This document shows positions 1-64,000 of a stretch of 64,000 bases of DNA, in pieces. Under the pieces are notes generated by a model that saw only the letters and a program-made list of their open reading frames with translations, ran no database searches and was not told where the DNA came from. Source of the DNA: Kiloniellales bacterium (GTDB taxonomy: Bacteria > Pseudomonadota > Alphaproteobacteria > Kiloniellales > JAKSDN01); contig JBFJPL010000010.1 of the NCBI GenBank assembly GCA_041617155.1, positions 197 through 64,196 on the forward strand. Reading direction: 5' to 3'. Position 1 is the stretch's first letter, and the number at the start of each line of letters is the position of its first letter. Both the position numbers and the translations under genes were made by a program.

Positions 1-2422
1 CGCGGCCCTCGCCCTGCCACCAGATGCACAGTTTGTCGTCCCGCCAGCCGTCGACCACCCCGGTGTCGACCAGATCGCCGATGCGGCTGGTGGCCATGCC
101 GTCCCGGGCGATCGAGATCCAACGGTCCTGGCCCGACTGGGCGTCGGTGCCCTTGATCGTACGCCCGACATAGACCGCCCTGAGATCGGCGCCGCGCACC
201 AGGTCGGGTGAACCCGGGTCGAAGCCCCAGGGGATCTCCTCCAGGCCGGCCTTGCGCAAACCGGCGCGGAACTGGCGGCGGATTTTCTCCGACTTGAAGG
301 CCCAGCTGTCGACCGAGAGAACGCTGTAGCTCCACGCCTCCGCCCTCTGCTTGGTCTTGATCCGCTCGATCTCGGCCTGCGCTTCGTCGGCCTTGCCCAA
401 TTGGCCATAGGCCGCGGCCAGGTACATGTGCGTGTCGGTGAAATCGTCGCCGACCTCTAACGCCAGCCTGAACTGCTCGGCCGCCTGCTCGAAGCGGCCT
501 AGATGATAGAGCACCTGCCCGCGCCGCCAGATGAAGCTTTTCGGATTGAGCGGATCGAGCCGCGCGCCCCGTTCCAGCACCTCGAGCGCCTCGGCGGGAC
601 GGCCGGTATAGAGATAGGCCTTGACCATGGCATCGTAGCTGTCGGCATCGGCCATGCCCGAGGCGATCGCTTTCTTGGCCGCCGCGAAACCCTGCTCGTA
701 TTCACCGCGGATGTAATGCACGTGAAGCGCGACGCTATGGGCAAGGGGCGTCGGGTGCTTCATGGCCCGGCGCAGGTAGTGAACCGTCAGATCCATTACC
801 TCCTTCTGCGTCAGCCCCAGCGACTTCTGCCATCCGGCGGCGAAGGTGAGCCAGTAGACATGGGCAAGCGCGGCATAGGCACGGCCATAGCCGGGATCGA
901 GCTCGATCGCCCGCTCCAGATGGGCGATCGCCTTGGCGTGTTCCGTCGCGTCGTAGATCCGGGCGTACTGCCAGCCGCGCAGAAACGCATCGTAGGCCGC
1001 CGGGTTGCCGGTCAGGGCCGAGGCCACGCCTGCCCGCATCCCGGCGGGCAGAGTCATCCCGAGCGCGGCCGCGACATCGCGCGCTATCTTGTCCTGCAGC
1101 GCGAAGACCTTGTCCAGGGAGTCGTCGTAGCGTTCGGCCCAGAGGTGGAAGCCGGAAAGGGCGTCGATCAGCTGGGCATTGACCCGCACCTGGCCCCCGG
1201 CGCGCCGCACGCTGCCCTCGAGCACGAAGCGCACGCCGAGCGCCTCGGCCACCTGCCGGATGGCGACGGGCTTGTCCTTGTAGGCGAAGCTCGAGTTGCG
1301 GGCGATGACGAAGAGGCCGTCGAGCTTGGCCAGCTCGGTGATCAGGTCATCGGTCAAGCCCTCGGCGAAGTAGTCCTGCTCTGGGTCGCGGCTCAGGTTG
1401 GCGAAGGGCAGGACGGCGATCGAGGGCCGGTCGGGCAGGGGGAAGGCCATTTTGGCCTCCGAGGCGGGTTCGACCCGCGATTCCCAGGGCCACAGCCAGG
1501 CGGCTAGGCCGCCGGCCGCGAACACGGCAAGGACCGCGGCAAGCGCCGCCCTACGCCAGCGCCACGGCCCGCGCGCGCCTGCGCCTCGCTCGTCGAAGAC
1601 GGCTTCGTTCGCGGCTTCGCCGCCGTGTTCGGAGAGGACGGGCGCGGGCCGTGAGGCCGCCGGCGCGTCCACGGCACGCGCAGCCGGTTCCGGCATGCCG
1701 TTGCGGATCGCCGCGACCAGCTGCTCTGTCTCGGCGTCCGGTTCGACGGCGAACTCGCGCCGCAACAGCTTGCGGCAGGTCTGGTACTGGCGCAGCGCCG
1801 CTTCGCGCTGCCCGGCTTGCGCGTAAAGCCGCATGAGTGTCCGGTGGGCCGGCTCGTGCGCCGGGTCCAAGGCGATCAGACGTCCGGCCAGCGCGACCGC
1901 CTCGTCGCGCAGCCCGGTCTCGGCCTGGTCGGCCAGCAGCCTGCCGAGAGCGCCGATCACGAGCCCGCGCAGGCGCGCCCGCTGGCCGCGCAGCCAGTCT
2001 TCGAAGACCGGCGCGTGGACCGCGAGCCCGGCGAGGAAATCCCCCGCGTAGAGCTCGGCCGCCTGCGCGAGGCCCTCCGGAGAGCCCTCGGCCACCAAGG
2101 CCTCGAAGGCCACGACGTCGACCTCAGCCGAGGTGGGTTCGAGGGTTACCGCGTTGCGGTCGATGGCAAGCGGCGACGGCTCGACCGCCCGGAGAGCCTT
2201 GCGCAAGGCGGTCAGCGCCTGGCGCAGGCAGCTGCGCGCATGGGCGTCGTCGCGGTCGCTCCACAGGAGGTCGGCCAACGCGCCACGTGACTGGGCCCGG
2301 CCCGGCTGCATGGCCAGATAGGCCAGAACGGCTTGTGCTCTTTGGCTTCTTAGTTCGATCCCCTCGCCGGTCGCCAGCCGGGCCTCGAACCCGCCCAGGA
2401 GTTTGAGCCGGAGCGGTGCCAT
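1..2422 (-). CDS. BTAD/SARP-type winged-helix transcriptional regulator fused to a membrane segment, a TolB-N-like module and TPR repeats (C-terminus lies beyond the window edge)
   Basis: Hand translation of the minus strand from ATG at 2422 stays open to position 1. It is absent from the ORF track because it runs off the window. N-terminus is MAPLRLKLLGGFEARLATGEGIELRSQRAQAVLAYLAMQPG...ALADLLW. This is followed by a hydrophobic segment, then FPLPDRPSIAVLPFANLS..DYFAEGLTDDLITELAKL, then TPR-like helices. The codon at 514..512 is in frame with 2422. The + strand ORF 503..1507 is its antisense shadow. Confidence 0.8.
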   Translation of the reverse strand, partial: MAPLRLKLLGGFEARLATGEGIELRSQRAQAVLAYLAMQPGRAQSRGALADLLWSDRDDAHARSCLRQALTALRKALRAVEPSPLAIDRNAVTLEPTSAEVDVVAFEALVAEGSPEGLAQAAELYAGDFLAGLAVHAPVFEDWLRGQRARLRGLVIGALGRLLADQAETGLRDEAVALAGRLIALDPAHEPAHRTLMRLYAQAGQREAALRQYQTCRKLLRREFAVEPDAETEQLVAAIRNGMPEPAARAVDAPAASRPAPVLSEHGGEAANEAVFDERGAGARGPWRWRRAALAAVLAVFAAGGLAAWLWPWESRVEPASEAKMAFPLPDRPSIAVLPFANLSRDPEQDYFAEGLTDDLITELAKLDGLFVIARNSSFAYKDKPVAIRQVAEALGVRFVLEGSVRRAGGQVRVNAQLIDALSGFHLWAERYDDSLDKVFALQDKIARDVAAALGMTLPAGMRAGVASALTGNPAAYDAFLRGWQYARIYDATEHAKAIAHLERAIELDPGYGRAYAALAHVYWLTFAAGWQKSLGLTQKEVMDLTVHYLRRAMKHPTPLAHSVALHVHYIRGEYEQGFAAAKKAIASGMADADSYDAMVKAYLYTGRPAEALEVLERGARLDPLNPKSFIWRRGQVLYHLGRFEQAAEQFRLALEVGDDFTDTHMYLAAAYGQLGKADEAQAEIERIKTKQRAEAWSYSVLSVDSWAFKSEKIRRQFRAGLRKAGLEEIPWGFDPGSPDLVRGADLRAVYVGRTIKGTDAQSGQDRWISIARDGMATSRIGDLVDTGVVDGWRDDKLCIWWQGEGR

Positions 2423-2601
2423 CGCCCCTCGATTGATCGATTCAAGAGCTTACAACCCGATATTAACGCAGTTTTCACGATTATCCCAGCCCCGAGCGAC
2501 TCGCTTCACGGGCGCCGAACGGTGGTTTCACGGCCGCGGCGTAAGATTTCAGGTTGGATCGGAACGATTGTCGAACCACGGGGGAACAACGGGGAACAGC
2601 C

Positions 2602-4116
2602 ATGAACACCCATCGCGGAAACCAAATCCTTCTGTCGGCGGCGCTGGGCGCCGGCCTGCTCACCCTGGCGTTGGCCTTTGCCGGTTCCGCCACGGCGGAC
2701 GACGACGATGACGATGACGACGACATTACCGTCGTCTATCCCACGGGCGATCCATCGGACGACGTGCCCAACGTGCAGGACGCCGTCGCTGGCGGCGGCA
2801 CGGTCCTGCTCAAGGCGACCGACCGGGACGGCAACCCGACGGCCTTCAACTTCGGTCAGGTCTTCCCCGCGACCCTGCAGGAGGCCTTTGACGCCAGGGA
2901 GGAGAACAGCGTCAACATCAGGCGGAGCGTACGAATCCGCGGTGAGAGCCTGGACGACGACTGGGCCGAGAGTGACGACGATAACGACGAGGACCTGGAC
3001 GATGAGGTTCGCACCACGCTCGAGGGCGGCTTCGAGCCGTTTCACATTGTGGCGCCCGGCATCGACGTGGTCATCGAAGGCATCGACTTCACCTGCACCC
3101 GATACAAGGCCATTTCGGTGAAGACCGGCGACCGGGTCGTTATCAGGAACAACAGGTTCGGCAAGGTCACCTTCTTCCAAACCGATTCTCCACCGCCGTT
3201 TTTTCCGGTTCCGCGGACCTTCGGCATCGCTGTTGCCGACGACACCGGGCAATTGATCTCTGTGGGGACGGCTGAGATCACCGGCAACCTGTTCGACCTC
3301 AACCCCGACCCAAGCCCCCCCTGCCCGCTTCCTGAGGATGCGTTCGATCCAGATCCCAGCCGCGAGAAGCTGGGCGATACGCGTGCATTTGCCTTCATCG
3401 GGGCCAGCGTCGATGGCACTGTGATCGTCCGCGACAACACCATCAGAAACACCGCACGTTTGGGCGTGAACTTCCTCGACCCGCTGGGCAAGGTCGAGGT
3501 GCGCGACAATGTCATCGATCTCGGTCCCTTGGCGGCGAGCCGACCCCTGGGAAATCTCGGTATTCAGTTTCAGCCCGGATTTTTCCCGCCGTTCGACCAG
3601 GAGGGCGGCCGCGCCCTCATCACGGGCAACAAGATCATTTGCAGCAATCCCGATTGCCGGGGCATCGCAGTCGGAGACACCAGCCTGCCCAGAACAGCCC
3701 GCGCCATCGTCAAACACAACCACATCGTCATGGCGGTTCCCGAGAGTGAGACCCCGGTTCTACCCTTTGCGGCGGGTATCGAGCTCTTCATGTCGAACAG
3801 CGTGGTGTCCGACAACAGGATCGAAGGACGAAGCAACTTCGCCATACTGGTCGAGGGCGATTTCGGCGACGGCGTCAACGTCAACCTGGCGAACGACAAC
3901 CGTATCGTCCGCAACAAGGTCCGCGACTTCACGCCGCTCAGCAAAGACTACTTCGGCCTGAAGCTGCCTGAGCCGGTCGACTACGCGCTGTTCGATGGCA
4001 ACGACAACCGGCTTCGGGACAGGAGCGGAACGGTTTGCCTAGGCGGTTTCACGGGCAGTAGCGGCAATGTCGTCAAGGGTGGGCTCGAGGTGGTTGTCGG
4101 TGACAACTGTCAGTGA
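2602..4116 (+). CDS. Secreted right-handed beta-helix repeat protein with poly-Asp tract (paralog 1)
   Basis: Part of ORF 2554..4116 (TTG); the in-frame ATG at 2602 gives MNTHRGNQILLSAALGAGLLTLALAFAGSATA, a signal peptide. Nine consecutive Asp follow, then a second acidic block DDDWAESDDDNDEDLDDE. Periodic IRNN/VRDN/TGNK/SDNR turns are typical of parallel beta-helix proteins. Confidence 0.85.
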   Translation: MNTHRGNQILLSAALGAGLLTLALAFAGSATADDDDDDDDDITVVYPTGDPSDDVPNVQDAVAGGGTVLLKATDRDGNPTAFNFGQVFPATLQEAFDAREENSVNIRRSVRIRGESLDDDWAESDDDNDEDLDDEVRTTLEGGFEPFHIVAPGIDVVIEGIDFTCTRYKAISVKTGDRVVIRNNRFGKVTFFQTDSPPPFFPVPRTFGIAVADDTGQLISVGTAEITGNLFDLNPDPSPPCPLPEDAFDPDPSREKLGDTRAFAFIGASVDGTVIVRDNTIRNTARLGVNFLDPLGKVEVRDNVIDLGPLAASRPLGNLGIQFQPGFFPPFDQEGGRALITGNKIICSNPDCRGIAVGDTSLPRTARAIVKHNHIVMAVPESETPVLPFAAGIELFMSNSVVSDNRIEGRSNFAILVEGDFGDGVNVNLANDNRIVRNKVRDFTPLSKDYFGLKLPEPVDYALFDGNDNRLRDRSGTVCLGGFTGSSGNVVKGGLEVVVGDNCQ

Positions 4117-4210
4117 ATGGGCATGGCCAAGCCTCGGCCAACCCGTTCCACGGCGGCTTCTTTGACATCGGAATTCGTACGAACTGATCGCTGAAAAGGG
4201 GATGACAGCC

Positions 4211-5692
4211 ATGCACATCCAATACAGAAAACGACACCTCCACGCCGCGCTTGGCGCCAGTCTCCTCGCCTTGCTGGTGGCTATTGCAGGCCCCGCCGTG
4301 GCGGACGACGATGATAACGACGTGACCGTCGTCTATCCCACCGGCATCCCCGCGCAGGATATCGGCAACATTCGGGATGCCGTTGCCATGGCGGCGGAAG
4401 GCGGTACCGTCCTGCTTCGGGCAACAGCCTTTGACGGCACGCCGACGCCCTTCAACTTCGGTCAGGTCTTCCCGGAAACCCTTGAAGAAGCCTTCGCTCA
4501 GCGTGAATTCAACAGCGTCAACATTACGAAGAGCGTGCGAATCCACGGCGAGAGTCTGGGCGATATCTGGGACGACGACGATGATGACGAGGAGGTTTCG
4601 GGCGACGCGATCCGGACAACAGTGGAAGGCGGTCTCGAGCCGTTCCGCGTTCTGGCGCCCGGCATCGACGTCGTGATCGAAGGCATCGACTTCACCTGCA
4701 ACCGCTACAAGGTCATTCAGGTGATTGCAGGCCGCCACGTGGTGATCCGAAACAACCGGTTTGGGAAGGTCACGTTTTTCGCGACCGATCTTCTTTTCGG
4801 CACGCCCCGGACCTTCGGCATCGCCGTGGTTAGCGACACCGGCGAGGAACAGATCTCCGTGGATAAGCTTGAGATCGTCAACAACGTGCTCGATCTCAAC
4901 CCCGACCCGAGCCCCAGGTGCCCACTTCCCGGCGAGGCCTTCGACCCCGACCCCAGCCGCGAGGACCTGGGAAACAAGCTCACTTTCGTGATCTTCACGG
5001 CAAACTTGGAGGGCAACAAGATCATCGCGGGAAACCGTGTTCAGAACACGGGTTTTAGAGGAATTTCGGTGATCGACAACTTTGGCACGGCCATCGTTCG
5101 AAGTAATATCCTCGAGTTGGGTCCGCTGGCCGTGGCGAACGGTAACGGGGGGATCAGCGCGCAGAACGGTATTTTCCCACCGTTCGACCGAGCGGCGGGT
5201 CGCTTTGCCATCATGAAGAACAGGATTACTTGCAGCCATCCGAATTGCACCGGCATCGGGGTGGGAGACACCACGGTGCCACGGGCAGGACGGGCCAATG
5301 TCAGGCGCAATCACGTGACCATGGCCGTGCCGGCGTCGGATGCCCCGACATCGCCCATTGCGGCCGGTCTCGATATTCTGATTTCGAACAGCGTGTTTTC
5401 CTTCAACAGGATCGTCGGGCGAAGCAACTTCGCAATCGCGCTGACCGGGGAGATCGACTTCGACGGCCCCGGACCGGCGCCTCCCGTCACCGGCTTGGCG
5501 GACAACAATCGAATCGTCTTGAACGACGTGACGGACTTTGACGCCTTCGACGTCTTCAACCCCTCCGAGGCCGACTACGTCCTGTTCGATGCCAATCACA
5601 ATTTCCTGCTTGGCAGGAGCGGCACGGTCTTCGATGCCGGCGAAGGCAACGTCATTCGGGGCGGGCTCGAGGTGGTCGGTGGAGGGAGCTGA
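4211..5692 (+). CDS. Secreted right-handed beta-helix repeat protein with acidic tracts (paralog 2)
   Basis: ORF 4202..5692. ATG at 4211 aligns with the paralog 1 start and has better spacing to AAGGGG. Signal peptide is MHIQYRKRHLHAALGASLLALLVAIAGPAVA, followed by DDDDND. It is collinear with paralog 1 (VVYPTG, FNFGQVFP, APGIDVVIEGIDFTC, LNPDPSP.CPLP..AFDPDPSRE). Confidence 0.85.
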   Translation: MHIQYRKRHLHAALGASLLALLVAIAGPAVADDDDNDVTVVYPTGIPAQDIGNIRDAVAMAAEGGTVLLRATAFDGTPTPFNFGQVFPETLEEAFAQREFNSVNITKSVRIHGESLGDIWDDDDDDEEVSGDAIRTTVEGGLEPFRVLAPGIDVVIEGIDFTCNRYKVIQVIAGRHVVIRNNRFGKVTFFATDLLFGTPRTFGIAVVSDTGEEQISVDKLEIVNNVLDLNPDPSPRCPLPGEAFDPDPSREDLGNKLTFVIFTANLEGNKIIAGNRVQNTGFRGISVIDNFGTAIVRSNILELGPLAVANGNGGISAQNGIFPPFDRAAGRFAIMKNRITCSHPNCTGIGVGDTTVPRAGRANVRRNHVTMAVPASDAPTSPIAAGLDILISNSVFSFNRIVGRSNFAIALTGEIDFDGPGPAPPVTGLADNNRIVLNDVTDFDAFDVFNPSEADYVLFDANHNFLLGRSGTVFDAGEGNVIRGGLEVVGGGS

Positions 5693-6000
5693 ACGAGACT
5701 GTTCTCTCGACAAACCGGACCAGCCATTAGCCGCCCCCCATGCAAGGGCGAAGTTGTTTTGTCCCGCCGTTGCCGGACAGGTTTTGAATTGGTGCGTTTT
5801 GCCCTTGACCTACGAGGATGGGCCACACCGCTCGACCCCCCAACACACAAATACGTCAATTCAAGACCTGACCCCAAATTTTGCATTAATGCCGGCCAGG
5901 CCCTGGTTTCGGCTTATAGTGTCCGCGAACTCGCCCTGACGGACTCCTGCATTGCCCCGGGTTCCGGACCGGCGGGCCTGTAACCATCACAGAGGCGGCG

Positions 6001-6933
6001 ATGGCGGCACTCGAGGCGTTGCTGGAGGAAACCCGCGAGGCGGTCGCCCAGCGGATCGGGACCGGCCGGGTGGCCGATTACATCCCGGCTCTGGCGCGCA
6101 TCGACCCGCACAAGTTCGGCATCGCCGTGGTCGACCTGGAGGGCCGGGTGACCGCGCTGGGCGATGCCCACGAGCCCTTCTCGATCCAGAGCATCTCCAA
6201 GGTCTTCACCCTGACCCTGGCCCTGGGCCGGCTCGGCCAGGGTATCTGGAAACGGGTCGGGCGCGAGCCCTCGGGATCGCCGTTCAATTCGATCGTGCAG
6301 CTGGAGCGCGAGCGCGGCATCCCGCGCAACCCCTTCATCAACGCCGGCGCGCTGGCGGTCAGCGACGTGGTGATATCCGGCGCCGGCGGCGCGGCGGCCG
6401 CGGTCGAGGAGATCACCGGCTTCATCCGACGCCTGGCCCAGGACCCGGCCATCGCGGTCGACCCGGAGGTTGCCGCCTCGGAAAAGGCGACCGGCTACCG
6501 CAACGCCGCCCTGGCCAACTTCATGAAAGGCTTCGGCAACCTGGAGAACCCGGTCGAGGCGGTGCTGGAGGTCTACTTCAAGCAATGCGCAATCGCCATG
6601 AGCTGCGCCCAGCTGGCGCGCGCGGCCCTGTTCCTCGCCGCCGGGGGCCGGGATCCGGTCGCCGGCCTGGAGATCGTCACCCGGCAGCGGGCCCGGCGGA
6701 TCAAGGCCCTGATGCTGACCTGCGGACACTACGACGCCTCGGGCGACTTCGCCTTCCGGGTCGGGCTGCCCGGCAAAAGCGGGGTCGGCGGCGGCATCCT
6801 GGCGGTGGTCCCGAGCCGCTGCGCCGTCGCCGTCTGGTCGCCCGGCCTCAACGCCAACGGCAACTCCCTGGTCGGCACCCTGGCCCTTGAGCAACTCGCC
6901 GCCAAGGCCGGCTGGTCGGTGTTTCTGGGCTAA
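6001..6933 (+). CDS. glsA: Glutaminase
   Basis: 310 aa with [16 protein letters not shown] (Ser-x-x-Lys) and [17 protein letters not shown], all hallmarks of glutaminase A. Confidence 0.95.
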
Positions 6934-6974
6934 CGGAAAATCTCGGTGACAATGGCGTGTTTCACCGCGCACCG

Positions 6975-6994
6975 CCGCTCGCTCGTGCGAGCGG
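6975..6994. terminator. GC hairpin between convergent glsA and the patatin gene
   Basis: CCGCTCGC-tcgt-GCGAGCGG (8-bp stem) sits in the 102-bp gap between two convergent stop codons. There is no clear U tract. Confidence 0.4.
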
Positions 6995-7035
6995 GGGACC
7001 GGCAGATCAATCGAGTTCGAGCCCCTTGGTTGCTC

Positions 7036-8196
7036 TCAGCCCACGCCGTAATCCGGATAGGGGAAACCGGCGGGCGGGGGAATCTCCGGGTTGACGTGGC
7101 GGCGCAGGCCCGCGTCGCACACGGCGTATCCCCAATTTATGATCCTTGCCCGGTGCTTCTTGGATAGCCGCTTGAGTCTGGTGGGGGTCTCGGCGATGCG
7201 CAGCGTCTTGGCGTGCGGGCAGTCCAACGCATCGTCGAGCCGATAGTTGGCGATGTCGGTCCGGATGCCCCAATAGACGCCTTCGCGGTCGCCCGCGATG
7301 TATGACTGAATGAGCTGTCGCTTGCGCAGGCTCCTCACCTGGTTGTCGATCAGATTGAGAACCCGGTAGGCGTGCCGCGCCCAATCCTCCTTCGGCTCCT
7401 CCTCCGGCAGGGTCTTGCCTCCCGCATCGCTGACCAGAATCGTACCGTAGCGCTTCCACGCGGTCTCGAGGCCCAGGTTGTCGTACACGCCGCCGTCGGA
7501 GAGCACGACCCGCGTCGTGTAGGGTTCCTGTTGCAGGTCCTTGCCGCTATCGGGCGTGTAGGCGGACTCGTCCAGCTCCATGACCAAGGGCGACAGAACC
7601 GGCGGAAAAGCCGAGGACGCGGCGACCGCCGTTGCCAGCCGCACCGTGGGCGCCCGCACTTCACCGACGCGATAGTCGCGCATGTATGGTTTCATGAAGC
7701 GCCAGAGCGCGCCGGACTGGACGTTTGTCGCATTGATGACGAAGCGCGGCGTGTCCGGCAGATCCTGAAGCGTGGTCTTGCCGAAAAGGTGTTTGCGGTA
7801 AGCCGCTTGGATCTTGTCGCTGATGGTACCGGGAAGCAGGATGCCGCCGATGATCGACGAGGCGTCGATCGTCTCTTTCGCCAGGGAGTGAATCGGATCG
7901 GCAACCTGATCGATGAAGTCCGGTATGGACGGGGTGCCGCTGGCCATCAGGCTTTGCCATTTGAGCCCTAGTTGCGCCGCCGTTATGGAGCCGCCGGAGA
8001 CGCTGGAAATGCGCTTGACCTGCGCCAGGATGCCAGTCTCGTACAAGCGCCAAAGGGCACCCACGTGAAACAGCATGGCCCGATAACCGCCACCTGAAAG
8101 GCACAGCGCGATTCCCGGCTCGGGCGCCCGATGCACCGAACCAGTATCGATCTCCTCGACCGGGCTGCGTGTGGAAATCTCGTTCGTATCGCCCAT
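7036..8196 (-). CDS. Patatin-like phospholipase
   Basis: 386 aa. Oxyanion motif LSGGGYRAM, nucleophile elbow SSVSGGS, catalytic Asp motif SDGGVYDNLG. AGGAAGGG lies about 9 nt upstream of the ATG. Confidence 0.9.
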   Translation of the reverse strand: MGDTNEISTRSPVEEIDTGSVHRAPEPGIALCLSGGGYRAMLFHVGALWRLYETGILAQVKRISSVSGGSITAAQLGLKWQSLMASGTPSIPDFIDQVADPIHSLAKETIDASSIIGGILLPGTISDKIQAAYRKHLFGKTTLQDLPDTPRFVINATNVQSGALWRFMKPYMRDYRVGEVRAPTVRLATAVAASSAFPPVLSPLVMELDESAYTPDSGKDLQQEPYTTRVVLSDGGVYDNLGLETAWKRYGTILVSDAGGKTLPEEEPKEDWARHAYRVLNLIDNQVRSLRKRQLIQSYIAGDREGVYWGIRTDIANYRLDDALDCPHAKTLRIAETPTRLKRLSKKHRARIINWGYAVCDAGLRRHVNPEIPPPAGFPYPDYGVG

Positions 8197-8405
8197 TGAA
8201 ATTACCCTTCCTGGTATTCCGTTGAGGCTCTGGCCGAGCCGTTTGTGGCCGCCGCGAGTTCGGGGGCGAATTTATACGACTCCTGCGCTTGCACCGCGCT
8301 AAGCCGAAGCGGGAAGGCCGCTGGATAAGCAAACTCGTCCCGCCAAACTCCCATCGCCGAGCCGAAACTTCAAGGACCGGCAGTGGATTGGTTCACCTCG
8401 TGCGC

Positions 8406-8430
8406 GAAAAAGGTGTCTGACACTTTTTTC
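8406..8430 (-). terminator. A/T-flanked hairpin downstream of the 8498..9055 gene
   Basis: GAAAAAGGTGTC-T-GACACTTTTTTC forms 11 of 12 pairs. It lies 68-92 nt past the stop codon, and the symmetric A and T runs could terminate in either direction. Confidence 0.45.
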
Positions 8431-8497
8431 GCTATCAAACTTTGACGCAGGCCGCGTGCGGCCCCGGACTTCAAGCGTGTTGAGCGCCGTTGGGCAA

Positions 8498-9055
8498 CTA
8501 TCGAGCCTGCTCAAGCCATAGCTTGAATTCTTCACCCGTTAGTCGATCCCAGCCTTTCGGGCAGCCCTCTTTGAGCCGCCGCAGTATGGTCGAAGCTCCG
8601 TGGTCTTTTGGTTGAGCCGCGATCTGAAACGAAAATGCCGCCTCCGCCGGGAAGCTCAGGTTCGGGAAGGTGCAGGCAAGTGCTGCCGCGGCACCGTAGG
8701 CGCCCACCTGCGTGACGTCGCCAAACCTCTCGCGCCGATCCAGATGCAATGTTCCGCTATCATCTACCTTATCGTAGATGGTCTTTATTCCGGACATGCG
8801 ATCGAGGACCTCGTTGAGGAAGACCTGATGAGACCGGATCTGCGACTCCATCGCGAGCTGACGATTCTTGAGCCCGATGTCGGACAGGGCCTGATAGCCG
8901 GTAACGCACGAGACCAGGATGCCGGCGGAGATAGATAGCGTTGTCAGCCATCCGCGTCTTTGAGCGTCACGGGCGGAATTGGCCTCGCACTGTAGTTTCT
9001 CGATCTCCGCCTCGATCTTTCTGCGCTCCAGCTGTTCGTCGGTGTTGGCAATCAT
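8498..9055 (-). CDS. Hypothetical membrane protein with N-terminal coiled-coil-like segment
   Basis: 185 aa. ACGGAGG lies 8 nt upstream of the ATG. There is a charged heptad-like N-terminus (EQLERRKIEAEIEKLQCEA) and one TM helix (LTTLSISAGILVSCVTGYQAL). I recognise no family. The local G+C is visibly lower than the window average. Confidence 0.6.
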   Translation of the reverse strand: MIANTDEQLERRKIEAEIEKLQCEANSARDAQRRGWLTTLSISAGILVSCVTGYQALSDIGLKNRQLAMESQIRSHQVFLNEVLDRMSGIKTIYDKVDDSGTLHLDRRERFGDVTQVGAYGAAAALACTFPNLSFPAEAAFSFQIAAQPKDHGASTILRRLKEGCPKGWDRLTGEEFKLWLEQAR

Positions 9056-9291
9056 CGTGAAGACCTCCGTTTAGGGCAGTCCGGCATTCGCGGCATTCGA
9101 ATCAGAGTCGGAAACGGGGCCAGCATTCAGCAATGACGGCCCATCCGTGGCCGCTGACCGCAGCGAGCGAAGCGCTCCGCCGACGTCGGCGTGCCCACCG
9201 CGACCAGAGCCTAGTTCCCCTGGCGGCAGCCCGAAAGTGCGTCCGCCAAGACCTGTCGCAGCAGCTAGAGCGGGATGATTTTACGCGGCAT

Positions 9292-9399
9292 CGCTCAAAC
9301 TTTGACGGTCACCACCGGGCTTGACCCGGTGGTCCAGGGCCATAAGTGCGGCCGCTCATCGCTGGAACCCTGGATGCCCGTGTCAAGTCCGGGCATGAC
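9292..9399. repeat. REP-like intergenic element (family 1)
   Basis: CGCTCAAACTTTGACG is followed by hairpin ACCACCGGG-cttga-CCCGGTGGT, then TGCGGCCGC, then CCCTGGATGCCCG-tgtcaagt-CCGGGCATGAC. The last module recurs at 25651..25690. Confidence 0.6.
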
Positions 9400-9433
9400 T
9401 CTGATGAATGAACCAACTTTACCGCATCCCGCT

Positions 9434-10063
9434 TTAGGTTTTCTGCCGCAAGACCGCGACCAGATCCACTTCCTTGGTTCGGGCAAAGCCGCTCGGCGCG
9501 ACGAAGCCGCGAGGGTCGTACTCGATTTCCACCCCGAACTTCGCGTAGCAGTGCCAGGCGTACTCCGAGCAGATGTACTCGTTGTCGGGCTTGAGCTCTT
9601 TCCGCTCGTTGTCCGAGAAAGGCAGGAACGACGCCGCAATCCGCGCCGCGATCTTGGCGATCTCGTTCTTGTCGTAGGGATAGCCGAAAAGCTGCACGGC
9701 GAACTGCCCCAACTCCCTGAGGCGATCCGGCGTGGCCTTCTGCTCGAAATCGCGATGCCGCGCGACGACCAGGCCGCCCGGATAGGGATTGCCCTTGCTG
9801 TCGTAGTCGCGCAGATACTTGGTGACCGGCACGGTCCTGACCCCGAGCGGCTCGACGCTCTCGAGCACCATCAGGCGATCGATCGCCTGGACCCACATGA
9901 CGAAACCGACGTGGCTCCACACGCTGTCCGTCGCTCTCTGGATCATTCTCGAGAACCAGGCGGAGCCCGAACACAGCAATATGTCGCCCGAGCGCAGATC
10001 CGCGCGGATCGACGGGTAGGGCACGGCTTTCTTCTTGGGGAAGACATCCACGGATATGGCCAT
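9434..10063 (-). CDS. YiiX/YaeF-like permuted papain-fold (NlpC/P60 superfamily, C92-type) hydrolase
   Basis: Part of ORF 9434..10213. ATG at 10063 is preceded by GAGGAGG. Motifs GDILLCSG, SVWSHVGFV and YICSEYAW fit the permuted His...Cys arrangement of this family. Confidence 0.7.
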   Translation of the reverse strand: MAISVDVFPKKKAVPYPSIRADLRSGDILLCSGSAWFSRMIQRATDSVWSHVGFVMWVQAIDRLMVLESVEPLGVRTVPVTKYLRDYDSKGNPYPGGLVVARHRDFEQKATPDRLRELGQFAVQLFGYPYDKNEIAKIAARIAASFLPFSDNERKELKPDNEYICSEYAWHCYAKFGVEIEYDPRGFVAPSGFARTKEVDLVAVLRQKT

Positions 10064-10341
10064 TGGCGCCTCCTCTATCGAAGGCCGGGAGTCCAGCGGC
10101 CGCCCGGCCGGAAATTCGCAAGATCCGCCAGGAGTCCCGCGGCGAGGCTTCACGCCGGGTCCTCCCAGCTCCCCCACAAGGCTACGCGTGGTTGCCACCA
10201 CCGGTTGTGGCAATAGTCACAGCGGACGAGCGCGGGAGCCCGGTCCCAGAATCAATCGGGTCTGCCGTCTTGATGCGGAATCCAATGCAAGACCGACACG
10301 CATTTCGTTCGACCTATCGGATCCCGCGCTCGCCGCCCCGC

Positions 10342-11976
10342 CTATGCCGCCTGGTCCGTGTCCGCCGGAGTCGCCACGGCGTGCCAGTCGCTCGGCAGCA
10401 CGGTGCGCCAGAAGTTGGAGAAGATCCGCGCCAAGCGTCGCCGGGCGATCCGGCCGATCAGGTAGAGCATCACGAGGCCCAGGAGCAACAGCCAGAGCTC
10501 GGGGCCGGCGACCAGCGCGTAGAGCCGCTCGCCGACCAGCGGCACCGACGAGGCCCCGGCGTAGAGCAGCTTGGTGAACAGGGTCGCTTGCGGCTCCGGG
10601 GCGGCGATGCCGCCGGCCAGCCACAGGGCCGCCAATGTGCCGATCAGCAGCGCGTAGTGGGCCCAGCGGCGGGCCCCGATCCACAGCCTCGCGCCGGCCT
10701 GATCGAGCAGCAGCGGCTGGTTCTTCGGGGTGACGCCGCCAATGCTTCTGACCACCTGCCTGAGGTAAGTCGGGTGCTCGCCCGGGGCCGGGTTTCTGGC
10801 ATTGAACGGCACGCCGACGAACCAGCCCGGCAGGTTGCCGGGCGCGTAACCTTCGGTGCCGAGCGATGTCCGGTACAGGACGCTGACATGGACCTTCGGC
10901 TCGATGCGGCCGTTTTCGCGGCAGATCTTGGCGATATCGCGCGGTTCATAGCGGTAGTAGACCGCCAGGCCGGCGCGGGAATCATAAAGCTTGTCGTGGA
11001 CGTTCATGTGCTCGCTGTAGTCCCGAAGGCTGCCAGCCAGAAACCGCAAGCCTTGGTTGGCCGCCTTCTGCATCATCCAGCACAGCGGCACCAGTGACAT
11101 GCCCTGCTTCGGGTATCCGCCGCCGACATTGGCGTGGGCGCCGGCGAACCAGACCTGCTCGATGCGGTTCTCGCCCCGATCCTCCTCGCTTTCGTCCCAC
11201 ATGGTGGGGTGAAACGACCGCCTCTCGTCATCTATGGCGAGGGCGTGGCAGCCCTTCTGGACATGCGTGCCGAGGATCAGATCCGGAAACTTGTACGGCC
11301 AGATCCAGTTCAGCGCGGTGGCCAGCTCGGCGACCGGCAGGCCGACGGCATCGACCGTGTCCCAGACGCCGACGAACTTGATCTTCGCCACGCCGTCCGG
11401 CGCATGATCCGGATGCTTGACCGCATAGCGCTGGCGGAACGCCGAGCTGGCCTGCTCGGCCGTGCTCGAGAAGGGGATGAACCTGTGCAGCCGGTCGCTC
11501 CAGCGCCGGCGAAAATGCTTGCGGAAGTGGCGGTAGGCCCGGTCGACCAGCGCCTCCAGTTCGCGGTCCTTGAGCGTCGTCCTGGCGCGGCCCGACGCAC
11601 TCACGGGGTGCGTGTCGATGATGCCGCAGCGGCCGATCAGCCCGGCCAGGGTGCGCACGGTGAAGGCGCCGCGGCTGAAGCCAAAGAGGTAGACCTCGTC
11701 GCCGGCGGCGTAGGCGCGGCATAGCTCGGTATAGAGCTGTTTGACGTTGCGCTTCAGCCCGTAGCCGACCGCGCCGGCCATCAGCCTGAGCAGCTTCAAG
11801 CCTTCCGTGCCGACGCCGTCGTCATAGAACGCGATCTGCTGCATCTGGCCCGGATCTTCCTTGTGGCCGTTCAGGTCGACGGCCTCGAACACCTTCCAGA
11901 CGTTGGTGCCGCGGTTCTTGTTGGCGGTGTTGCCCGTGCCGTCGGAACAAAGAACGATTCGCTTCTGCCGCATCAT
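10342..11976 (-). CDS. DUF2235-type alpha/beta hydrolase (Tle1-like fold) with C-terminal transmembrane region
   Basis: Part of ORF 10342..12036. ATG at 11976 is preceded by GGAAGGAG. Motifs IVLCSDGTGN, FYDDGVGT and GFSRGA (GxSxG) are present. The C-terminal 110 aa are hydrophobic (several TM helices). Confidence 0.85.
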   Translation of the reverse strand: MMRQKRIVLCSDGTGNTANKNRGTNVWKVFEAVDLNGHKEDPGQMQQIAFYDDGVGTEGLKLLRLMAGAVGYGLKRNVKQLYTELCRAYAAGDEVYLFGFSRGAFTVRTLAGLIGRCGIIDTHPVSASGRARTTLKDRELEALVDRAYRHFRKHFRRRWSDRLHRFIPFSSTAEQASSAFRQRYAVKHPDHAPDGVAKIKFVGVWDTVDAVGLPVAELATALNWIWPYKFPDLILGTHVQKGCHALAIDDERRSFHPTMWDESEEDRGENRIEQVWFAGAHANVGGGYPKQGMSLVPLCWMMQKAANQGLRFLAGSLRDYSEHMNVHDKLYDSRAGLAVYYRYEPRDIAKICRENGRIEPKVHVSVLYRTSLGTEGYAPGNLPGWFVGVPFNARNPAPGEHPTYLRQVVRSIGGVTPKNQPLLLDQAGARLWIGARRWAHYALLIGTLAALWLAGGIAAPEPQATLFTKLLYAGASSVPLVGERLYALVAGPELWLLLLGLVMLYLIGRIARRRLARIFSNFWRTVLPSDWHAVATPADTDQAA

Positions 11977-12098
11977 CGTGAAACTCCTTCCCCTTTCCGG
12001 GCGCCGCCCGCCCGCAGCAGCTTGCAGGTGCGCCAACTTGTGAAGAGTTCAAAAATCGCGTCCGGCGTTGTGCCGGCTACCGGTCGCCGGCCGAGCGC

Positions 12099-13271
12099 CT
12101 AGTCGCCGCCGCTCAGCTTCTTCTGTGCCGCCTCTCTGACCCCGAGCAGGAACGCCAAGGGGTCCTGGTCGTGCTTGGGAACCGCCGGATGATCCTTTTC
12201 GAACTGTCGGAACTTGGCCCGCGTCACGGGACCGGGGAGGCCGTCGACCGATCCGATCTCGTAGCCGGCTTTCTTGAGAAGACCCTGGACGATTTCGACG
12301 TAAAGGTCCTTCTGCTTTGACGTGGCAAGCGCTCCCGCTTGGCCGACATTGCCGAGGGCGGCCTTGTAGGCGTTGACCCAGTTGCTGGCGTCGTCAAGGG
12401 CCTTCAGCTTGTCCCAGACCGCGCCGCGTGCCAGCAGATTGTTCAAAAGGTTCTGTTTCACCAGCGCCAGGGCCGGGACGACCTTGTCCTGGCAATGCCG
12501 CTCGAGCGCCGTGCGGGGGGCATCGCCGGCGCCGCCGCTCAGCGCCGAGAGGCAGGCGATCTCGACCGCGTCCATGTTGATGTCGTGGAGATAGTTCTTC
12601 TGCATGCTCTCCAGTATCCTGGCCGCCTCAAGGCCGGCGCCGGCCGCGCGGCCGGGGTCGTTCCCTTGGCCGGGCCCGGCGGCCGGCTCGATTTCACCGG
12701 CTTGGTCTACCGTTCCGGAACGCACGCCGGCGAGCGACCGCCCGACGTTTCCAGCCGCCAGTTCGGCCAGCAGCAGCGTGACCATCGTGTCGTCGTATCG
12801 GCTTAGCATGACGGCGTATTCGGTCTTCGAAAGCGCGCCGTTCGCATAGGCCTCGCACGCCCGGTACATGCCGTCGCGCAACAACTGGACGGTGGCGATT
12901 CGCTCGGTCATCTGCGCGATCGCTTCGGCCCGCTGTCGAGCCAAGTCCAATGCCAGGCTGCCGCTGCCCTGGCCGGCGACATCGGCGGCGATCTTCGAGT
13001 CCAGTTCGAAGCTTTCCGAGACCGCCTTCGCGACATCGGGGCTGGGTTCCGCGCACACGATGGCGGAGGGTTTGATCCGGCCGAAATCCGACTCGGCCCC
13101 GACGCGCGTGCGCGTCACGGCGCGATACTCGGCCTTGGTCAACAGGATCGAATCGTCGCCGAAGCTGTGCCATTGAATCGCCTTTTCGCCGGCGCAGGCG
13201 GCGAGCAGGAGCAGGGCTGCCAAGCCAACGGGCACTTGGAAATTCAAGACCCTCGACATCATAGCCTCCAT
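12099..13271 (-). CDS. Lipoprotein with C-terminal peptidoglycan-binding-like domain
   Basis: Part of ORF 12099..13709. An internal start at 13271 (or 13259) gives MEAMMSRVLNFQVPVGLAALLLLAAC, a lipobox. The C-terminus LLKKAGYEIGSVDGLPGPVTRAKFRQFEKD resembles PG_binding_1. I do not recognise the central domain. Confidence 0.75.
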   Translation of the reverse strand: MEAMMSRVLNFQVPVGLAALLLLAACAGEKAIQWHSFGDDSILLTKAEYRAVTRTRVGAESDFGRIKPSAIVCAEPSPDVAKAVSESFELDSKIAADVAGQGSGSLALDLARQRAEAIAQMTERIATVQLLRDGMYRACEAYANGALSKTEYAVMLSRYDDTMVTLLLAELAAGNVGRSLAGVRSGTVDQAGEIEPAAGPGQGNDPGRAAGAGLEAARILESMQKNYLHDINMDAVEIACLSALSGGAGDAPRTALERHCQDKVVPALALVKQNLLNNLLARGAVWDKLKALDDASNWVNAYKAALGNVGQAGALATSKQKDLYVEIVQGLLKKAGYEIGSVDGLPGPVTRAKFRQFEKDHPAVPKHDQDPLAFLLGVREAAQKKLSGGD

Positions 13272-13760
13272 TGCGTTTGTCTTCCGGGGGTCCGCATTCG
13301 CGTATCGAAGCGGAGCTCCGAGGCCGGCCGCGGATCTTGCCCGGCCGGCCTCGACGACGCCGGCGGCCGGCGGCGGATTTTCCTCCGCCGCCCGGATTTT
13401 CCAATGGCCGCTCGGTACCCCGACCGGCTGGTCCGCCGCCGGCGCCGGCTTCAGGCCGGTTTCGTGGAGAAGGCCGGCGGCGGTAAGGGCAACGGATCCC
13501 GACGCTCTCCTGCGCCGCGGCGTCGTATGGCGCGGCCGAGAACAAAGCGAGCCATGAGAGATCGCGCATCTCCACCTGCCCAAAAATAAATGAGTCATCG
13601 GACCGATGGTGCCACCGGCGCCCGGCCGACTCTGTGGCAATTCGCACAGTTCGCGAAAAAGGTCAGTGACGCCGTTTTCGCCCAAGACCCGACTGCCGCC
13701 CCGCGCCACGGCGCCGAACGGCAGGTGGCGGGGCCGAGAGATTCAACCGGGCGTCGCTGG

Positions 13761-14054
13761 ATGCCGCCGCGATGTTCCGTTTATGTTCCTGTCATGTTTG
13801 GCGGCAAGGACAGGCAACTCACGCTCGGCGAGCTCAGGCGCACCGGGCGGGTGGTCCATTGCCTCTGCCGGCGCTGCCGGCACGAGAACAACCTGGCGAC
13901 CAAGCTGCTGATCGCGCGCGCAGGGGCCGCCACCAAGGTGACCTACGCCGCCAATTTCCTGCGCTGTAGCCGCTGCGGCTCGAAGAACGTCTGGACCATG
14001 CCCGGCGAGCGGCCGCGGCACCCCTACCGCATGCCCCCGGCGCCGGAGCGCTAG
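13761..14054 (+). CDS. Small Cys-rich (zinc-ribbon-like) protein
   Basis: Part of ORF 13590..14054; possible starts are ATG 13761 or 13794. Two Cys pairs are present: C.CRRC and CSRC. Weak call. Confidence 0.4.
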   Translation: MPPRCSVYVPVMFGGKDRQLTLGELRRTGRVVHCLCRRCRHENNLATKLLIARAGAATKVTYAANFLRCSRCGSKNVWTMPGERPRHPYRMPPAPER

Positions 14055-14515
14055 CGACGACCTGTAGGATCAACCCGGGCCGACGGGCGAGTGCCGGATC
14101 AAATCCAACGCCGATGTGACGTTGGTCACGGACAGCCTTGTTGGGCCGGTGCATGCTTGGCGCCGTACCGGAGGCCGTCCGGGCTTAGATTTCAAGCACG
14201 TGTGACAAAGCGAACATTATTTGAGCACGGGCGAAATTGGTTTTTACCGCCCGCCATTCATGAGTTCGACGGACGATTCGGCCCCAATCGAAAAGTAGCG
14301 CTTGTCGCGGCATGGCGTCGCGGGCGTCGCATGCGACGCATTCACATAGGGACAGAAGGACGAATGATTTGATCAACCTGGAGGTGGATAGTTTCAATGC
14401 ATAGGAGCACGAACAAGACTTTCGGCGGTTCATATGCCGCCCCTGAAAAACCTGGGCGGACGGCTTCGACAGAGTCCGCTGTTCCGACAACGGCGGCCGG
14501 CCGGGAGCCGGGCCA

Positions 14516-14740
14516 ATGATGAAGGTCCTGCTTCTGGTCTGCGCCGCCACCCTGCCGCATTTCGAGTGTCAGGAGACCAATGCGCGCGTGGTCATCCAAG
14601 GCCCCGACGTGCGGACCGCGCTCGGTTGCGCCATGCGCTCCCAAGCCTACATCGCGAGCACGGCGATCGAGATCGGCGCGGCCGAATACCTCAAGATCAA
14701 ATGCCTGCGCAGCGGCATCGGCGCGCATAACGTCGGCTAG
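14516..14740 (+). CDS. Small secreted protein, unknown function
   Basis: 74 aa. GGGAG lies about 10 nt upstream. The signal-like N-terminus is MMKVLLLVCAATLPHFEC, and four Cys are present. Confidence 0.45.
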   Translation: MMKVLLLVCAATLPHFECQETNARVVIQGPDVRTALGCAMRSQAYIASTAIEIGAAEYLKIKCLRSGIGAHNVG

Positions 14741-15262
14741 CGCGTTATTCGTTCGAATAGAATCGGCGCCGGCCCGCTCCCCCTCCCGGCCGCCCATATC
14801 ATACGATTCCGTGGCCGGCCGCGAGGGAGAGCGGGCTGGTTCCGACTGATTGAAAAATGCCCTAGACGCCGGTCCCCGGACGGGCCGACGGCCGAGCCGC
14901 GAAGCTCACAAACGGCGAGCGCCCCCTGCGGGGGCGCTCACTTGGGAGCCCTTGACGATCGTGACGAGCACGAGATCGGAGGCTGCGGCGCCGGCATCGT
15001 CGGTCACGGTCAGGATCAACGTGTGGCCGCCGCGTTTCAAGCGTATCGTGGTCGCCGCCCCCTCGGCCACGCCGGTGCCGTGGCGGCTTCAAAGGGAGGA
15101 GGCGATCGTGCCGTCGGCATCGACCGAGGCCGAGCCCGCCAAGGGGCTTTCTTCAGGCCGGCATTAGTGGTTTGTTTGGCAATACCCCCTAGACCGGGTG
15201 GATCGCGCCGGCCCGGCGGCGCGGCCGGCGCCGGCGACAACCCGCTTCGAGGACAAGGCTCG

Positions 15263-15925
15263 ATGTTCACGGAATCCAATATCGTCAATCTTTTCCCGAT
15301 CCCCGTTTGGGTCCACACCTTGGGCGCCGAGGAGGCGGCGAGCGTCAACCAGAGCGCGCTCGCGCTGCTCGACGCGATCAGGGCCGAGAAGCCCGACATC
15401 GCCCCGGGCCAGCACTGGCAGACGCCCAACGACCTGCAGAACCGGCCCGAGCTGGAGGCGCTGAACGGCCACGTCAATACGGCGACCAGCGCCATTCTCG
15501 ACCATCTGCAGGTCGAGTACGGCGCCTTCCTGATCACCGGCTGCTGGGCCTCGGTCATGCCCAAGGGGTCGTCGGCGCAGCGCTCGCACACCCATCCCAA
15601 CAACTTCCTGAGCGGCGTCTACTACGTCCAGACGCCGGCCGGCGGCGACAGTATCGTGTTCCACGACCCCAAGGCGCAGACCAACATCATCGCGCCGCGC
15701 GTTAAGCAGGCGAACGAGCACAACTCGCGCAACGCCACCCTGTCGGTCGAGCCCGGAACCTTGGTCATGTTCCCCGCGTGGCTGCCGCACTCGGTCGGCG
15801 GCAACGACGGCGACGGCGACCGGGTAAGCATCAGCTTCAACGTGATGTTCGGCCAGTTCGGCGAGCAGATGAGCCAGCCGAAACCGGAACAGGACCCCGA
15901 CGGGCAGGGCCGCACGTCGGTTTGA
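15263..15925 (+). CDS. Putative 2OG-Fe(II) oxygenase (TIGR02466-like)
   Basis: Part of ORF 14942..15925 with ATG at 15263. Motifs HTHPNNFLSGVYYV, IVFHDP, LVMFPAWLPHSV and RVSISFN are present. Confidence 0.85.
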   Translation: MFTESNIVNLFPIPVWVHTLGAEEAASVNQSALALLDAIRAEKPDIAPGQHWQTPNDLQNRPELEALNGHVNTATSAILDHLQVEYGAFLITGCWASVMPKGSSAQRSHTHPNNFLSGVYYVQTPAGGDSIVFHDPKAQTNIIAPRVKQANEHNSRNATLSVEPGTLVMFPAWLPHSVGGNDGDGDRVSISFNVMFGQFGEQMSQPKPEQDPDGQGRTSV

Positions 15926-15959
15926 GGCCGGCGCCCGCGCCGGCCGCGGAGATCGGCCG

Positions 15960-16841
15960 ATGTTCTTCGAGGGCTTCGCGCTCGAGCAGGCGGCGGTCGC
16001 CGGCGGCACCCTGAGGCTGCGCCGCGGCGGGTCGGGGCCGCCGCTCTTGCTGCTGCACGGCAATCCCCAGACCCATGCCATGTGGCACAAGGTGGCGCCT
16101 GGGATCGCCGCGCGTTTCACGGTCGTCTGTCCGGACCTGCGCGGCTACGGCGGCTCCTTCAAGCCGGCAGCGACCGCCGATCACGCGCCCTACGCCAAGA
16201 CGGCGATGGCCCGGGACATGGCCGAGCTGATGGACCGTCTCGGGCACCGGGAGTTCTGCGTCGCGGGCCACGACCGCGGCGCGCGGGTGGCGCACCGCCT
16301 GGCGCTCGATTGCCCCGAGCGGGTGAGCAGACTGGCGCTGCTCGACATCGTCCCGACGCTCGAGCATTTCGAGCGCACCGACATGGCCTTCGCGATGGGC
16401 TATTACCATTGGTTCTGGCTGGCCCAGCCGCATCCCTTCCCGGAAACCCTGATCGACGCCGCGCCGGAGGCCTGGTTCCGCGCCCACACCGGGCGCGAGC
16501 CCAAGGGCGCCGACTTCTTCCATCTTGAGGCGCTGGCCGACTATCTGGCAGCGGTGCGCCGGCCGGCCACGATCCGCGGCATTTGCGAGGACTACCGCGC
16601 CGCCGCCACGATCGACCTGGCGCACGACCGCGCCAGCCGCGACGCGGGCGAAAAGATCGCCTGCCCGCTGCTGGTGCTCTGGGGCGCCAGGGGCAAGATC
16701 GGCGAATGGTACGCGCCGCTCGAGATCTGGCGGCGCTACGCCGTCGCCGAGCCGACCGGCGGGCCGATCGACAGCGGCCACTACCTCGCCGAGGAGGCGC
16801 CGGCCGCGGTCCTGGCGGCGTTCGAGCGTTTCTTCGCGTGA
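15960..16841 (+). CDS. Alpha/beta hydrolase, haloacetate dehalogenase/epoxide hydrolase-like
   Basis: 293 aa with LLLLHGNPQTHAMW, VAGHDRGARVAHRL (nucleophile Asp elbow) and a C-terminal SGHYLAEE. Confidence 0.9.
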   Translation: MFFEGFALEQAAVAGGTLRLRRGGSGPPLLLLHGNPQTHAMWHKVAPGIAARFTVVCPDLRGYGGSFKPAATADHAPYAKTAMARDMAELMDRLGHREFCVAGHDRGARVAHRLALDCPERVSRLALLDIVPTLEHFERTDMAFAMGYYHWFWLAQPHPFPETLIDAAPEAWFRAHTGREPKGADFFHLEALADYLAAVRRPATIRGICEDYRAAATIDLAHDRASRDAGEKIACPLLVLWGARGKIGEWYAPLEIWRRYAVAEPTGGPIDSGHYLAEEAPAAVLAAFERFFA

Positions 16842-17042
16842 GAGCCTGAGCGTCTCATTGACCCGCACGTGCGGGTCTACGGCGATACGGCCATCAACAC
16901 CGGCTACTACACCTTCAGCTACGAGAAGGACGGCGAGATGAAGTCGCTACCGCCGCGCTACAGCTTCTCGCTGGTAAAGCGCAACGGTAAGTGGCTGCTC
17001 GCGGATCACCACTCCTCGGGCATGCCGGCACCGGTGAAATAG
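16842..17042 (+). pseudogene. 3' remnant of an NTF2-like (SnoaL/DUF4440-type) gene
   Basis: 66 codons with no start codon. It begins directly after, and in frame with, the dehalogenase stop codon. Sequence is ...VRVYGDTAINTGYYTFSYEKDGEMKSLPPRYSFSLVKRNGKWLLADHHSSGMP, which matches only the C-terminal half of this fold. Confidence 0.5.
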
Positions 17043-17450
17043 GGCGCGAGGCGGCCTCTGACAAGTAAGCTCGGCCGGGCGGTTTCGTGGGACATCCCCT
17101 GGCCCGGTCGAGCGTCGTGGCGATGTCTCGACCACATATTCTGCACACGCCCACGTCGGCTTCGGGTCACAGCTTGCCGTAGAGACCGCCTCGCAGCCGG
17201 GTCCGCTGTCAGGGGTAGAGCGGTCGAAATGCCGTCGAACTACCGGTCTGAGCATCCTTTCGGACACGCTTGAAGGCAGATCCGAAAGGGCGAATTCAGC
17301 CAAGGTCGGAAACTCGGCGGTGCGGCAGAAGCCACACCGGACATACCTCATCACCTCCGGGTGGACGGTCCCGGGTGATATCTCGAAATATGAGAACGGA
17401 TTTCTCGTCCGAGGACGCCGTGCAACGCGTCTCACCGGTTCAAGCGGGCT

Positions 17451-18317
17451 TTATCCGACATTGCCCGAACGCGCGGTCACCGACGGCTGCGCACGTTGCG
17501 TGGCGATTTCGGCAAGTGAGATAACCATACAACAGATGCCCATGAGCACGACCGAGAGCGCGGCTGCCGCTGGAAAGTCCGAACCTGTCTCCGAGATCTT
17601 CGAGTAGAGCATGAGTGGCAAGATGTTGACCTGGGTGCCGACCAGGGCGAGCGCGGTGCCGTAGGCGCCGATGGCGACCGCCGAGGTCAGGCAAAAGGCG
17701 GCGAGCAGGCTGGGGAATATCTGCGGCAGGAGCACATCCAGATAAGCCCGCAGCGCGCCCGCGCCGAGCGAACGCGCGGCGGCGATCTGCGCCTGGTCGA
17801 AATTGATCAGGACCGGCAGCACGACCAGCACCACGCGCGGAATCAGATAGTAGGTATAGGCAACGCCCAGACCGGCCGGCGAAAAGATCAGGCCGCCCAC
17901 CACGGCCGGGTCGGCGCCCAACTCGGCGAGCAGAAGCGTGACGAAGCCGGCCCGCCCAAAGACCAGAATGAAGCCATAGGCGACAATCAGGCCGGAGAAG
18001 GTGAGCGGCAGCGAAATGACGAAAAGAAGCCCGGTCCGGGTCGCTTGGTCGAGCCGCGAAAGGTGCATGGCCACGGCCATTCCGACCGCGACGGAAACCA
18101 GCGGCGCGACCGTGCCGAGGACGAGCGTCCCCTGAAGCCCCTTCCAAAACACCGGGTCCTGGAACAAGCGGCCGAAGGCCGACCCGCCCTCCGAGACCGC
18201 CTCGACGACGATCACGGAGAGCGGTAAGGCGAAGAAAAGCAGGAGGACGACCAACCCCGGCGCGGCGAACGCGGCGCGCAGCCCCGGCGGCGTTAGGGCC
18301 GTCCTCCCTTCGCTCAT
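17451..18317 (-). CDS. ABC transporter permease (PotB-like)
   Basis: Part of ORF 17451..18341. ATG at 18317 overlaps the upstream stop (ATGA). It is a multi-TM protein with an EAA-like loop (AARSLGAGALRAY). Confidence 0.9.
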   Translation of the reverse strand: MSEGRTALTPPGLRAAFAAPGLVVLLLFFALPLSVIVVEAVSEGGSAFGRLFQDPVFWKGLQGTLVLGTVAPLVSVAVGMAVAMHLSRLDQATRTGLLFVISLPLTFSGLIVAYGFILVFGRAGFVTLLLAELGADPAVVGGLIFSPAGLGVAYTYYLIPRVVLVVLPVLINFDQAQIAAARSLGAGALRAYLDVLLPQIFPSLLAAFCLTSAVAIGAYGTALALVGTQVNILPLMLYSKISETGSDFPAAAALSVVLMGICCMVISLAEIATQRAQPSVTARSGNVG

Positions 18318-19381
18318 TGGCCGAGCACCTGCTTGGCCCAAGCGCGGTCGATTTCCGACTTCATGGCCTTCGCCTTAGCCACGTCGAGCGGCCGAAGCTG
18401 CGGCGCCGCCGGCATTTTCGAGGCCACGTCCTTGGGCAGGGCGACACCCGGCACGGAGGGCCGCACGAAGCCGTCGGCGAAGCGGGCTTGGCCCTGCTCG
18501 GTCATGATGAAATTGAGCCAGAGCTTGCCGGCGTTCGGATTCGGCCCGTCCTTGACCAAGCTGATGGCATAGGGCGCCGCGGCGGAGGCCTCCTTGGGAA
18601 TGATCACGGCGATGTCGTCGCCCATGCCGTCGAGGTACTTGGCCTTGAGGCCGTCGTTCTCGTAGCCGATCCAAATCGGGATCTCGCCCTTGATGAACTG
18701 GGCGTAGGGAGTGGTGCCGACCACTCGAAGCACGTTGCCGCTGGCGTGCAGCGCCGCCAGGTAGTCGATTCCCGGCATGACGTTGTCCATATCACCGCCG
18801 TTGGCAAAGGCCGCGCCAAAGGTGACCACCTGGCCTTGCCCGGTCGAGCGCGGGTCCAGGTAGACGATCGAGTTCTTGTATTCCGGCTTTTTCAGATCGG
18901 CCCAGCTTTGCGGCACGTTCTTCACCACCTTGGTGTTGACCAGGAACGCGACGTTGAGGGTGTGGATGGTGAACCACTGGCCGGAGGCATGCTTGAAGGC
19001 GTCCGGCAGCTTCTCGAAATTCACCGGCGTGAAATCGGCGACCAGCTTTTTCTCCGCCGCGTCCAGCGCCGAACCGGCGAAATAGTAGGCGGTGTCCGCC
19101 TGCGGTCTATTGCGGGACTTTTCCAGGGTCACGACGGTGGCCGCGGAACCCAGATCGTTATAGACCATCTCAACGTTGGGATAGCGCTCCTTGAAGGCCT
19201 GGAACTGCGCCTTCCAGTTGGCCCAGGTCGGGCCGGTGTCGAAGCTGACCACCAGGCCCTCCTTCGACGCGGCATCGTAAAGCGCCTTTTCGCCGGGATA
19301 GAGTTCCGCACCCTCCAGGGCATGAGCAGCCAGAGGCGATGCAATCGCCATGGCTGCAAGCCAAGAAACAAGTCTGTTCAT
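18314..19381 (-). CDS. ABC transporter periplasmic substrate-binding protein (family 1; iron/polyamine type)
   Basis: 355 aa with signal peptide MNRLVSWLAAMAIASPLAAHA. It has ATGA overlaps with both neighbours. Confidence 0.9.
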   Translation of the reverse strand: MNRLVSWLAAMAIASPLAAHALEGAELYPGEKALYDAASKEGLVVSFDTGPTWANWKAQFQAFKERYPNVEMVYNDLGSAATVVTLEKSRNRPQADTAYYFAGSALDAAEKKLVADFTPVNFEKLPDAFKHASGQWFTIHTLNVAFLVNTKVVKNVPQSWADLKKPEYKNSIVYLDPRSTGQGQVVTFGAAFANGGDMDNVMPGIDYLAALHASGNVLRVVGTTPYAQFIKGEIPIWIGYENDGLKAKYLDGMGDDIAVIIPKEASAAAPYAISLVKDGPNPNAGKLWLNFIMTEQGQARFADGFVRPSVPGVALPKDVASKMPAAPQLRPLDVAKAKAMKSEIDRAWAKQVLGQ

Positions 19382-20445
19382 ATCACGTCTCCCTTGTTCG
19401 TCTCGTTGTCATCGGGGGGAAGCAGCCGGACGGCGTCCGGCGGTATCGCGACCGCCTTGGGTGCAGCGCGATCTCGGGTCTCGACTCGGATCACATGGCC
19501 TTCGACCGCAAAATCGAAGCGCCGGATCGAGCCGAGAAAGCGGTCTTGTGTAACCTGACCCTTGAAATAGTTGGGGGGCGGTGTTTCGCGGTCCTCGAAA
19601 TAGAGGTCGAGCCGTTCGGGCCGGACCAGCACCAGGACCTTGTCGCCGGCGCGCGCGCCCTCTTGCCGGTGGCCGAGGCGGCCGATCGGCGTATCGACCT
19701 CATAGGCCCCGCATACGGTGCCCTGCCAGAAATTGGCCTGCCCGACGAAGCGCGCGACGAAGCGGGTTCGCGGCCGGTCGTAAACCTCGTCGGGTCGGCC
19801 GACTTGAACGATCTCGCCCTCGCTCATGACCGCCACGCGGTCGGCGATCGACAGGGCTTCTTCCTGATCGTGGGTGACATGGATGGTGGCGATGCCGGCT
19901 TCGCGCTGGACCCGGCGAATCTCGTCGCGCATGGCGACGCGAAGCCCGGCGTCGAGGGCCGAGAGCGGCTCATCCAAAAGCAGCGCGCGAGGCTCGAACA
20001 CCAGGGCGCGGGCCAGGGCGACGCGCTGCTGCTGCCCGCCGGACAGGGTCTTGGGAGCGCGGTCGCCGAAGCCTGAGAGGCCGACCCGGTCGAGCATTTC
20101 TTCCGCGCTCCGCCGCCGCCCGGCACGGGTGACGCCACGAACTTTCAGCGGATAGGCGACATTGTCGAGGGTGCTCATGTGCGGAAACAGCGCGTAGTTC
20201 TGAAACACCATGCCGAGCCGGCGGCGTTCCGGCGACAGGGTGCCGACGTCGTGACCGTCGACATTGATGCGCCCATGATCGGGATAGAAAAATCCGGCCA
20301 GCAGCTTGAGACAGGTGCTCTTGCCCGATCCTGATGGACCGATCAGGGCGACCAACTCGCCGTCCTCGACCGCGAGGTCGACCCCCCTGACTCCGGTCCG
20401 GGTGCCGGGATAGGTGAAGGATACGGCGTCGAAGCGAACCGGCAT
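19378..20445 (-). CDS. ABC transporter ATP-binding protein (PotA/FbpC-like)
   Basis: Walker A GPSGSGKST, signature LSGGQQQRVALARAL, Walker B LLLDEPLSALD, plus a C-terminal TOBE-like region. Confidence 0.95.
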   Translation of the reverse strand: MPVRFDAVSFTYPGTRTGVRGVDLAVEDGELVALIGPSGSGKSTCLKLLAGFFYPDHGRINVDGHDVGTLSPERRRLGMVFQNYALFPHMSTLDNVAYPLKVRGVTRAGRRRSAEEMLDRVGLSGFGDRAPKTLSGGQQQRVALARALVFEPRALLLDEPLSALDAGLRVAMRDEIRRVQREAGIATIHVTHDQEEALSIADRVAVMSEGEIVQVGRPDEVYDRPRTRFVARFVGQANFWQGTVCGAYEVDTPIGRLGHRQEGARAGDKVLVLVRPERLDLYFEDRETPPPNYFKGQVTQDRFLGSIRRFDFAVEGHVIRVETRDRAAPKAVAIPPDAVRLLPPDDNETNKGDVI

Positions 20446-20455
20446 GGCGATGTCC

Positions 20456-21226
20456 CTACCTGGTCTGTGCGCCGCGCGCGGTCAGCGCGCCGGCCGCCGC
20501 CGCCAAAATGGCCAATACCAGAAGCACGACGGTCGCCGCGCAGGCAAAGCCCGTGGCGCCGTAGAAGGCCTGCAGCAGGACCACCGGGTAGGTTCGGCTA
20601 AGAAAGCCCGCGACCAGGTTGGAAAGCTGAAACTCGCCGATCGAGATCGCCGCGACGGTTATCAGCCCCGACATCAGGCTGTGCTGCAAACCGGGCACGA
20701 CGATATCGAAGAAACGATTCCTGAAGGAGGCGCCCAGGGTCGCCGCCACCCGCTCGAGATCTTCCAGGCCGAGAGACGCCATGTCGGCCAGCAAGACGTT
20801 GAGAAGATAGGGCAGAGTCAGCACCACATGGGCCAGGACCAGCAGCCAAGTGGACCCGAGAAACGGCAGGGTATCGCTTGAAAAAACCAGGATGAAGCCA
20901 AAGGCCAAGACCAGTTCGGGCACCGCGATGGGCATCAGCGACACGATCCGCGCCGCGGTCTTGACGCCGGCGCGCGCGGCGCTGTTGATCGCGTAGGCGA
21001 GCGGCAAGCCGATCAGTGTGTTGAGCACGCAGGTACACAAGACCACGACGAGGCTTGTCTCGAAGGCACGGCGGAAGCTCGGGTCGGTGAAGACCTCCAG
21101 ATACCATTCGGTGGTAAACCCGGAGGGCAGCAGGGTGCCGGTCCAAGTGGCGCCGAAGGAGCCGACGAACAGCAGGAGAATCGGCGCTGCGAGATAGAGA
21201 AGATAGGCTCCCGTGACGGCACGCAT
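20456..21226 (-). CDS. ABC transporter permease (PotC-like)
   Basis: 256 aa, multi-TM, and the first gene of the minus-strand operon 21226..17451. Confidence 0.9.
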   Translation of the reverse strand: MRAVTGAYLLYLAAPILLLFVGSFGATWTGTLLPSGFTTEWYLEVFTDPSFRRAFETSLVVVLCTCVLNTLIGLPLAYAINSAARAGVKTAARIVSLMPIAVPELVLAFGFILVFSSDTLPFLGSTWLLVLAHVVLTLPYLLNVLLADMASLGLEDLERVAATLGASFRNRFFDIVVPGLQHSLMSGLITVAAISIGEFQLSNLVAGFLSRTYPVVLLQAFYGATGFACAATVVLLVLAILAAAAGALTARGAQTR

Positions 21227-21325
21227 AACGATACTTACCTTGGACGATTTGTTTCATTGAACAGTGTCTTGCTGGTTCCTTCCACTCGAACCGGGACTCA
21301 GGCTACCTGTAAGCGGCGGCGCATG

Positions 21326-21949
21326 TCAGCCGTCGAGTGCGAGGATGCGCCGCGCCACCCGCTCCAACGCGGTTTCGATATCCGTGCAGCGCACCGCGCC
21401 CGGCACCTCCGGCGCGTCCTCCAAGGCGATCACCAGCCGATCGAAATGCAGGCCGAAGGCCATCTCGGACAGGGTCCCGTATTCGCCGCCGATGGCGAGC
21501 AACGCGATCGCGGCGCGCGCGATCAGGGCGTTGCGCGCGGGACCCAGGCCGGTTGCGATAGGTATGGCGATATAGGGGTTGGCCTCGCGCCACTCATCGC
21601 CCGGCAGGATGCCGATCGGCAGGCCGCCGGCCGCCTGATGGCCGCGCGACGCGGCTTCCATCACGCCCGATCGGCCGCCGCAGACCATCGGCACGCCGAG
21701 TTCGCCCAGGCGGCGGCCGAGAGTCTCGGCCACTTCCATCTGGCGGGGGCTGGCGTTCTTGGGGCCGATCACGGCCACCGGCACGCGCCGGACCTTAGAT
21801 TGGGAATAAAGCCAGGCGACGGCGGCGAGAGGCGTGATCTCGCGCGCGTCTTGCGGCCGGCCCTCAGGAGGCAGCCAAGCGAGCGTCCAAGGGTCGAACC
21901 TGGCGCCATCTCGAAGCAGCGCATTGGCCGCTTGGCTGAATTCGAGCAT
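21326..21949 (-). CDS. TIGR00725/LOG-like Rossmann-fold protein
   Basis: Part of ORF 21326..21973 (TTG). ATG at 21949 is preceded by TGGAGG. Motifs VCGGRSGVMEAASRG and IGGEYGTLSEM are present. Confidence 0.8.
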   Translation of the reverse strand: MLEFSQAANALLRDGARFDPWTLAWLPPEGRPQDAREITPLAAVAWLYSQSKVRRVPVAVIGPKNASPRQMEVAETLGRRLGELGVPMVCGGRSGVMEAASRGHQAAGGLPIGILPGDEWREANPYIAIPIATGLGPARNALIARAAIALLAIGGEYGTLSEMAFGLHFDRLVIALEDAPEVPGAVRCTDIETALERVARRILALDG

Positions 21950-22082
21950 CCGGTGGCCTCCAGCTTCGCTCAAACCAATTAACCCGACAATTCGCAGATG
22001 GCATCCAAATTTTCGGCAACTGTACTATCGCCCCACCACCGGCGGAACTGTAGCCCCCCTTTGCCGGCATCCGATAGCACGA

Positions 22083-22296
22083 TCTCGGCAGTCCGCCGGG
22101 GCGGGTCTTGGCCGGAGTTCATAGACCAGGCTCAGGGATTTCCGGAACGCTTCCCTCGGCACGGACATCTGGCCGATTGAAAGGTGGCATAGCGCCCTTC
22201 AGCAACGGCCTTGGCACCGATCTCGATCAGCTTCTCGCGCAGGGCGGTCAGCGGCGAATACTCGAACTCCCGTGGCTGATCCCGTGTCCGGTTGGG
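22083..22296 (-). pseudogene. C-terminal remnant of a DDE transposase, frameshifted
   Basis: Minus-strand translation gives PREFEYSPLTALREKLIEIGAKAVAEGRYATFQ. After a 1-nt frame change it continues MSVPREAFRKSLSLVYELRPRPAPA. From memory this matches the conserved C-terminus (..LREKLIKIGAKVV.HGRY..FQ.AEVA.PR..F..IL..I..LRP.P) of an IS4/IS1380-like transposase group. No upstream transposase body is present. Confidence 0.5.
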
Positions 22297-22507
22297 TCAC
22301 GAGCGGCCGTCCTGGCTCGTCCGTGGCAACGGCCGCTGTTGGATCGAAAGCCGCCATCGCCGATTATGCAAGAACGCTTGGTTCAGATGCGGCGCCACGC
22401 TCACGGGTGTCATTCCCTCTTGATGGGGCAGGGCAATCACACCGGCGCCGTCTTGAAGAGCCTATCCCGATGGCGAACAAACGCTAAGATCGGCTTGGCG
22501 GCGGGGC

Positions 22508-23752
22508 TTGACGCCACGAGTGCGAGGTCAAATCGAAGGGCAGTGGGGAGCAGCGGGCGTGAGACCTTCGTTCGGGCGCGTGGTTTGGCCCCTGGCGGTC
22601 GCCGAGACCGTGGTCTGGGCCGCCATGTTCTACAGCTTCCCGGCCCTGTTGCCCGCATGGGAGGCGGACCTCGGCTGGTCGAAGACCGAGCTCTCCGCGG
22701 CCTTCACGCTCGCCCTGGTGGTCTCGGCGGCGCTCGCCCCGGTCGCCGGGCGTCTGATCGACCACGGCTTCGGCCGGCAGGTCTTCGCCGGCGGCGCGCT
22801 GCTCGGCGCCGTGCTGCTCGCCTTGCTGTCCCAGGTGACCCAGCCCTGGCAGTTCACCTGCCTCTGGTTCGGCCTCGGCATCGCCATGTCGAGCTCGCTC
22901 TACGAGGCCTGCTTCGCCGTACTCACCCGGACGATGGGGTCGGACGCCAAGAAGGCGATCACGCTGGTTAGCCTGGTCGCCGGGTTTGCCGGCACCGTGT
23001 CGTTTCCCTCCGCCCACGGCCTGGTGGCGGCGGTCGGCTGGCGCGGCACGGTGCTGGTGTTCGCCGCCGCCATCGTCGCCGTGGCGGTGCCGCTGATCTG
23101 GATCGGCTGCCGGGGCGCCGAGCGGCACGGCGAGAGCCATGCCCTGCCGGCCAGCGAGAAGACCGCCCAGGCCTTCCGGGTGATCGGAACCTGGCCCTTC
23201 TGGCTGCTCGCCGTGGCCTACGCGATGTTCGCGCTAGACCATGGCCTGGTGATCACCCATGTCCTGCCGATCCTCGACGACCGCGGCGTACATGCCGATG
23301 CCGCGGTGCTCGCCGCCTCGATGATCGGCCCGATGCAGGTCGCCGGGCGGCTCGCCATGATGGCAGCCGACCGCTACGTCTCGACGCTGACCATCGCGCT
23401 CGCCTGCTACGTCGCTTTGGGCGTCGCGGCGGGCGCGCTGTTCGGCGCCAGCCTGATCCCGGGTCTGGTGGTCGTCTTCGTCATCTGCCACGGCGCCGGC
23501 AACGGCGTGACCAGCATCATCCGCCCGGTCGTGACCGCCGAGCTCTTGGGGCGGCGGAACTTCGGCGCGGTCTCGGGCCTGCTCGCGGTGTCCTTCGTCG
23601 GCGGCATCGCCGTCGCCCCCACGGTGGCGGCCGTGGTCTGGGAGGCCGGCGGCTACGATCTGGTGCTGCTGCTCGCGATCGCGGCCGCGGCGCTCGGCTT
23701 GCTGGCGCTCTCGGCCGCCTGGTGGTCGGCGAAATCGAGACCGCCGGTCTAG
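22508..23752 (+). CDS. MFS transporter
   Basis: 414 aa (TTG start, uncertain). About 12 hydrophobic helices are present, with an MFS loop motif-like GRLIDHGFGRQ. Confidence 0.85.
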   Translation: MTPRVRGQIEGQWGAAGVRPSFGRVVWPLAVAETVVWAAMFYSFPALLPAWEADLGWSKTELSAAFTLALVVSAALAPVAGRLIDHGFGRQVFAGGALLGAVLLALLSQVTQPWQFTCLWFGLGIAMSSSLYEACFAVLTRTMGSDAKKAITLVSLVAGFAGTVSFPSAHGLVAAVGWRGTVLVFAAAIVAVAVPLIWIGCRGAERHGESHALPASEKTAQAFRVIGTWPFWLLAVAYAMFALDHGLVITHVLPILDDRGVHADAAVLAASMIGPMQVAGRLAMMAADRYVSTLTIALACYVALGVAAGALFGASLIPGLVVVFVICHGAGNGVTSIIRPVVTAELLGRRNFGAVSGLLAVSFVGGIAVAPTVAAVVWEAGGYDLVLLLAIAAAALGLLALSAAWWSAKSRPPV

Positions 23753-23777
23753 GCGTGACTGCCGATCGCTTGCGCCT

Positions 23778-24785
23778 TCAGGCCGCGCCGGTCTCCAGCA
23801 CCGCGGCGCCCTGCAGGCGGCCGTCGCGCAGGCGGCTGAGCGCCTCGTTGGCCTGCTCGAGCGGCAGGGCCTCGACATGGGTCTCGACCGGGATCCGGGG
23901 AGCGAGCGCCAGGAACTCCTCGCCGTCCCGGCGGGTCAGGTTGGCGACCGAGGCCAGCTTGCGTTCGCGCCACAGGATCTCATAGGGGAAGCTCGGGATG
24001 TCCGACATGTGGATGCCGGCGCAGACCACGGTGCCGCCCGGCGCCACGGCCCGGAGCGCGGCCGGCACCAGGGCGCCGATCGGGGCGTAGAGGATCGCGG
24101 CGTCGAGCGGCTCGGGCGGCGTTTGGTCCGAATCGCCCACCCAGGCCGCGCCCAGACGCCGGGCGAAGTCCTTGGCCGCTTGGTCGCCCGGGCGCACGAA
24201 GGCGAAGACCCGGCGGCCCTGGTAGCGGGCCACCTGCGCGACGATATGGGCGGCCGCGCCGAAGCCGTAGAGCCCGATCCGCTCGGCCTCGCCAGCCAGC
24301 CGGAGCGAGCGGTAGCCGATTAAGCCGGCGCACAGCAGCGGCGCCGCCGCGACATCGCTCAGGCCGTCGGCCAGGGGGAAGCAATAGCGCTGGTCGGCGA
24401 CTAGGTAGTCGGCGTAGCCGCCGTCCAGGGTGTAGCCGGTGAAGCGCGCCGTTTCGCACAGGTTCTCCCGGCCGGCCGCGCAGTAGCGACAGGCCCCGCA
24501 GGTCCAGCCGAGCCACGGCACGCCGACCCGCGTGCCCTCGGCGAAGCGCGCCACACCGGGCCCGAGGGCGGCCACCCGCCCGACCACCTCGTGCCCGGGG
24601 ATGAGCGGCAGCTTGGGCTCGGTCAGCTCGCCGTCGCAGACGTGCAGATCGGTGCGGCAGACGCCGCAGGCGGCGACCCGCACCAGGACCTGACCCGGCC
24701 CCGGCTCGGGCATGGCGCGCTCTTCCAGCCGCAGCGGCCGGTTGGCCTCGTGCAGCACCATCGCGCGTATTATTTCGCTCACCAT
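23778..24785 (-). CDS. Zinc-dependent alcohol dehydrogenase
   Basis: Part of ORF 23778..24803. ATG at 24785 is preceded by GGGAGGA. Motifs [17 protein letters not shown] and a GxGxxA Rossmann motif (YGFGAAAH) are present. Confidence 0.9.
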
Positions 24786-24901
24786 TGGATCGCGTCCTCC
24801 CAAAGGAAAGCCGAAATTGTAGTGTGTTTTTAGCGAAGACCGGAACGGCCCCGGCGTCTTTGACGCAGATCAGCAGGAAAGAGAAGGGAGTCTGTCCCGA
24901 C

Positions 24902-25438
24902 TCACGGGTGAGCGCCGCCCGCACCATTGGGCGGCGTCCAGAGGACGCGGATCGGGAATTCCTTGCCGATGATCGCGGTGGCCAGGCCGAGGCAGATCAC
25001 CGTGACCACGCAGGTGCGCTCGCAGTGGAACGGCAGGGCGGTGACGAAGCCGTAGCTGCTGGCGAGCACCAGCGAGAACCAGCACCAGCGCCACCAGTGC
25101 CACAGGTGGCGCGGGTCCTGGCTGATGCGGTACTTCATGATCTCGTTGGGGTCGTAGTGCTGGCCGCCGTTGCGCCGGGCGCGCACCACCTTGGAGAGCG
25201 CCGTCAAGGCCAGGTGATGGGCCGCCGCGGCCAGCAGGACCGCGGTCAGGCCCGGCTCGGTGCGGACCTCGAAGACCCGGTCGACCAGGCCGATCGCGAC
25301 GATGCAGATGGCGCCGCTGGCCACGCCAAGGGCCATGGCGAAGCCGCCGGAGACGGCCCAGGTCTTGAGCGAACGCCAGTCGAAGGCCTCGACCAGGCCG
25401 GGCCGCTCGCCGCGCTCATGGCGGCCGTCCTCGGGCAT
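24902..25438 (-). CDS. Four-TM membrane protein, unknown family (paralog A)
   Basis: Part of ORF 24902..25459. ATG at 25438 is preceded by GGGAG. It shares FDW..LKTWAV.GGFA, LH/HHLALTAL and a C-terminal EFPIRVL with paralog B. Confidence 0.65.
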   Translation of the reverse strand: MPEDGRHERGERPGLVEAFDWRSLKTWAVSGGFAMALGVASGAICIVAIGLVDRVFEVRTEPGLTAVLLAAAAHHLALTALSKVVRARRNGGQHYDPNEIMKYRISQDPRHLWHWWRWCWFSLVLASSYGFVTALPFHCERTCVVTVICLGLATAIIGKEFPIRVLWTPPNGAGGAHP

Positions 25439-25650
25439 TGTGGGCTCCCGCGAGAGCAAAAGCCCAGCTTATCGGACCGGGGTTGATGGCCGCTTAACGC
25501 TGTCGAAGCCGCAGCCATAGCGGGCCCGGTGGCCTCGGGTTCCTGGCGGTTGTAAGTCGACCATGAGCCCTGGTGCTTTCGCGATCACTCACCCGTGCCA
25601 GGCTCGGGTCCCGCTTCGCGCCCTGCTGCGCAGCCGGAGCTTCCAGGGAT

Positions 25651-25690
25651 GCGGCCGCCCCTGGATTGCCGGATCAAGCCCGGCAATGAC
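25651..25690. repeat. REP-like hairpin (family 1)
   Basis: GCGGCCGCCCCTGGATTGCCG-gatcaagc-CCGGCAATGAC has the same architecture as 9348..9399. Confidence 0.55.
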
Positions 25691-25725
25691 AGCCGCGGGA
25701 GTATGACGCGTTGGCCTCCAGGCTC

Positions 25726-26226
25726 CTAGCGCGAGCGCCGTTCCAGCACGCGGATCGGGTATTCCAGGCCGATCACGATGATCACCGCGCCGAACGCGAG
25801 CGCCAGGCCGGCGTCGATGCCCTGGACGCGGAGGCTGAGCGCGTTGACGCCGTAGATCACCATCCAGATCAGGCAAATCCAGGGCAGCAGGAACAGGCCG
25901 TCCTTGGGGTAGCTGACGATCTCGCGGATCAGGATGCCCCGGCCGTCCGACGGTCCGGCGCCGACCGCCCGGCCCAGGGCCAGCAGGGCGAAGAGATGCA
26001 GGATGCCCGCGAAGACCGCGCTGGCGGTCATGGCCTCGAGCGATCCCGGGCCGGCCGGCGCGATCGTGGCGACCAGCATGGTCGCGCCAATGGTGAGGAG
26101 GGCGCTGGCGGCGCCCAGAACGACGGCGAAGCCGAGAAAAACCGCCCAGGTCTGCCACTTCGCCCAGTTGAACGCCGCCGCCAGTCCCGAGCGCTGGTCC
26201 CGCGGGCCGATGCTTGTCTCCGTCAT
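25726..26226 (-). CDS. Four-TM membrane protein, unknown family (paralog B)
   Basis: Part of ORF 25726..26259. ATG at 26226 is preceded by AAGGGGAG. Motifs FNWAKWQTWAVFLGFA, LHLFALLAL and a C-terminal EYPIRVL are present. Confidence 0.65.
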   Translation of the reverse strand: MTETSIGPRDQRSGLAAAFNWAKWQTWAVFLGFAVVLGAASALLTIGATMLVATIAPAGPGSLEAMTASAVFAGILHLFALLALGRAVGAGPSDGRGILIREIVSYPKDGLFLLPWICLIWMVIYGVNALSLRVQGIDAGLALAFGAVIIVIGLEYPIRVLERRSR

Positions 26227-26329
26227 GGAACTCCCCTTGGCTGCTTGCCGCCCCAGCATAGCCCCCGACGGTTGACGGTCTGTTAAGGCGTTTCCCGTTC
26301 AGGTCGTAAATCGGCGGGCGCCACGACCG

Positions 26330-27163
26330 TCACGAGCCCCGATGGCGCGCGCTGGGGAAGAACAGCTGGCGGCCGTCGACCTTGAAGGCGGCGATGGCCT
26401 GCTGGCCTTCGTCGGAGATCAGCCAGTCGATCAGGGCCTGGCCGTCCGCGGCCTTCACGTGCGGGTGGCGTTCGGGATTGACCAGGATGACGCCGTAGGG
26501 GTTGAACAGGCGCGGGTCGCCTTCGGCCAGGACCGCGAGGTCGCGCTTGTTGCGGAACGCCAGCCAGGTCGCCCGGTCACTCAGCAGGTAGCCGCCCAGC
26601 GCCGCCGCCGTGTTGAGCGTGGCCCCCATGCCGGCGCCAGTTTCCCGGTACCAGCCGCCGCTCGCCGCCGCCGGGTCGATGCCGGCGATGCGCCACAGGC
26701 CCTGCTCCTTCTTGTGGGTGCCGCTGTCGTCGCCGCGCGACAGGAAGGTCGCCTTGGCCCGGGCGATCCGGGCCAGCGCCTCGGCCGCGTCGCTCAGCCC
26801 GGCGATGCCGGCCGGGTCGTCCCTGGGGCCGATCAGCACGAAGTCGTTGTACATGACGTCGTGGCGGGCGACGCCGTAACCGCGGGCGACGAAGACGTCC
26901 TCGGAAGGCCGGTGGTGGACCAGCAGCAGGTCGGCGTCGCCCCGTTCGGCCATCTTGATGGCCTGGCCGGTTCCGCGGGCGACGACCCGGACCTGGATGC
27001 CGGTCTTGGCGGTGAAGATCGGCAGCAGATGGGCGAACAGCCCGGAGTTCTCGGTCGAGGTCGTCGAGGCCAGCAGGATGAAGCGGTCGCCGGCTCGGGC
27101 CGGCGCCGCCAGGGCAAGGCCGGCGGCCAGGGCGGCCAGGAGCAGGCGTCGTGCGATTACCAT
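26330..27163 (-). CDS. tupA: Tungstate ABC transporter substrate-binding protein
   Basis: This is the C-terminal 277 aa of the artefactual 590-aa ORF 26330..28102. ATG at 27163 overlaps the tupC stop. Signal peptide is MVIARRLLLAALAAGLALAAPARA. ASTTSTENSGL fits the TupA anion-binding motif. Confidence 0.85.
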   Translation of the reverse strand: MVIARRLLLAALAAGLALAAPARAGDRFILLASTTSTENSGLFAHLLPIFTAKTGIQVRVVARGTGQAIKMAERGDADLLLVHHRPSEDVFVARGYGVARHDVMYNDFVLIGPRDDPAGIAGLSDAAEALARIARAKATFLSRGDDSGTHKKEQGLWRIAGIDPAAASGGWYRETGAGMGATLNTAAALGGYLLSDRATWLAFRNKRDLAVLAEGDPRLFNPYGVILVNPERHPHVKAADGQALIDWLISDEGQQAIAAFKVDGRQLFFPSARHRGS

Positions 27164-27867
27164 AGCAGTTCTCCATCCAGGAAAGCTCGCGCCTCGGGGC
27201 TTGCGGGCGCGCGGAAAAACGCTTCGGCCGGCGCCTGCTCGAGCAGGCGGCCGCGGTGCAGAAACACCACCTCGTCGGCCAGACGCCGGGCCTGGCCGAG
27301 GTCGTGGGTGGTCATGACGATCTTGGTGCCGGCGGCGTGGATCGCGTTGACGATCTCCTCGACCGCGCGGGTCGCCGCCGGGTCGAGGCTGGCGGTCGGC
27401 TCGTCGAGGAACAGCAGGTCCGGCTCCAGCACCCAGGCCCGCGCCAGGGCGAGGCGCTGCTGCTCGCCGGCGGACAGCAGCCGGGCCGGCTGGCGGGCCA
27501 GGGCGGTCAGTCCGGTGCGCGCCAGCACCGCGTCGCGGCGCCCGGCGCGCGCCGGCCGTTCGACCCGGCCGAGCGCCAAGGCATAGTCCACATTGCCGGC
27601 CGCCGAGCGGCGCAGCATGACCGGCCGCTGGAACACCATGGCCTGGCGCGCGGCGGCCCGGGGGCTTTGCCAGACGACCCGGCCGGCGGAGGGCGCGATC
27701 AGGCCGTGGGCGAGGCGCAGCGTCAGGCTCTTGCCGGCGCCATTGGGACCCAGGATGATGGTGCGCGGCCCGGCCTCGAGGGCCAGATCGAGGCCGTCGA
27801 TCAGGCGCCGCCCGCCGGCCACGTAGCTCAGCCCCGCCAGGCGCCCGGGCAGGATCGAGGCATTCAT
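27157..27867 (-). CDS. tupC: Tungstate ABC transporter ATP-binding protein
   Basis: Part of ORF 27157..28044 with ATG at 27867 (MNASILPG). Walker A GPNGAGKS, signature LSAGEQQRLALARA and LFLDEPTASLD are present. Confidence 0.85.
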   Translation of the reverse strand: MNASILPGRLAGLSYVAGGRRLIDGLDLALEAGPRTIILGPNGAGKSLTLRLAHGLIAPSAGRVVWQSPRAAARQAMVFQRPVMLRRSAAGNVDYALALGRVERPARAGRRDAVLARTGLTALARQPARLLSAGEQQRLALARAWVLEPDLLFLDEPTASLDPAATRAVEEIVNAIHAAGTKIVMTTHDLGQARRLADEVVFLHRGRLLEQAPAEAFFRAPASPEARAFLDGELLW

Positions 27868-27879
27868 TGTTGTGCCTGC

Positions 27880-28110
27880 ATTCTTTCCCTCTCCCTCTGG
27901 GAGAGGGAGGGCCGCGCGGCGGAGCCGCGGGAGGGTGAGGGCGCGTTGGTTCTGGCGGGGTGTGAAAAGCAATCTGCCGCTTTGCCGTTCGGCACAAGCC
28001 AACAACCCGCCCTCGCCACGCGCTTCGCGCCCTTGGCAGGCCAAGCCCTCTCCCGAGGGGAGAAGGGACGCTGCCCCAGCCCGCCCCCTTGGAGTGGGCC
28101 ACTATCAGGG
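27880..28110. repeat. REP/MITE-like element (family 2) inside the tup operon
   Basis: Hairpins CTCCCTC-tggga-GAGGGAG (27891..27909) and CCCTCTCCC-gag-GGGAGAAGGG are present. The segment 28008..28072 matches 43674..43735 in inverted orientation. Confidence 0.65.
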
Positions 28111-28120
28111 ATGTTTGGCA

Positions 28121-28822
28121 TCAGGCATGCCCCTTGGCGGCCTCGCCGATCGCGAAGGCGGCGCCGTTCACGCTCAGCGACAGGACGATCAGGATAATGC
28201 CCAGGCCGAGCGCCAGGGGCAGGTCGCCCCGCGCCGTCTCGAGCGCGATCGCCGTGGTCATGACCCGGGTCACGTGGTCGATGTTGCCGCCGACGATCAT
28301 CACCGCGCCGACCTCCGCGCTGGCCCGGCCGAAGCCGGCCAGAACCGCGGTCAGCAGGCTGAAGCGGCCGTCCCACAGCAGGGTCGGGATCGCCCGCGCC
28401 GGCCGGCAGCCGAGCGAGCGGAGCTGCTCCTCGTACTCGTGCCAAAGGTCTTCGACCAGCTGGCGGGTCAGCGCCGCGATGATCGGCACGACCAGCAATG
28501 TCTGGGCGATGATCATCGCCGCCGGCGTGAACAGCAGGCCGAGCACGCCCAAGGGCCCGGCCCGGGACAACAGCAAGTAGACGACCAGCCCGACCACGAC
28601 CGGCGGCAGGCCCATGAAGGCGTTGAGCGCCACGGTCAGCAGCCGCCGGCCGGGGAAACGGAAGAGCGCCAGCGCGGCGCCCACCGGCAGGCCGATCAGC
28701 GCCGCCAGGGCGACCGCCGTGAGGCTCACCCTGAGCGACAGGGCGACGATCTCGACCAGGTTCGGATCGAGGCCGCCGATCAGCCGAAAGGCCGTGGCGA
28801 AGGCCGCGGCGAAGTCGCCCAT
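28121..28822 (-). CDS. tupB: Tungstate ABC transporter permease
   Basis: 233 aa, multi-TM, with an EAA-type loop (EEQLRSLGCRPARAI). It sits in a tup context. Confidence 0.85.
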   Translation of the reverse strand: MGDFAAAFATAFRLIGGLDPNLVEIVALSLRVSLTAVALAALIGLPVGAALALFRFPGRRLLTVALNAFMGLPPVVVGLVVYLLLSRAGPLGVLGLLFTPAAMIIAQTLLVVPIIAALTRQLVEDLWHEYEEQLRSLGCRPARAIPTLLWDGRFSLLTAVLAGFGRASAEVGAVMIVGGNIDHVTRVMTTAIALETARGDLPLALGLGIILIVLSLSVNGAAFAIGEAAKGHA

Positions 28823-28974
28823 GATCGTCCCGCCTGCCCATAATCATGCGTAGTTATGCATTTTCATGTTTTTTCTACAACATTCTCTGGCTATTTGGAA
28901 ATAGTGCAGATTTGTCAAGGCGTCTGGGCCGCCAAACCACACGCTCGCGATTGCGGAACAACGATCCCCTCACC

Positions 28975-29100
28975 ATCGCGCGGCTTCGCCGCGGCCCCCC
29001 TCCCTCTTCCCGGGGAGAGGGGCTAACACACCGAGTCGCAGAAATTTTCCCTCTCCTTGAGGAGAGGGAGGGACCCGCGAATCGGGAGGGGGACGTTGTT
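28975..29100. repeat. REP-like element (family 2)
   Basis: CCCCTCCCTCTTCCC-gg-GGAGAGGGG and CCCTCTCC-ttga-GGAGAGGGAGGG hairpins, of the same type as 27880..28110 and 43590..43745. Confidence 0.55.
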
Positions 29101-29186
29101 CGTCATAGCGGAACGGCAGGTCTGATCAGACGAACTTCACGATCAGGAAACTAGGTTGGGTTCGGGGGGTGAACGCCGGCGCGGCG

Positions 29187-29217
29187 AAAAAAAGACGCCC
29201 GTGCGGGCACGGGCGCC
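29187..29217 (-). terminator. Rho-independent terminator (distal) after the carboxypeptidase gene
   Basis: The minus strand reads GGCGCCCGTG-cccg-CACGGGCGTC followed by TTTTTTT. Confidence 0.7.
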
Positions 29218-29223
29218 TTGCAA

Positions 29224-29244
29224 GAAAACCGGCCGGGGCCGGCT
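29224..29244 (-). terminator. Rho-independent terminator (proximal) after the carboxypeptidase gene
   Basis: The minus strand reads CCGGCC-cc-GGCCGG followed by TTTTCTT, about 20 nt past the stop codon. Confidence 0.6.
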
Positions 29245-29260
29245 TTCCAGGATCATCCGA

Positions 29261-30589
29261 TCATTCGGGTTCGGCTTCCTCCGCCGCCTCTGCTTCCTCG
29301 GAACGCGGGTTGCCGATGAACTCATCGGTGAGGTCGCCCGGCGGCAGCAGCAGGTCGGCTTCGGCCGGGTCTTCGTCGAACAGGCTGCCGTCGGCGGTCG
29401 CCCGCAGCACGGCCTCCAGCAACTCGCGGGCGTTGTTCTTCAGCATGCCGATCGACTTCTGGCCTTGGCCGCGGATCTCGACCAGGATGCTGCCGCCGAC
29501 CGCTCCCGCCTCGCCGGCCGCGATGCGCGCGCTGCCGAGCAGGCCGTAGGCGTTGCGCGCGATACCCGGGAATCCGCCGCCGCGCAGGGCGACGCCGGCG
29601 CTGTTCCGGAACAGGTAATTGGTGAATTCCATGTTGCCGAGCTCCTGCGAGCGCTTCTTCATGACCAGCGTGATCTGCTTGGAGAAGTCCACCGCGTCGG
29701 GATGCACCTCTTCGTTGGTCGGCCACAGGATCGAGCCGGTAATCAGGCGCCCCGCGCGCCCGACCGCAGGATCGACGCCGTCCTGGACCTTGGCGCTGCC
29801 CTGGTTGTGCACGTCGATAACCCAGATCGGCGCATAGGAATCGTAAGCAGCCCGGACGGCGCGCGCCTCGGGCACCGGATTGAGCGCCGGGTCGTAGGGG
29901 TCGGGGTCGAAGCTTCCGGCCGTCAGGTCCGGATTGCACACCACCTGCCAACTCGTTGACCAATCGGGCCAGTGGTAGCGGTTGATGTCGTAGGACGAGA
30001 GCCGACCGAGATCGGGGTCGACGAAAGTCGTCGAAAAGGTCCCGCGCCCCTGGTTCAACTGGCTGGGTATGATATTGCCGTCGTCGTCGAAGCAATCACG
30101 AGAGTCTCGCGGCGGCGTGGCGAAATTGCTGTTGCCGCGGGTGAAGAGTTCCGAGCCGTCCGGGTTGACCCGCGGGACGATCAGCACGAAGAGCTCGCCC
30201 AACACCTCTTGAGCGAAAGAGCCGCCGGAGATCAGTTTCTGGATCAGCTCCACGGCCGCCTCGGTGCCGTGCGGTTCATTGCCGTGCTGCTGCGTGATGA
30301 TCAGCACCGGGGTGTTCGCCGGGTTGCCGAGCTTGGCGAGCCAGACGTCGCGGCCCTGGTTGGTGACCCCGACCGATTCCAGCTCCATCACGCCCTTCGA
30401 ACGCCCCTCGAGCCGTATGAGCTTCTTGACCAGTTGCTCGTAGGACTCGAAGCCTTCGAGCGACACTTCCTGGTCTGGCGTGATCCAGGGGCCGGCCGGC
30501 ACCGACGTTTGCGCGGCGGCGGTCGCCGCAAAACCGCAGCCGACCACGATCGCGCCGGCAAGAGCCAACGTTCCGTTCAACAACTTCAT
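29261..30589 (-). CDS. Secreted M14-family zinc carboxypeptidase
   Basis: Part of ORF 29261..30634. ATG at 30589 is preceded by GGGAGAA. Signal peptide is MKLLNGTLALAGAIVVGCGFAATAAAQ. Motifs QQHGNEPHGTEA (HxxE) and VNPDG are present, with an acidic C-terminal tail. Confidence 0.9.
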   Translation of the reverse strand: MKLLNGTLALAGAIVVGCGFAATAAAQTSVPAGPWITPDQEVSLEGFESYEQLVKKLIRLEGRSKGVMELESVGVTNQGRDVWLAKLGNPANTPVLIITQQHGNEPHGTEAAVELIQKLISGGSFAQEVLGELFVLIVPRVNPDGSELFTRGNSNFATPPRDSRDCFDDDGNIIPSQLNQGRGTFSTTFVDPDLGRLSSYDINRYHWPDWSTSWQVVCNPDLTAGSFDPDPYDPALNPVPEARAVRAAYDSYAPIWVIDVHNQGSAKVQDGVDPAVGRAGRLITGSILWPTNEEVHPDAVDFSKQITLVMKKRSQELGNMEFTNYLFRNSAGVALRGGGFPGIARNAYGLLGSARIAAGEAGAVGGSILVEIRGQGQKSIGMLKNNARELLEAVLRATADGSLFDEDPAEADLLLPPGDLTDEFIGNPRSEEAEAAEEAEPE

Positions 30590-31153
30590 TTGCCATTCTC
30601 CCGAACAGAGCACCCGCCTCGACGGCGTACTCACGGTTGCATGATGTGCCTTCAGAAGGCGCTACAATGGTGTGATTGTTATCGACAGCGGGACAGCAGG
30701 CAATCTCTTTGAGGTTTGGCCGTGCGAAATACAGTTCTCCCGGTGCGAGCGATGGGGTTCGGGCGGCACGAATGCGGCTGAAGAGGCGGTCGCCGCCGAC
30801 GCCAACGAGGGGGCCGCCCCGGGGCGGCCCCCTCTCTCGAGTCTCTGGACTTTCGGCGCCCTCGGTCTGGCCCAGGATCTCGATGTTTCATCCGAGCTTC
30901 CCGGATCGCGCCCGCAATGAATAAAATACGGCAGCACGCTAGCCTGTCGAAGGCGATCAGGCGGTGTCCGGGTCTCGGCGCGTTCGGCGCCTGCCAAGGC
31001 CGGGGACGGTCCGGCCGACCCGCGACGCAAAGGGAAGATTGCCGGTGCCGCGCTCGGATGCGCGGCAGGTGTGGTAATTGCCACAGCGCGGCGCGGCCGG
31101 CGGGCGGATCATGGCGGCCAGGGGTTACGACTTGTCCAGGGAGACGGTTTTTC

Positions 31154-31312
31154 ATGACACGCAGCGAGAAACGCCCGGAGAGATCCACCGGCGGCCGAGA
31201 CGTCATCTCGGCCTGGATCGTTGTGGCGGTGTTGTTGATGGCGCTGGCGTTGGTGCCCGCTTTCAATTCCGTCGTATCCGAAGGCGCGCGCGCGATCGCC
31301 GAGCTTCGCTAG
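31154..31312 (+). CDS. Possible small single-TM protein (52 aa)
   Basis: In-frame ATG within ORF 30917..31312, with GGGAGA 8-9 nt upstream. It has one TM helix (ISAWIVVAVLLMALALVPAF). Weak call. Confidence 0.3.
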   Translation: MTRSEKRPERSTGGRDVISAWIVVAVLLMALALVPAFNSVVSEGARAIAELR

Positions 31313-31620
31313 GCGGACATTGCGGATCGAGCGCCGGCTCGGCTTGATCCGTCCCGACCCGGCGCTTGCTTGCATCCCTCCGAGGCATGCCGCCAGCCGG
31401 TTCCGGCGCACGCCTGCGGCCCGGCATTTGTCGGCGCGGCCTGGCGACCCGAGCCCGCCGCGCGCGAAGAGATCATTTTAAAGGCACGACCCGACGGACC
31501 GCGTGGGCATATCTATGGGCGCGGTCTTGACCTTTCGGCTAAGCTGGACTGAGGTAGGGATCCGGGTGAGCTGCGCTCGCGCGTCGCCCAACCCCGCAAC
31601 CGCGTTGAGGGAGCACCGCC

Positions 31621-32871
31621 ATGAAGCGCACCACTGGTCGCAATTTTCTTTTCGTTCCCGGACCCACCAACATTCCCGATCGGGTGCAGCGCGCCATGTT
31701 GGTCGCGATGGAGGACCACCGCTCCTCGAGATTCCCGGACCTTTCGATGAGCGTGCTGAGCGACCTGAAGCAGGTGTTCAAGACGGACGATGGCCAGGTC
31801 TTCATCTTTCCCTCCTCCGGCACCGGCGCCTGGGAGGCGGCGCTGACCAACACCCTCTCGCCGGGCGACAAGGTGCTGGCCTCGAGCTTCGGCCAGTTCA
31901 GCTACCTGTGGATCGACATGGCCCAGCGGCTCGGCTTCGACGTCGAGGTTCAGGAGGTCGCGTGGGGCGAGGGCGTACCGCTGGCGTGGACCGACGAGGT
32001 GCTGCGCGCCGACAAGAATCACCAGATCAAGGCGATCCTCGCCTGCCACAACGAGACCGCGACCGGCGTGACCAGCGACATCGCCGGGCTGCGCCGGGTG
32101 ATGGACGAGGTCGGCCACCCGGCCCTGCTCTGCGTCGACGCGGTCAGCTCGCTCGCCAGCATCGATTTCTGCATGGACGAGTGGCGCGTCGATCTGGCGG
32201 TCAGCGGCTCGCAGAAGGGCCTGATGCTGCCGGCCGGCCTCGGCATCCTGGCGGTCAGCCGGAAGGCCCTCGAGGCCACGAAAAGTGCCCAATCGAAGCG
32301 CTGCTACTTCGATCTGGCCGACATGATCAACACCAACCCGAGCGGTTACTTTCCCTACACGCCGGCGCTACCGATGCTCTACGGCCTGCGCGAGTCGCTC
32401 GACATCATCTTCGAGGAGGGCCTGGAGGACATCTTCTCGCGCCACAACTACCTGGCCGAAGGAGTGCGCGCCGCGGTCACCGAGGGCTGGCGGCTAAAGC
32501 TCTGCGCCAAGGAGCCCAAGTGGCACTCCGACACGGTGAGCGCGGTGATGCTGCCGCCCGGCATCAACGGCGCGCACATCATCGACGTGGCGTTCCGGCG
32601 CTACAACCTGGCGCTCGGCGCCGGCCTGTCCAAGGTCGCCGGCAAGCTGTTCCGCATCGGCCACCTGGGCGACCTCAACGAGCTCATGCTGATGGGCGCG
32701 ATCGCCGGCGCCGAAATGGCGATGCTCGACGTCGGCGTCGAGGTGCAGCCGGGCAGCGGCGTGGCCGCGGCCTCCAACTACTGGCGCACCCACGACCCGG
32801 TGCCGAAGCGCAAGGTGTCCAAGGAAGAGCAGTTCTACGAGGCCCACTCGACCGGCTCGGTCCACGGCTGA
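31621..32871 (+). CDS. Class V aminotransferase (serine-glyoxylate/alanine-glyoxylate type)
   Basis: 416 aa with FVPGPTNIP, HNETATGV, the PLP-lysine context SGSQKGL and FRIGHLG. Confidence 0.9.
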   Translation: MKRTTGRNFLFVPGPTNIPDRVQRAMLVAMEDHRSSRFPDLSMSVLSDLKQVFKTDDGQVFIFPSSGTGAWEAALTNTLSPGDKVLASSFGQFSYLWIDMAQRLGFDVEVQEVAWGEGVPLAWTDEVLRADKNHQIKAILACHNETATGVTSDIAGLRRVMDEVGHPALLCVDAVSSLASIDFCMDEWRVDLAVSGSQKGLMLPAGLGILAVSRKALEATKSAQSKRCYFDLADMINTNPSGYFPYTPALPMLYGLRESLDIIFEEGLEDIFSRHNYLAEGVRAAVTEGWRLKLCAKEPKWHSDTVSAVMLPPGINGAHIIDVAFRRYNLALGAGLSKVAGKLFRIGHLGDLNELMLMGAIAGAEMAMLDVGVEVQPGSGVAAASNYWRTHDPVPKRKVSKEEQFYEAHSTGSVHG

Positions 32872-32955
32872 CCGGCCCGGCCGCTTTTCCGGCCGAGGGT
32901 TTGGCGATCGCTCGGCGCATGGCATTGCAGCGGCCGATCTGGTTGGTTCGTCCTT

Positions 32956-34170
32956 ATGGTCAAGACCGCTTTCGTGACCGGCGCCACGGGCTTTCTGGGG
33001 CGCAATCTGGTCGAGCAGCTAGAGCCGGACTGGGAAGTGGTCGCGCTGCACAGGCCGAGCTCGGACGTGAGCGCGCTCGGCACGCGTGCCGTACGATGGG
33101 TGGCGGGAGACCTGCTCGACCCGGCCTGCCTGGGACGGGCCATTCCCGGCCGCGTCGACGCGGTCTTTCACCTGGCCGCCGACACCTCGTTCTGGTCGCG
33201 CCACAATGCCCGACAGACGCGGGTGAACGTCGAGGGTACGGCCAACGTCCTGGAGGCCGCGCTGGCGGCACGGGCCAGGCGCTTCGTGCACACCTCGACC
33301 TGGAACACCTACGGCCTGGAGCAGGGCCAGCTGAGCGAGGCGACGCCGCAGCTTGGGGGCAGCTCCTGGATCAACTACAACCGCACCAAGTTCCTGGCCG
33401 AGCAGCAGGTCCGCGACGCCGTGAAGCGCGGCCTCGAGGCGGTGATCGTGAACCCCTGCCACATCATGGGCCGCTACGACAGGCACGGCTGGGCGCGGCT
33501 GATCATCGACCTGTGCAACCGGTGGATTCCGGCGGCGCCGCCGGGCGCCGGCACCTTCTGCCACGGCGAACAGGTCGCGAAAGCCCACATCGCCGCGGCC
33601 GAACGCGGCCAGGCGGGCCAGAACTATCTGCTCGGCGGCGCCTTCGCCTCGCTGCTCGAGGTCTTCCGGACGATCGCCGAGGTCACCGGCTGCCGGGCTC
33701 CGAAGATCACCTTGCCCGCCGGCGCCTTCCGCCTGGCGGCGCGGCTCAACGTTCTGCTGGCGGCCGTGACCGGAAGCGAACCCGAGTTGACTCCGGAGGG
33801 CGTCGAAATGGTGAGCGTCAGCGCCAAAGTCGTCTCGACGCTGGCCGAGCGGGAACTCGGCTATCGCCCGGTGCCGCTCGAGACCATGATCGAGGACAGC
33901 TATGGCTGGCTCGAGGCCGAGGGCCTTGTGCGCCGCTCAGCCGAATCGCGGCCCGGCGGCCAGCGCGCGGCCGGCGCGGCGTTAGTCGGTGGGAAGACGG
34001 ACGCGAATGGCCGCGCGCTTGAAATAGAAGTAGAGAAGCGAGCTGTCGGCGGCGGCAAAGAAACACCAGACCGAGACGAAGGCCGCGAGATAGAGGTAGG
34101 CGGAGACCAGGAAACCGACCAGGACGATCGCACCGAAGACCTGGATGATTCTGTGCGAGGAAAGCAGTAA
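32956..34170 (+). CDS. NAD-dependent epimerase/dehydratase family protein (3' end questionable)
   Basis: Motifs VTGATGFLGRNLV and a catalytic YxxxK context (YNRTKFLAE) are present. The recognisable domain ends near 33925. The frame then stays open for about 80 low-complexity codons and overlaps the convergent gene 33982..34635. Confidence 0.8.
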   Translation: MVKTAFVTGATGFLGRNLVEQLEPDWEVVALHRPSSDVSALGTRAVRWVAGDLLDPACLGRAIPGRVDAVFHLAADTSFWSRHNARQTRVNVEGTANVLEAALAARARRFVHTSTWNTYGLEQGQLSEATPQLGGSSWINYNRTKFLAEQQVRDAVKRGLEAVIVNPCHIMGRYDRHGWARLIIDLCNRWIPAAPPGAGTFCHGEQVAKAHIAAAERGQAGQNYLLGGAFASLLEVFRTIAEVTGCRAPKITLPAGAFRLAARLNVLLAAVTGSEPELTPEGVEMVSVSAKVVSTLAERELGYRPVPLETMIEDSYGWLEAEGLVRRSAESRPGGQRAAGAALVGGKTDANGRALEIEVEKRAVGGGKETPDRDEGREIEVGGDQETDQDDRTEDLDDSVRGKQ

Positions 34171-34635
34171 TGCGCCGCAGCTGCAAAGGAGGTAGGGAAT
34201 CTGCTGCCAGGTTATCGCCTCCACGTCGCTCGTGTAGCTGATGCTGTGGCCGCGGATGGCGGCGACGGACGGGTCGCCGAGAAGACCGACCAGGAGATAG
34301 CCCGAGAGCACGGACCCGATGACCGCGATCGCTGAGAGAACCTGCCGACGGCGGCGATCTGGTTCGATCAGCAGCACGGCGAGCGCGGCGTAGATCGGCC
34401 AAAAAACCTTGGCGAAAATCAGAAAGGCGAAGGAAAGCGCGGCCACTTTCGCGCTGTCGCTCTCGCCGGACAATTGCAGCCACAGAACGCCCTCGATCGC
34501 TTGCTGGCTAGTGAACAGCAGTGGCACGATCGCCAGAGGAAGTTCCCGCGGCTGCTTGACATGCTTGATGGCCGCGAGGCCGATCACCGCGGTGGTCGCG
34601 GCGATGGAGAAGCTTGCGGTTGCCGAGAAGCACAT
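33982..34635 (-). CDS. Multi-TM membrane protein (DUF6629-like, from memory)
   Basis: 217 aa starting MCFSATASFSIAATTAV, with about 6 hydrophobic helices. Confidence 0.7.
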   Translation of the reverse strand: MCFSATASFSIAATTAVIGLAAIKHVKQPRELPLAIVPLLFTSQQAIEGVLWLQLSGESDSAKVAALSFAFLIFAKVFWPIYAALAVLLIEPDRRRRQVLSAIAVIGSVLSGYLLVGLLGDPSVAAIRGHSISYTSDVEAITWQQIPYLLCSCGALLLSSHRIIQVFGAIVLVGFLVSAYLYLAAFVSVWCFFAAADSSLLYFYFKRAAIRVRLPTD

Positions 34636-34965
34636 GACAGCGGCGCCTCGCGCACAGGGACGAGCCCGCGTTCGATCCGGATGTGGCTAAGAACGGGCGC
34701 GAGAGCCAGCGGTTGCTGAGCGGCGATCCATACCACAAGGCCGGCGACGAATCGATAGCGCCTGGTGGGCGCAACCGGCCGAGGCCGAATCCGGGGCGCT
34801 GCCGTGGGTCCCCGCAGCCGGCCTTGCGAGGCTGCGGATATTGCCGGGCATCGACAAGCCAGGAGCAGGGGCGACGCTTGCGGCGTTTGCGCCGGCGTCC
34901 GGCTCGGTCGATTGGACGCCTAGCGAGCGAAATGATCTGGCGCCGTCGTTCGTGCGTATGGAAAG

Positions 34966-35565
34966 ATGGTCATTTACGATTGGGACGCCTCGACCATGTT
35001 CGCACGACTCTTCGTTACGCTGGTCGCCCTCTTCGCGGCTTGCGCCGTCGCCGCCGGCGAGGCGAACCAATCCGCCCACGATTTCGCTTTCACCTCGATC
35101 GAGGGCGAGCCTTTGCCGTTGTCGCGTTTCAAAGGCAAGGTGGTGCTCGTCGTGAACACGGCCTCGCGCTGTGGTTTCACCCATCAGTATGGTGATCTCC
35201 AGGCGGTCTGGGAGCGCTACCGGGACCGCGGGCTGGTCGTGCTCGGCGTGCCGTCGAACGACTTCGGCAATCAAGAGCCGGGGACGGAAGCCGAGATCAA
35301 GAACTTCTGCGAGGTCAATTTCGCCGTCGATTTTCCCATGACCGCCAAGGTCCAGGTGACCGGAGAGGCGGCGCACCCCTTTTACAAATGGGCGGCGCGA
35401 GACGCCGGGCCCGACGGCCAGCCGCGCTGGAACTTCCACAAGTACCTGATCGGCCCCGACGGTCGCCTCGCCGATTGGTTTTCGACCCCGACGGCGCCGA
35501 CCTCGAGCGAGGTGACGGGCGTCATCGAAGCGCAGCTTTCGCGAGCCGCCGGCGGCGGCGGATGA
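34966..35565 (+). CDS. Glutathione peroxidase (Cys type)
   Basis: Motifs LVVNTASRCGFT, LGVPSNDFGNQEPG and WNFHKYL are present. The start may instead be ATG 34996 (MFARLFVTLVALFAACAVAA signal). Confidence 0.9.
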   Translation: MVIYDWDASTMFARLFVTLVALFAACAVAAGEANQSAHDFAFTSIEGEPLPLSRFKGKVVLVVNTASRCGFTHQYGDLQAVWERYRDRGLVVLGVPSNDFGNQEPGTEAEIKNFCEVNFAVDFPMTAKVQVTGEAAHPFYKWAARDAGPDGQPRWNFHKYLIGPDGRLADWFSTPTAPTSSEVTGVIEAQLSRAAGGGG

Positions 35566-36266
35566 TCCGCGCCGGAGGGCCGAAATCTATGCTCCCTCGA
35601 CAGCGGGCGTGGCTTCGGAGGCTGGCTGCGGCTCGCCCCAACCTTGGTCTGGGTGCCGCCATGATCGGCCGACGCGCGCGTCGCGGTCCAAGGTCGGCCG
35701 GTCTTCCGGTTCTGGCCGCGGCTTTGGCGGTTCTTGTCTGCACCGCGCAGGGACTGTCGGCCGCGGAAACGGCGGAACTTTGGAGCGCGCTCCGTTCGGG
35801 CGGTCATGTCGCCTTGTTGCGCCATGCGATCGCGCCCGGCACCGGCGATCCGCCGGGCTTCGCGCTGGGCGACTGCGGTACGCAAAGGAACCTGTCCGAT
35901 GAGGGGCGGGTCCAGGCCGAGCGTATCGGCGCCCGCTTTGCCGCCAACGGCATAGCACAGGCGGAAGTATTCTCCAGCCAGTGGTGCCGCTGCCTCGAGA
36001 CCGCGCAACTGCTTGGGCTCGGCTCGGTCGAGCAGCTGCCTGTTCTCAACTCCTTCTTTCAACGCGCCGAACGCCGGGACCGGCAGACCCGAGCGCTCGA
36101 GACGTGGCTCGCCGGCCGAGCGCTCGACCGGCCGCTCGTGCTGGTCACCCATCAGGTCAATATCTCCGCTTTGACCGGCGTCTTTCCCGCTTCGGGCGAG
36201 CTGGTGGTCCTGCGCCGGTCCGAAAACGGCGCGCTATCGGTCGTCGGCTCGATCGAGACGGATTGA
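35562..36266 (+). CDS. Histidine phosphatase superfamily protein (secreted?)
   Basis: Part of ORF 35388..36266. ATG at 35562 overlaps the gpx stop (ATGA). The catalytic motif is ALLRHAIAPG. A signal-like segment LPVLAAALAVLVCTAQG is present. Confidence 0.75.
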   Translation: MIRAGGPKSMLPRQRAWLRRLAAARPNLGLGAAMIGRRARRGPRSAGLPVLAAALAVLVCTAQGLSAAETAELWSALRSGGHVALLRHAIAPGTGDPPGFALGDCGTQRNLSDEGRVQAERIGARFAANGIAQAEVFSSQWCRCLETAQLLGLGSVEQLPVLNSFFQRAERRDRQTRALETWLAGRALDRPLVLVTHQVNISALTGVFPASGELVVLRRSENGALSVVGSIETD

Positions 36267-36273
36267 GCAGACG

Positions 36274-36774
36274 GTGCTGGGGCCGGAGAGAAAGCATCGC
36301 GGCAGGGCCAAGGACCTGCTCGGGCTCGCCCTGTTCGTGGCCGGCTGTCTGGCGGTCTCGGGCATCGGCGGGGCGATCACGGCGACCAGCGTCGGCACCT
36401 GGTACCAAGCGCTCCAGAAACCGCCCTTCAACCCGCCCGACTGGGTCTTCGCGCCGGTCTGGACGACGCTTTATCTCTTGATGGCGATCGCGGGCTGGCG
36501 CGTCTGGCGCGGTGCGGAACCAAAGGCCGGCCGGCTGGCCCTGGCGGTCTTCGCCGGGCAGCTCGGATTGAACCTTGCCTGGTCGTGGCTGTTCTTCGGC
36601 TTGCGGCGGGTCGATCTGGCGCTGGCCGAAGTGGTGATTTTGCTACTCGCGATCATCGCCACGGCTGGCCTGTTCTGGCGGATCGACCGATGGGCGGCGG
36701 CGCTTCTGGTGCCTTATGGGCTCTGGGTCGGTTACGCCACGCTACTCAACGCCTCGCTTTGGTTGCTGAACTAG
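36274..36774 (+). CDS. tspO: TspO/MBR tryptophan-rich sensory protein
   Basis: 166 aa (GTG start) with WYQALQKPPFNPPDWVFAPVWTTLYLLM, LNLAWSWLFF and LVPYGLWVGYATLLN. Confidence 0.9.
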   Translation: MLGPERKHRGRAKDLLGLALFVAGCLAVSGIGGAITATSVGTWYQALQKPPFNPPDWVFAPVWTTLYLLMAIAGWRVWRGAEPKAGRLALAVFAGQLGLNLAWSWLFFGLRRVDLALAEVVILLLAIIATAGLFWRIDRWAAALLVPYGLWVGYATLLNASLWLLN

Positions 36775-36853
36775 CCCTGGCGAGAAAACCCTGGTTTGGC
36801 GACCGACCCGGCCGACCTTGCGGCGCTTTGGCCGGCGGCTCATATTGTTCTGC

Positions 36854-37837
36854 ATGGACAAAGGACGAGCAGGGGCGGTGGACCAGGACGCGGCCGGCGG
36901 CGCGCCGGTCAGGACGGTCCGGCGGGCCCGGCCCAAGGCGGCCGATCCGGTGGCGCGCGCGGGGTTTCTGCTGGCGCCCGACCCGGACGATCCCAAGCTG
37001 ACCGAACGGGTCCGCGGCGTCGACCACGAGGGCCAGGCGATCGAGACCGCCGTGGTGGTCGAACGGCCGCTCACGTTGTTCCTGAACGGCCAGGAGATCG
37101 TCACCATGATGACGATCGGCGATTATCCGGACTACCTGGCGCTCGGCTTCCTGATCAACCAGAACATGCTCAAGCCCGACGACGTGGTCACCGCGGTCGA
37201 GCACGACGCGGAGCTGGAAGTCGTCGTGGTGCGCACCGAGCGCCCGACCAACTACGAAGAGAAGCTCAAGAAGAAGGTGCGCACCTCGGGCTGCGCCCAG
37301 GGCACGGTGTTCGGCGACCTGATGGAGAAGTTCGACCAGGTCGCGCTGCCCAAGGACGCCCGGCTCAAGACCTCCTGGCTCTACGAGCTGACCCGCCAGA
37401 TCAACACGGTGCCCAGCCTCTACCTGGGCGCCGGGGCGATCCACGGCTGCGTGCTGTGCCAGGGCGACCGGCCGCTGGTCTACATGGAGGACGTCGGGCG
37501 GCACAACGCGGTCGACAAGATCGCCGGCTACATGTTCCGCCACCGGATCCGGCCCGAGGACAAGATCTTCTACACCACCGGGCGCCTGACCTCGGAGATG
37601 GTCATCAAGACCGTGCAGATGGGCATCCCGATCCTGATCTCGCGCTCCGGCTTCACCGCCTGGGGCGTCGACCTGGCGCGCCGGGCGAACCTCACCTTGA
37701 TCGGCCGGGCCAGGGGCCGGCGCTTCATCGCGCTTTCCGGCGAAGAGCGCATCGTGTTTGACGGCGACCCAGGCCAGGCCGCCGAGGAGGAGCCGCGCCA
37801 CCAGCGCAAGGCCGCCCGCGACGACGATGGCGGGTGA
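36854..37837 (+). CDS. fdhD: Formate dehydrogenase accessory sulfurtransferase FdhD
   Basis: Part of ORF 36818..37837. The start is uncertain (ATG 36854 or GTG 36908). Motifs ERPLTLFLNG, VGRHNAVDKIAG and ISRSGFT are present. Confidence 0.85.
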   Translation: MDKGRAGAVDQDAAGGAPVRTVRRARPKAADPVARAGFLLAPDPDDPKLTERVRGVDHEGQAIETAVVVERPLTLFLNGQEIVTMMTIGDYPDYLALGFLINQNMLKPDDVVTAVEHDAELEVVVVRTERPTNYEEKLKKKVRTSGCAQGTVFGDLMEKFDQVALPKDARLKTSWLYELTRQINTVPSLYLGAGAIHGCVLCQGDRPLVYMEDVGRHNAVDKIAGYMFRHRIRPEDKIFYTTGRLTSEMVIKTVQMGIPILISRSGFTAWGVDLARRANLTLIGRARGRRFIALSGEERIVFDGDPGQAAEEEPRHQRKAARDDDGG

Positions 37838-38462
37838 ATCGCCCGCGGTCGCCGGGGTGCTCATGGCGGGCGGACTGTCCAGGCGCATGGGCGGCGGCGA
37901 CAAGTGCCTGAGGCCCCTGGCCGGGCGGCCGATCCTGGCCCATATCGTCGCGCGGGTCGCCCCGCAGGTCGGCGCCCTGGTGCTCAATGCCAACGGCGAC
38001 CCGGGCCGCTTCGAGGCCTTCGGCCTGCCGGTCGCGGCCGATGTGGTCGAGGGCTTCGCAGGTCCCCTGGCCGGGGTGCTGACCGGCCTGGAATGGGCGG
38101 AACGGCACGCGCCGGGTTGTCGATGGGTCGCCAGCTTCGCCTGCGACGCGCCCTTTCTGCCGCTCGACCTGGTGGCGCGCCTGCTGGCCGCGGTCGAGGC
38201 CGAGGGCGCGGACCTCGCCTGCGCCAGCTCAAAGGGCCGGGCGCATCCGGTCTTCGGGCTCTGGCCGCTGGCGCTCAAGAACGATCTCGCCCGGGCCATG
38301 GGCGATGAGCAGCTGCGCAAGGTCGACGTCTGGACCGCGCGCCACAAGCTGGCCACGGTCGACTTCGCCGAGGTCGCGACTGCCGCCGGGCCGCTCGACC
38401 CCTTCTTCAACACCAACCGCCCGGAAGACTTGGCGGAAGCCGAGCGCCTCGCCGAGGTGTAA
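37827..38462 (+). CDS. mobA: Molybdenum cofactor guanylyltransferase
   Basis: Part of ORF 37758..38462. ATG at 37827 overlaps the fdhD 3' end. Motifs LMAGGLSRRMGGGDK, AGPLAG and CDAPFLP are present. Confidence 0.9.
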   Translation: MAGESPAVAGVLMAGGLSRRMGGGDKCLRPLAGRPILAHIVARVAPQVGALVLNANGDPGRFEAFGLPVAADVVEGFAGPLAGVLTGLEWAERHAPGCRWVASFACDAPFLPLDLVARLLAAVEAEGADLACASSKGRAHPVFGLWPLALKNDLARAMGDEQLRKVDVWTARHKLATVDFAEVATAAGPLDPFFNTNRPEDLAEAERLAEV

Positions 38463-38465
38463 TAT

Positions 38466-38490
38466 CAAAGGTTATTGATAATGACCTTTG
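38466..38490. terminator. AT-rich hairpin between convergent mobA and the radical SAM gene
   Basis: CAAAGGT-tattgataatg-ACCTTTG sits in the 31-bp gap between the two stop codons. The stem is weak. Confidence 0.35.
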
Positions 38491-38493
38491 GTA

Positions 38494-40275
38494 TTAGGCA
38501 TGGGTCCGCTGGCCATGGCGTCGGCGCTCCTTCTCCGCTGCCGTCCTCGCCGCGGCGGTCGAGGTAAACAGGGCCAGTTCGGCTGCTTCATCGTCCGCCG
38601 CCGGCGCGAGTGACAGATCCATATAGTCCCAGCGCCGCGGATCACGCTCGATCCGTCGGCGAACCCGGTTCATCCGCCAGGCGAGCCGCGCGATGCGCGC
38701 ATGCTTGGCCACGAATTCGGCGGCGAAGCGCCGATAGAACGTCAGCCGGCCCTCGACCGGCAGCCCGGGACGCCGGTCGCGCCGGTACTTGCGCCGCAGG
38801 ATGCCACCCTCCAGCGGATGCACCTTTTCAAGGAAGATCAGGCCGCAGAACCACAACAGGTCGGCGAGGATCCAGGCCAGGCTGATGCCGCGGGCGGCCG
38901 CTCGGCGCATGACGGTTTCAATGTGCGCCGGCGTATAAAAGGTTTCCCACGCCAGGCGATTAGCGCGCTGCCACTCGTCCGCGCTCATCCGCGGGTGCCG
39001 CGTGGTGACGTGGTTGAGGTCGTAGTTGTTGAGATCGGGATCCATCCACCCGCCCGCGGCCGCCAAATCGCGGTGATCCGCGGATCCCGGCAGCGGGGTC
39101 AGATTGAAGAACTCGACCAGATCGAGCGGCAACTCGCGCTGGATGATCTTGATGTCACGCACTATGGTCTCGGCGCTGTCGCTTGGGAAACCGAGGATAT
39201 AGCCGGCATAGGTGCGGGCGCCGACGTCCTTCCACGCCTGCAGCATGACGCGATACTCGGTGATCCTGTTTTGCCGCTTGCGGGCACCGGCCAGGCTCTC
39301 GGGATTGATGTTTTCCAGACCAAGGAACACCCGGTCGACACCGGCCCGCGCCGCCTTTTGGACGAAGTTCGGGATGCGGTGGCACAGCGTATCGACCTGC
39401 ACGAGGAAGCGGATCGGGAGTCCTTCCCGCTCGCGCAGCTCGATCAACCGGTCGAAGATCGCCTCCCAGTTCTTGTTGCGCGCGAGGTTGTCGTCGGTGA
39501 TGAAGAACCGCTCGACCCCCTGGGCCAAATTTTCGCGCACGATCCGCTCGATCGCGTCGGCGTCGCGGAAACGCGACTTGCGGCCCTGCACATTGATGAT
39601 GGTGCAGAACGAGCACTGGAACGGACAACCGCGCCCGGCATCGAAGCTCGACTGCGCGCCGACGGTGCGCCGGATGCGGGCATAGGGCAGGAACGGCAGA
39701 GGGGCGCCCTGCAAGTCGGGGACCGCCGCAAGGTGGTCGTAGACCGGCTCAAGCGCGCTGCGATCGGCGTCGCGGAGCACTTGCTCCAGTCGCCCCTCCT
39801 CGGCCTCTCCCACAAACAGGGAAATGCCCAACTCTCGGGCCTCGCGCAGCTCGGGGGTCAGGTCGGGCAGCATCGCCAAGCAGCCGGATACGTGGAACCC
39901 GCCGATGCAGACCTGGACGCCGGCCTCGCGCAACGGTCTCGCGATATCCATGGCGCGGGGGAACTGGTTCGACTGCACGCCGACCAGCGCGACCAGTCCA
40001 CGTCCGCCGGCGCGCCGGATACGCCGGATGATCTTTTGCGGCTTGATGCGGACGTTGGTCTCGTCGAAGGCCGACAGCTCCAGATCCACGTCGTCGCCCA
40101 GCACCCCTCGCTCGCGGCAGTCGACCGCCAGCCCGTACACCGCAGCCAGCGAATTGGAGGGGATCCACGAGCGCACCCATTGGATGACATAGCCGTCATC
40201 GTCGTAGTGCGACGGTTTGATCATCACCAGGTGGAATGTCTTGCGATGTATGCGCCGAAAAACAGCCATCGCCAT
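38494..40275 (-). CDS. B12-binding-domain radical SAM protein, unknown substrate
   Basis: 593 aa. The N-terminal region is flavodoxin-like and B12-binding-like (LVALVGVQSNQF...CIGGFHVSG). The radical SAM cluster motif is CPFQCSFC. A long basic C-terminal extension follows. Confidence 0.9.
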   Translation of the reverse strand: MAMAVFRRIHRKTFHLVMIKPSHYDDDGYVIQWVRSWIPSNSLAAVYGLAVDCRERGVLGDDVDLELSAFDETNVRIKPQKIIRRIRRAGGRGLVALVGVQSNQFPRAMDIARPLREAGVQVCIGGFHVSGCLAMLPDLTPELREARELGISLFVGEAEEGRLEQVLRDADRSALEPVYDHLAAVPDLQGAPLPFLPYARIRRTVGAQSSFDAGRGCPFQCSFCTIINVQGRKSRFRDADAIERIVRENLAQGVERFFITDDNLARNKNWEAIFDRLIELREREGLPIRFLVQVDTLCHRIPNFVQKAARAGVDRVFLGLENINPESLAGARKRQNRITEYRVMLQAWKDVGARTYAGYILGFPSDSAETIVRDIKIIQRELPLDLVEFFNLTPLPGSADHRDLAAAGGWMDPDLNNYDLNHVTTRHPRMSADEWQRANRLAWETFYTPAHIETVMRRAAARGISLAWILADLLWFCGLIFLEKVHPLEGGILRRKYRRDRRPGLPVEGRLTFYRRFAAEFVAKHARIARLAWRMNRVRRRIERDPRRWDYMDLSLAPAADDEAAELALFTSTAAARTAAEKERRRHGQRTHA

Positions 40276-40483
40276 GTGCTCCCCTTGCAGCAGAATGCGA
40301 TATCGCTAAAAAATTTTCGCAGCTTTGTTCACGCGAGCCTCGATTTCGATCAGCTTATTGAGCGCAAATGGCGACTCACGGGACGTGACAATTTATATCC
40401 CAATCGGGTCAGCTGCGGAAGTGCCGTCCGGTCGTGACGAACGACCGCTTTTGCGGCACAGGCGGAACCTGTTGCGACCCTCA

Positions 40484-42121
40484 TCAGCGGCCGTTTGTGG
40501 CCCGCGCTCGGACGTTTGGGTTCGAGCGGTCGAACAGGCGCGCAAGATAGGCCTCGAGGGCCGCCGGGTCCGGTTTGCCTGCGCCGTAACCGATATAGCC
40601 GTCCGGCCGCACCAGGATCACGCTGGCACCCAGCCGATCGTGCAGCGCGCCCTGGGGATCGCTCAAACGAGTCGCGCGGTGCGCCGGCGGGGCTTGTGAG
40701 TTTCCTTCGAAAACCCACAAGACGGAAAGGTCGTAGCTCCAGAGGTCCGCCGCCGAAGCGGCGATCGCGGTGAGCGCCTCGAGCGCCCGCGGCGGGCTGT
40801 CCGCGCGCGGCAGCAGGAGCAAGCTGTGACGCTGGTGATCGAGCGCTTCATGGAGCCGCATTGCTGTGCCGTTGGCGGCGGCGAGGCCGGCATCCGGGAG
40901 CCTTTCGCCTGCGCCTCTGCCAGCGACGAACGCGCTCCGCCGATAGCGGATCGTGAGGTTGCCGATGGTGTTGGCGAAGCGGCGCCGCAGGCCCGGCTGG
41001 CCTGCCAGCCTCGGTATCAGGAAGCGACGCAGCCAGTGGCTGAATCTGCCCCGGCGACGGATCGAGCGGGTCGCGAGATCGGTCGCGCGCAGCACGCTGC
41101 GCGCGACCGGCAGCCGTTCGGCCTGGTAGCTGTCGAGCAGCGCCTCGCCGGCCTGGCCGCGCAGCACCAGCGCCAGCTTCCAGGCCAGGTTGACGGCGTC
41201 CTGGATACCGGTGTTCATGCCCTGTCCGCCGGCCGGGGAGTGGATGTGCGCTGCGTCGCCGGCGAGCAGCACGCGGCCCACCCGGTAGCGCTCCACCATG
41301 GGCCGGTGAATCCGGAACCCGGCCAGCCAGACCGGGTCGTGCAGGCGCGTGCCGGCCGGCGCGCCCTCCGCCAATAGCTGCCGGAAGAAGTCCAGGCTCG
41401 GCGCCTCGGCCGCCGCGCCGGGTTCCGGTTTGGGTAGGATGGTGATCACGCGCTGATAGCTGCCGGGCAGGGGGATGACGCCTAGCGGGCCGTCGCGCCG
41501 CAAGAACGCATGGGCCCAGTCGGCCGCCAGCGGCCAGTCAATGCGCAGGTCGGCGAGCCGGAAGTCGTCCTCGTAGGCCGCCCCCTCGAAGGCGAGGCCG
41601 AGCCCGTGGCGCACTGCCGAGTGGGCGCCGTCGCAGCCGATCAGCCAGCCGGCCCGCGAGGCCTCCTGGCTGCCGTCGGCCCGGCGCAGGCGCGCGCTCA
41701 CGCCGGTTGCGTCCTGGCTGAAGCCCAACAGCTCGACCGGACGCGCGACCACGACCCCGAGGCGCGCGAGCTGCTCGATCAGCAGGCGCTCGGTCTCGCT
41801 CTGCTCGAGCGAGAGAATGTAGTTGTGGCGGCTGTCCATGGATTCAAGCGAAAGCCGGGCCAGGGGCCGGCCGCCAGCGTGGACGGGGAGGCCGCGCACC
41901 AAGAGCCCCCGGCCCAGCATCGGCGCGGCGACACCGAGCGCCTCCAGCGCTTCGAGTGTTCGCGCGTGCACCGCCAAGGCCTTGGAATGCACGGAGGGCT
42001 CGGCGGCCTTGTCGACCACCCGGCAGCGCACGCCATGGCGCGCGAGCGCCAGGGCCATGATCAGGCCCGTCGGACCGGCCCCGGCCACCAGCACGTCAAG
42101 CTTATGGCCGGCCGTCGTCAC
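40484..42121 (-). CDS. FAD-dependent aromatic-ring-hydroxylase-like monooxygenase
   Basis: Lower part of ORF 40484..42505. GTG at 42121 overlaps the stop of the upstream lipoprotein gene (GTGA). Motifs DVLVAGAGPTGL, GCDGAHSAVR and GDAAHIHSPAGGQGMNTGIQDA are present, plus a C-terminal thioredoxin-like extension. Confidence 0.85.
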   Translation of the reverse strand: MTTAGHKLDVLVAGAGPTGLIMALALARHGVRCRVVDKAAEPSVHSKALAVHARTLEALEALGVAAPMLGRGLLVRGLPVHAGGRPLARLSLESMDSRHNYILSLEQSETERLLIEQLARLGVVVARPVELLGFSQDATGVSARLRRADGSQEASRAGWLIGCDGAHSAVRHGLGLAFEGAAYEDDFRLADLRIDWPLAADWAHAFLRRDGPLGVIPLPGSYQRVITILPKPEPGAAAEAPSLDFFRQLLAEGAPAGTRLHDPVWLAGFRIHRPMVERYRVGRVLLAGDAAHIHSPAGGQGMNTGIQDAVNLAWKLALVLRGQAGEALLDSYQAERLPVARSVLRATDLATRSIRRRGRFSHWLRRFLIPRLAGQPGLRRRFANTIGNLTIRYRRSAFVAGRGAGERLPDAGLAAANGTAMRLHEALDHQRHSLLLLPRADSPPRALEALTAIAASAADLWSYDLSVLWVFEGNSQAPPAHRATRLSDPQGALHDRLGASVILVRPDGYIGYGAGKPDPAALEAYLARLFDRSNPNVRARATNGR

Positions 42122-42474
42122 CGGTTGACGCCGAAGTCCCTGTCGAACTCGCAGAAGCTGCCGTGGCCCTCGGCGACGCGCCAGGTCGGGACGGTTTCGG
42201 TCAAGCGCATGGACTGACAGCCGTAGGCCCGGATCGCGGCGGCGTACGCGCCCTGGCGGGTGCCGTCGACGCCGCCGCGGGTCCGCACCCTGATGCCGGT
42301 GCGGGCCTCCGGCCGGCGGCTCACCGCATAGGTCACGCCCTTGACGGTGAACAGCAGGCTCGGCGACAGCTCGTTGCGCAAGGCCAGCCGCTGCTCGGCG
42401 AGATCGCGCGGCACGGGCGCGCAGCCGGCCAGCAGGCCGCCCAGCAGTAGGCAAATAACGGCTGGTTTGAGCAT
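42118..42474 (-). CDS. Small lipoprotein, unknown function
   Basis: Part of ORF 42118..42660. ATG at 42474 gives MLKPAVICLLLGGLLAGC, a lipobox. It is translationally coupled to the monooxygenase. Confidence 0.6.
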   Translation of the reverse strand: MLKPAVICLLLGGLLAGCAPVPRDLAEQRLALRNELSPSLLFTVKGVTYAVSRRPEARTGIRVRTRGGVDGTRQGAYAAAIRAYGCQSMRLTETVPTWRVAEGHGSFCEFDRDFGVNR

Positions 42475-42681
42475 GGCGTCCGCTACTCGAAAGCTGCGCC
42501 GGCACGGCGCCGACTTGGTCCCCGGGACTATATGAAGGCGGGTGCGCTTTGGCGAGGGGGCGGGGCGTCCGGGGCCGCCAAATACCGCTTCAATAGCCCA
42601 AACTACTAAATGGTCGGATTTATCTAATAATTTAGGTAAAACTTGGAACGTAAGTGGCAATTTTGTGGTATATTTACCGCT

Positions 42682-43554
42682 ATGGAGTTGTCGGAGAAAC
42701 TATTGAGCGGAAGTCCTGCGCGGCCGGACTATCTCGATCACTATCAGGAGCACGGCTATGCGGTCGTGCGCGGCGTTTTCCGGCCCGACGAGGTCGCGCA
42801 GCTGGCGGCGGCCTTCGACGAGATTTATCAGCAGGGCCTGGCCCACGGCGCCAGCTATCGCCATCAGAACACCCTCTTTCGGCTGGCGCGGGACCGCAAT
42901 CTGGGGCCGATCGTCCGCTTGGTCCAGTGGCCGGTCTATTTCGAGCCCGTGCTCGACCGCTTCCGGCTCGACCGCCGGCTGTTCGAGATCGTGGCGCCGC
43001 TGCTTGGCCCTGACCTGAAGCAGATCATCAACCAGCTGCACTGGAAGCCACCGGGCGCCGACGGGGTCGAATTCGGCTATCACCAGGACATCCGCTTTCG
43101 CCGGCCGCGCGCGGCCTACCGCCGGCCGGAAACCGCCTACGTACAGACTGGCATCGCGATCGATCCGCACCGCAAGGACAACGGCGCCATGACCCTGTTC
43201 CCCGGCAGCCACAGGCTGGGCGAGCTGGACTTCGCCGAGGGGCCGAAGGTCATGGACCGGCCGCTCGACGACGCGGACATCGTGCGCGCGGGCCTCGACC
43301 CCAAGGCGCGGATCGACCTGGAGCTGGAGCCGGGCGACGTCGCCCTGTGGAACCTTTTCACCGTGCACGGCTCGGGCCCAAACCGCTCGCGCGACGACCG
43401 CCGGCTCTACCTCAACGGCTATGTCACCGCGGCCCATTGCGACCGCGGCGAATGGGCCTTCAAGGAGGGCCGGCCCTGTCAACTGGGCGAGCCGGTCCTG
43501 GTCCACTACGAGGAACTCTTCACCCGCCCCGAGCCGCACTACCTCGAGGACTAA
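42682..43554 (+). CDS. Phytanoyl-CoA dioxygenase (PhyH) family protein
   Basis: Part of ORF 42643..43554 with ATG at 42682. Motifs YHQDIRF (HxD), AMTLFPGSH and FTVHGSGPN are present. Confidence 0.9.
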   Translation: MELSEKLLSGSPARPDYLDHYQEHGYAVVRGVFRPDEVAQLAAAFDEIYQQGLAHGASYRHQNTLFRLARDRNLGPIVRLVQWPVYFEPVLDRFRLDRRLFEIVAPLLGPDLKQIINQLHWKPPGADGVEFGYHQDIRFRRPRAAYRRPETAYVQTGIAIDPHRKDNGAMTLFPGSHRLGELDFAEGPKVMDRPLDDADIVRAGLDPKARIDLELEPGDVALWNLFTVHGSGPNRSRDDRRLYLNGYVTAAHCDRGEWAFKEGRPCQLGEPVLVHYEELFTRPEPHYLED

Positions 43555-43763
43555 AGCGGGATCGGGTTCCATGGAGTCGGCGGAGGTGCCCCCTCATCCT
43601 CCCACAGCGCTGCTGCGCTGCGGGCCCCCTGCCTCTCCCCGAGGAGAGGGAAGAGTAAGGCTCGCGTCGCGGCGTTCCCTCTCCTTGGACAGAGGGCTTG
43701 GCCTGCCAAGGGCGCGAAGCGCGGGGTGAGGGGGTGATCCCAACCAAACCGATCCCGCTTTAG
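43551..43763. mobile_element. MITE-like element with 15-bp terminal inverted repeats, carrying family 2 REP hairpins
   Basis: CTAAAGCGGGATCGG at 43551..43565 is the exact reverse complement of 43749..43763. The interior contains CCTCTCCCC-ga-GGAGAGGG and a segment homologous to 28008..28072. Confidence 0.6.
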
Positions 43764-45211
43764 GGTTTCTCCGATGGCGGCGTAAGCTGGCCGCGCCCAG
43801 CGGTGCTGGCGCGAAGGGCCTCGAATTGCTCCACCGTGATGGCCTCCGCGATCTCCGCGATGCGCTGCGTGAGGGCGTCACGCTCGGCGGCGGCCGGCGC
43901 GCCGGCGACACCGTCGCTCAGGGTCGACCAACGCGGATTGCCGCGCGCCTGCTTGATGAGCGGGCCGAAGCGCGCGGCGATGCCGGCGGGCTCGAGCGGC
44001 GCTTCGCGGATCGGGGTCTGCGCGCCGTGGCCGCGGCCCAAGAGGGCCGCCGCGAGAGAGGCGTTGCGCGCGATCAGGTGCATGAGGGTCGGCTCGGCCA
44101 CCCTCATGTCGGCGAACCCCCGGACAGACGAGATCAGATCGCCGCCGTAGCGACGGATGCCGTCGACGATGAAGCCGACCGTGGCGCCGGCGAGCGCGGC
44201 CGCGCCCAGGGTCAGGCCGCCGGTCATGAGATCGATCGCCAGGCCGGCCGTGGCGCCGGTGGCCAGCGCCTTCGCGGTGTTGATCGCGAAACGCTCCAGG
44301 ACCGCGGGATCGAAGAGGTCCTCCTGCCATTCGCCATGGGCGAAGGGCAGGTCTTCGGCCGCATAGTCGCGCTCGGCGAAGCGGTGCACGCGCAGCAGAG
44401 CGCTGACGGCGTCCCGTTCACGGCGCCGCACCGCGTCCTTGAGGGCGGCGGCGACGGCGGCCTCGGCGGCCTCGTCGCCCGCCGGATAGAGGCGGCGCGC
44501 TGCGGCCACGTCGACGATCAGCTCAGCCACGATCAAGGCGGCCGCCCGCTTCAGCGCCTTGCGGGCGGCGGTAAGCTCGGCCATCAGCGCCTCGAGCGCC
44601 GGCGCGAAACGGTCCGCCAGGGTCGCGATCTTGGCGTAGAGCGCCAGTTCGTCGGCCTCGCGATAGACGACGGTGTCGAAGGCGACGACGGCGTGCATGT
44701 TGACCCGAGCCAGCTGGTCCCGCCAGGCGGCCTCATGTGTGGCGCCGGGCGCCAGAAAGTTGAGCACGGCGACGACCGGGCGGGCGCAACGGCCGATCAG
44801 CTCCAGTTCGTCCCGGTGCTTGGCGCGCACCGGGTCGCGCACATCGACGACGTAGAGCAGCAGATCGGAGGCCAGGATCTGGTTGACCGCCTTCGCCTCC
44901 TGGCCGAAGCCGGCCTGAAGATCCGGCTCCCGCGCGAAGGCCTCGATCGTCTCGATCCAGTCCTCGCCTCTTTTCACCTTGAGGCGCTCGATATGGGCCA
45001 GCAGGCCGCTGGAGTCCTCGAAGCCGGGAGTGTCGTAGAGGTGCAGCACGGTGCGTCCGGCCACGGCGAGTTCGGCCAGCTCGACGTGGCGCGTCGTCGC
45101 CGGATGCGCGGAAATTTCGCCGAAGTCGCGCTGCCGGGTCAGGGTCCGCATCAGGCTGGTCTTGCCCGTATTGGTGTGGCCGATGACGGCGATCGCGGGA
45201 ACCTTCGTCAC
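43760..45211 (-). CDS. GTPase with DUF3482-like C-terminal membrane-associated region
   Basis: Lower part of the 912-aa ORF 43760..46498. GTG at 45211 overlaps the stop of the upstream gene (GTGA). G1 motif is VIGHTNTGKTS and G3 is DTPG. The C-terminal half has Gly/Ala-rich hydrophobic helices. Confidence 0.85.
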   Translation of the reverse strand: MTKVPAIAVIGHTNTGKTSLMRTLTRQRDFGEISAHPATTRHVELAELAVAGRTVLHLYDTPGFEDSSGLLAHIERLKVKRGEDWIETIEAFAREPDLQAGFGQEAKAVNQILASDLLLYVVDVRDPVRAKHRDELELIGRCARPVVAVLNFLAPGATHEAAWRDQLARVNMHAVVAFDTVVYREADELALYAKIATLADRFAPALEALMAELTAARKALKRAAALIVAELIVDVAAARRLYPAGDEAAEAAVAAALKDAVRRRERDAVSALLRVHRFAERDYAAEDLPFAHGEWQEDLFDPAVLERFAINTAKALATGATAGLAIDLMTGGLTLGAAALAGATVGFIVDGIRRYGGDLISSVRGFADMRVAEPTLMHLIARNASLAAALLGRGHGAQTPIREAPLEPAGIAARFGPLIKQARGNPRWSTLSDGVAGAPAAAERDALTQRIAEIAEAITVEQFEALRASTAGRGQLTPPSEKP

Positions 45212-46653
45212 GGGGCGGGCCCGAGCAGTCGTGCCAGGCGGTTCCGGCTGTCGTCCGCCCGCCGGTCGAGGTCGATGGCGACCATGTCGGCCGTGTCGAT
45301 GCCGGCGTTCCGGCCGGCCGCGACCCAGTCGGCGATGCGGGCCGCGGCGTCCTGCTCGGCCAGGCGTCGATGCAAGGCGGTCGCGCCAGTGAGCAACAGG
45401 ACGAGCCGCCCCTGGGCCGCGGCCCTTAGGGCTGCCAGCGCCGCGGTGACGCCGCGATCCGGCGTCTGGCGCAGGTCGACCACCGCGACCACCCGTGCCG
45501 GTTTCGCAGTCGCCTCGCCCAGCGCGGCGATCGCCTGCACCAGCTCGGCGCGGCCGTCGCGGCGGCCCAGGTCGCGCACCTGCTCGGGCGTGCCCGGCGG
45601 CGGCCAGCCCGTGGCCGGCTCGTCGATCTCCCAGCCGAGCAGATAGATGGGGCCCGCAGGCGGGCGTGGCGGCAAGACCTCGAGGTCGGGCACGGCCGTT
45701 GGAGGCGCGGCGCCCACTTCGTCGTTGTCGACCACCCGGGTCGCGTGGGCCAGGGGCGAGAGCTGCGCGGCGAGCTGGGCGTAGTAGGGCTGGCTGAGGT
45801 CGAGCGGGGCGGCGGCGATCCCGCGCCAGGCCAGCACCACGCTGGCCGCCAGCGCCAGGCCGCGCGGCACGAGGCCGTACAGCACCAGGACCGAGACCAG
45901 CAGCGACGACCACAGGACCTGGTCGCCGGTCGGCGCCGAGCCCGGCCATTTCGCGGCGAGCACCGCGGCTTGGTCCGGCACGGCGATGCCGAGGGCTGCG
46001 GGTAGCAACGCCAAGGCTTCGGTCAGCCAGGTATAGGCGGCGGCGTCGAGGATCGTGGTTTCCCAAACGAAGGTGTAGAGCTGTGCGCTGAGCAGGGCCA
46101 GCGTCATGGCCAGCGCGCCGAGCAGGTAGCCGAACCACAGTCCATGGCTCAGGCCCGAGGCCAACCAACGGCCCCCACGGCCGCTGGCCCAGCGCGTCGC
46201 CAGCGCCTGCGCGGCCGCCGTGCGATAGGCGCCGGCACCGAAACGCTCGGCGGATTGACGCCACAGCCAGAGTACCGCGCCGCCCAGAACGCCGCCCCTG
46301 GACCGGCGTGGCGCGGCGACCATCAGGACCAGCCAAAGCAGGAAACTCAGGATATGCAGGCCAAGCAGGCTGGCCAGCAGCCAGAAGAAATTGACCGTCG
46401 TGTCGTCGGCGCTCGCCAGCGCCGTGCGGGCGGTCGCGGCGCCCGCGGCCGCGGCGATCACGAAACCAGCCAAGCTCAAACCACGCAACACGGCCCAAAG
46501 GCGCGCGACCTCGCGGCCGAGATCGGGTGCCGCAGTCTGAACGCGGGCGCGGGCGACGACCTTGGCCTCGGTCGAGGCGACCGCCTGCCGGATCTTTTCG
46601 ACCGAGCCCGCCGCCGCAGCGCCGGGGCCATTGACGGTTTCATAGTACCGCAC
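45208..46653 (-). CDS. DUF2868-like multi-TM protein
   Basis: 481 aa (GTG start) with several TM helices. VNFFWLLASLLGLHILSFLLW resembles, from memory, the DUF2868 family that pairs with DUF3482 GTPases. Confidence 0.75.
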   Translation of the reverse strand: MRYYETVNGPGAAAAGSVEKIRQAVASTEAKVVARARVQTAAPDLGREVARLWAVLRGLSLAGFVIAAAAGAATARTALASADDTTVNFFWLLASLLGLHILSFLLWLVLMVAAPRRSRGGVLGGAVLWLWRQSAERFGAGAYRTAAAQALATRWASGRGGRWLASGLSHGLWFGYLLGALAMTLALLSAQLYTFVWETTILDAAAYTWLTEALALLPAALGIAVPDQAAVLAAKWPGSAPTGDQVLWSSLLVSVLVLYGLVPRGLALAASVVLAWRGIAAAPLDLSQPYYAQLAAQLSPLAHATRVVDNDEVGAAPPTAVPDLEVLPPRPPAGPIYLLGWEIDEPATGWPPPGTPEQVRDLGRRDGRAELVQAIAALGEATAKPARVVAVVDLRQTPDRGVTAALAALRAAAQGRLVLLLTGATALHRRLAEQDAAARIADWVAAGRNAGIDTADMVAIDLDRRADDSRNRLARLLGPAP

Positions 46654-46749
46654 CGCCTCCGCGAGCAGCCGATCCGCGGCGGACGGTGTGCCAGTGATCT
46701 TGCACGTGGTCTCGCCGATGATGGCCTCCCTCTCTGCCCGACCCGCGCT

Positions 46750-47568
46750 TCAGCCGCCGCCTGCGGCCACGATCTCGCGCACCAGGGCGAGGTCGGAGAC
46801 CTTGTCGACATCGACCGGCGCGGTCGGGAAGGGCATTTGCACCACCGTGGCCCGCACCTTGATGGCCGCCGAGGCACGTCGCATCGCGGCCGACAGGGTC
46901 AGGCGGCCGAGCAGGAACAGGACCAGCGAGACGACGCCGAAGCTGGCGATCATGCGCCAGGGCTTCTTGCGGTGGCTTTCCGCACGGGCCCAGAAGCGCA
47001 CCGCCTGGAGCCCGGCCGGCCTTGTTAACGCGAAGAGGTTGCAGCCGGAAAAGCGTCCGTCGCGGAACCTCAGGTAGGTGCGTTCGGCGCCGGGAAAGGC
47101 GCTCTCGATCACCGATTTCGCCGCCAGGGCGGCGACCACGTCGGCGCCGGTCGCCTGAGCCTCGGCCAAGAAGTGCTCGATCATCTGAACCGTCACGAGC
47201 GGGTTGTCCGCCGTGGTGACGAGCAGGGGGGTGGGGCTCGCCAGGGCCTCGGTCGCCGCCAGTACGCTGCGGCTCGGAGTCGCGCCGCTGGTCAGGACCC
47301 TGACCTTGCCGGCCGCGACCGTCGCGCTGACCGCCGAAAGCTCGGTCAGCAACTCGGGCGCCTCGATCGAGATCACGATGTCGCCCACCGAGGGGCTCGC
47401 CAGCAGCGTCTCCAGAACCCGCACGACCATCGGCACGCCGGCGATATCGACCAGGCACTTGTGGCTCTTGCCCTCACTCAGCGCGACCGGGTCCGAGGCC
47501 CCGCGCGAGCCGGCCAGGACCAGGGCGGTGAAGACCTGGCCACCGGGGCTGCCGTCCTCCTTGCTCAC
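46750..47568 (-). CDS. MobA-like NTP-transferase-fold protein with C-terminal TM helix
   Basis: 272 aa. The GTG start overlaps the stop of the upstream GNAT gene (GTGA). Motifs LVLAGSRGASDP and TTADNPL are present. The TM helix is MIASFGVVSLVLFLLG. Confidence 0.8.
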   Translation of the reverse strand: MSKEDGSPGGQVFTALVLAGSRGASDPVALSEGKSHKCLVDIAGVPMVVRVLETLLASPSVGDIVISIEAPELLTELSAVSATVAAGKVRVLTSGATPSRSVLAATEALASPTPLLVTTADNPLVTVQMIEHFLAEAQATGADVVAALAAKSVIESAFPGAERTYLRFRDGRFSGCNLFALTRPAGLQAVRFWARAESHRKKPWRMIASFGVVSLVLFLLGRLTLSAAMRRASAAIKVRATVVQMPFPTAPVDVDKVSDLALVREIVAAGGG

Positions 47569-48767
47569 GCCAGCGCCTTTTCGTAGATCCGGTAGGTCTT
47601 GTAGGGCCGGCCGCCAGCCGTCTCGATGATGCTCTGGGCCTGCAGGTTGTCCTCGAGCACCCAGGAAAGCTCCGCGCTCTCAAAGCCGCGCCGGCGCAGG
47701 CCTTGGTGCGCCCGGTTGATCACCGCGAAGGCCAGGGCGGCGCCCAACGTGCCGCCCTGGAATTTTCGCCGCACGCCCATCAGCGGCATGCGGGCGGTGC
47801 GGATCTTGCCGGCTTTCAGGCGGTACAGCAGTTTGGCCCAGCCGAACGGCAAAAGCGCGCCGTCCAGATCGGCGATCGCCTCGTTAAGGTTCGGCAGGCC
47901 GACCGCGAAAGCCGCTGGCTCGCCCTCGACCTCGGCGATCGCGACGCATTCGGCATCGATCAGCGGCTTCAGGTCCTTGGCGACCTTGGCGATTTCGACC
48001 TGGGAGAAGGGGACGAAGCCCCAGTTGTTGGCCCAGGCGTCGTTGAAGATTCCCATGACCGCCTTCAGGTCCTCGTCGAACCGACGCATCAACAGCGGCC
48101 GGATGGTCAGGCCTGATTGCGCCTCGAGGCGACCGATCAGCCGTCGCGCGGACTCGGGCAGCGGGTCCCTGGCCATGTCGAATTCATAGGCGATGAGGTC
48201 GCGCACCTTGGCGTAGCCCAGGGCCTCCAGCCGTTCCGCGTAGTAGGGCCGCGCGTGTCCCATCATCAGCGAGGGCGGCCGCTCGAATCCCTCCACCAGA
48301 AGGCCGGACTCGTCGTTGATCGACAGGCTGAAGGGCCCGCGCACGCGCACCAGGCCGCGCTGGCGCAGCCAAGCCTCGGCGGTGCCGAGCAGCTGGGCGA
48401 ACACTTCCGCGTCGTCGATCGCCTCGAGGAAGCCAAAATGCCCGGTCGCGTCCTGGTGCTGGTTCAGCGCCGCCTGGTCGATCTGGGCGCTGATCCGGCC
48501 GACCGGCGTGCCGCCGCTGAGCGCCAGCCAAAGCTGCACCTCGGCGTGGCGGAAAAAGGGATTGGCCTTGCGGTCAAGGTGCTGGCGCCGTTCGAAGACC
48601 AGCGGCGGGACCCATTGGGAATCATCCCAGTAGATGCGCCAGGGAACCCTGATGAAGCGGTCGAGTGCCGCTTTGCCTTCGACCGGCAGGATCTCGACGG
48701 CGCCGGGCGCCGGCGCGCGCGCCGCGACCTGTTCCCGACCCGCTCCGCGCTTAGCCTGCTCAGGCAA
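47565..48767 (-). CDS. GNAT-fold N-acyltransferase, candidate bacterial ceramide synthase (bCerS-like)
   Basis: 400 aa (TTG start, AGAGGAG upstream). Motifs VPWRIYWDDSQWVPPL, NPFFRHAEVQLWLA, GRISAQID, GHFGFLEA and RGPFSLSINDESGLLVEGF are present. As far as I recall, this family is often mis-annotated as dATP pyrophosphohydrolase, and it includes the Caulobacter ceramide synthase. Confidence 0.7.
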   Translation of the reverse strand: MPEQAKRGAGREQVAARAPAPGAVEILPVEGKAALDRFIRVPWRIYWDDSQWVPPLVFERRQHLDRKANPFFRHAEVQLWLALSGGTPVGRISAQIDQAALNQHQDATGHFGFLEAIDDAEVFAQLLGTAEAWLRQRGLVRVRGPFSLSINDESGLLVEGFERPPSLMMGHARPYYAERLEALGYAKVRDLIAYEFDMARDPLPESARRLIGRLEAQSGLTIRPLLMRRFDEDLKAVMGIFNDAWANNWGFVPFSQVEIAKVAKDLKPLIDAECVAIAEVEGEPAAFAVGLPNLNEAIADLDGALLPFGWAKLLYRLKAGKIRTARMPLMGVRRKFQGGTLGAALAFAVINRAHQGLRRRGFESAELSWVLEDNLQAQSIIETAGGRPYKTYRIYEKALA

Positions 48768-48883
48768 TGTTATGACGCTCCTCTTCGCCGATCCGATCAG
48801 CCGCTGCAGCGGTTCCGTCGCCGCGCAGCACTATAGCGCCGAAAAAGTGATTCGGGGACCGTGCGGTGGCGCCCGGCGGCGGG

Positions 48884-49375
48884 CTATTGTCGCAGGGTGA
48901 TCTCCACGGTCGTACCGTTGGGGCCGACCGTAAAACGCGCTTCCTTGTGCTTCGGCGGCCCGAGGCGCAGGCCGGGATTGTTGGAGACGCCATAGGGCTC
49001 GGCCGGCAGTCCCAAGGCGTTCTTGTCGAACTTCCTGTTGCCGTTGACGTCGTGATAGAGGCCGATCGCGAAGACCCCTGGTCCCGGCACCGGCAGGCAC
49101 ATCTCGACGCTGCCGATGCGCGCCGGAACGCGAACCCGCACCAGTTTCTTCTTCTTTTTCAGGAACTCCTCCGGCTTGTCGCCGTGCAGGTCCGCGGTGA
49201 TCGTGCCCTTGGCCTTGCGCACGTTCTTGACGATGACACGGATCGCGCCGGCCTGTTCCTCGCAGGCCGCGGCGCGTGGTGTGGCGGCGCTTTGATCGAG
49301 GCCCGAGGCCGGCGCCGCCGAAGCGGGCAGGCCGACCGCCAATGCCAGCATCAAGCCTCTGAGTACGAATGTCAT
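48884..49375 (-). CDS. DUF2141-like secreted protein
   Basis: 163 aa with a signal peptide. Motifs HDVNGNRKFDKNALGLPAEPYGVSNN are present. Confidence 0.8.
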   Translation of the reverse strand: MTFVLRGLMLALAVGLPASAAPASGLDQSAATPRAAACEEQAGAIRVIVKNVRKAKGTITADLHGDKPEEFLKKKKKLVRVRVPARIGSVEMCLPVPGPGVFAIGLYHDVNGNRKFDKNALGLPAEPYGVSNNPGLRLGPPKHKEARFTVGPNGTTVEITLRQ

Positions 49376-49571
49376 CGATAGCCTGCCGTCGGTCCAGTTG
49401 GTGAAGCCGGGGTTGCCTCATCTTTATACGAAGCCTCGGGGCCTTACATCCACATTCCTTTGGTCGTCGCTTAAGGCGATCAGAAATACCTGTTTTCAAT
49501 CCGCCCGGCAGGCTAAACCTAAGCGGCCCGTTGCATCGCAGGTATCGCGCCCCGACCACGTTGCGAGCACT

Positions 49572-50759
49572 ATGTTCAAGACCCTAGACCGCTACGTTCT
49601 CCGGCAGATCATCGTCTCGTCGGCGGCGATGATCGGCATTGCCCTGATCGCTCTCCTGCTGGAGCGGTTGCTGCGGCTGCTCGGGCTGGCCGCCAATCCG
49701 GACCGGGTTCTGGGCTACATCTCGCAAATGCTGGTCTCGCTGATCCCGCACTACCTCGGGATCGCCCTGCCGTTGGCGTTCTTCCTCGGCATGATGCTGA
49801 CCTTCAACCGGCTTAGCCGCGACAACGAGCTGGCGGTGATGACCGCCGCCGGCAAGGGGCTGCAGCGGGTCATGGTGCCGGTTCTGGGCCTGGCCTTCGT
49901 ATTGACCGTCATCGCCGCCGTGACCTTCAGCTACCTTCAGCCGCTGGCCCGCTACACCTATCGCTCGCTGGCCCACACGGTGGTGCATGCGTCGCTCAAC
50001 GCGGCGGTAAAGGAGGCGACTTTCGTTCATGTCGATGGCCTGACCTTCATCGCCGAGAACGCCTCGGCGGACGGCGAGCAGCTCGGCAGGATTTTCGTCT
50101 ACGAGGAAAAGGCCGACGGCCGATCCTTCGTCACCACCGCGAGCCGGGGCACCTTGCGCGCTTCGAAACAAGGTCAGGGGCCGCTTCTGGTCCTGGACCA
50201 GGGCGAGCGGCTGGAGTTCCGTCCCGAACGCGGCGGCGCCGGTACCTTGGAGTTCAGCCGGTTCCAGTGGCCGATCACCCGCTCGTCGGACGCCGGGTTC
50301 CGGGCGCGCGGCAAGGACGAGAGGGAGCTCACCCTGTGGGAACTCTGGGCCGCCGCGAAGGCGCCGCCGCCGAAGATATCCGCGGCGGAGGCCATCGCCG
50401 AACTGCACGCCCGGCTGGTCAGCGTGCTGACCATACTGGTGCTGCCGTTCCTGGCGGTGCCCCTCTCGCTCGGCGGCGGGCGAATTGGCCAGTCCTACGG
50501 CATTGGCGTCGGGCTTCTGATCCTGGTGGTCTACGAGAAGGTGGTGACCTTCGGCGAGGCCATGGCGGAGAAGGGCGACATTACGCCCTGGCTCGCCATT
50601 TGGCTGCCTTTCGGCCTGTTTGCCCTGCTCGGCGGCTACCTCTTCTACCGGGCGGCCTACACGGTTTCCAGCGGCACGCTGGCCGGGTTGCCGGCGCCGC
50701 GCGACCTGTTCAAGCTGCTCGGCCGGCGCTTTCGCCTCAGGCACAGGCGCGCCACATGA
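49572..50759 (+). CDS. lptF: LptF/YjgP-family permease
   Basis: Part of ORF 49398..50759 with ATG at 49572. The sequence is MFKTLDRYVLRQI... It has six-TM architecture with a large periplasmic loop. Confidence 0.85.
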   Translation: MFKTLDRYVLRQIIVSSAAMIGIALIALLLERLLRLLGLAANPDRVLGYISQMLVSLIPHYLGIALPLAFFLGMMLTFNRLSRDNELAVMTAAGKGLQRVMVPVLGLAFVLTVIAAVTFSYLQPLARYTYRSLAHTVVHASLNAAVKEATFVHVDGLTFIAENASADGEQLGRIFVYEEKADGRSFVTTASRGTLRASKQGQGPLLVLDQGERLEFRPERGGAGTLEFSRFQWPITRSSDAGFRARGKDERELTLWELWAAAKAPPPKISAAEAIAELHARLVSVLTILVLPFLAVPLSLGGGRIGQSYGIGVGLLILVVYEKVVTFGEAMAEKGDITPWLAIWLPFGLFALLGGYLFYRAAYTVSSGTLAGLPAPRDLFKLLGRRFRLRHRRAT

Positions 50760-51829
50760 ACAGCCTGTTGAGCCGCTATCTGGCACGGCTTTTTCTGGCA
50801 CGGCTGTTGGTCATCCTGCTTGGCCTCGCGGCCCTGGTGCTTTTGCTCGACCTGCTGGCGAACAGCGACGAGATCATCGAGCGCGGCCGCGGCATCGCCG
50901 AAACGCTCGGCCGCTACAGCGTGCTGCGGTTGCCCGGCGTGCTGTCTCAGGTTATTCCCATCTCGGTCCTGCTGGCCACCTTGACGATGCTGGCCAGCCT
51001 GGCCCGGCATAGCGAACTGGTCGCGATCTTTGCCTCCGGCGTGTCCCACTTCAGGCTGATTCTCACCTTGTTGCCGGTCGCGCTGCTGGTTGCCGTGGTG
51101 CAGTACCTGGTCGAGGACTGGGCGCTGCCGCCGGCCAACGCGGCGCTTCGGGCCTGGGGTGTCGCCGACTTCGAGGACTTCGCCGCGAAAGACGATCAGG
51201 CGCGAACCTGGTTTCGACAGGGCGACAACTTCGTGTCGGTTCGCAAGATCTCCGGCGAGCAAGGGGATTTGTCCGGCATCGCCATCTTTCGCCGCAATGC
51301 CGAAGGCCGGCTGGTCGAAAAGATCGAGGCGGCGCGCGCCAGCTATGCCGCCGAAACCTGGGTTCTGGAGGATGTGGTCCGGAGCAATCCGGGCTCCACG
51401 AACAAGGTCACCGAGGCGCGTCTGGTTTGGCCCGGGGCGATCGAGAGCTCCGTGTTGCACCTGCTGTCCGTCCACCCGCGGGAGCTGCCCCGGGCGCAAC
51501 TGGTCCATCTGGTCGAGAAGAACGGCTACGGCAACCGGCCGCTCTATCTCTACAAGGTCTGGCTGCACAACAAGGTCGCCCGACCCTTCGCGACCATGGT
51601 ACTGGTCCTGGTCGGTATCGCGGCGGTGCAATGGGTCCATCCCCGGCGGCCGGCGGCCGGCATGCTGATCATTGGCATCGGGGTCGGGTTCATCTATTGG
51701 ATCTTCGACGAGTTCGTCGTGACGATCGGCGAAGCCGGGCTGCTGCCCGCCGTGATCGCGGCCTGGGCGCCGCCGATCATCCTGGCTGCTCTTGCCAGCG
51801 CCGTGATCCTGCGCCATGAGGGAAAGTAG
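50756..51829 (+). CDS. lptG: LptG/YjgQ-family permease
   Basis: Part of ORF 50267..51829. ATG at 50756 overlaps the lptF stop (ATGA). The sequence is MNSLLSRYLARLFLARLLV... Confidence 0.85.
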   Translation: MNSLLSRYLARLFLARLLVILLGLAALVLLLDLLANSDEIIERGRGIAETLGRYSVLRLPGVLSQVIPISVLLATLTMLASLARHSELVAIFASGVSHFRLILTLLPVALLVAVVQYLVEDWALPPANAALRAWGVADFEDFAAKDDQARTWFRQGDNFVSVRKISGEQGDLSGIAIFRRNAEGRLVEKIEAARASYAAETWVLEDVVRSNPGSTNKVTEARLVWPGAIESSVLHLLSVHPRELPRAQLVHLVEKNGYGNRPLYLYKVWLHNKVARPFATMVLVLVGIAAVQWVHPRRPAAGMLIIGIGVGFIYWIFDEFVVTIGEAGLLPAVIAAWAPPIILAALASAVILRHEGK

Positions 51830-51841
51830 CCCGAACATCCC

Positions 51842-52801
51842 ATGAAAATCGGATTGGTCAGCAATTGGCGAAGCCGGCGCAACAAGCGGGGTCTGCCGGT
51901 GCTGCCGGACACCAGGGTTTCGGGCGTCGAGATTCTGCATCGTCCGTTGGACGGGATCGTCGGCCTGGGCGACGTCTTGCGCGACTTCGCGGCGGCCGAG
52001 GTCGATATCCTCGCCGTCAATGGCGGCGACGGCACCGTCTCGGCCACCTTGAGCGAGCTGCTGCACCGCAATGCGTTCGACAAGCTGCCCCTTCTGGCGC
52101 TGCTGGGTGGCGGCACCACGAACATGACCGCCGCCGACGCGGGCCTGCGCGGCCCGGCGGCCAAGGCCTTGAGGCGCCTGGTCGCGCGGACCGCGCGCAA
52201 CGAACTCGAAGCCGTCACTGTCGAGCGTGACGTCATCCGGGTCGACTACCGGCCCGACCGGGCGCCGCTCTACGGCATGTTCTTCGGGACCGCCGCGATC
52301 TGCCGGGCGATTCAGCTGTGCCACGAGGTGTTTCATCCGATCAAGGTGGAATCCTCGGCCGCCGCCGGCGCGACCCTGGCCTACGTCTTCGCGTGCAGCC
52401 TGTTCGGCCGCACCGACAAGCATCGACTTATCCAAGGCGACCGAATGACCGTGCGCTTGGACGGCCGGGCCAGCGAAGAGGGCGAAAAGCTTTTGGCCCT
52501 GGTGACCACGCTGGACCGTTTGGTGCTGCGCTCCCGGCCGTTCTGGGGCAAGGAGGAGGGGGCGCTTCGATACATGAGCATCGCCCACCCGCCCTGGCGT
52601 CTGGGCCGCTCGGCCAGGCGCGTTCTGTACGGCGGCGCGGACCGCGGTTTGCCGCCGGAGCACTACGACAGTCACAACGCCGAGCGCATATCGTTCGAGA
52701 TGACCTGCCCCTTCACGCTCGATGGCGAGATCTTCGAACCGGCGCCGGACGTCCCGGTCGAACTGAGCTGCGGCGGGCGTCTGAGCTTTCTGCACAATTG
52801 A
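51842..52801 (+). CDS. Diacylglycerol-kinase-family lipid kinase (candidate ceramide kinase)
   Basis: 319 aa with ILAVNGGDGTV (DAGK catalytic domain motif) and LLGGGTTNM. It starts 12 nt after the lptG stop. Confidence 0.8.
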   Translation: MKIGLVSNWRSRRNKRGLPVLPDTRVSGVEILHRPLDGIVGLGDVLRDFAAAEVDILAVNGGDGTVSATLSELLHRNAFDKLPLLALLGGGTTNMTAADAGLRGPAAKALRRLVARTARNELEAVTVERDVIRVDYRPDRAPLYGMFFGTAAICRAIQLCHEVFHPIKVESSAAAGATLAYVFACSLFGRTDKHRLIQGDRMTVRLDGRASEEGEKLLALVTTLDRLVLRSRPFWGKEEGALRYMSIAHPPWRLGRSARRVLYGGADRGLPPEHYDSHNAERISFEMTCPFTLDGEIFEPAPDVPVELSCGGRLSFLHN

Positions 52802-52806
52802 GAGCC

Positions 52807-53760
52807 ATGATGAAACGACAAAAGGCTGTCCGGGAGGTGATCGCGGCCGAGTTGGGCCAGCCGGTGTCCGACAGCGTCAAGGCCGCGGCGGCCGAGATCC
52901 GCCGACGTCACCGGGCGGCCGTCGCCGGCTGCCTGTTTTACGGTTCCTGTCTCAGGGAAGGCCGCGACCAGGGCCGGGTGATCGATTTCTACGTGCTCAC
53001 CCAGGACTACCGGCAGTTCCATGGCCGGCGCTTGCCGGCGATGCTGAACGCCCTTTTGCCGCCGAACGTCTATTACCTGGAGACCGAGTCCGACGGCCAA
53101 GTGGTCAGGGCCAAGTACGCAGTGATTTCGCTCGAGGATCTGGTCCAGGACACCTCGGCTTCCGCCTTTCTCTCGACCCTCTGGGGTCGTCTGTCGCAGC
53201 CCTGCGCGTTGGTCTACGAGCGCGACCAGCAGGTCCGCCGGGCGGTCGCCGCCGCGCTGGGTGCCGCGGTCGAAACCATGACGACGGAGACGCTGCCGCT
53301 GCTGCCGCGCGAATTTAGCGCCCGCGACCTCTGGACCCGGGCGTTTGCCGAAAGCTATCGCACCGAATTGCGGTCGGAACGCACGAACCGTCCAGCCGAG
53401 CTCTATCAAAGCTATGCCGCGCGCTACGACCGCGTGACGACGGCCATGCTGGCCGGATCACACATCGGGTCGGAGCCGGAGGCTTCGGACCCGCCGCGGT
53501 TCCGTCATGCGGCCGACGGCGGCAAACGCGGCGGCGCCGAACGACGATGGTGGCGCCGGCGCGTGGCCGGCAGGGCGGTCCATGTGCTGCGGCTCTGCAA
53601 GGCCGCCTATACCTTCACGGACGGCCTTGACTACATACTCTGGAAGATCGAACAGCACTCCGGCGTGCGCACCGAGCCGACGGCGTGGCAGCGGCGCCAT
53701 CCGCTCCTCGCGGCGCCGGGTCTGGCTTGGCGGCTCTATCGCCGCCGGGCCATCCGGTGA
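52807..53760 (+). CDS. Tam41/Mmp37-like nucleotidyltransferase (candidate lipid-phosphate cytidylyltransferase)
   Basis: Part of ORF 52318..53760; ATG at 52807 lies 5 nt after the kinase stop. The segments LFYGSCLREG...VIDFYVLTQDYRQFH, PPNVYYLE and KYAVISLEDLVQD....LWGRLSQP parallel the conserved blocks I recall for mitochondrial CDP-DAG synthase Tam41 (YGSGVF..D.IF.V.D...WH, GVYYN, KYGVIS...L..DL..W..LY.AGRLQKP). Confidence 0.65.
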   Translation: MMKRQKAVREVIAAELGQPVSDSVKAAAAEIRRRHRAAVAGCLFYGSCLREGRDQGRVIDFYVLTQDYRQFHGRRLPAMLNALLPPNVYYLETESDGQVVRAKYAVISLEDLVQDTSASAFLSTLWGRLSQPCALVYERDQQVRRAVAAALGAAVETMTTETLPLLPREFSARDLWTRAFAESYRTELRSERTNRPAELYQSYAARYDRVTTAMLAGSHIGSEPEASDPPRFRHAADGGKRGGAERRWWRRRVAGRAVHVLRLCKAAYTFTDGLDYILWKIEQHSGVRTEPTAWQRRHPLLAAPGLAWRLYRRRAIR

Positions 53761-53785
53761 GAAGGTTGGAACCGAGGCTTTCGAG

Positions 53786-55024
53786 CTAGACCCGCTCTTC
53801 GGCCACCCGGCGCAAAGGGAAGGCCTCGGCCGCCTCATAGGCGCGCATATCTTCCGCGACCATCGCAAAGGCTTCGGCGATCCGCTCGATCTGCGCCGGC
53901 GTGTGTGCCGCGGACGCACTGCAGCGCAGCAGCGAGGTGCTGTTTGGCGTACCCGGCGGGATCGCCAGGTTCACGTAGACGCCCGCCGCGATCAGCTTGT
54001 TCCAATACATCACGGCCTGGTCTTGGCTCGGGATCTTGACCGCGATGATCGGGCTGGCCGGCGCCGCCAGGGTCAGACCGAGATCGCTCAGCCGATCGTA
54101 AAGCGCGTGCGCATTGCGCCACAGCGTTTGCCTTAGTGACGGGTCGCTCGAGATCCGCCGCAGCGCCGTGGTTACCGAGGCGACGTTGGCCGGCGAGAGC
54201 GACGCCGTGAACATGTAGGGCCGACTGGCGAAGCGCAGATAGGGGAATTTCGGATGGTCCGAGGCGCAGAAGCCGCCGATCGAGCCCAGGCTCTTGCTGA
54301 AGGTACCGACGATGAAATCGACATCCTCCAACACGCCGGCATGCTCCGCCACGCCGCGGCCATGCTCGCCGAACACGCCGACCGAGTGCGCCTCGTCGAC
54401 GTAGAGGTAGGCGCCGTACTTGCGCTTGATCTCGGCGAACTCCGCCAGCGGCGCGATATCGCCGAACATGCTGTAGAGGCCTTCGACGATGATCAGCTTG
54501 TTGCCGCCGCCGCCGTCCAGGCGCTGTAGGCGCTTTTCCAGGTCGCTCGGCGAATTGTGCCGGAAGCGGATCACCGTGGCGCCGGTCATGCGGCAGCCGT
54601 CGTAGATGCAGGCGTGGCAATCGGCGTCCAACAGGATGTAGTCGTCCGGACCGGCGATCGCCGAGATCACGCCGAGGTTCGCCTGATAGCCGGTCGGGAA
54701 CACCATGGCCGAACCGAAATCGAAGAAAGACGCGATCTCTTTCTCGAGCGTGCGGTGTTCGGTATAGGTGCCGTTGGCGATGCGCGAACCGGTCGTGCCG
54801 GTGCCCAAACGCTCCAGCGCATCTTGTGCCGCGTCGACGCACTCGCGATCGAAGGTCAGGCCGAGATAGTTGTTGGTTCCCGCCAGCACGACTTTCCGCC
54901 CGCCGATGATGGCTTCCGTCGCGTGCCGCATTTCGTCCATGCACACGCCGAAAGGATCCTGTCCTGCGGCGACGATCTGTTCGTGCAGCGCGGGCAAGCC
55001 GGCCATTTTGTCAAAGAGATCCAT
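53786..55024 (-). CDS. spt: Serine palmitoyltransferase (alpha-oxoamine synthase family)
   Basis: Part of ORF 53786..55075 with ATG at 55024. It is collinear with the Sphingomonas SPT sequence as I recall it: DPFGVCMDE, GTNNYLGLTFD, GTTGSRIANGT, VDEAHSVG, the PLP-lysine motif GTFSKSLG and LLRCSASAAHTPAQI. Confidence 0.9.
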   Translation of the reverse strand: MDLFDKMAGLPALHEQIVAAGQDPFGVCMDEMRHATEAIIGGRKVVLAGTNNYLGLTFDRECVDAAQDALERLGTGTTGSRIANGTYTEHRTLEKEIASFFDFGSAMVFPTGYQANLGVISAIAGPDDYILLDADCHACIYDGCRMTGATVIRFRHNSPSDLEKRLQRLDGGGGNKLIIVEGLYSMFGDIAPLAEFAEIKRKYGAYLYVDEAHSVGVFGEHGRGVAEHAGVLEDVDFIVGTFSKSLGSIGGFCASDHPKFPYLRFASRPYMFTASLSPANVASVTTALRRISSDPSLRQTLWRNAHALYDRLSDLGLTLAAPASPIIAVKIPSQDQAVMYWNKLIAAGVYVNLAIPPGTPNSTSLLRCSASAAHTPAQIERIAEAFAMVAEDMRAYEAAEAFPLRRVAEERV

Positions 55025-55028
55025 GTTC

Positions 55029-55280
55029 CTACTGGGCCCCCGCTTGTTTGTGGATGGCTCGGACAAGATCCCCAACTGTCCGAATTTCCGATAACAGGTT
55101 CATCGGAAAGGAGATGCCATACTCGTCCTCTACTTCCATGATCAGATCGAGCACAGCCACTGAATCAATCTCCAAGTCTCCCGTGATATCGGTTTCGCCT
55201 GTCAGCTCTAGGTTTCTGACATTGAATTGCTGCAGCTTCTGGCAGACTTTGCGTAAAACCAGATCGTCCGCGACGTCCAT
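55029..55280 (-). CDS. Dedicated acyl carrier protein
   Basis: Part of ORF 55029..55370 (GTG); ATG at 55280 gives 83 aa. The phosphopantetheine site context is GDLEIDSVAVLDLIMEVE. It ends 4 nt before the spt start. The local G+C is noticeably lower. Confidence 0.85.
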   Translation of the reverse strand: MDVADDLVLRKVCQKLQQFNVRNLELTGETDITGDLEIDSVAVLDLIMEVEDEYGISFPMNLLSEIRTVGDLVRAIHKQAGAQ

Positions 55281-55390
55281 GGCGCTAGTTAGTACCCTAA
55301 TGGTTACGCTTTGGTTTAGCTGTGTGCGAATTATCCGGCCGCCGCTGAAACGACCCAAGACGTAAAGCACGCCGCCTTAGAACACTCAAA

Positions 55391-55444
55391 TCACTGTTTG
55401 TTACACAGTGTTACTGATCACTCTTTGTTACAGCCTGTTACGGC
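55391..55444. promoter_or_regulatory. Tandem 27-bp repeat carrying four TGTTAC hexamers upstream of acp-spt
   Basis: The two units are TCACTGTTTGTTACACAGTGTTACTGA and TCACTCTTTGTTACAGCCTGTTACGGC. TGTTAC occurs at 55399, 55409, 55426 and 55436, that is two pairs each spaced 10 bp apart. Confidence 0.45.
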
Positions 55445-55582
55445 TCTTCGGACGGCCTGTTCTCTTGGCTCGGCCCTCGAATCCTTGGTCGCTTCGCGGT
55501 CCGTGAAACGACCACTTGTCGCAACGTCGCGGCGCTGGCCGCCACGCGTCCGGATCGTCGGCCGGCCACATCCGGATGGTGC

Positions 55583-56524
55583 TCAAAGCCAACCGTTTCT
55601 CAGATACCAACCGAGCGTCAGACGCATGCCTTCATCCAGCTCCACCCTCGGCTGCCAGCCGGTCAAATCGGCGACGACGTTGTCCCGGCAAACCCAATCA
55701 TCGTGGTACAACTCGTTGACCTTCTCGGGCGCCATCGTCGGCGCACGTCCGGCAATTCGCGCCAGCCCGGAGTCGATGCCGGCAACCAGGCGCATCATGA
55801 TTCTCGGCACGGAAACGCAGGTCACTCTTCTGCCCAGGAAGCGCTCACCGGCCTCGGCAATTTCAGCCCAGCTGTAGCCGGCGCCCCGGGCATCCCTGAT
55901 CTCCAACCTCGATCCGCTCTCGACCTCGGCGGATAGCAGCGCAACGATCGCCTCGCAAAGGTCGGTCACATAGATGAGCGAGACCCGCGCCTTTGCAACC
56001 CTGGGCACCGGCAGAAAACCACGTTTCATGAAGCGGAACAGCCGCAGGGTTTCTCGGTCGCCAGGGCCATAGACAGCCGGCGGCCTCAGGGCGACCCAAT
56101 TCAATGCCGCGCCGTGCGCGGCCAATGCCTGCTCCGCCCGGTTCTTGCTCGCCGCGTAGCCGGACAGCGCCGGTTCGCGCGCGGCCAGTGAGGAGAGAAA
56201 GACGATGCGCGGCGGCGCCTCCTGGCGGCCGCAGACTTCGGCCAGCAGGGAGGTGCCGGCGGCATTCACCCGATCCAGGTCATCGCTCCGCGCCGCCTTG
56301 ATCAGGCCGGCGCAGTGCACCACCGCGTGACAGCCTTCGACCAATTCTTGCAAACTCGCCTGGTCCTCGAGCGTGCCGCCGACGACGGCGGCAGGCGCCG
56401 GCAAGCCGGCGCCATCCGGCCGGCGCGACAGAGCGCGCACGTCGAATCCCGCAGCCAGCAGGGACTCGACCAGGTGGCGACCGATAAAGCCGGTTGCCCC
56501 GGTAACCGCCACACGGCTGTTCAT
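55583..56524 (-). CDS. NAD(P)-dependent epimerase/dehydratase-family reductase (CerR-like)
   Basis: 313 aa with VTGATGFIGRHLV and the active-site context SGYAASKNRAE (YxxxK). It sits between the acyl ligase and acp, the same position I recall for the Caulobacter ceramide cluster. Confidence 0.8.
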   Translation of the reverse strand: MNSRVAVTGATGFIGRHLVESLLAAGFDVRALSRRPDGAGLPAPAAVVGGTLEDQASLQELVEGCHAVVHCAGLIKAARSDDLDRVNAAGTSLLAEVCGRQEAPPRIVFLSSLAAREPALSGYAASKNRAEQALAAHGAALNWVALRPPAVYGPGDRETLRLFRFMKRGFLPVPRVAKARVSLIYVTDLCEAIVALLSAEVESGSRLEIRDARGAGYSWAEIAEAGERFLGRRVTCVSVPRIMMRLVAGIDSGLARIAGRAPTMAPEKVNELYHDDWVCRDNVVADLTGWQPRVELDEGMRLTLGWYLRNGWL

Positions 56525-56625
56525 GTCATATCAGGTCTTGGTCGCTTCGGTGCGCCAGGTGCCGTCGGAATGCCTCGGAATTCATCGCGCGACTATCCAT
56601 AACCCGGCGTCGTCCGGCTGTCCGA

Positions 56626-58356
56626 TCAATTCTGAGGGGCGGCAAAAAATCCGGAAAGGTAGCGAACCTTGGTGAAGCTGCGGCTGATCTTGCCTGACGA
56701 GGTGAGCGGCAGGCTGCGAACCGGCGCCAGCACGACCTTGGTGTCGACGCCGACGGACTTGCGCACGATCGTCGCGATCTCGTTTGCCAGGGTCGCGCGC
56801 TCCTCCTCCTCCCGGCTTCTGCATTGGACGACGGTGACGACTTCCTCGCCGTTCTCCGGCGATTCCACCGAGAAAGCCGCGACGTCGCCGTTCTTTATGC
56901 CGGCCAGGCGTTCAACCGCCCACTCGATGTCCTGAGGCCAGATGTTTCGGCCGTTGCAGATGATCAGATCCTTGGCGCGCCCGGTGATGACCAGTGAACC
57001 GTCGATCATATAGCCCAGGTCGCCGGTGTCGAGCCAGCCGTCTTCCGAAAGCACGGCGGCGGTCTTCTCCGGGTCCTGGAAGAAGCCGCTCATCAGGCTC
57101 GGCCCTTTGACCATAACCCGCCCGACCTGACGATCGGGTAGCAGCGTGCCGTCCTCGTCCCTGATCTCGATTTCGTGCCCGCCCATCGCCGTGCCGCAGA
57201 GCACCAGGGAGCGCGCGTCCTCGACCGGCGTGTCGGCCGTCGCCGGCACCGCTTTGCCGCTCCGGGCCAGCTCGCGCTTGTCGATCCGGTCGGTCTCGAA
57301 CTCCTCGGCCAGGGGCGCGAAGCTGACCGCCAGGGTGGATTCGGCCAGGCCGTAGCTCGGCACGAAGGCCGAGCGCTTGAATCCGAACTCCTTGAAGGTC
57401 TCCGCGAATCGGTTGAGCACGCCCGCGCGGACCATGTCGCCGCCGATGCCGGCGACCCGCCATGCCGAGAGGTCGAGCGAAACTTCCGAACCGTTGCTGC
57501 CCCGGCGCTGGCACAGGTCGTAGCCGAAGGAGGGGCTGAAAGCCAAGGTGCCGCCGTTCTCGGAGAGCAGCCGCAGCCACAGCAGGGGACGCCGGGCGAA
57601 GTCCGAGGTGGCGAGGTAGTCGATCGAAAGCTGTGACAGCATGGGACAGATGCTGAATCCGACCAAACCCATGTCGTGGTACAGCGGTAACCAGCTGGTG
57701 CAGCGGTCGCCCTCGCGGGCGTCCAGGCCGTGAATCATGATCGCCCGGCAGTTGCTGGTGATCGAGCGCTGCGAGATGACGATGCCCTTGGGGTCGCTCG
57801 TGCTGCCGGAGGAGTATTGAATGTAGGACGGATCGTCCGGGCCCGCCGGCCGCGGGTCGGGGCCTTCGGGCAGGGCGCAGAACTCCTCCGGGGTGCCGGC
57901 CATCGCGACTTCGAACCCCTCGAGCGCCTCGCGCAACATGCCGATCATGTGGGTCGATGCCACGGCCGCCGCCGGCAGGGCCGAGCCGATCATGCGCCGG
58001 ATCTGCTGAAGGTAGGCCTCCTTGGCGCCGAGGTTCATCGGCACGGGCAGCTGCATCGGAAGCAAGCTGGCGTACTGGCAGGCATAGAAGAAGCGGTGGA
58101 AATCGGGCGTCGTCTCGGCCACCAGAGCGACGCGGCTGCCCGGCTCCAGCCCGAGCTTGATGAGCTTTCGAGCCAGAGAAATCGCGTCTTCGCGCATTTC
58201 GGCGTAGCTCAGACTGGCCTGAAGCTCACCCCTGATCGAGTAGAAGTTGCAGCCGGCCTCGCCCTTGGCGGCATAGTCGAGCCCCTCGGCGAGTGTTTCG
58301 AATTTTCCGCGCATGAACGGCAGGGAGCTGGAGGATGTCGGCGTGGGGCGTTGCAT
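56626..58356 (-). CDS. Fatty acyl-AMP ligase / acyl-ACP synthetase
   Basis: 576 aa with the AMP-binding motif YIQYSSGSTSDPKG, plus TGDLGY and the C-terminal SSGKISR. Confidence 0.9.
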   Translation of the reverse strand: MQRPTPTSSSSLPFMRGKFETLAEGLDYAAKGEAGCNFYSIRGELQASLSYAEMREDAISLARKLIKLGLEPGSRVALVAETTPDFHRFFYACQYASLLPMQLPVPMNLGAKEAYLQQIRRMIGSALPAAAVASTHMIGMLREALEGFEVAMAGTPEEFCALPEGPDPRPAGPDDPSYIQYSSGSTSDPKGIVISQRSITSNCRAIMIHGLDAREGDRCTSWLPLYHDMGLVGFSICPMLSQLSIDYLATSDFARRPLLWLRLLSENGGTLAFSPSFGYDLCQRRGSNGSEVSLDLSAWRVAGIGGDMVRAGVLNRFAETFKEFGFKRSAFVPSYGLAESTLAVSFAPLAEEFETDRIDKRELARSGKAVPATADTPVEDARSLVLCGTAMGGHEIEIRDEDGTLLPDRQVGRVMVKGPSLMSGFFQDPEKTAAVLSEDGWLDTGDLGYMIDGSLVITGRAKDLIICNGRNIWPQDIEWAVERLAGIKNGDVAAFSVESPENGEEVVTVVQCRSREEEERATLANEIATIVRKSVGVDTKVVLAPVRSLPLTSSGKISRSFTKVRYLSGFFAAPQN

Positions 58357-58659
58357 CGGCTAGGGCTGAAACTCGCACAGAGGACAAAACGGCCCGGTCG
58401 GCGCCAATACCGGTCCGAAGGAATTACGCCTAGTTAGTCTTAAGATTGTCTTGCACATGGTCTTTCGATACCCGCGGACAGAATCGGCGGGACACGAACC
58501 GCTCGCGGGCCCGCTGGCCACATCCAATAGCCGGGGAGGGATGTTTTCTCCCGTATTTTCCGGAAAATGCAAGAACAAAGTTTGCGGCAAGCAGCGCCGG
58601 CGGAGCGGTCGGACCGGCGGCGGCATGACGCGCGGCAAGCCCCGCGGCGGGACTTGCCG

Positions 58660-60378
58660 TCAAAGCGAAGTGGCTTGAGGTTCGGCTTCCGGCGTGACGG
58701 CGAAACGATCGGCGCCCAGTTCGTAGACCCGGTCGGCCGCGTCGAGCCACGCCGGCCGGTGGGTGATCGCCAGGATCGTGACAGAGTCCGCCAGACTGCG
58801 GATATTGCGGCAGATCGCCGCTTCGGTTTCCGGGTCGAGCGCGGAGGTCACCTCGTCCAGGATGAGCAGCGCGGGATTATGGACCAGGGCGCGGGCCAGG
58901 GCGATCCGCTGGCGCTGGCCGCCCGAGAGCCTGGCGCCGCGTTCGCCGACCAGCGTCATCATGCCCTCCGGCAGGGCGGAGACGAACTCCCAGGCATCCG
59001 CGGCTTCGAGCGCGGCCTGCGCCTGCTCGGCGCTGAACGAGTTGTCGCCGAGCGTCACGTTGGCCAAGACCGTATCGTGGAAGAGTATGAGCTCCTGGGG
59101 CACATAGCCGATCATTGCGCGCCAGGCATGGAGATCGACCTGTTCCAGCGGCACGCCGTCAATCAGAATTTCGCCCTCGTCCGGCCGGTAAAGCCCCAGC
59201 AGGAGATCGGTCAAGGTGGTCTTGCCGACACCGGACGCGCCCATGATCACGGTCACCTTGTTGGCCGGCACCTCCATCGAGATGTTCTCCAGGACCTGGT
59301 TGTCGCCGAACGCGAAGGAGATGTCGTGCATAGTGCAGCCTTCGTTCAAGGTCGGATGCTGTGTGCCGTGCACCACCTCGCGTTCCAGCTTGGATTGGTC
59401 GACCAGCTTGTGGATCGCCCAGTAGGCGCTTTCGACGATCGACGCTTCCTGCAGCAGTTTCTGAATGCGGTTGACCCGCGACACCGTGCGTTGCAGCACG
59501 AGCCCCATGACAAACAACTCGGTGAGCGGCTGCTGCAGAAACCGGACCGCCAGATAAAAGCCGACCACCAGGCACAACGTCAAGATCGGTTCCTGCAGGT
59601 TGCGCATCAGCTGGGTGCTGAGGGTTTGCCGCCGCAAAGCCTGTCTCAGGTCGTCGATCTTGTTTTCGAACAGCTGGGCGAAATGGCCTTGCCGGCCCAT
59701 GGCCTTGAGCGGCTTGATGCCAACGAGCGCGTCGCTCAAGTGCACCACAAGCTCCTGCGTGCGCTTGGTCTGCCGCCGGCCCGCCTTCCTGGCGGTTCGC
59801 ACCATGGAGCTGAGCAGGAGGGCGATCAGTCCGCCGATCAGCAGCGCGACCAGCGCCAGTTGCCACGACAGCAACAAGGCCACGGCGATATAGACCGCGC
59901 ATTGCACGATGCTCGCGATGAACTGAACGGCCAGGACAAAGGCTTGGGCTGAACGCGATGCTTCGAAACTGACCGCATTGGCCAGTCGGCCGACCGGTTG
60001 GCCGATGAAAAAACTCCACTTCGCGCGCATCAGGTTGTCGATCAGCTTGGTGCGCAACTCGGTCGCGACCTCCGCCGCGGCGTAGCCGACATGGCGCATG
60101 GCCAGGAGGCTGAGGCCGGATTTCAGGACTATACCGCCCAGCACCACGAGAATCAGGATTTCGAGGTTGGCCGGCAGGCCGAGGCGATCCAGAGATTCGA
60201 AAATGACCTTGCTGGCCGTCGATGTTCCGCCGTCGGACCCTGCGCCGGCGACGGACAGCAGCGGCAGCAGGCTGGTCAGGCCGATCCCCTCGGCCAGGCC
60301 GGCCAGCAGCAGCAGGCCGAGAACGGTCCAACGGATCCGCGCCTTGGTGGCGAAAAAGATGCCTAGTACACCGCGCAT
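58660..60378 (-). CDS. ABC exporter, fused permease-ATPase (MsbA-like)
   Basis: Part of ORF 58660..60456 with ATG at 60378. It has a six-TM N-terminal half. Walker A is GASGVGKTT, the signature is LSGGQRQRIALARAL, and LILDEVTSALD is present. Confidence 0.9.
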   Translation of the reverse strand: MRGVLGIFFATKARIRWTVLGLLLLAGLAEGIGLTSLLPLLSVAGAGSDGGTSTASKVIFESLDRLGLPANLEILILVVLGGIVLKSGLSLLAMRHVGYAAAEVATELRTKLIDNLMRAKWSFFIGQPVGRLANAVSFEASRSAQAFVLAVQFIASIVQCAVYIAVALLLSWQLALVALLIGGLIALLLSSMVRTARKAGRRQTKRTQELVVHLSDALVGIKPLKAMGRQGHFAQLFENKIDDLRQALRRQTLSTQLMRNLQEPILTLCLVVGFYLAVRFLQQPLTELFVMGLVLQRTVSRVNRIQKLLQEASIVESAYWAIHKLVDQSKLEREVVHGTQHPTLNEGCTMHDISFAFGDNQVLENISMEVPANKVTVIMGASGVGKTTLTDLLLGLYRPDEGEILIDGVPLEQVDLHAWRAMIGYVPQELILFHDTVLANVTLGDNSFSAEQAQAALEAADAWEFVSALPEGMMTLVGERGARLSGGQRQRIALARALVHNPALLILDEVTSALDPETEAAICRNIRSLADSVTILAITHRPAWLDAADRVYELGADRFAVTPEAEPQATSL

Positions 60379-60570
60379 CGCGTTTGCAGTTCCGTGATTT
60401 GCCCGTTCAGCTGCCCGGACGGGGCGCCCCGCTTCTTGCTCGCCGCAGGCTAACAAATCGCTGGTTTAGGGCTTCCTAACAGACTTCCCAATGTGACTCC
60501 AGTCGACTTTGGCCGGCATCGGCGCGGCGTGCGAGGCCGTAGGCGCCGTCCGATCGCCGGACCGCGGCTC

Positions 60571-61104
60571 TCAGCGGACCGGCCAGAGACCGCGCAAGTG
60601 CGCGATCAATGCCTTTCTTTGGCCCTGGTCCAGCTCGGTGTGGGCCCCCAGGTTGGGCAACGCCGGCCAGCCGGGATCATCGAAGGAAACGCCGCCGAAC
60701 GCGCGGGGCTCGGCATATCTGGGCAGCACATGGAAATGGACGTGAGGGTCGACCATCATGAGCATGAGGTAGTTGATCTTGTCGTAGGCGAAGGCCTTGC
60801 CCAGGGTGGTTTCGATATCGGCGGTCACGGTACCGAGGTTGTCGAACGCCGGCTGGCCGATGGCCGCAAAGGCCGTTGCCGGTTGCTTGCAGGCCAGGAC
60901 CAGGGCGCCCAGCGTGGCTTGCTGCGGGCGCAAGAGGATTACCCAGTGGTCGTAGTCCGCCAGCAGCGTCTCGGGATAGCCGAACTTGGCGATGGTCTGG
61001 TTCGCGGCCGGTGACGTGGCGGTTGGCTCGGACAACGGATCTCTCCAAACGAATGTCGGAACGTCGGCCGCCGGTCTATGCGCCGCTGTGCGGACGACGG
61101 CCAA
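60571..61104 (-). CDS. HIT-family nucleotide hydrolase/transferase
   Basis: 177 aa (TTG start, N-terminus uncertain). The histidine triad is HVHFHVLPR. Confidence 0.75.
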   Translation of the reverse strand: MAVVRTAAHRPAADVPTFVWRDPLSEPTATSPAANQTIAKFGYPETLLADYDHWVILLRPQQATLGALVLACKQPATAFAAIGQPAFDNLGTVTADIETTLGKAFAYDKINYLMLMMVDPHVHFHVLPRYAEPRAFGGVSFDDPGWPALPNLGAHTELDQGQRKALIAHLRGLWPVR

Positions 61105-61307
61105 ATCTAGCCGTCACGGCCGCCAATCGCAAAGCCCATGCCGTGGCGGCATTTGCATTCGCCGCCAAATCGATTATGTACCCACGGCAGTAAATCGAAG
61201 TGACCGGCGGCCTGGAGCGCCAGCGCGGCGCCCGCCTGCCGCGACAGCTTTGGAGTTCGGCGTTGGTGCAGACAAGCGATTCGGCGCGGGGTAGAGCGCC
61301 CGGCCTT

Positions 61308-62453
61308 ATGGTGATCGGCCAGTGTGATACCAAGATCTGGGGATTGGCGCCGGGCGAACGCCATATCCGCGCCTTCGCACGGGCCGGCGTATCCTCGCTC
61401 GTCAAGACCAGCGAGCCGGCTCCGGCCGAGGGTTCCGTGGTCATGATCCGGGCCGAATACGTGATCGCTGAGGAACTGGTCCGCGCCCTGGTGGAAACGC
61501 CCGGCGTGATCCTGGCGGTCGAGGGGCGGCGCGCCGGCGAGAAGCTCGCCGTCGCGGCCCACGCGGAGGCGGCCGATGCCGAGGCGGTCGCCGCGTTCCT
61601 GACGCGCGGCGCCTTCGGCCCGGACGATTCGGCACCCAGGGGCTTGCGCGTTCTGGGACCTGGCGAAATCGGCTCCCAGTACAATCAGATGCTGCGCAAG
61701 CGGATGGTTCCCTTCGTGCTGTCGCTGGCCGACCAGCCGCTCGCCGAGATCGAGAAAACGACCTTCAGCGCGGTCTACAAGGGCTCGACCGACTTCGTCA
61801 CCAAGTGGTGCTGGCCGTTGCCCGCGCGCTGGGCCACGCGCTGGGCGGCCGCCTGGCACATCACCCCCAACACGATCACGACGGTCAGCCTGGTGTTCGT
61901 CGTCCTGGCGACCTATCTCTTCGCCCAAGGTGATTTTCTGGCCGGCGTCGCGGCGGCCTGGTTCATGACCTTCCTGGACACGGTCGACGGCAAGCTGGCC
62001 CGGGTGACACTGACCTCCTCCAAGTGGGGCAATCTCTACGACCACGGCATCGATCTGATCCACCCGCCGTTCTGGTGGGGCGCGTGGTGGTTCGGCCTCA
62101 AGGGCGTGAGCGATCCGGCCCTGCAGTCCTCGCTCGACCTGGCGCTCTGGATCATCCTGGTCGGCTATGTCGCCGGCCGCCTGTTGGAGGGCGTTTTCCT
62201 CTGGAGCTTCAAGATCCAGACCCATATCTGGCGCCCGGTCGACCACTACTTCCGTACGATCACCGCCCGGCGCAATCCCAATCTGGCGATCATGATGGTC
62301 GGTGCGCTGTTCGGCCGCCCCGATCTCGGCTTCCTGGCGGTCGCCGGCTGGACCGTGTTCTGCCTGCTGTTCCATGCCGTGCGCGTCCTGCAGGCGCTGG
62401 CCGTCCACACGCGCGGCGGGCGGATCAGCTCCTGGCTGAAGGAGCCGGGCTAG
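61308..62453 (+). CDS. CDP-alcohol phosphotransferase with about 190-aa N-terminal cytoplasmic domain
   Basis: Part of ORF 61200..62453 (GTG) with ATG at 61308. The full family signature D-x2-DG-x2-AR...G-x3-D-x3-D is present as DTVDGKLARVTLTSSKWGNLYDHGIDLIH. The C-terminal half is multi-TM. Confidence 0.85.
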   Translation: MVIGQCDTKIWGLAPGERHIRAFARAGVSSLVKTSEPAPAEGSVVMIRAEYVIAEELVRALVETPGVILAVEGRRAGEKLAVAAHAEAADAEAVAAFLTRGAFGPDDSAPRGLRVLGPGEIGSQYNQMLRKRMVPFVLSLADQPLAEIEKTTFSAVYKGSTDFVTKWCWPLPARWATRWAAAWHITPNTITTVSLVFVVLATYLFAQGDFLAGVAAAWFMTFLDTVDGKLARVTLTSSKWGNLYDHGIDLIHPPFWWGAWWFGLKGVSDPALQSSLDLALWIILVGYVAGRLLEGVFLWSFKIQTHIWRPVDHYFRTITARRNPNLAIMMVGALFGRPDLGFLAVAGWTVFCLLFHAVRVLQALAVHTRGGRISSWLKEPG

Positions 62454-62723
62454 GAGCCTGTCCGAGTATTGGTCATGGACTGCATCGGTCGGACAGACGC
62501 GAGGGTTAGGAGCGGAGGCGCGGGCGATGCCGTGTGCATCGGCAAGCCTTCGCGACGCGGCACTCGCGTCTGTCCGGCCGACCCGGAGGGCCGCGTTTTC
62601 AAGGCCCTGGGCCGTCGTCCGGCACCGCTTGCGATGCGCACGGCATCGCGGCGCGGCACCGTCCTAGCCCAAGGCCTTGAAAACGCGGTGCAGCCCGTGA
62701 CCAATACTCGGATAGGCTCCTAG
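62450..62723. mobile_element. 274-bp MITE-like element with 29-bp terminal inverted repeats
   Basis: The left end is CTAGGAGCCTGTCCGAGTATTGGTCATGG. The reverse complement of the right end is CTAGGAGCCTATCCGAGTATTGGTCACGG, giving 27/29 identity. Internal nested inverted repeats are present. It has TA (or CTAG) flanks. Confidence 0.65.
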
Positions 62724-62730
62724 GGAAAAG

Positions 62731-63441
62731 ATGTCGGGCGACCAGCCACCAGACGAATCCGCAGGCGGGCCGGCGCGGCCCGTGGCGGTGGTCTTCGACC
62801 TCGACCGGACGGTCACCAAGTGGGGCACCTTCACGCCGTTCCTGCTGTTCGCGGCACGCGGCCGGCCCTTGAAATTTCTTCTGATCGGGCCGCTTCTGGT
62901 CGCCGCCCTGGGCTACAAGCTGGGCCTGATCAGCCGCGGGCGACTCAAGGAAATCATGCTCACATCCGTGCTCGGCGGGGCGACGCGCGACGAGGTGGCG
63001 GCGCTTTCCGCGGCCTTCGTCGAACGGCGCGTAAACTGCGGCTTGCGGCCGGGCGCGCTGCGGGCCATCGCCGAACATAAGGCCAAGGGCTGTTATTTGA
63101 TCCTTGCAACGGCGAGTTTCGAATTCTATGTAGAGCGCTTGGGGCATCAGCTGGGCTTCGATAGGGTTGTCGCCACCCGGTCTCTTTGGGACGAGGGAGG
63201 GCGTCTCGTCGGACGGATCGATGGCGAGAACTGCTACGGGGCGGAAAAGCTGAGGCGCTTGGAAGAAGCTCTGCCCGATTTGAGCGCACGTTATCGGGTG
63301 GTCGCCTATTCCGACAGCCACGCTGATGAGCCGCTGCTCCGTTGGGCGGATATCGGCATTGCCGTGAATCCGACACGAAAACTACGCAGACGTGCAAAAG
63401 CGGGGAATTTCGAGCTTGTGGACTGGAACAGCACAGCGTGA
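62731..63441 (+). CDS. HAD-IB family phosphatase (SerB-like)
   Basis: 236 aa with motif I VVFDLDRTV, ILATAS, and motif IV YSDSHADEPLL. Confidence 0.85.
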   Translation: MSGDQPPDESAGGPARPVAVVFDLDRTVTKWGTFTPFLLFAARGRPLKFLLIGPLLVAALGYKLGLISRGRLKEIMLTSVLGGATRDEVAALSAAFVERRVNCGLRPGALRAIAEHKAKGCYLILATASFEFYVERLGHQLGFDRVVATRSLWDEGGRLVGRIDGENCYGAEKLRRLEEALPDLSARYRVVAYSDSHADEPLLRWADIGIAVNPTRKLRRRAKAGNFELVDWNSTA

Positions 63442-63552
63442 TCGCCAACGGCTGCGCCGCCGCCGTTCCGGTCACAAAGTTTACACAACTTAATCAACCC
63501 TTAACCCGCCACACCCCATCTATTCGACCCCTAGCGATATTGGATAGGCAGA

Positions 63553-64000
63553 ATGAAAGCAGTGATCTTGAGTGCGGGCCAGGGCTCTCGCCTGCTGCCC
63601 TTGACCGAAGACCGTCCGAAATGCCTGCTTCCGATCAACTCGTCCCGCCTGATCGAGCTTCAGGTCCAGAACTTGGTCGCTTGCGGCATCGACGAAGTCG
63701 CCGTGGTCGTCGGTTTTCGGGCCGCCGCGGTCGAGACGTTCCTCGACGTCTTCCGGCGCGCCGGGCTGGCCATCCGTACCCTGTTCAATCCCTTTTTCAA
63801 TGTCGCCGACAACCTGGCGAGCTGCTGGATGGCGCGCGATGAAATGGACCGGGATTTCATTCTGCTGAACGGCGATACGCTGTTCGAGCCGGCGGTGCTC
63901 GACGAGCTGCTGAACGCGCCGCCGGCGCCGGTGACCTTGGCGATCGACCGCAAGGCGGCCTATGATTCCGACGACATGAAGGTGCGGCTCGACGGCTCCC
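63553..64000 (+). CDS. Nucleotidyltransferase (cytidylyltransferase-like, LicC/IPCT-type), 3' end beyond window
   Basis: Hand translation from ATG at 63553 gives MKAVILSAGQGSRLLPLTEDRPKCLLPI...ILLNGDTLF. This is the G-x-G-x-R-L...K NTP-transferase signature. The frame stays open to the window edge. Confidence 0.85.
   Translation, partial: MKAVILSAGQGSRLLPLTEDRPKCLLPINSSRLIELQVQNLVACGIDEVAVVVGFRAAAVETFLDVFRRAGLAIRTLFNPFFNVADNLASCWMARDEMDRDFILLNGDTLFEPAVLDELLNAPPAPVTLAIDRKAAYDSDDMKVRLDGS

Follow-up and report, generated by a model that had tools for sequence, protein, structure and literature searches.

The five genes between positions 58660 and 64000 of a 64,000-nt Kiloniellales window, that is, the whole stretch of DNA analysed, probably form the second half of a CPG/CPG2 anionic-sphingolipid cluster of the Caulobacter crescentus kind, namely, the CPG-to-CPG2 branch together with an exporter. 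In Caulobacter, this set adds phosphoglycerate to ceramide, yielding an anionic outer-membrane sphingolipid (PMC9393093, PMC11324152, PMC12275187). The gene identities given by a previous sequence-only reading are borne out, as Pfam searches found domains for all five genes, at the coordinates and on the strands claimed. That reading left the head group 'X' of a ceramide-phospho-X lipid open and missed the already published Caulobacter system; since the latter is the same set, X is no longer open, and is most likely phosphoglycerate. The pathway is already known, and the block is recognisable as another bacterium's version of it. What is new here is small: an HAD-IB enzyme in the place of a calcineurin-like phosphoesterase, a recurring ABCB-type exporter and a HIT protein that accompanies cpgA. 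The features of the window are as follows.

46750-47568, minus strand: MobA/CofC-like nucleotidyltransferase, CC_1153-type (weak NCBIfam matches to IspD, KdsB, MobA and CofC)
47565-48767, minus strand: bacterial ceramide synthase, bCerS
About 49.6-51.8 kb: LptF2/LptG2 paralogues
51842-52801, plus strand: CpgB-type ceramide kinase, DAGK_cat (Pfam)
52801-53760, plus strand: CpgC-type Tam41-like protein (Pfam)
53786-55075, minus strand: Spt (Pfam, synteny)
55029-55370, minus strand: ACP (Pfam, synteny)
55583-56524, minus strand: CerR (Pfam, synteny)
56626-58356, minus strand: acyl-ACP synthetase, ACS (Pfam, synteny)
58660-60378, minus strand: ABC half-transporter, 572 aa
60571-61035, minus strand: HIT protein, 154 aa
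61308-62453, plus strand: CDP-alcohol phosphotransferase, CpgA-type, 381 aa
62450-62723, no strand: MITE-like insertion, about 274 bp with 38-nt terminal inverted repeats
62731-63441, plus strand: HAD-IB hydrolase, 236 aa
63553 to the window end (64000), plus strand: NTP-transferase, CpgD-type, first 149 of about 253 aa

The DAGK_cat and Tam41-like proteins make up the first half of the pathway, from ceramide via C1P to CPG (PMC9393093, PMC10331486, PMC11324152 S1 Text). The CC_1153-type gene, whose Caulobacter namesake is required for CPG2 (PMC11324152 S1 Text), is conserved in 28 loci, and bCerS in 23. The ceramide core operon (53786-58356, minus strand) lies directly downstream of the HIT and ABC genes, which are co-directional with its ACS-CerR-ACP-Spt genes and divergent from the transferase. 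Within this operon the ACP reading frame overlaps the longest one for Spt, so that one start, or both, must have been set too far upstream.

When compared with CC_1152-CC_1168 of Caulobacter, the window shows the following correspondences. First, the PF01066 protein with its N-terminal cytoplasmic domain corresponds to CC_1159/CpgA, and the PF00483/PF12804 protein to CC_1152/CpgD. Second, the HIT protein corresponds to CC_1157, the DAGK protein to CpgB and the Tam41-like protein to CpgC. Third, the MobA/CofC-like gene beside bCerS corresponds to CC_1153, and the LptF/LptG paralogues are shared too. Thus, the six Caulobacter CPG2 gene types, each itself or as an analogue, are all in the window. 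These assignments rest on domain architecture, synteny, residue spacings and a chain through Nitrosomonas, rather than on direct alignment or a tree. In the latter genus, two loci (L035 and L036) have the order bCerS, CC_1153-like, LptG/F, cpgA-like, DAGK, Tam41, which is exactly that of Neut_1100-1106, the listed orthologues of CC_1154-CC_1161 (PMC11324152); and the L035 protein matches the window transferase over its full length (E 7e-64). The Caulobacter cluster has nothing that corresponds to the HAD-IB enzyme or the ABC exporter, so the details may be different in this clade.

A search baited with the transferase yielded 41 loci, of which 38 have genes for ceramide or ceramide phosphate no more than 10 kb away. 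These loci come from Alpha-, Beta- and Gammaproteobacteria, delta-type MAGs, Binatia, Thermodesulfobacteriales, Deferribacterales and Planctomycetota. In the same proportion of loci the transferase gene neighbours either DAGK and Tam41, in the Caulobacter-like order cpgA-cpgB-cpgC, or the NTP-transferase, and cpgB/cpgC, bcerS and spt are syntenic with it (38/41 each). The linkage to spt therefore holds, and the genes are functionally tied to the ceramide core, as had been proposed from the sequence, across many bacterial lineages.

The route that we propose would run as follows. First, ceramide made by Spt, ACP, CerR, ACS and bCerS would be phosphorylated by the CpgB-type kinase and converted into CPG via the Tam41-like CpgC-type protein. 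Second, the CpgD-type NTP-transferase (63553) would make CDP-glycerate from CTP and 2- or 3-phosphoglycerate. Third, the CpgA-type transferase (61308) would move the phosphoglycerate of CDP-glycerate onto CPG, giving CPG2 and CMP. The HAD-IB phosphatase may do the accessory job of the CC_1158-type calcineurin-like phosphoesterase of most other clusters; the HIT protein may act on a nucleotide-linked intermediate; and the ABCB-type half-transporter would flip the finished lipid across the inner membrane, from which the LptF2/LptG2 paralogues would then extract it. The kinase activity of CpgB, the activity and structures of CpgD, and the role of LptF2/G2 have been shown experimentally elsewhere, and mutant lipid phenotypes are known for cpgA, cpgB, cpgC, cpgD, CC_1153 and CC_1158. 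In the published model, CpgA uses the CDP-glycerate from CpgD to convert CPG into CPG2, this CpgA step being a hypothesis; deletion of cpgA in Caulobacter keeps CPG and abolishes CPG2. The present analysis shows the domain content, the fold, the conserved residues and the preserved gene neighbourhood; that the enzymes of this organism share the Caulobacter substrates, and the roles of the HAD, HIT and ABC proteins, are what we infer. The sequence-only reading had envisaged a CDP-polar alcohol transferred onto ceramide; its series of cytidylyltransferase, CDP-alcohol, CDP-alcohol phosphotransferase and ceramide lipid stands and resembles the published model, in which the acceptor is CPG instead of ceramide.

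The transferase matches CDP-OH_P_transf (PF01066, 2.5e-9) in the reading frame 61200-62453, plus strand, and starts at ATG 61308, giving a product 100% identical to a called NCBI protein. Its CDP-alcohol motif is complete, as had been claimed, from D224 to D249 (D224-x2-D-G-x2-A-R-x8-G-x3-D-x3-D249, encoded by 61977-62054), and the eight signature residues are invariant across 64 homologues. The cytoplasmic domain, residues 1 to about 140 (61308-61727), is a reduced cytidylyltransferase-like fold devoid of the GxGxR loop; after it come linker helices and then the six transmembrane helices that hold the motif. An AlphaFold2 model (pLDDT 95.4) found Af2299 as its top Foldseek match in the PDB (4o6m, E 4e-9, 391 columns, TM 0.64/0.73), and also IPCT-DIPPS (4mnd, 1e-7). 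Af2299, whose N-terminal domain has been described as cytidylyltransferase-like, shares the two-domain architecture, and the alignment of the full-length model over some 390 columns bears out the earlier guess of a degenerate nucleotidyltransferase fold. The donor of Af2299 is soluble CDP-glycerol, one oxidation step from CDP-glycerate. Among NCBIfam models, PIPS scored 41.7 against a cut-off of 170, and PgsA was not among the matches at E 0.01 or better. The public annotation is a generic 'phosphatidylglycerophosphate synthase'.

Downstream, the HAD-IB enzyme (Pfam HAD, 3e-32) scores 118.8 bits with TIGR01490, above the cut-off of 98.3, and carries motif I as D23-L-D25-R-T; as PgpC (TIGR01545) it was rejected, with a score of 36 against a cut-off of 259. 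Its homologues with at least 56% identity lie in sphingolipid loci, and those with 47-50% identity represent a housekeeping paralogue. The enzyme is not a universal part of the set: it occurs in eight of 45 scored loci, 9-281 bp downstream of cpgA, plus two found later (L045 and L050). In 25 other loci, a Metallophos (calcineurin-like phosphoesterase) gene adjoins cpgA or lies at most 3 kb away, at 34-270 bp in 18 of them and divergently in 16 of those 18. The two families never occur together, and the HAD-IB enzyme fills the cpgA-adjoining place of the CC_1158-type phosphoesterase of most other clusters. Neither is present in several complete-looking loci (L004, L041).

This tight tie between cpgA and a phosphoesterase, from two unrelated and mutually exclusive families, would also suit a PGP/PIP/DIPP-type logic, in which the CpgA-type enzyme would make a product with a terminal phosphate, for the adjoining phosphoesterase to remove. 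CDP-ceramide made by the Tam41-like protein, a member of a CDP-diacylglycerol-making family, would react with phosphoglycerate; or else CDP-glycerate would be the donor and soluble phosphoglycerate the acceptor, a role that inositol phosphate has with DIPP synthase. Consistent with this, the nearest structures, Af2299 and IPCT-DIPPS, are of enzymes whose substrates are soluble, and their six-helix architecture (Af2299/DIPPS/PIPS type) is described as typical for enzymes with a soluble acceptor, whereas the CPG2 model needs a lipid acceptor, CPG. Moreover, automatic annotation calls the nearest HAD paralogues PgpC-like, the HAD enzyme itself contains a hydrophobic stretch, and Caulobacter deleted for CC_1158 has less CPG2 and more CPG. 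However, the cpgA deletion still yields CPG, so CpgA is unnecessary for coupling ceramide phosphate to the first glycerate, which conflicts with the CDP-ceramide donor and HAD dephosphorylation of the sequence-only reading. In addition, CPG2 can be made without CC_1158, which six other genomes with predicted CPG2 production lack; L004 and L041 look complete without either phosphoesterase; and a phosphorylated intermediate is unreported. We thus consider this logic unlikely.

The proposed CPG2 route receives further support from the NTP-transferase (Pfam NTP_transferase, 5.8e-13, on 63553-63999, plus strand), a gene cut by the window end whose full-length orthologue in L043 has 253 aa and is 93% identical. 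The GxGxR..K motif claimed for it was found (G9, G11, R13, K23). The family-invariant residues G9, R13, N87, N106, G107, M142, K156 and W198 match in type and spacing the ligand-binding residues G12, R16, N90, N110, G111, M147, K161 and W201 of CpgD (PMC13228409), that is, the CTP- and glycerate-binding residues of the CpgD crystal structures are kept. We thus predict, from these residues, a CTP:phosphoglycerate cytidylyltransferase that makes CDP-glycerate. Homology alone cannot give substrate specificity, and the enzyme could activate another phospho-alcohol, such as glycerol phosphate, inositol phosphate or a phosphonate, for a different ceramide-phospho-X in this clade. The solved proteins nearest to it in sequence are LicC (phosphocholine) and IMPCT; a TagD-like cytidylyltransferase replaces the CpgD-type gene in deltaproteobacterial loci, so that the donor supply of CpgA-type enzymes varies between lineages; and the HAD and ABC genes are unusual. 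Nevertheless, the glycerate contacts N90, N110, M147 and K161 have invariant, equally spaced counterparts, all six CPG2 gene types, or an analogue, are at hand, and neither the inspected window region nor the downstream DNA of relatives has genes for an inositol-phosphate synthase, a kinase or phosphonates, which makes a different head group quite improbable.

The HIT protein matches its Pfam family at exactly the gathering score (21.5 bits, 3.6e-4; reading frame 60571-61104, minus strand), has the triad H-V-H-F-H (60730-60744), with H123 and H125 invariant in 16 orthologues, and matches the HIT protein 2oik in the PDB (E 2e-5). About 20 loci have an orthologue, with 45-66% identity. The CC_1157 orthologue adjoins those of CpgA and/or CpgD in S. 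wittichii, H. neptunium and N. eutropha, and is missing, together with CpgA, from Z. mobilis. The HIT protein is the CC_1157 counterpart and probably a nucleotide-linked hydrolase or transferase of the CPG2 branch. The CPG2 scheme needs neither a phosphatase nor a HIT protein, though both are conserved beside cpgA.

The ABC reading frame (58660-60456, minus strand; ABC_membrane 6.5e-27, ABC_tran 1.7e-32) starts at a called ATG, 60378, and encodes a transmembrane domain followed by a nucleotide-binding domain. Housekeeping MsbA was rejected (TIGR02203, 257 bits where 602 are required); the best NCBIfam match is the HepA family (305 against 725), and among solved structures ABCB4 and ABCB1 come nearest. 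This ABCB-type (type IV) half-transporter is a candidate inner-membrane flippase or exporter of the anionic sphingolipid. Homologues occur in 15 sphingolipid loci, whereas Caulobacter has a Wzx-like protein.

The earlier statement that the locus continues beyond the window holds only for the missing 315 nt or so of the NTP-transferase gene; the genes that come next in three groups of relatives are unrelated and variable, of sugar-nucleotide/O-antigen type, with no inositol-phosphate synthase or choline/ethanolamine kinase among them, so that no further head-group genes are hidden past the window. That the five are themselves housekeeping phospholipid, LPS or O-antigen genes merely lying beside a ceramide operon, as this O-antigen boundary and the generic transferase annotation might suggest, is hardly credible given co-localisation kept across eight lineages, conservation of the five but not of what follows, the low PIPS and MsbA scores and the lack of a PgsA match.

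Finally, the MITE-like insertion, which we place outside the pathway and which has no second copy in the window, interrupts the operon between the cpgA-like stop codon and the HAD start, making expression of the last two genes (HAD and NTP-transferase) uncertain. In the 90%-identical relative L043, which is without it, the cpgA-like and HAD genes are 5 bp apart.

The five genes that the sequence-only reading had placed at 58660-64000 were all recovered by Pfam. For the ABC half-transporter, the HIT protein and the CDP-alcohol phosphotransferase, likely starts were taken from gene predictions on public contigs whose encoded proteins are identical or 90% identical. The genes are as follows:

58660-60456, minus strand: ORF of an ABC half-transporter, likely start ATG at 60378, 572 aa (Pfam ABC_membrane and ABC_tran)
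60571-61104, minus strand: ORF of a HIT protein, likely start TTG at 61035, 154 aa (Pfam HIT)
61200-62453, plus strand: ORF of a CDP-alcohol phosphotransferase, likely start ATG at 61308, 381 aa (Pfam CDP-OH_P_transf, PF01066, 2.5e-9)
62731-63441, plus strand: HAD-IB hydrolase (Pfam HAD)
63553 to beyond the window end, plus strand: NTP-transferase (Pfam NTP_transferase, PF00483, 5.8e-13)

From about 46.7 kb the window also holds a sphingolipid cluster, which encodes a MobA/CofC-like nucleotidyltransferase, bCerS, LptF and LptG paralogues, a DAGK-type kinase, a Tam41-like protein, Spt, an ACP, CerR and an acyl-ACP synthetase. Judged by its gene content, the block would belong to the ceramide phosphoglycerate (CPG) and ceramide diphosphoglycerate (CPG2) sphingolipid clusters, a known kind of system, with clade-specific swaps of two accessory components, namely, the HAD-IB hydrolase and the ABC exporter. 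A specialist would readily recognize the gene set as such.

The reference for this assignment is Caulobacter crescentus, where genes beside spt turn ceramide into CPG and CPG2 (PMC9393093). CpgB (CC_1160) is a ceramide kinase and the Tam41-like CpgC (CC_1161) is required for CPG (PMC11324152, PMC12275187). CPG2 requires CpgA (CC_1159), which combines PF01066 with an N-terminal cytoplasmic domain (PMC11324152 S1 Text); CpgD (CC_1152), with demonstrated CTP:phosphoglycerate cytidylyltransferase activity, which yields CDP-glycerate (PMC11324152, PMC12275187); and the MobA/CofC-like CC_1153 (PMC11324152). CC_1158, a calcineurin-like phosphoesterase that adjoins CC_1159, has a part in CPG2 formation, CC_1157 belongs to the HIT proteins, and CC_1155/1156 are LptF/G paralogues (PMC11324152), which were shown to be necessary for sphingolipid transport (preprint, doi 10.64898/2026.04.12.717747). 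The protein families of this cluster (CC_1152-CC_1168 / CCNA_01210-01226), namely, cpgA, cpgB, cpgC, cpgD, CC_1153, CC_1157, CC_1158, lptF2/G2, spt, acpR, cerR, aasR and bcerS, were matched one by one in the window. Five gene pairings are common to both, that is, cpgA/HIT, cpgA/phosphoesterase, CC_1153/bCerS, cpgB/cpgC and lptF2/lptG2, as is, by prediction, the formation of CDP-glycerate by a CpgD-type enzyme and its use by a CpgA-type transferase. Three differences stand out. First, the window has cpgA apart from cpgB/cpgC, in a cpgA-HAD-cpgD unit. Second, an HAD-IB hydrolase takes the place of the calcineurin-like CC_1158. Third, an ABCB-type half-transporter, a gene that the Caulobacter cluster lacks, stands in place of CC_1166, a Wzx-like putative flippase (PMC11324152 S1 Text).

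The cpgA-HAD-cpgD unit is interrupted in the window by a MITE-like element (62450-62723, about 274 bp), bounded by terminal inverted repeats of 38 nt and containing three further inverted repeats, which sits exactly between the stop codon of the cpgA-type gene and the start of the HAD gene. It occurs once in the window and is missing from the 90% identical relative (L043; L001-L050 denote related loci in other genomes), where the gap measures 5 bp. The element may exert a polar effect on the HAD gene and the cpgD-type gene. Rfam gave no matches across the whole window, and a scan for promoters and terminators gave no signal above background.

The sequence-only reading had noted a complete CDP-alcohol phosphotransferase motif, and this proved correct: the pattern D-x2-DG-x2-AR-x8-G-x3-D-x3-D is intact, and none of its eight signature residues (D224, D227, G228, A231, R232, G241, D245 and D249) varies among 64 homologues. 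An AlphaFold2 model built with these homologues (pLDDT 95.4) shows an alpha/beta domain (residues 1-140) and then six long helices. When the full-length model was compared with the PDB using Foldseek, the top match was Af2299 (E 4e-9, TM 0.64/0.73), over some 390 columns, so that both domains are aligned; Af2299-PIPS chimeras came next, and then IPCT-DIPPS at 1e-7. Af2299 and DIPP synthase have an N-terminal cytidylyltransferase-like domain, unlike most members of the family, and Af2299 holds CDP-glycerol in a small polar pocket (PMC4634129). The likeness to these Archaeoglobus fulgidus proteins extends to the two domains, the six-helix membrane domain (TM 0.64-0.73) and, by prediction, soluble CDP-alcohol donors (CDP-glycerol for Af2299, CDP-inositol for DIPPS) and the cytidylyltransferase-transferase-phosphatase logic, but sequence similarity is marginal, at 15-16 bits.

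The N-terminal domain had been described as a degenerate nucleotidyltransferase fold, a description that stands as a resemblance of fold but not as statistically firm homology. Modelled alone (pLDDT 94), the first 160 residues fit best the N-domain of Af2299 (TM 0.52-0.54, probability 0.84-0.91), and otherwise matched only weakly IPCT, RmlA and other nucleotidyltransferases (E 0.1-3); nothing in the PDB reached E 1e-3 or better with this model. An hhalign comparison with the CpgD-type family gave a probability of 17%, weak but with a sensible topology, and the GxGxR loop is missing. Unlike its IPCT-DIPPS counterpart, the domain cannot therefore be an active IPCT-type enzyme, and a bifunctional IPCT-DIPPS was rejected on this ground and on its NCBIfam score (26.6 bits against a cut-off of 580). 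The best sequence matches are the PIPS and archaetidylinositol-phosphate synthase models, both far under their cut-offs (41.7 against 170 and 43.6 against 180, respectively), and the NCBIfam search gave no PgsA match at E 0.01 or better. As the curated PgsA, PIPS and DIPPS cut-offs are missed widely, the transferase does not group with housekeeping PgsA or Pcs enzymes; a housekeeping PgsA or PIPS is also ruled out by the gene always residing in sphingolipid loci.

The NTP-transferase family, in turn, retains its signature, with G9, G11, R13 and K23 (GxGxR and the downstream lysine) invariant. In the crystal structures of CpgD, CTP and glycerate are bound by G12, R16, N90, T93, N110, G111, M147, K161, S170 and W201 (PMC13228409, preprint). 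Candidate counterparts in the family, placed by spacing rather than by direct alignment, are G9, R13, N87, S90, N106, G107, M142, K156, S167 and W198, at offsets of 3-5 and with near-equal spacing; eight of the ten (G9, R13, N87, N106, G107, M142, K156 and W198) are invariant in 17 family members, the copy in the window ending at residue 149. The full-length orthologue from L002 matched LicC and IMPCT best, in a PDB set that lacked the CpgD structures 10WG-10WK. The gene at 46750 was also considered as CpgD and rejected, being a MobA/CofC-like enzyme of the CC_1153 type, whereas the gene of CpgD type starts at 63553.

Orthology to the Caulobacter cluster is based on architecture, on synteny, on the spacing of CpgD residues and on a chain through Nitrosomonas, rather than on direct alignment or a tree. 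The transferase aligns over its full length with the Nitrosomonas protein of L035 (33% identity, E 7e-64), and the gene order of L035/L036 is that of Neut_1100-1106, named as orthologues of CC_1154-CC_1161, with Neut_1104 given as the orthologue of CC_1159 (41% identity, 5e-75; PMC11324152).

The transferase was used as bait against one genome per species, which gave 41 loci, and neighbours were identified by tblastn with the window proteins. Ceramide or ceramide-phosphate genes lie within 10 kb in 38 of these loci, the other three being short or partial contigs, and the linkage to spt that the sequence-only reading relied upon thus holds in related genomes. Beyond the Alphaproteobacteria, the loci come from Gamma- and Betaproteobacteria (including Hydrocarboniphaga effusa and Nitrosomonas), delta-type MAGs, Candidatus Binatia, Thermodesulfobacteriales, Deferribacterales and Planctomycetota. 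Most have the order cpgA-like, DAGK, Tam41-like, which is the order of CC_1159-1161.

The sequence-only reading expected the locus to continue past the window, but only the cut NTP-transferase does so. L043, the closest relative with a long contig, has its genes in an identical order between LptG2 and the NTP-transferase (253 aa), and then genes of CDP-sugar/O-antigen type; CTP_transf_3, GDSL and GDP-mannose dehydratase genes follow in L002, CTP_transf_3 and methyltransferase genes in L008, and a rhodanese gene in L045. This variability indicates that the sphingolipid module ends with the gene cut by the window. The CTP_transf_3 (KdsB/NeuA-like) gene lies after or near the cpgD-type gene in four loci (L001:3970-4692, L002:14296-15153, L008:12925-13647 and L039:11635-12357); as it is missing in L043, it is probably a surface-polysaccharide gene.

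We consider it probable that the block follows a scheme of the published CPG/CPG2 type. In Caulobacter, biochemistry has shown the kinase and CpgD steps, and the CpgA step is deduced from mutants; that the window proteins perform the same steps is our inference from homology. The CpgB-type kinase would convert ceramide into ceramide-1-phosphate, which the Tam41-like protein would convert into CPG; the CpgD-type enzyme would provide CDP-glycerate, from which the CpgA-type enzyme would transfer phosphoglycerate onto CPG, giving CPG2. The ABC protein would probably be the flippase of the lipid here, and LptB2F2G2 would then extract it. The first model of the sequence-only reading, a CDP-polar alcohol transferred onto ceramide, agrees with this scheme in the transfer but not in the acceptor, which is CPG. 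A lipid acceptor and a cytidylyltransferase encoded by a separate gene also set the predicted pathway apart from IPCT-DIPPS, where the acceptor is inositol phosphate.

The second model, with its variants, places the block under the logic of PGP or DIPP synthesis: CDP-ceramide would be condensed with a phosphorylated alcohol and the product dephosphorylated by the HAD enzyme. PgsA/PgpA-C and PIP synthase/phosphatase do share with the window the catalytic motif and a phosphatase in the module, and the HAD-IB branch contains PgpC; however, PgsA and PIPS use a CDP-lipid donor and a soluble phospho-alcohol acceptor, the reverse of the published CpgA model. The phosphoesterase conserved beside cpgA, the Tam41-like fold of CpgC and the Af2299/DIPPS-like six-helix architecture of the transferase, associated with soluble acceptors (PMC4634129), speak for such a logic, and the CpgA-type enzyme, with Af2299 and DIPP synthase, which act on soluble substrates, as its closest structural relatives, may follow it. 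Against this, cpgA mutants of Caulobacter still produce CPG (PMC9393093), and the phosphoesterase is dispensable or missing in several predicted CPG2 producers. We therefore regard this alternative as unlikely.

A different head group appears more improbable still. The inositol-phosphate synthase or choline/ethanolamine kinase genes that the sequence-only reading had proposed to look for downstream are found in none of the relatives (L002, L008, L043 and L045), nor is there an inositol-phosphate synthase among ten larger ORFs checked at about 26-43.6 kb of the window. An inositol head group made by the IPCT/DIPPS route was rejected on the missing downstream synthase, the scores far under cut-off and the N-domain devoid of its catalytic loop. 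That the genes are chance neighbours can hardly be entertained alongside their recurrence with ceramide genes.

Elsewhere the donor may vary. In six deltaproteobacterial loci (L019, L020, L022, L023, L024 and L027) a TagD-like cytidylyltransferase (PF01467), encoded some 3.4-3.5 kb upstream of cpgA (e.g. L023:6151-6594), replaces the CpgD-type NTP_transferase, which suggests another CDP-alcohol donor, for example CDP-glycerol, and another head group attached by the same CpgA-type enzyme. Two CpgA-type genes occur in some loci, in tandem in L003 (8534-9655 and 10001-11140, 56-57% identical to the window transferase) or as a second, divergent paralogue with 33-40% identity (L016:4498-5484, L017:5167-5850 and L029:3983-4969), which may mean that transfer takes more than one step or that the head-group units form a polymer.

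With regard to the phosphoesterase, the HAD enzyme scores 118.8 bits against the NCBIfam HAD-IB model (TIGR01490, cut-off 98.3), and D23-L-D25-R-T is present in its translation. It was rejected as PgpC (TIGR01545, 36 bits against 259) and as SerB, also under cut-off. Related loci more often have a calcineurin-like phosphoesterase (Pfam Metallophos; 25 loci), which lies 34-270 bp from cpgA in 18 of the 25, divergently in 16 of these 18. The HAD-IB gene occurs in the window and in seven other loci of the 45-locus set, plus L045 and L050, and is always immediately downstream of cpgA, except in L050, which has no cpgA within 6 kb. The two families never share a locus, and the whole 64-kb window is devoid of a Metallophos homologue. 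If they were independent, both would be expected in about four of the 45 loci, which are phylogenetically clustered; the mutual exclusion is suggestive only. HAD homologues with at least 56% identity again reside in sphingolipid loci of the type cpgA-HAD-cpgD or HAD-cpgD. Those with 47-50% identity (L046-L049, e.g. L046:6001-6717), auto-annotated by JGI as phosphatidylglycerophosphatase C, lie in a conserved setting of housekeeping genes (rplY-pth-ychF, HAD, prs, lgt); they are a paralogue, and the probable source of the cluster copy.

The ABC protein resembles MsbA/ABCB4 floppases in its type IV exporter fold and adjoins lipid synthesis genes and the LptF/LptG paralogues; as MsbA itself it was rejected (TIGR02203, 257 against 602; NF008381, 226 against 867). 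An ABCB-type half-transporter recurs in 15 sphingolipid loci, and the flippase was not identified in the LptF2/G2 preprint (doi 10.64898/2026.04.12.717747). In L045 (3557-3993) only two short pieces of the exporter gene are left, of 49 and 75 aa, with NeuB and Elm1-like genes between these and the acyl-ACP synthetase; the exporter is therefore dispensable, or lost, in at least one lineage that keeps HIT-cpgA-HAD-cpgD.

The HIT assignment rests on a Pfam score that equals the gathering score exactly (21.5 bits), on the triad H-V-H-F-H-V-L, whose second and third histidines are invariant in 16 aligned orthologues, and on a match to the HIT protein of PDB 2oik (E 2e-5). The gene is present in about 20 loci. 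CC_1157 was judged probably unrelated by the authors of PMC11324152, in whose tables its orthologue lies beside those of CpgA and/or CpgD in S. wittichii, H. neptunium and N. eutropha, and is missing together with CpgA in Z. mobilis. We argue from this distribution, against that judgement, that HIT belongs to the CPG2 branch.

It is tempting to speculate that the CPG2 branch has steps beyond the Caulobacter model, namely, a PGP/DIPP logic with a phosphorylated intermediate trimmed by the phosphoesterase, an obligatory HIT protein, and the ABCB-type protein as the missing inner-membrane flippase, but we hold this to be doubtful. Under such a reading, HAD-IB in this clade and the calcineurin-like enzyme in most others may represent a non-orthologous replacement.

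CPG2-type anionic sphingolipids can partly replace lipid A, and in Caulobacter they determine virulence as well as sensitivity to polymyxin and resistance to detergent. The module extends far beyond Caulobacterales and Sphingomonadales, into Binatia, Planctomycetota, Thermodesulfobacteriales and Deferribacterales. The window adds no new kind of system; its value lies in comparative leads for the enzymology after the kinase step, that is, two unrelated phosphoesterase families attached to cpgA, HIT travelling with cpgA and an ABC exporter in 15 loci. Given the common architecture, the crystal structure of Af2299 can be used as a template for CpgA.

Several further genes lie at or near these clusters. 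In the window, genes for a DUF3482 GTPase and a DUF2868 protein (43760-46653) directly adjoin the CC_1153-type gene, and one for a DUF2141 protein (48884-49375) lies between bCerS and LptF2; all three are without counterpart in related loci and thus probably outside the pathway. A PhyH-type dioxygenase is encoded near the cluster at 42643-43554. In L050 an LptD-family gene (1-1969) directly adjoins the sphingolipid locus, in the order LptD, Asp/Arg hydroxylase, CC_1153-like, LptG2, LptF2, HAD, CpgD-type, Spt; the 2026 LptF2/G2 preprint found no LptD/E duplication in sphingolipid loci (doi 10.64898/2026.04.12.717747), and this gene could be the housekeeping lptD in a chance position. Finally, a gene of the fatty-acid desaturase/hydroxylase family (PF00487), probably a ceramide hydroxylase or desaturase, is present in six sphingolipid loci (L006:11099-12163, L007:18449-19708, L016, L017, L026 and L029).

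Follow-up and report, generated by a model that had tools for sequence, protein, structure and literature searches.

The closest precedent for the element described here is MITEPye1 of Paracoccus yeei, an IS1182-derived MITE whose partner, ISPye18, belongs to the IS1182 family (PMC11578231). Like the present element, it is a non-coding alphaproteobacterial MITE with terminal repeats resembling IS1182-family ends, and it is intergenic, with a predicted long stem-loop possibly affecting co-transcribed genes (PMC11578231). MITEPye1 is 159 bp long, with 18-bp repeats, 4-bp direct repeats, 1–3 copies per chromosome and a folding energy of −48 kcal/mol (PMC11578231), whereas the present element has 268 bp, repeats of 35–38 nt, two inner hairpins and about −205 kcal/mol. 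Compared by description, it also differs in its TA duplication and in its frequent docking at stop codons. The ISMac2-derived MITEs of Methanosarcina acetivorans are likewise short and non-autonomous with an IS1182-family partner, and they have 160–169 bp, 25–26-bp repeats and 0–4-bp direct repeats (PMC3852290). They differ in being archaeal and shorter and in having the partner in the same genome, and neither a stop-codon association nor a Y-shaped fold is described for them (PMC3852290).

Outside the IS1182 family, the Correia elements (CREE/nemis) of Neisseria are also palindromic MITEs that insert at TA, with a length of 100–160 bp (PMC2649163). They are often co-transcribed with their neighbours; RNase III binds their hairpin RNA, and its cleavage or protection alters the expression of adjacent genes (PMC2649163). 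However, they are unrelated in sequence and have no known autonomous partner. They also contain promoter elements together with an IHF site (PMC2649163), neither of which was detected in the present element. MITEPsy1 of Pseudomonas syringae is another small repeat-bounded element, derived from ISPsy2 of the related IS5 family, and its CTAG or YTAA target is the same YTAR-type site (PMC3189936). It differs in its size of 100 nt, its 4-bp duplication, its IS5 partner and the experimental observation of its transposition (PMC3189936).

In the 64-kb stretch of DNA analysed here (the window), positions 62453–62720 are read, with a probability of roughly 85%, as a copy of an unnamed MITE family with termini of a subgroup of IS1182-family ISs, inserted at the TA of a stop codon. 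IS1182-derived MITEs as a kind are already known, while this family is apparently unnamed; the repeat sequence was looked for in the full text of papers and no paper was found.

Boundaries and Termini of the Element

The element is non-autonomous, of IS1182 type, and its 268-bp core (GGAGCC...GGCTCC, 62453–62720, + strand) was delimited from the alignment of 12–13 copies. The canonical core of the family has this same length, with variants of 162–302 bp, and the G+C content over 62450–62723 is 67.5%. The left terminal inverted repeat (62453–62487, + strand) starts with the 23 nt GGAGCCTGTCCGAGTATTGGTCA, a sequence that IS1182-family ISs carry unchanged at their left end, and the right one (62686–62720, − strand) has one mismatch within this 23-nt core. 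When the bases on the TA side are included (62450–62487 against 62686–62723), 34 of 38 positions match, and recomputing the pairing of 27 in 29 bp given by the initial annotation returned the same count. The 23-nt core occurs at only two places in the window, with none expected from 100 shuffles, and an nhmmer profile of the element copies found one copy in the 64 kb.

With 268 bp, the element falls under the limit of about 500 bp for a MITE and has no real coding capacity, and it shows the terminal inverted repeats, short target duplication, copies at multiple loci and empty sites of such elements. A blastn search against 72,556 plasmids and a terminal-repeat scan of viral contigs gave no match. 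Matches to the repeat pattern in Prevotella/Bacteroidaceae were discarded, being a conserved but unrelated stretch outside any repeat context.

Insertion at the Stop Codon of the Phosphotransferase Gene

Upstream of the element lies a gene of the CDP-alcohol phosphotransferase family (61308–62453, + strand, Pfam PF01066), and downstream its operon partner, coding for a HAD-IB family hydrolase (62731–63441, + strand, PF12710, TIGR01490). The 381-aa phosphotransferase product from the ATG start is on record exactly; an alternative GTG start at 61200 would give 417 aa, for which an exact database look-up returned no record. As first described, the TAG at 62451–62453, within the left repeat, ends the phosphotransferase reading frame, and the HAD gene starts 8 nt past the right repeat (62731 versus 62723). 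The proposal that the element supplies the stop codon was not sustained, since the element contributes only the G, T and A being part of the target. The protein ends in ...SWLKEPG followed by the stop, and 11 orthologues end at the same residue, so on this comparison the C-terminus is ancestral and the element gives no new stop position.

The initial annotation had proposed comparing the orthologous junction, and this comparison revealed both the empty sites and the ancestral end ...SWLKEPG. Three syntenic loci (L059/L060, L061 and L062, with 90%, 90% and 82% amino-acid identity) carry no element and read ...GAGCCGGGC-TGA followed by 5–12 nt and the HAD ATG. All three have TGA at the stop codon and divergent spacers, and the TAG pre-insertion allele is not among them. 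The spacing between the two genes is 277 nt here versus 5–12 nt in the relatives. Excision of 62453–62722 in silico gives GGGC-TA-GGGAAAAGATG, with the stop at the orthologous codon and a 7-nt spacer, and the reconstructed empty junction reads ...GAGCCGGGCTAGGGAAAAGATGTCG. Together with the many copies at other loci, these empty sites bear out the idea of a MITE-type insertion inside the operon. Conservation at this junction in distant relatives, which had been named beforehand as evidence against a MITE, was looked for and not found.

The flanks, first noted as TA (CTAG), are read as C-TA...TA-G, with the left TA copy at 62451–62452 (with G62453, the TAG stop) and the right one at 62721–62722, located by flank comparison of MITE and IS copies. 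Most ends of the 10 tabulated MITE copies have TA next to them, with a point change at three ends (L041, L048), and in 17 IS copies TA is constant at all ends. The outer flank bases vary among the MITE copies, with C, T or A on the left and G or A on the right. Since TA is shared while the outer bases are variable, the target is read as TA within YTAR with a 2-bp TA duplication. A 4-bp (CTAG) duplication was rejected, since the inner G/C is constant and the outer bases are unequal on the two sides (TTAG/CTAG, ATAG/CTAG, TTAG/CTAA). At a CTAG target the 2-bp and 4-bp readings are indistinguishable, and for published IS1182 members 4-bp direct repeats were reported (PMC3281130, PMC11578231), versus the 2 bp read here.

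In the proposed mechanism, an IS1182-family DDE transposase acting in trans would insert the element at the TA of CTAG (YTAR) and duplicate TA. Here, the target TA was the first two bases of the phosphotransferase TAG stop, and since the element begins with G, as both of its ends do, the insertion regenerates TAG. The HAD gene keeps its start codon and a 7-nt leader of its own, and both proteins are unchanged. This target rule makes insertion into a TAG stop silent and lets such elements build up inside operons of high-G+C genomes.

Copies at Other Loci

The expectation of further copies was borne out by 14 other independent loci with DNA, in alphaproteobacterial MAGs and metagenomes, where the element lies between unrelated genes with 77–94% identity, and by 105 clusters of mis-called proteins. 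Half of the copies were found via their ORFs, so the sample is biased.

At 8 of the 15 loci, TA+G serves as the stop of a gene, Pfam-verified or called (the window, L027, L041, L047, L050, L063, L065 and L076), and at L076 it is shared by two convergent genes. Shadow ORFs given by a crude GC3 gene caller at L047, L050 and L033 were set aside, as Pfam favoured the + strand genes. Of the YTAR sites in the window that are non-coding or at a stop, a crude count places 10 of 68 at stops, and docking at 8 of 15 departs from chance with p = 0.0005–0.02, depending on the baseline. This frequency would be explained by the scarcity of TA-containing targets in a genome of 67% G+C, where many of them lie at stop codons and insertions there, being harmless, would persist.

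Predicted Fold and Effect on the Operon

The three inner inverted repeats reported earlier all exist, but their nesting is not concentric. At minimum energy the fold is a Y, in which the repeat stem bears two side-by-side hairpins. Each arm of the GATGCC.../...GGCATC repeat forms the self-complementary tip of one hairpin. In the minimum-energy fold, the left inner hairpin spans 62485–62581 and the right one 62591–62688 (both + strand), with compensatory changes across copies at 16 of 31 and 6 of 37 pairs, respectively. Folding energies are −207 kcal/mol (z = −13.3) for the + strand and −198 kcal/mol (z = −14.0) for the − strand, so the very stable structure anticipated in the case of co-transcription agrees with a predicted fold of about −205 kcal/mol, far beyond chance. 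Across copies, 94% of cells are paired; compensatory changes affect 32 of the 111 pairs, versus 7.1 ± 2.1 in shuffles and 3–8 in slid controls. The Y-shaped fold is therefore kept by compensatory changes.

The + strand folds better in 11 of 15 copies, with a mean difference of only 4 kcal/mol, and this asymmetry was rejected as a sign of RNA-level selection. The count of G-U versus A-C pairs was given no weight, since the structure was derived from the + strand and the count is thereby biased. The direct repeat D1 (62542–62563, + strand; second copy at 62638–62659, 96 nt away) is a probable recombination point giving a 172-nt form with one hairpin. A short copy at L048 consists of positions 3–114 plus 189–272.

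The phosphotransferase and HAD genes, with their spacing of a few nucleotides in the relatives, are probably translationally coupled there. In the predicted fold, the 38-bp basal helix ends 8 nt ahead of the HAD start codon, and the element would uncouple HAD translation and probably lower it. By analogy with the Correia elements in Neisseria, the spacer RNA may be a long double-stranded substrate of RNase III type. In such operons, a hairpin of roughly 270 nt would part genes that were once translationally coupled. This locus is itself ordinary, with both proteins intact and nothing pointing to a new mechanism.

Possible Adaptation to Operons

The strong compensatory change and the 9:1 orientation bias suggest that the element is more than neutral junk and are unexplained by a simple selfish-DNA account. 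One alternative is that the MITE is retained as useful, either as an oriented Y-hairpin serving as an insulator, processing or stability element of the operon, or through an ATG frame that bridges ribosomes and preserves coupling. We consider this unlikely, although several observations speak for it. An inner hairpin, which is no terminus for transposase binding, is preserved by compensatory changes. Relative to the gene at whose stop it lies, the element points the same way in 9 of 10 cases (p = 0.02). Eleven of 13 aligned copies have an ATG in the left repeat, where the right repeat has ACG in most, and of 12 full copies, 10 have no stop in the 90-codon frame (270 nt) between the left and the right TAG. 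In addition, a second class of terminal inverted repeats is found with a similar inner module.

Against retention for use, the frame shows no codon-position bias and its openness is within chance, with 1.2 stop-creating changes expected and none seen (P = 0.29, an underpowered comparison). The folding asymmetry between strands is weak, and the sample biased towards copies with ORFs also weighs against it. Compensatory changes could also be given by template switching in a quasi-palindrome or by a need for the hairpin in transposition.

A family adapted to operons, combining TAG docking, a compensated Y fold and one preferred orientation, is thus a tentative model with low odds. In the preferred orientation, the conserved ATG of the left repeat opens a frame closed by the right-hand TAG, shortly ahead of the next gene. 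If the family were adapted, the element would work at the transcript level, either as a module for processing or insulation or as a bridge for translation. The sequence at L048 2291–2560, with a similar inner module and different termini, would then make the hairpin cassette, and not the transposon ends, the conserved functional unit. If the orientation bias and the hairpin covariation hold, the family would offer a tractable case for MITE co-option as operon-internal RNA modules.

The extremely stable fold and the strong covariation could also be those of a structured RNA dedicated to this head-group operon, such as an attenuator, a riboswitch-like leader or a small RNA, rather than of mobile DNA. 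This reading is very improbable, as the same junction is empty in three relatives and the element lies between unrelated genes at the 14 other loci. Moreover, no Rfam match at E ≤ 1 was obtained for 61000–64000 on both strands, and the two strands fold nearly equally well. Scans of 62200–62900 for sigma-70 promoters and intrinsic terminators gave no promoter-like or terminator-like site. An intrinsic terminator or REP-type hairpin was likewise rejected, as the element has no terminator-like site and instead presents transposon-type termini and a TA duplication.

Assignment to the IS1182 Family

The initial annotation had attributed the TA flanks to the IS630/mariner type. TA flanks with a TA duplication are indeed the hallmark of IS630/Tc1-mariner-type MITEs, which would be moved by an IS630-family transposase, and they are present here. 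However, the transposase is of the IS1182 family in every element found with these termini that carries one. An IS of 1575–1589 bp, of which a Bryobacterales MAG contains at least 17 copies, is identical to the MITE at 23 of 23 positions of its left end, and its 442-aa transposase scores 367 bits with NF033551 (IS1182; cutoff 270) and also matches PF05598, PF01609 and PF13751. A second IS (L044) has the same termini, again with 23 of 23 positions at the left end, and an IS1182 transposase only 52% identical. Annotated IS1182 elements of Roseomonas and Bradyrhizobium plasmids end in cCTAGGAGC...GCTCCTAGc; these alphaproteobacterial-plasmid elements share the CTAGGAGC... termini and the CTAG flanks. 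No IS630 element with these ends was found in the genome, metagenome and viral scans, and the IS630 attribution was abandoned as highly unlikely. From the shared termini, the mobilising enzyme would be an IS1182-family transposase.

Neither the 64-kb window nor any contig bearing the MITE yielded an IS1182 transposase, and the ISs with identical termini belong to another phylum or to an unassigned soil contig. The interior of the MITE is unrelated to those ISs; since only the terminal 26–27 nt match, it is not a simple deletion derivative of them.

Pseudo-ORFs and Assembly Breaks

The look-alike 84-aa pseudo-ORFs noticed earlier on both strands are present, one on the + strand (62469–62723, from a TTG, with an ATG at 62475) that begins in the left repeat and ends with the right-hand TAG, and the other on the − strand (62450–62704). 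Neither has a Pfam match. A coding test across copies showed no codon-position bias (substitutions 77/91/69 and variable sites 39/42/41 at the three positions), and the − strand frame has no coding signal. A real small protein of 82–84 aa, for which the ORF of conserved length called in 105 protein clusters could speak, can be dismissed almost entirely, given the even substitutions, the lack of a Pfam domain, termini that are translated terminal repeats, an equally open opposite strand and the absence of the ORF at orthologous loci.

In annotation, the element is thus repeatedly mis-called as a hypothetical protein of 82–84 aa. At operon junctions, it also causes breaks in the short-read assemblies of these uncultured alphaproteobacteria, and a model of the element would mend both problems. 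In short-read data of the same organism, contigs end within the element from either side, and several Logan contigs begin exactly 30 nt into the right repeat.

Sequence and predicted fold of the element

The 268-bp palindrome at 62453-62720, between the CDP-alcohol phosphotransferase and HAD genes, is a genuine MITE, clearly defined and of IS1182 lineage, that was silently inserted at a stop codon inside the operon. The sequence of positions 62450-62723 reads CTAG-GAGCC...GGCTC-CTAG, with inverted repeats at both ends that agree in 34 of 38 bases (27 of 29 for the segment originally quoted). Within the 64-kb window the element is present as a single copy, and the 23-nt core of the repeat does not occur again there or in any of 100 shuffles. 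The phosphotransferase ORF (Pfam PF01066) stops at TAG 62451-62453, the HAD-IB hydrolase gene (PF12710, TIGR01490) starts at 62731, and 84-codon ORFs are open on each strand of the element.

The predicted RNA fold of the region has an energy of -207 kcal/mol (z = -13.3), and that of the opposite strand -198 kcal/mol (z = -14.0). It is Y-shaped, with a terminal-repeat stem carrying two adjacent hairpins (62485-62581 and 62591-62688), whose tips resemble each other and are marked by a 22-nt direct repeat at a spacing of 96 nt. The observation made in the initial annotation was thus confirmed, including the repeat match, the stop position and the 84-aa ORFs on both strands, with one correction: the interior repeats, described there as nested, form hairpins side by side rather than concentrically.

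Empty sites and other copies

Close orthologues of the phosphotransferase were found, and three syntenic loci were recovered (90%, 90% and 82% amino-acid identity), sharing the AMP-binding enzyme, ABC exporter, 154-aa protein, phosphotransferase, HAD and nucleotidyltransferase genes. Comparison of this junction in relatives had been proposed initially as a search for an empty site, and in 3/3 loci the element is absent: the sequence runs ...GAGCCGGGC-TGA and reaches the HAD start codon 5, 7 or 12 nt further on.

The element is present at 14 other independent loci, recovered with a 20-nt repeat pattern in one scan each of genome and metagenome collections, plus look-ups of mis-called proteins. 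Full 268-bp copies were found in the database loci L033, L041, L047, L057, L063/L064, L065-L071, L074/L075, L076 and L077, copies of 301-302 bp, in which 33-34 nt are inserted at the tip of the left hairpin, in L027 and L040, and shorter ones in L050 (214 bp), L048 (172 bp) and L055 (162 bp). These copies are 77-94% identical to the one in the window, and the named hosts are uncultured Alphaproteobacteria or "Proteobacteria" MAGs. In addition, a protein search with the plus-strand pseudo-ORF returned 105 clusters of 82-84-aa "hypothetical proteins", which begin and end with translated terminal repeat sequence (MDCIG... and ...VTNTRTGS).

Contigs assembled from short reads of the window organism stop within the element, from the left as well as from the right. 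Several in Logan have their first base exactly 30 nt inside the right repeat, the behavior of a repeat that exceeds k-1 in length. Across 23 recorded contigs the HAD protein is 100% identical; the places shown start inside or just after the element in 10 of 10, and these samples showed no empty allele. The element is mobile DNA and not a locus-specific feature.

Several variants were also recorded. The 301-302-bp subfamily comes from different sources (L027 3458-3763 and L040 1482-1786), and its common insertion (GGCTCCGCCGGAGGCTTCGCCGAGGCGAGTGCCG...) makes the hairpin longer. Terminal repeats that are solo or truncated occur at L020 2537-2566, L054 355-385, L039 2390-2556 / L046 1162-1328 and L051 2972-2999, along with a weakly related element in which just the left repeat and a portion of the left arm are shared; all of them are remnants or additional subfamilies with these termini. 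The called protein P0062 (136 aa) joins a PF04365-domain ORF to 74% of the MITE pseudo-ORF, which suggests another host ORF running into a copy.

Transposon family

The same repeat-pattern scan revealed at least 17 near-identical copies of a 1575-1589-bp IS in one Bryobacterales (Acidobacteriota) long-read MAG (L013-L037, e.g., L015 5930-7514), with C-TA...TA-G flanks in every copy. Its left end, GGAGCCTGTCCGAGTATTGGTCA, is identical to that of the MITE, and its right end is GATACTCGGACGGACTCC. The 442-aa product contains PF05598, PF01609 and PF13751, and its score for NCBIfam NF033551 ("IS1182 family transposase") is 367 bits, above the cutoff of 270. A second IS of about 1.5 kb, on the soil-metagenome contig L044, has the same termini on both sides and a transposase only 52% identical. 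Annotated IS1182-family elements on Roseomonas and Bradyrhizobium plasmids, at about 47-48% protein identity, end in cCTAGGAGC...GCTCCTAGc. The assignment to IS630/mariner, made initially because of the TA flank, is not supported, since the ISs recovered with these termini all belong to the IS1182 family and no IS630 element with such ends was found in any scan.

The MITE and the ISs have common sequence only in the terminal 26-27 nt, and none of the contigs with a MITE copy yielded a transposase. The identical left terminus in an Acidobacteriota IS and an alphaproteobacterial MITE implies cross-phylum spread of the IS lineage. MITEs of IS1182 origin are already known, namely the 159-bp MITEPye1 of Paracoccus yeei (PMC11578231) and ISMac2-derived ones in Methanosarcina acetivorans (PMC3852290). 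The present family is apparently unnamed; a full-text literature search found its repeat sequence in no paper.

Target site and stop codons

TA flanks most MITE ends, with point changes in L041 and L048. One base further out there is variation (C/T/A at left ends, G/A at right ends), and the element itself always begins with G and ends with C. This pattern fits a TA duplication of 2 bp within YTAR and argues against a 4-bp duplication, the two readings being indistinguishable at a CTAG site. Repeats of 4 bp are listed for published IS1182 members (PMC3281130, PMC11578231).

Removal of 62453-62722 gives GGGC-TA-GGGAAAAG-ATG, a reconstructed empty site with TAG at exactly the relatives' TGA codon and a 7-nt spacer within their 5-12-nt range. 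The phosphotransferase C-terminus ...SWLKEPG is common to orthologues down to about 70% identity. Since this terminus is shared and the stop lies at the orthologous codon, the element made no new protein end; it contributes only the G of the present stop, and the initial statement that it supplies the stop codon was overstated.

The flanking TA plus the element's G form a gene's stop codon at 8 of 15 loci: the window, a TANGO2-family gene (L027), mntP (L041), a GGDEF gene (L047), pcm upstream of a LysM/M23 peptidase gene (L050), a biotin-carrier gene upstream of the oxaloacetate decarboxylase beta subunit (L063), radA upstream of cvpA (L065) and both convergent genes, HalD-like and OYE-type oxidoreductase, at L076 1672-1943. 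In the last case the overlapping stops were one CTAG; the MITE entered at its TA, leaving each gene with TAG. Of three near-misses, those at L077 and L048 have the element 2 and 5 nt past a stop. In the third, at L074 2480-2752, the element really does supply a C-terminal tail and stop: the hydantoinase A (hyuA) ORF extends nine codons into the left repeat and ends at a TGA inside it, with the hydantoinase B start 12 nt past the element.

A crude census of YTAR in the window, with 66.6% G+C and 41 ORF-based genes, counted 98 sites (30 coding, 10 at stop codons, 58 elsewhere). The 8/15 exceeds this baseline (p = 0.0005-0.02, depending on the baseline setting) and is, qualitatively, what target preference plus loss of gene-disrupting insertions is expected to give.

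Orientation of the copies

In a small sample, partly ascertained through ORF calls, copies with a gene stop at or next to an end lie in window-like orientation to that gene in 9/10 cases (exception L065; two-sided p = 0.02), as do 6/6 copies found by repeats alone, and the left repeat carries ATG in all but 2 of 13 aligned copies, with ACG there in most right repeats. Since the ends are nearly identical, insertion chemistry should be orientation-indifferent. Together with the left ATG and a second element in L048 (2291-2560), which has other termini and a similar two-hairpin interior, the bias keeps an adaptive reading alive, at low probability.

L048 1-2560 is a two-component operon with three elements. 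A solo terminal repeat (5-31) adjoins the response-regulator start, and its ATG may be the start codon. The 172-bp one-hairpin MITE (759-930) separates the regulator gene from the kinase gene, and the 265-bp Y-shaped palindrome (2291-2560; termini TGGTCTAAATCAGACATATGGTACC...) lies directly past the kinase TAG stop.

Conservation of the fold and coding tests

Covariation was evaluated on a 12-copy alignment with the minimum-energy structure of the window copy itself. Standard pairs fill 94.2% of cells, and compensatory (two-sided) changes occur in 32/111 pairs, compared with 7.1 ± 2.1 when shuffled and 3-8 with partners slid. Ten fall in the terminal-repeat stem, where the need for both ends to fit a single transposase leads one to expect co-variation. 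Another 16 fall in the left inner hairpin, a non-terminal part whose stems in L065, L074 and L076 are each different and internally complementary. The fold has therefore been maintained in the element's lineage. Selection on single-stranded DNA or RNA, or template switching within quasi-palindromes, could account for it; across copies, both strands fold nearly equally well.

The pseudo-ORFs are not genes, since substitutions at codon positions 1/2/3 number 77/91/69 and no domain was found in them. In most copies no stop interrupts the 270-nt frame between the left and the right TAG, a degree of openness not beyond chance.

Likely consequence at the operon

The phosphotransferase-HAD gap is 5-12 nt in the relatives, a spacing typical of translationally coupled operon genes, versus 277 nt in the window. 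No promoter-like or terminator-like site was found in or next to the element, so that read-through transcription is the default expectation. In such a transcript a basal helix of 38 bp would end 8 nt short of the HAD AUG, which should hinder independent HAD initiation. The hairpin RNA of Correia elements is a target of RNase III, which binds it and either cuts or protects it (PMC2649163); by analogy, the element RNA could also act as a processing site.

As for the surrounding genes, the phosphotransferase domain covers only residues ~221-325 of the 417-aa ORF, and its conserved N-terminal ~180 residues (61200-61740) have no Pfam match. The gene is followed by that of the HAD-IB phosphatase and, beyond the window end (L001), by two nucleotidyltransferase genes and an epimerase gene, while the ABC exporter and AMP-binding enzyme genes are divergently transcribed.
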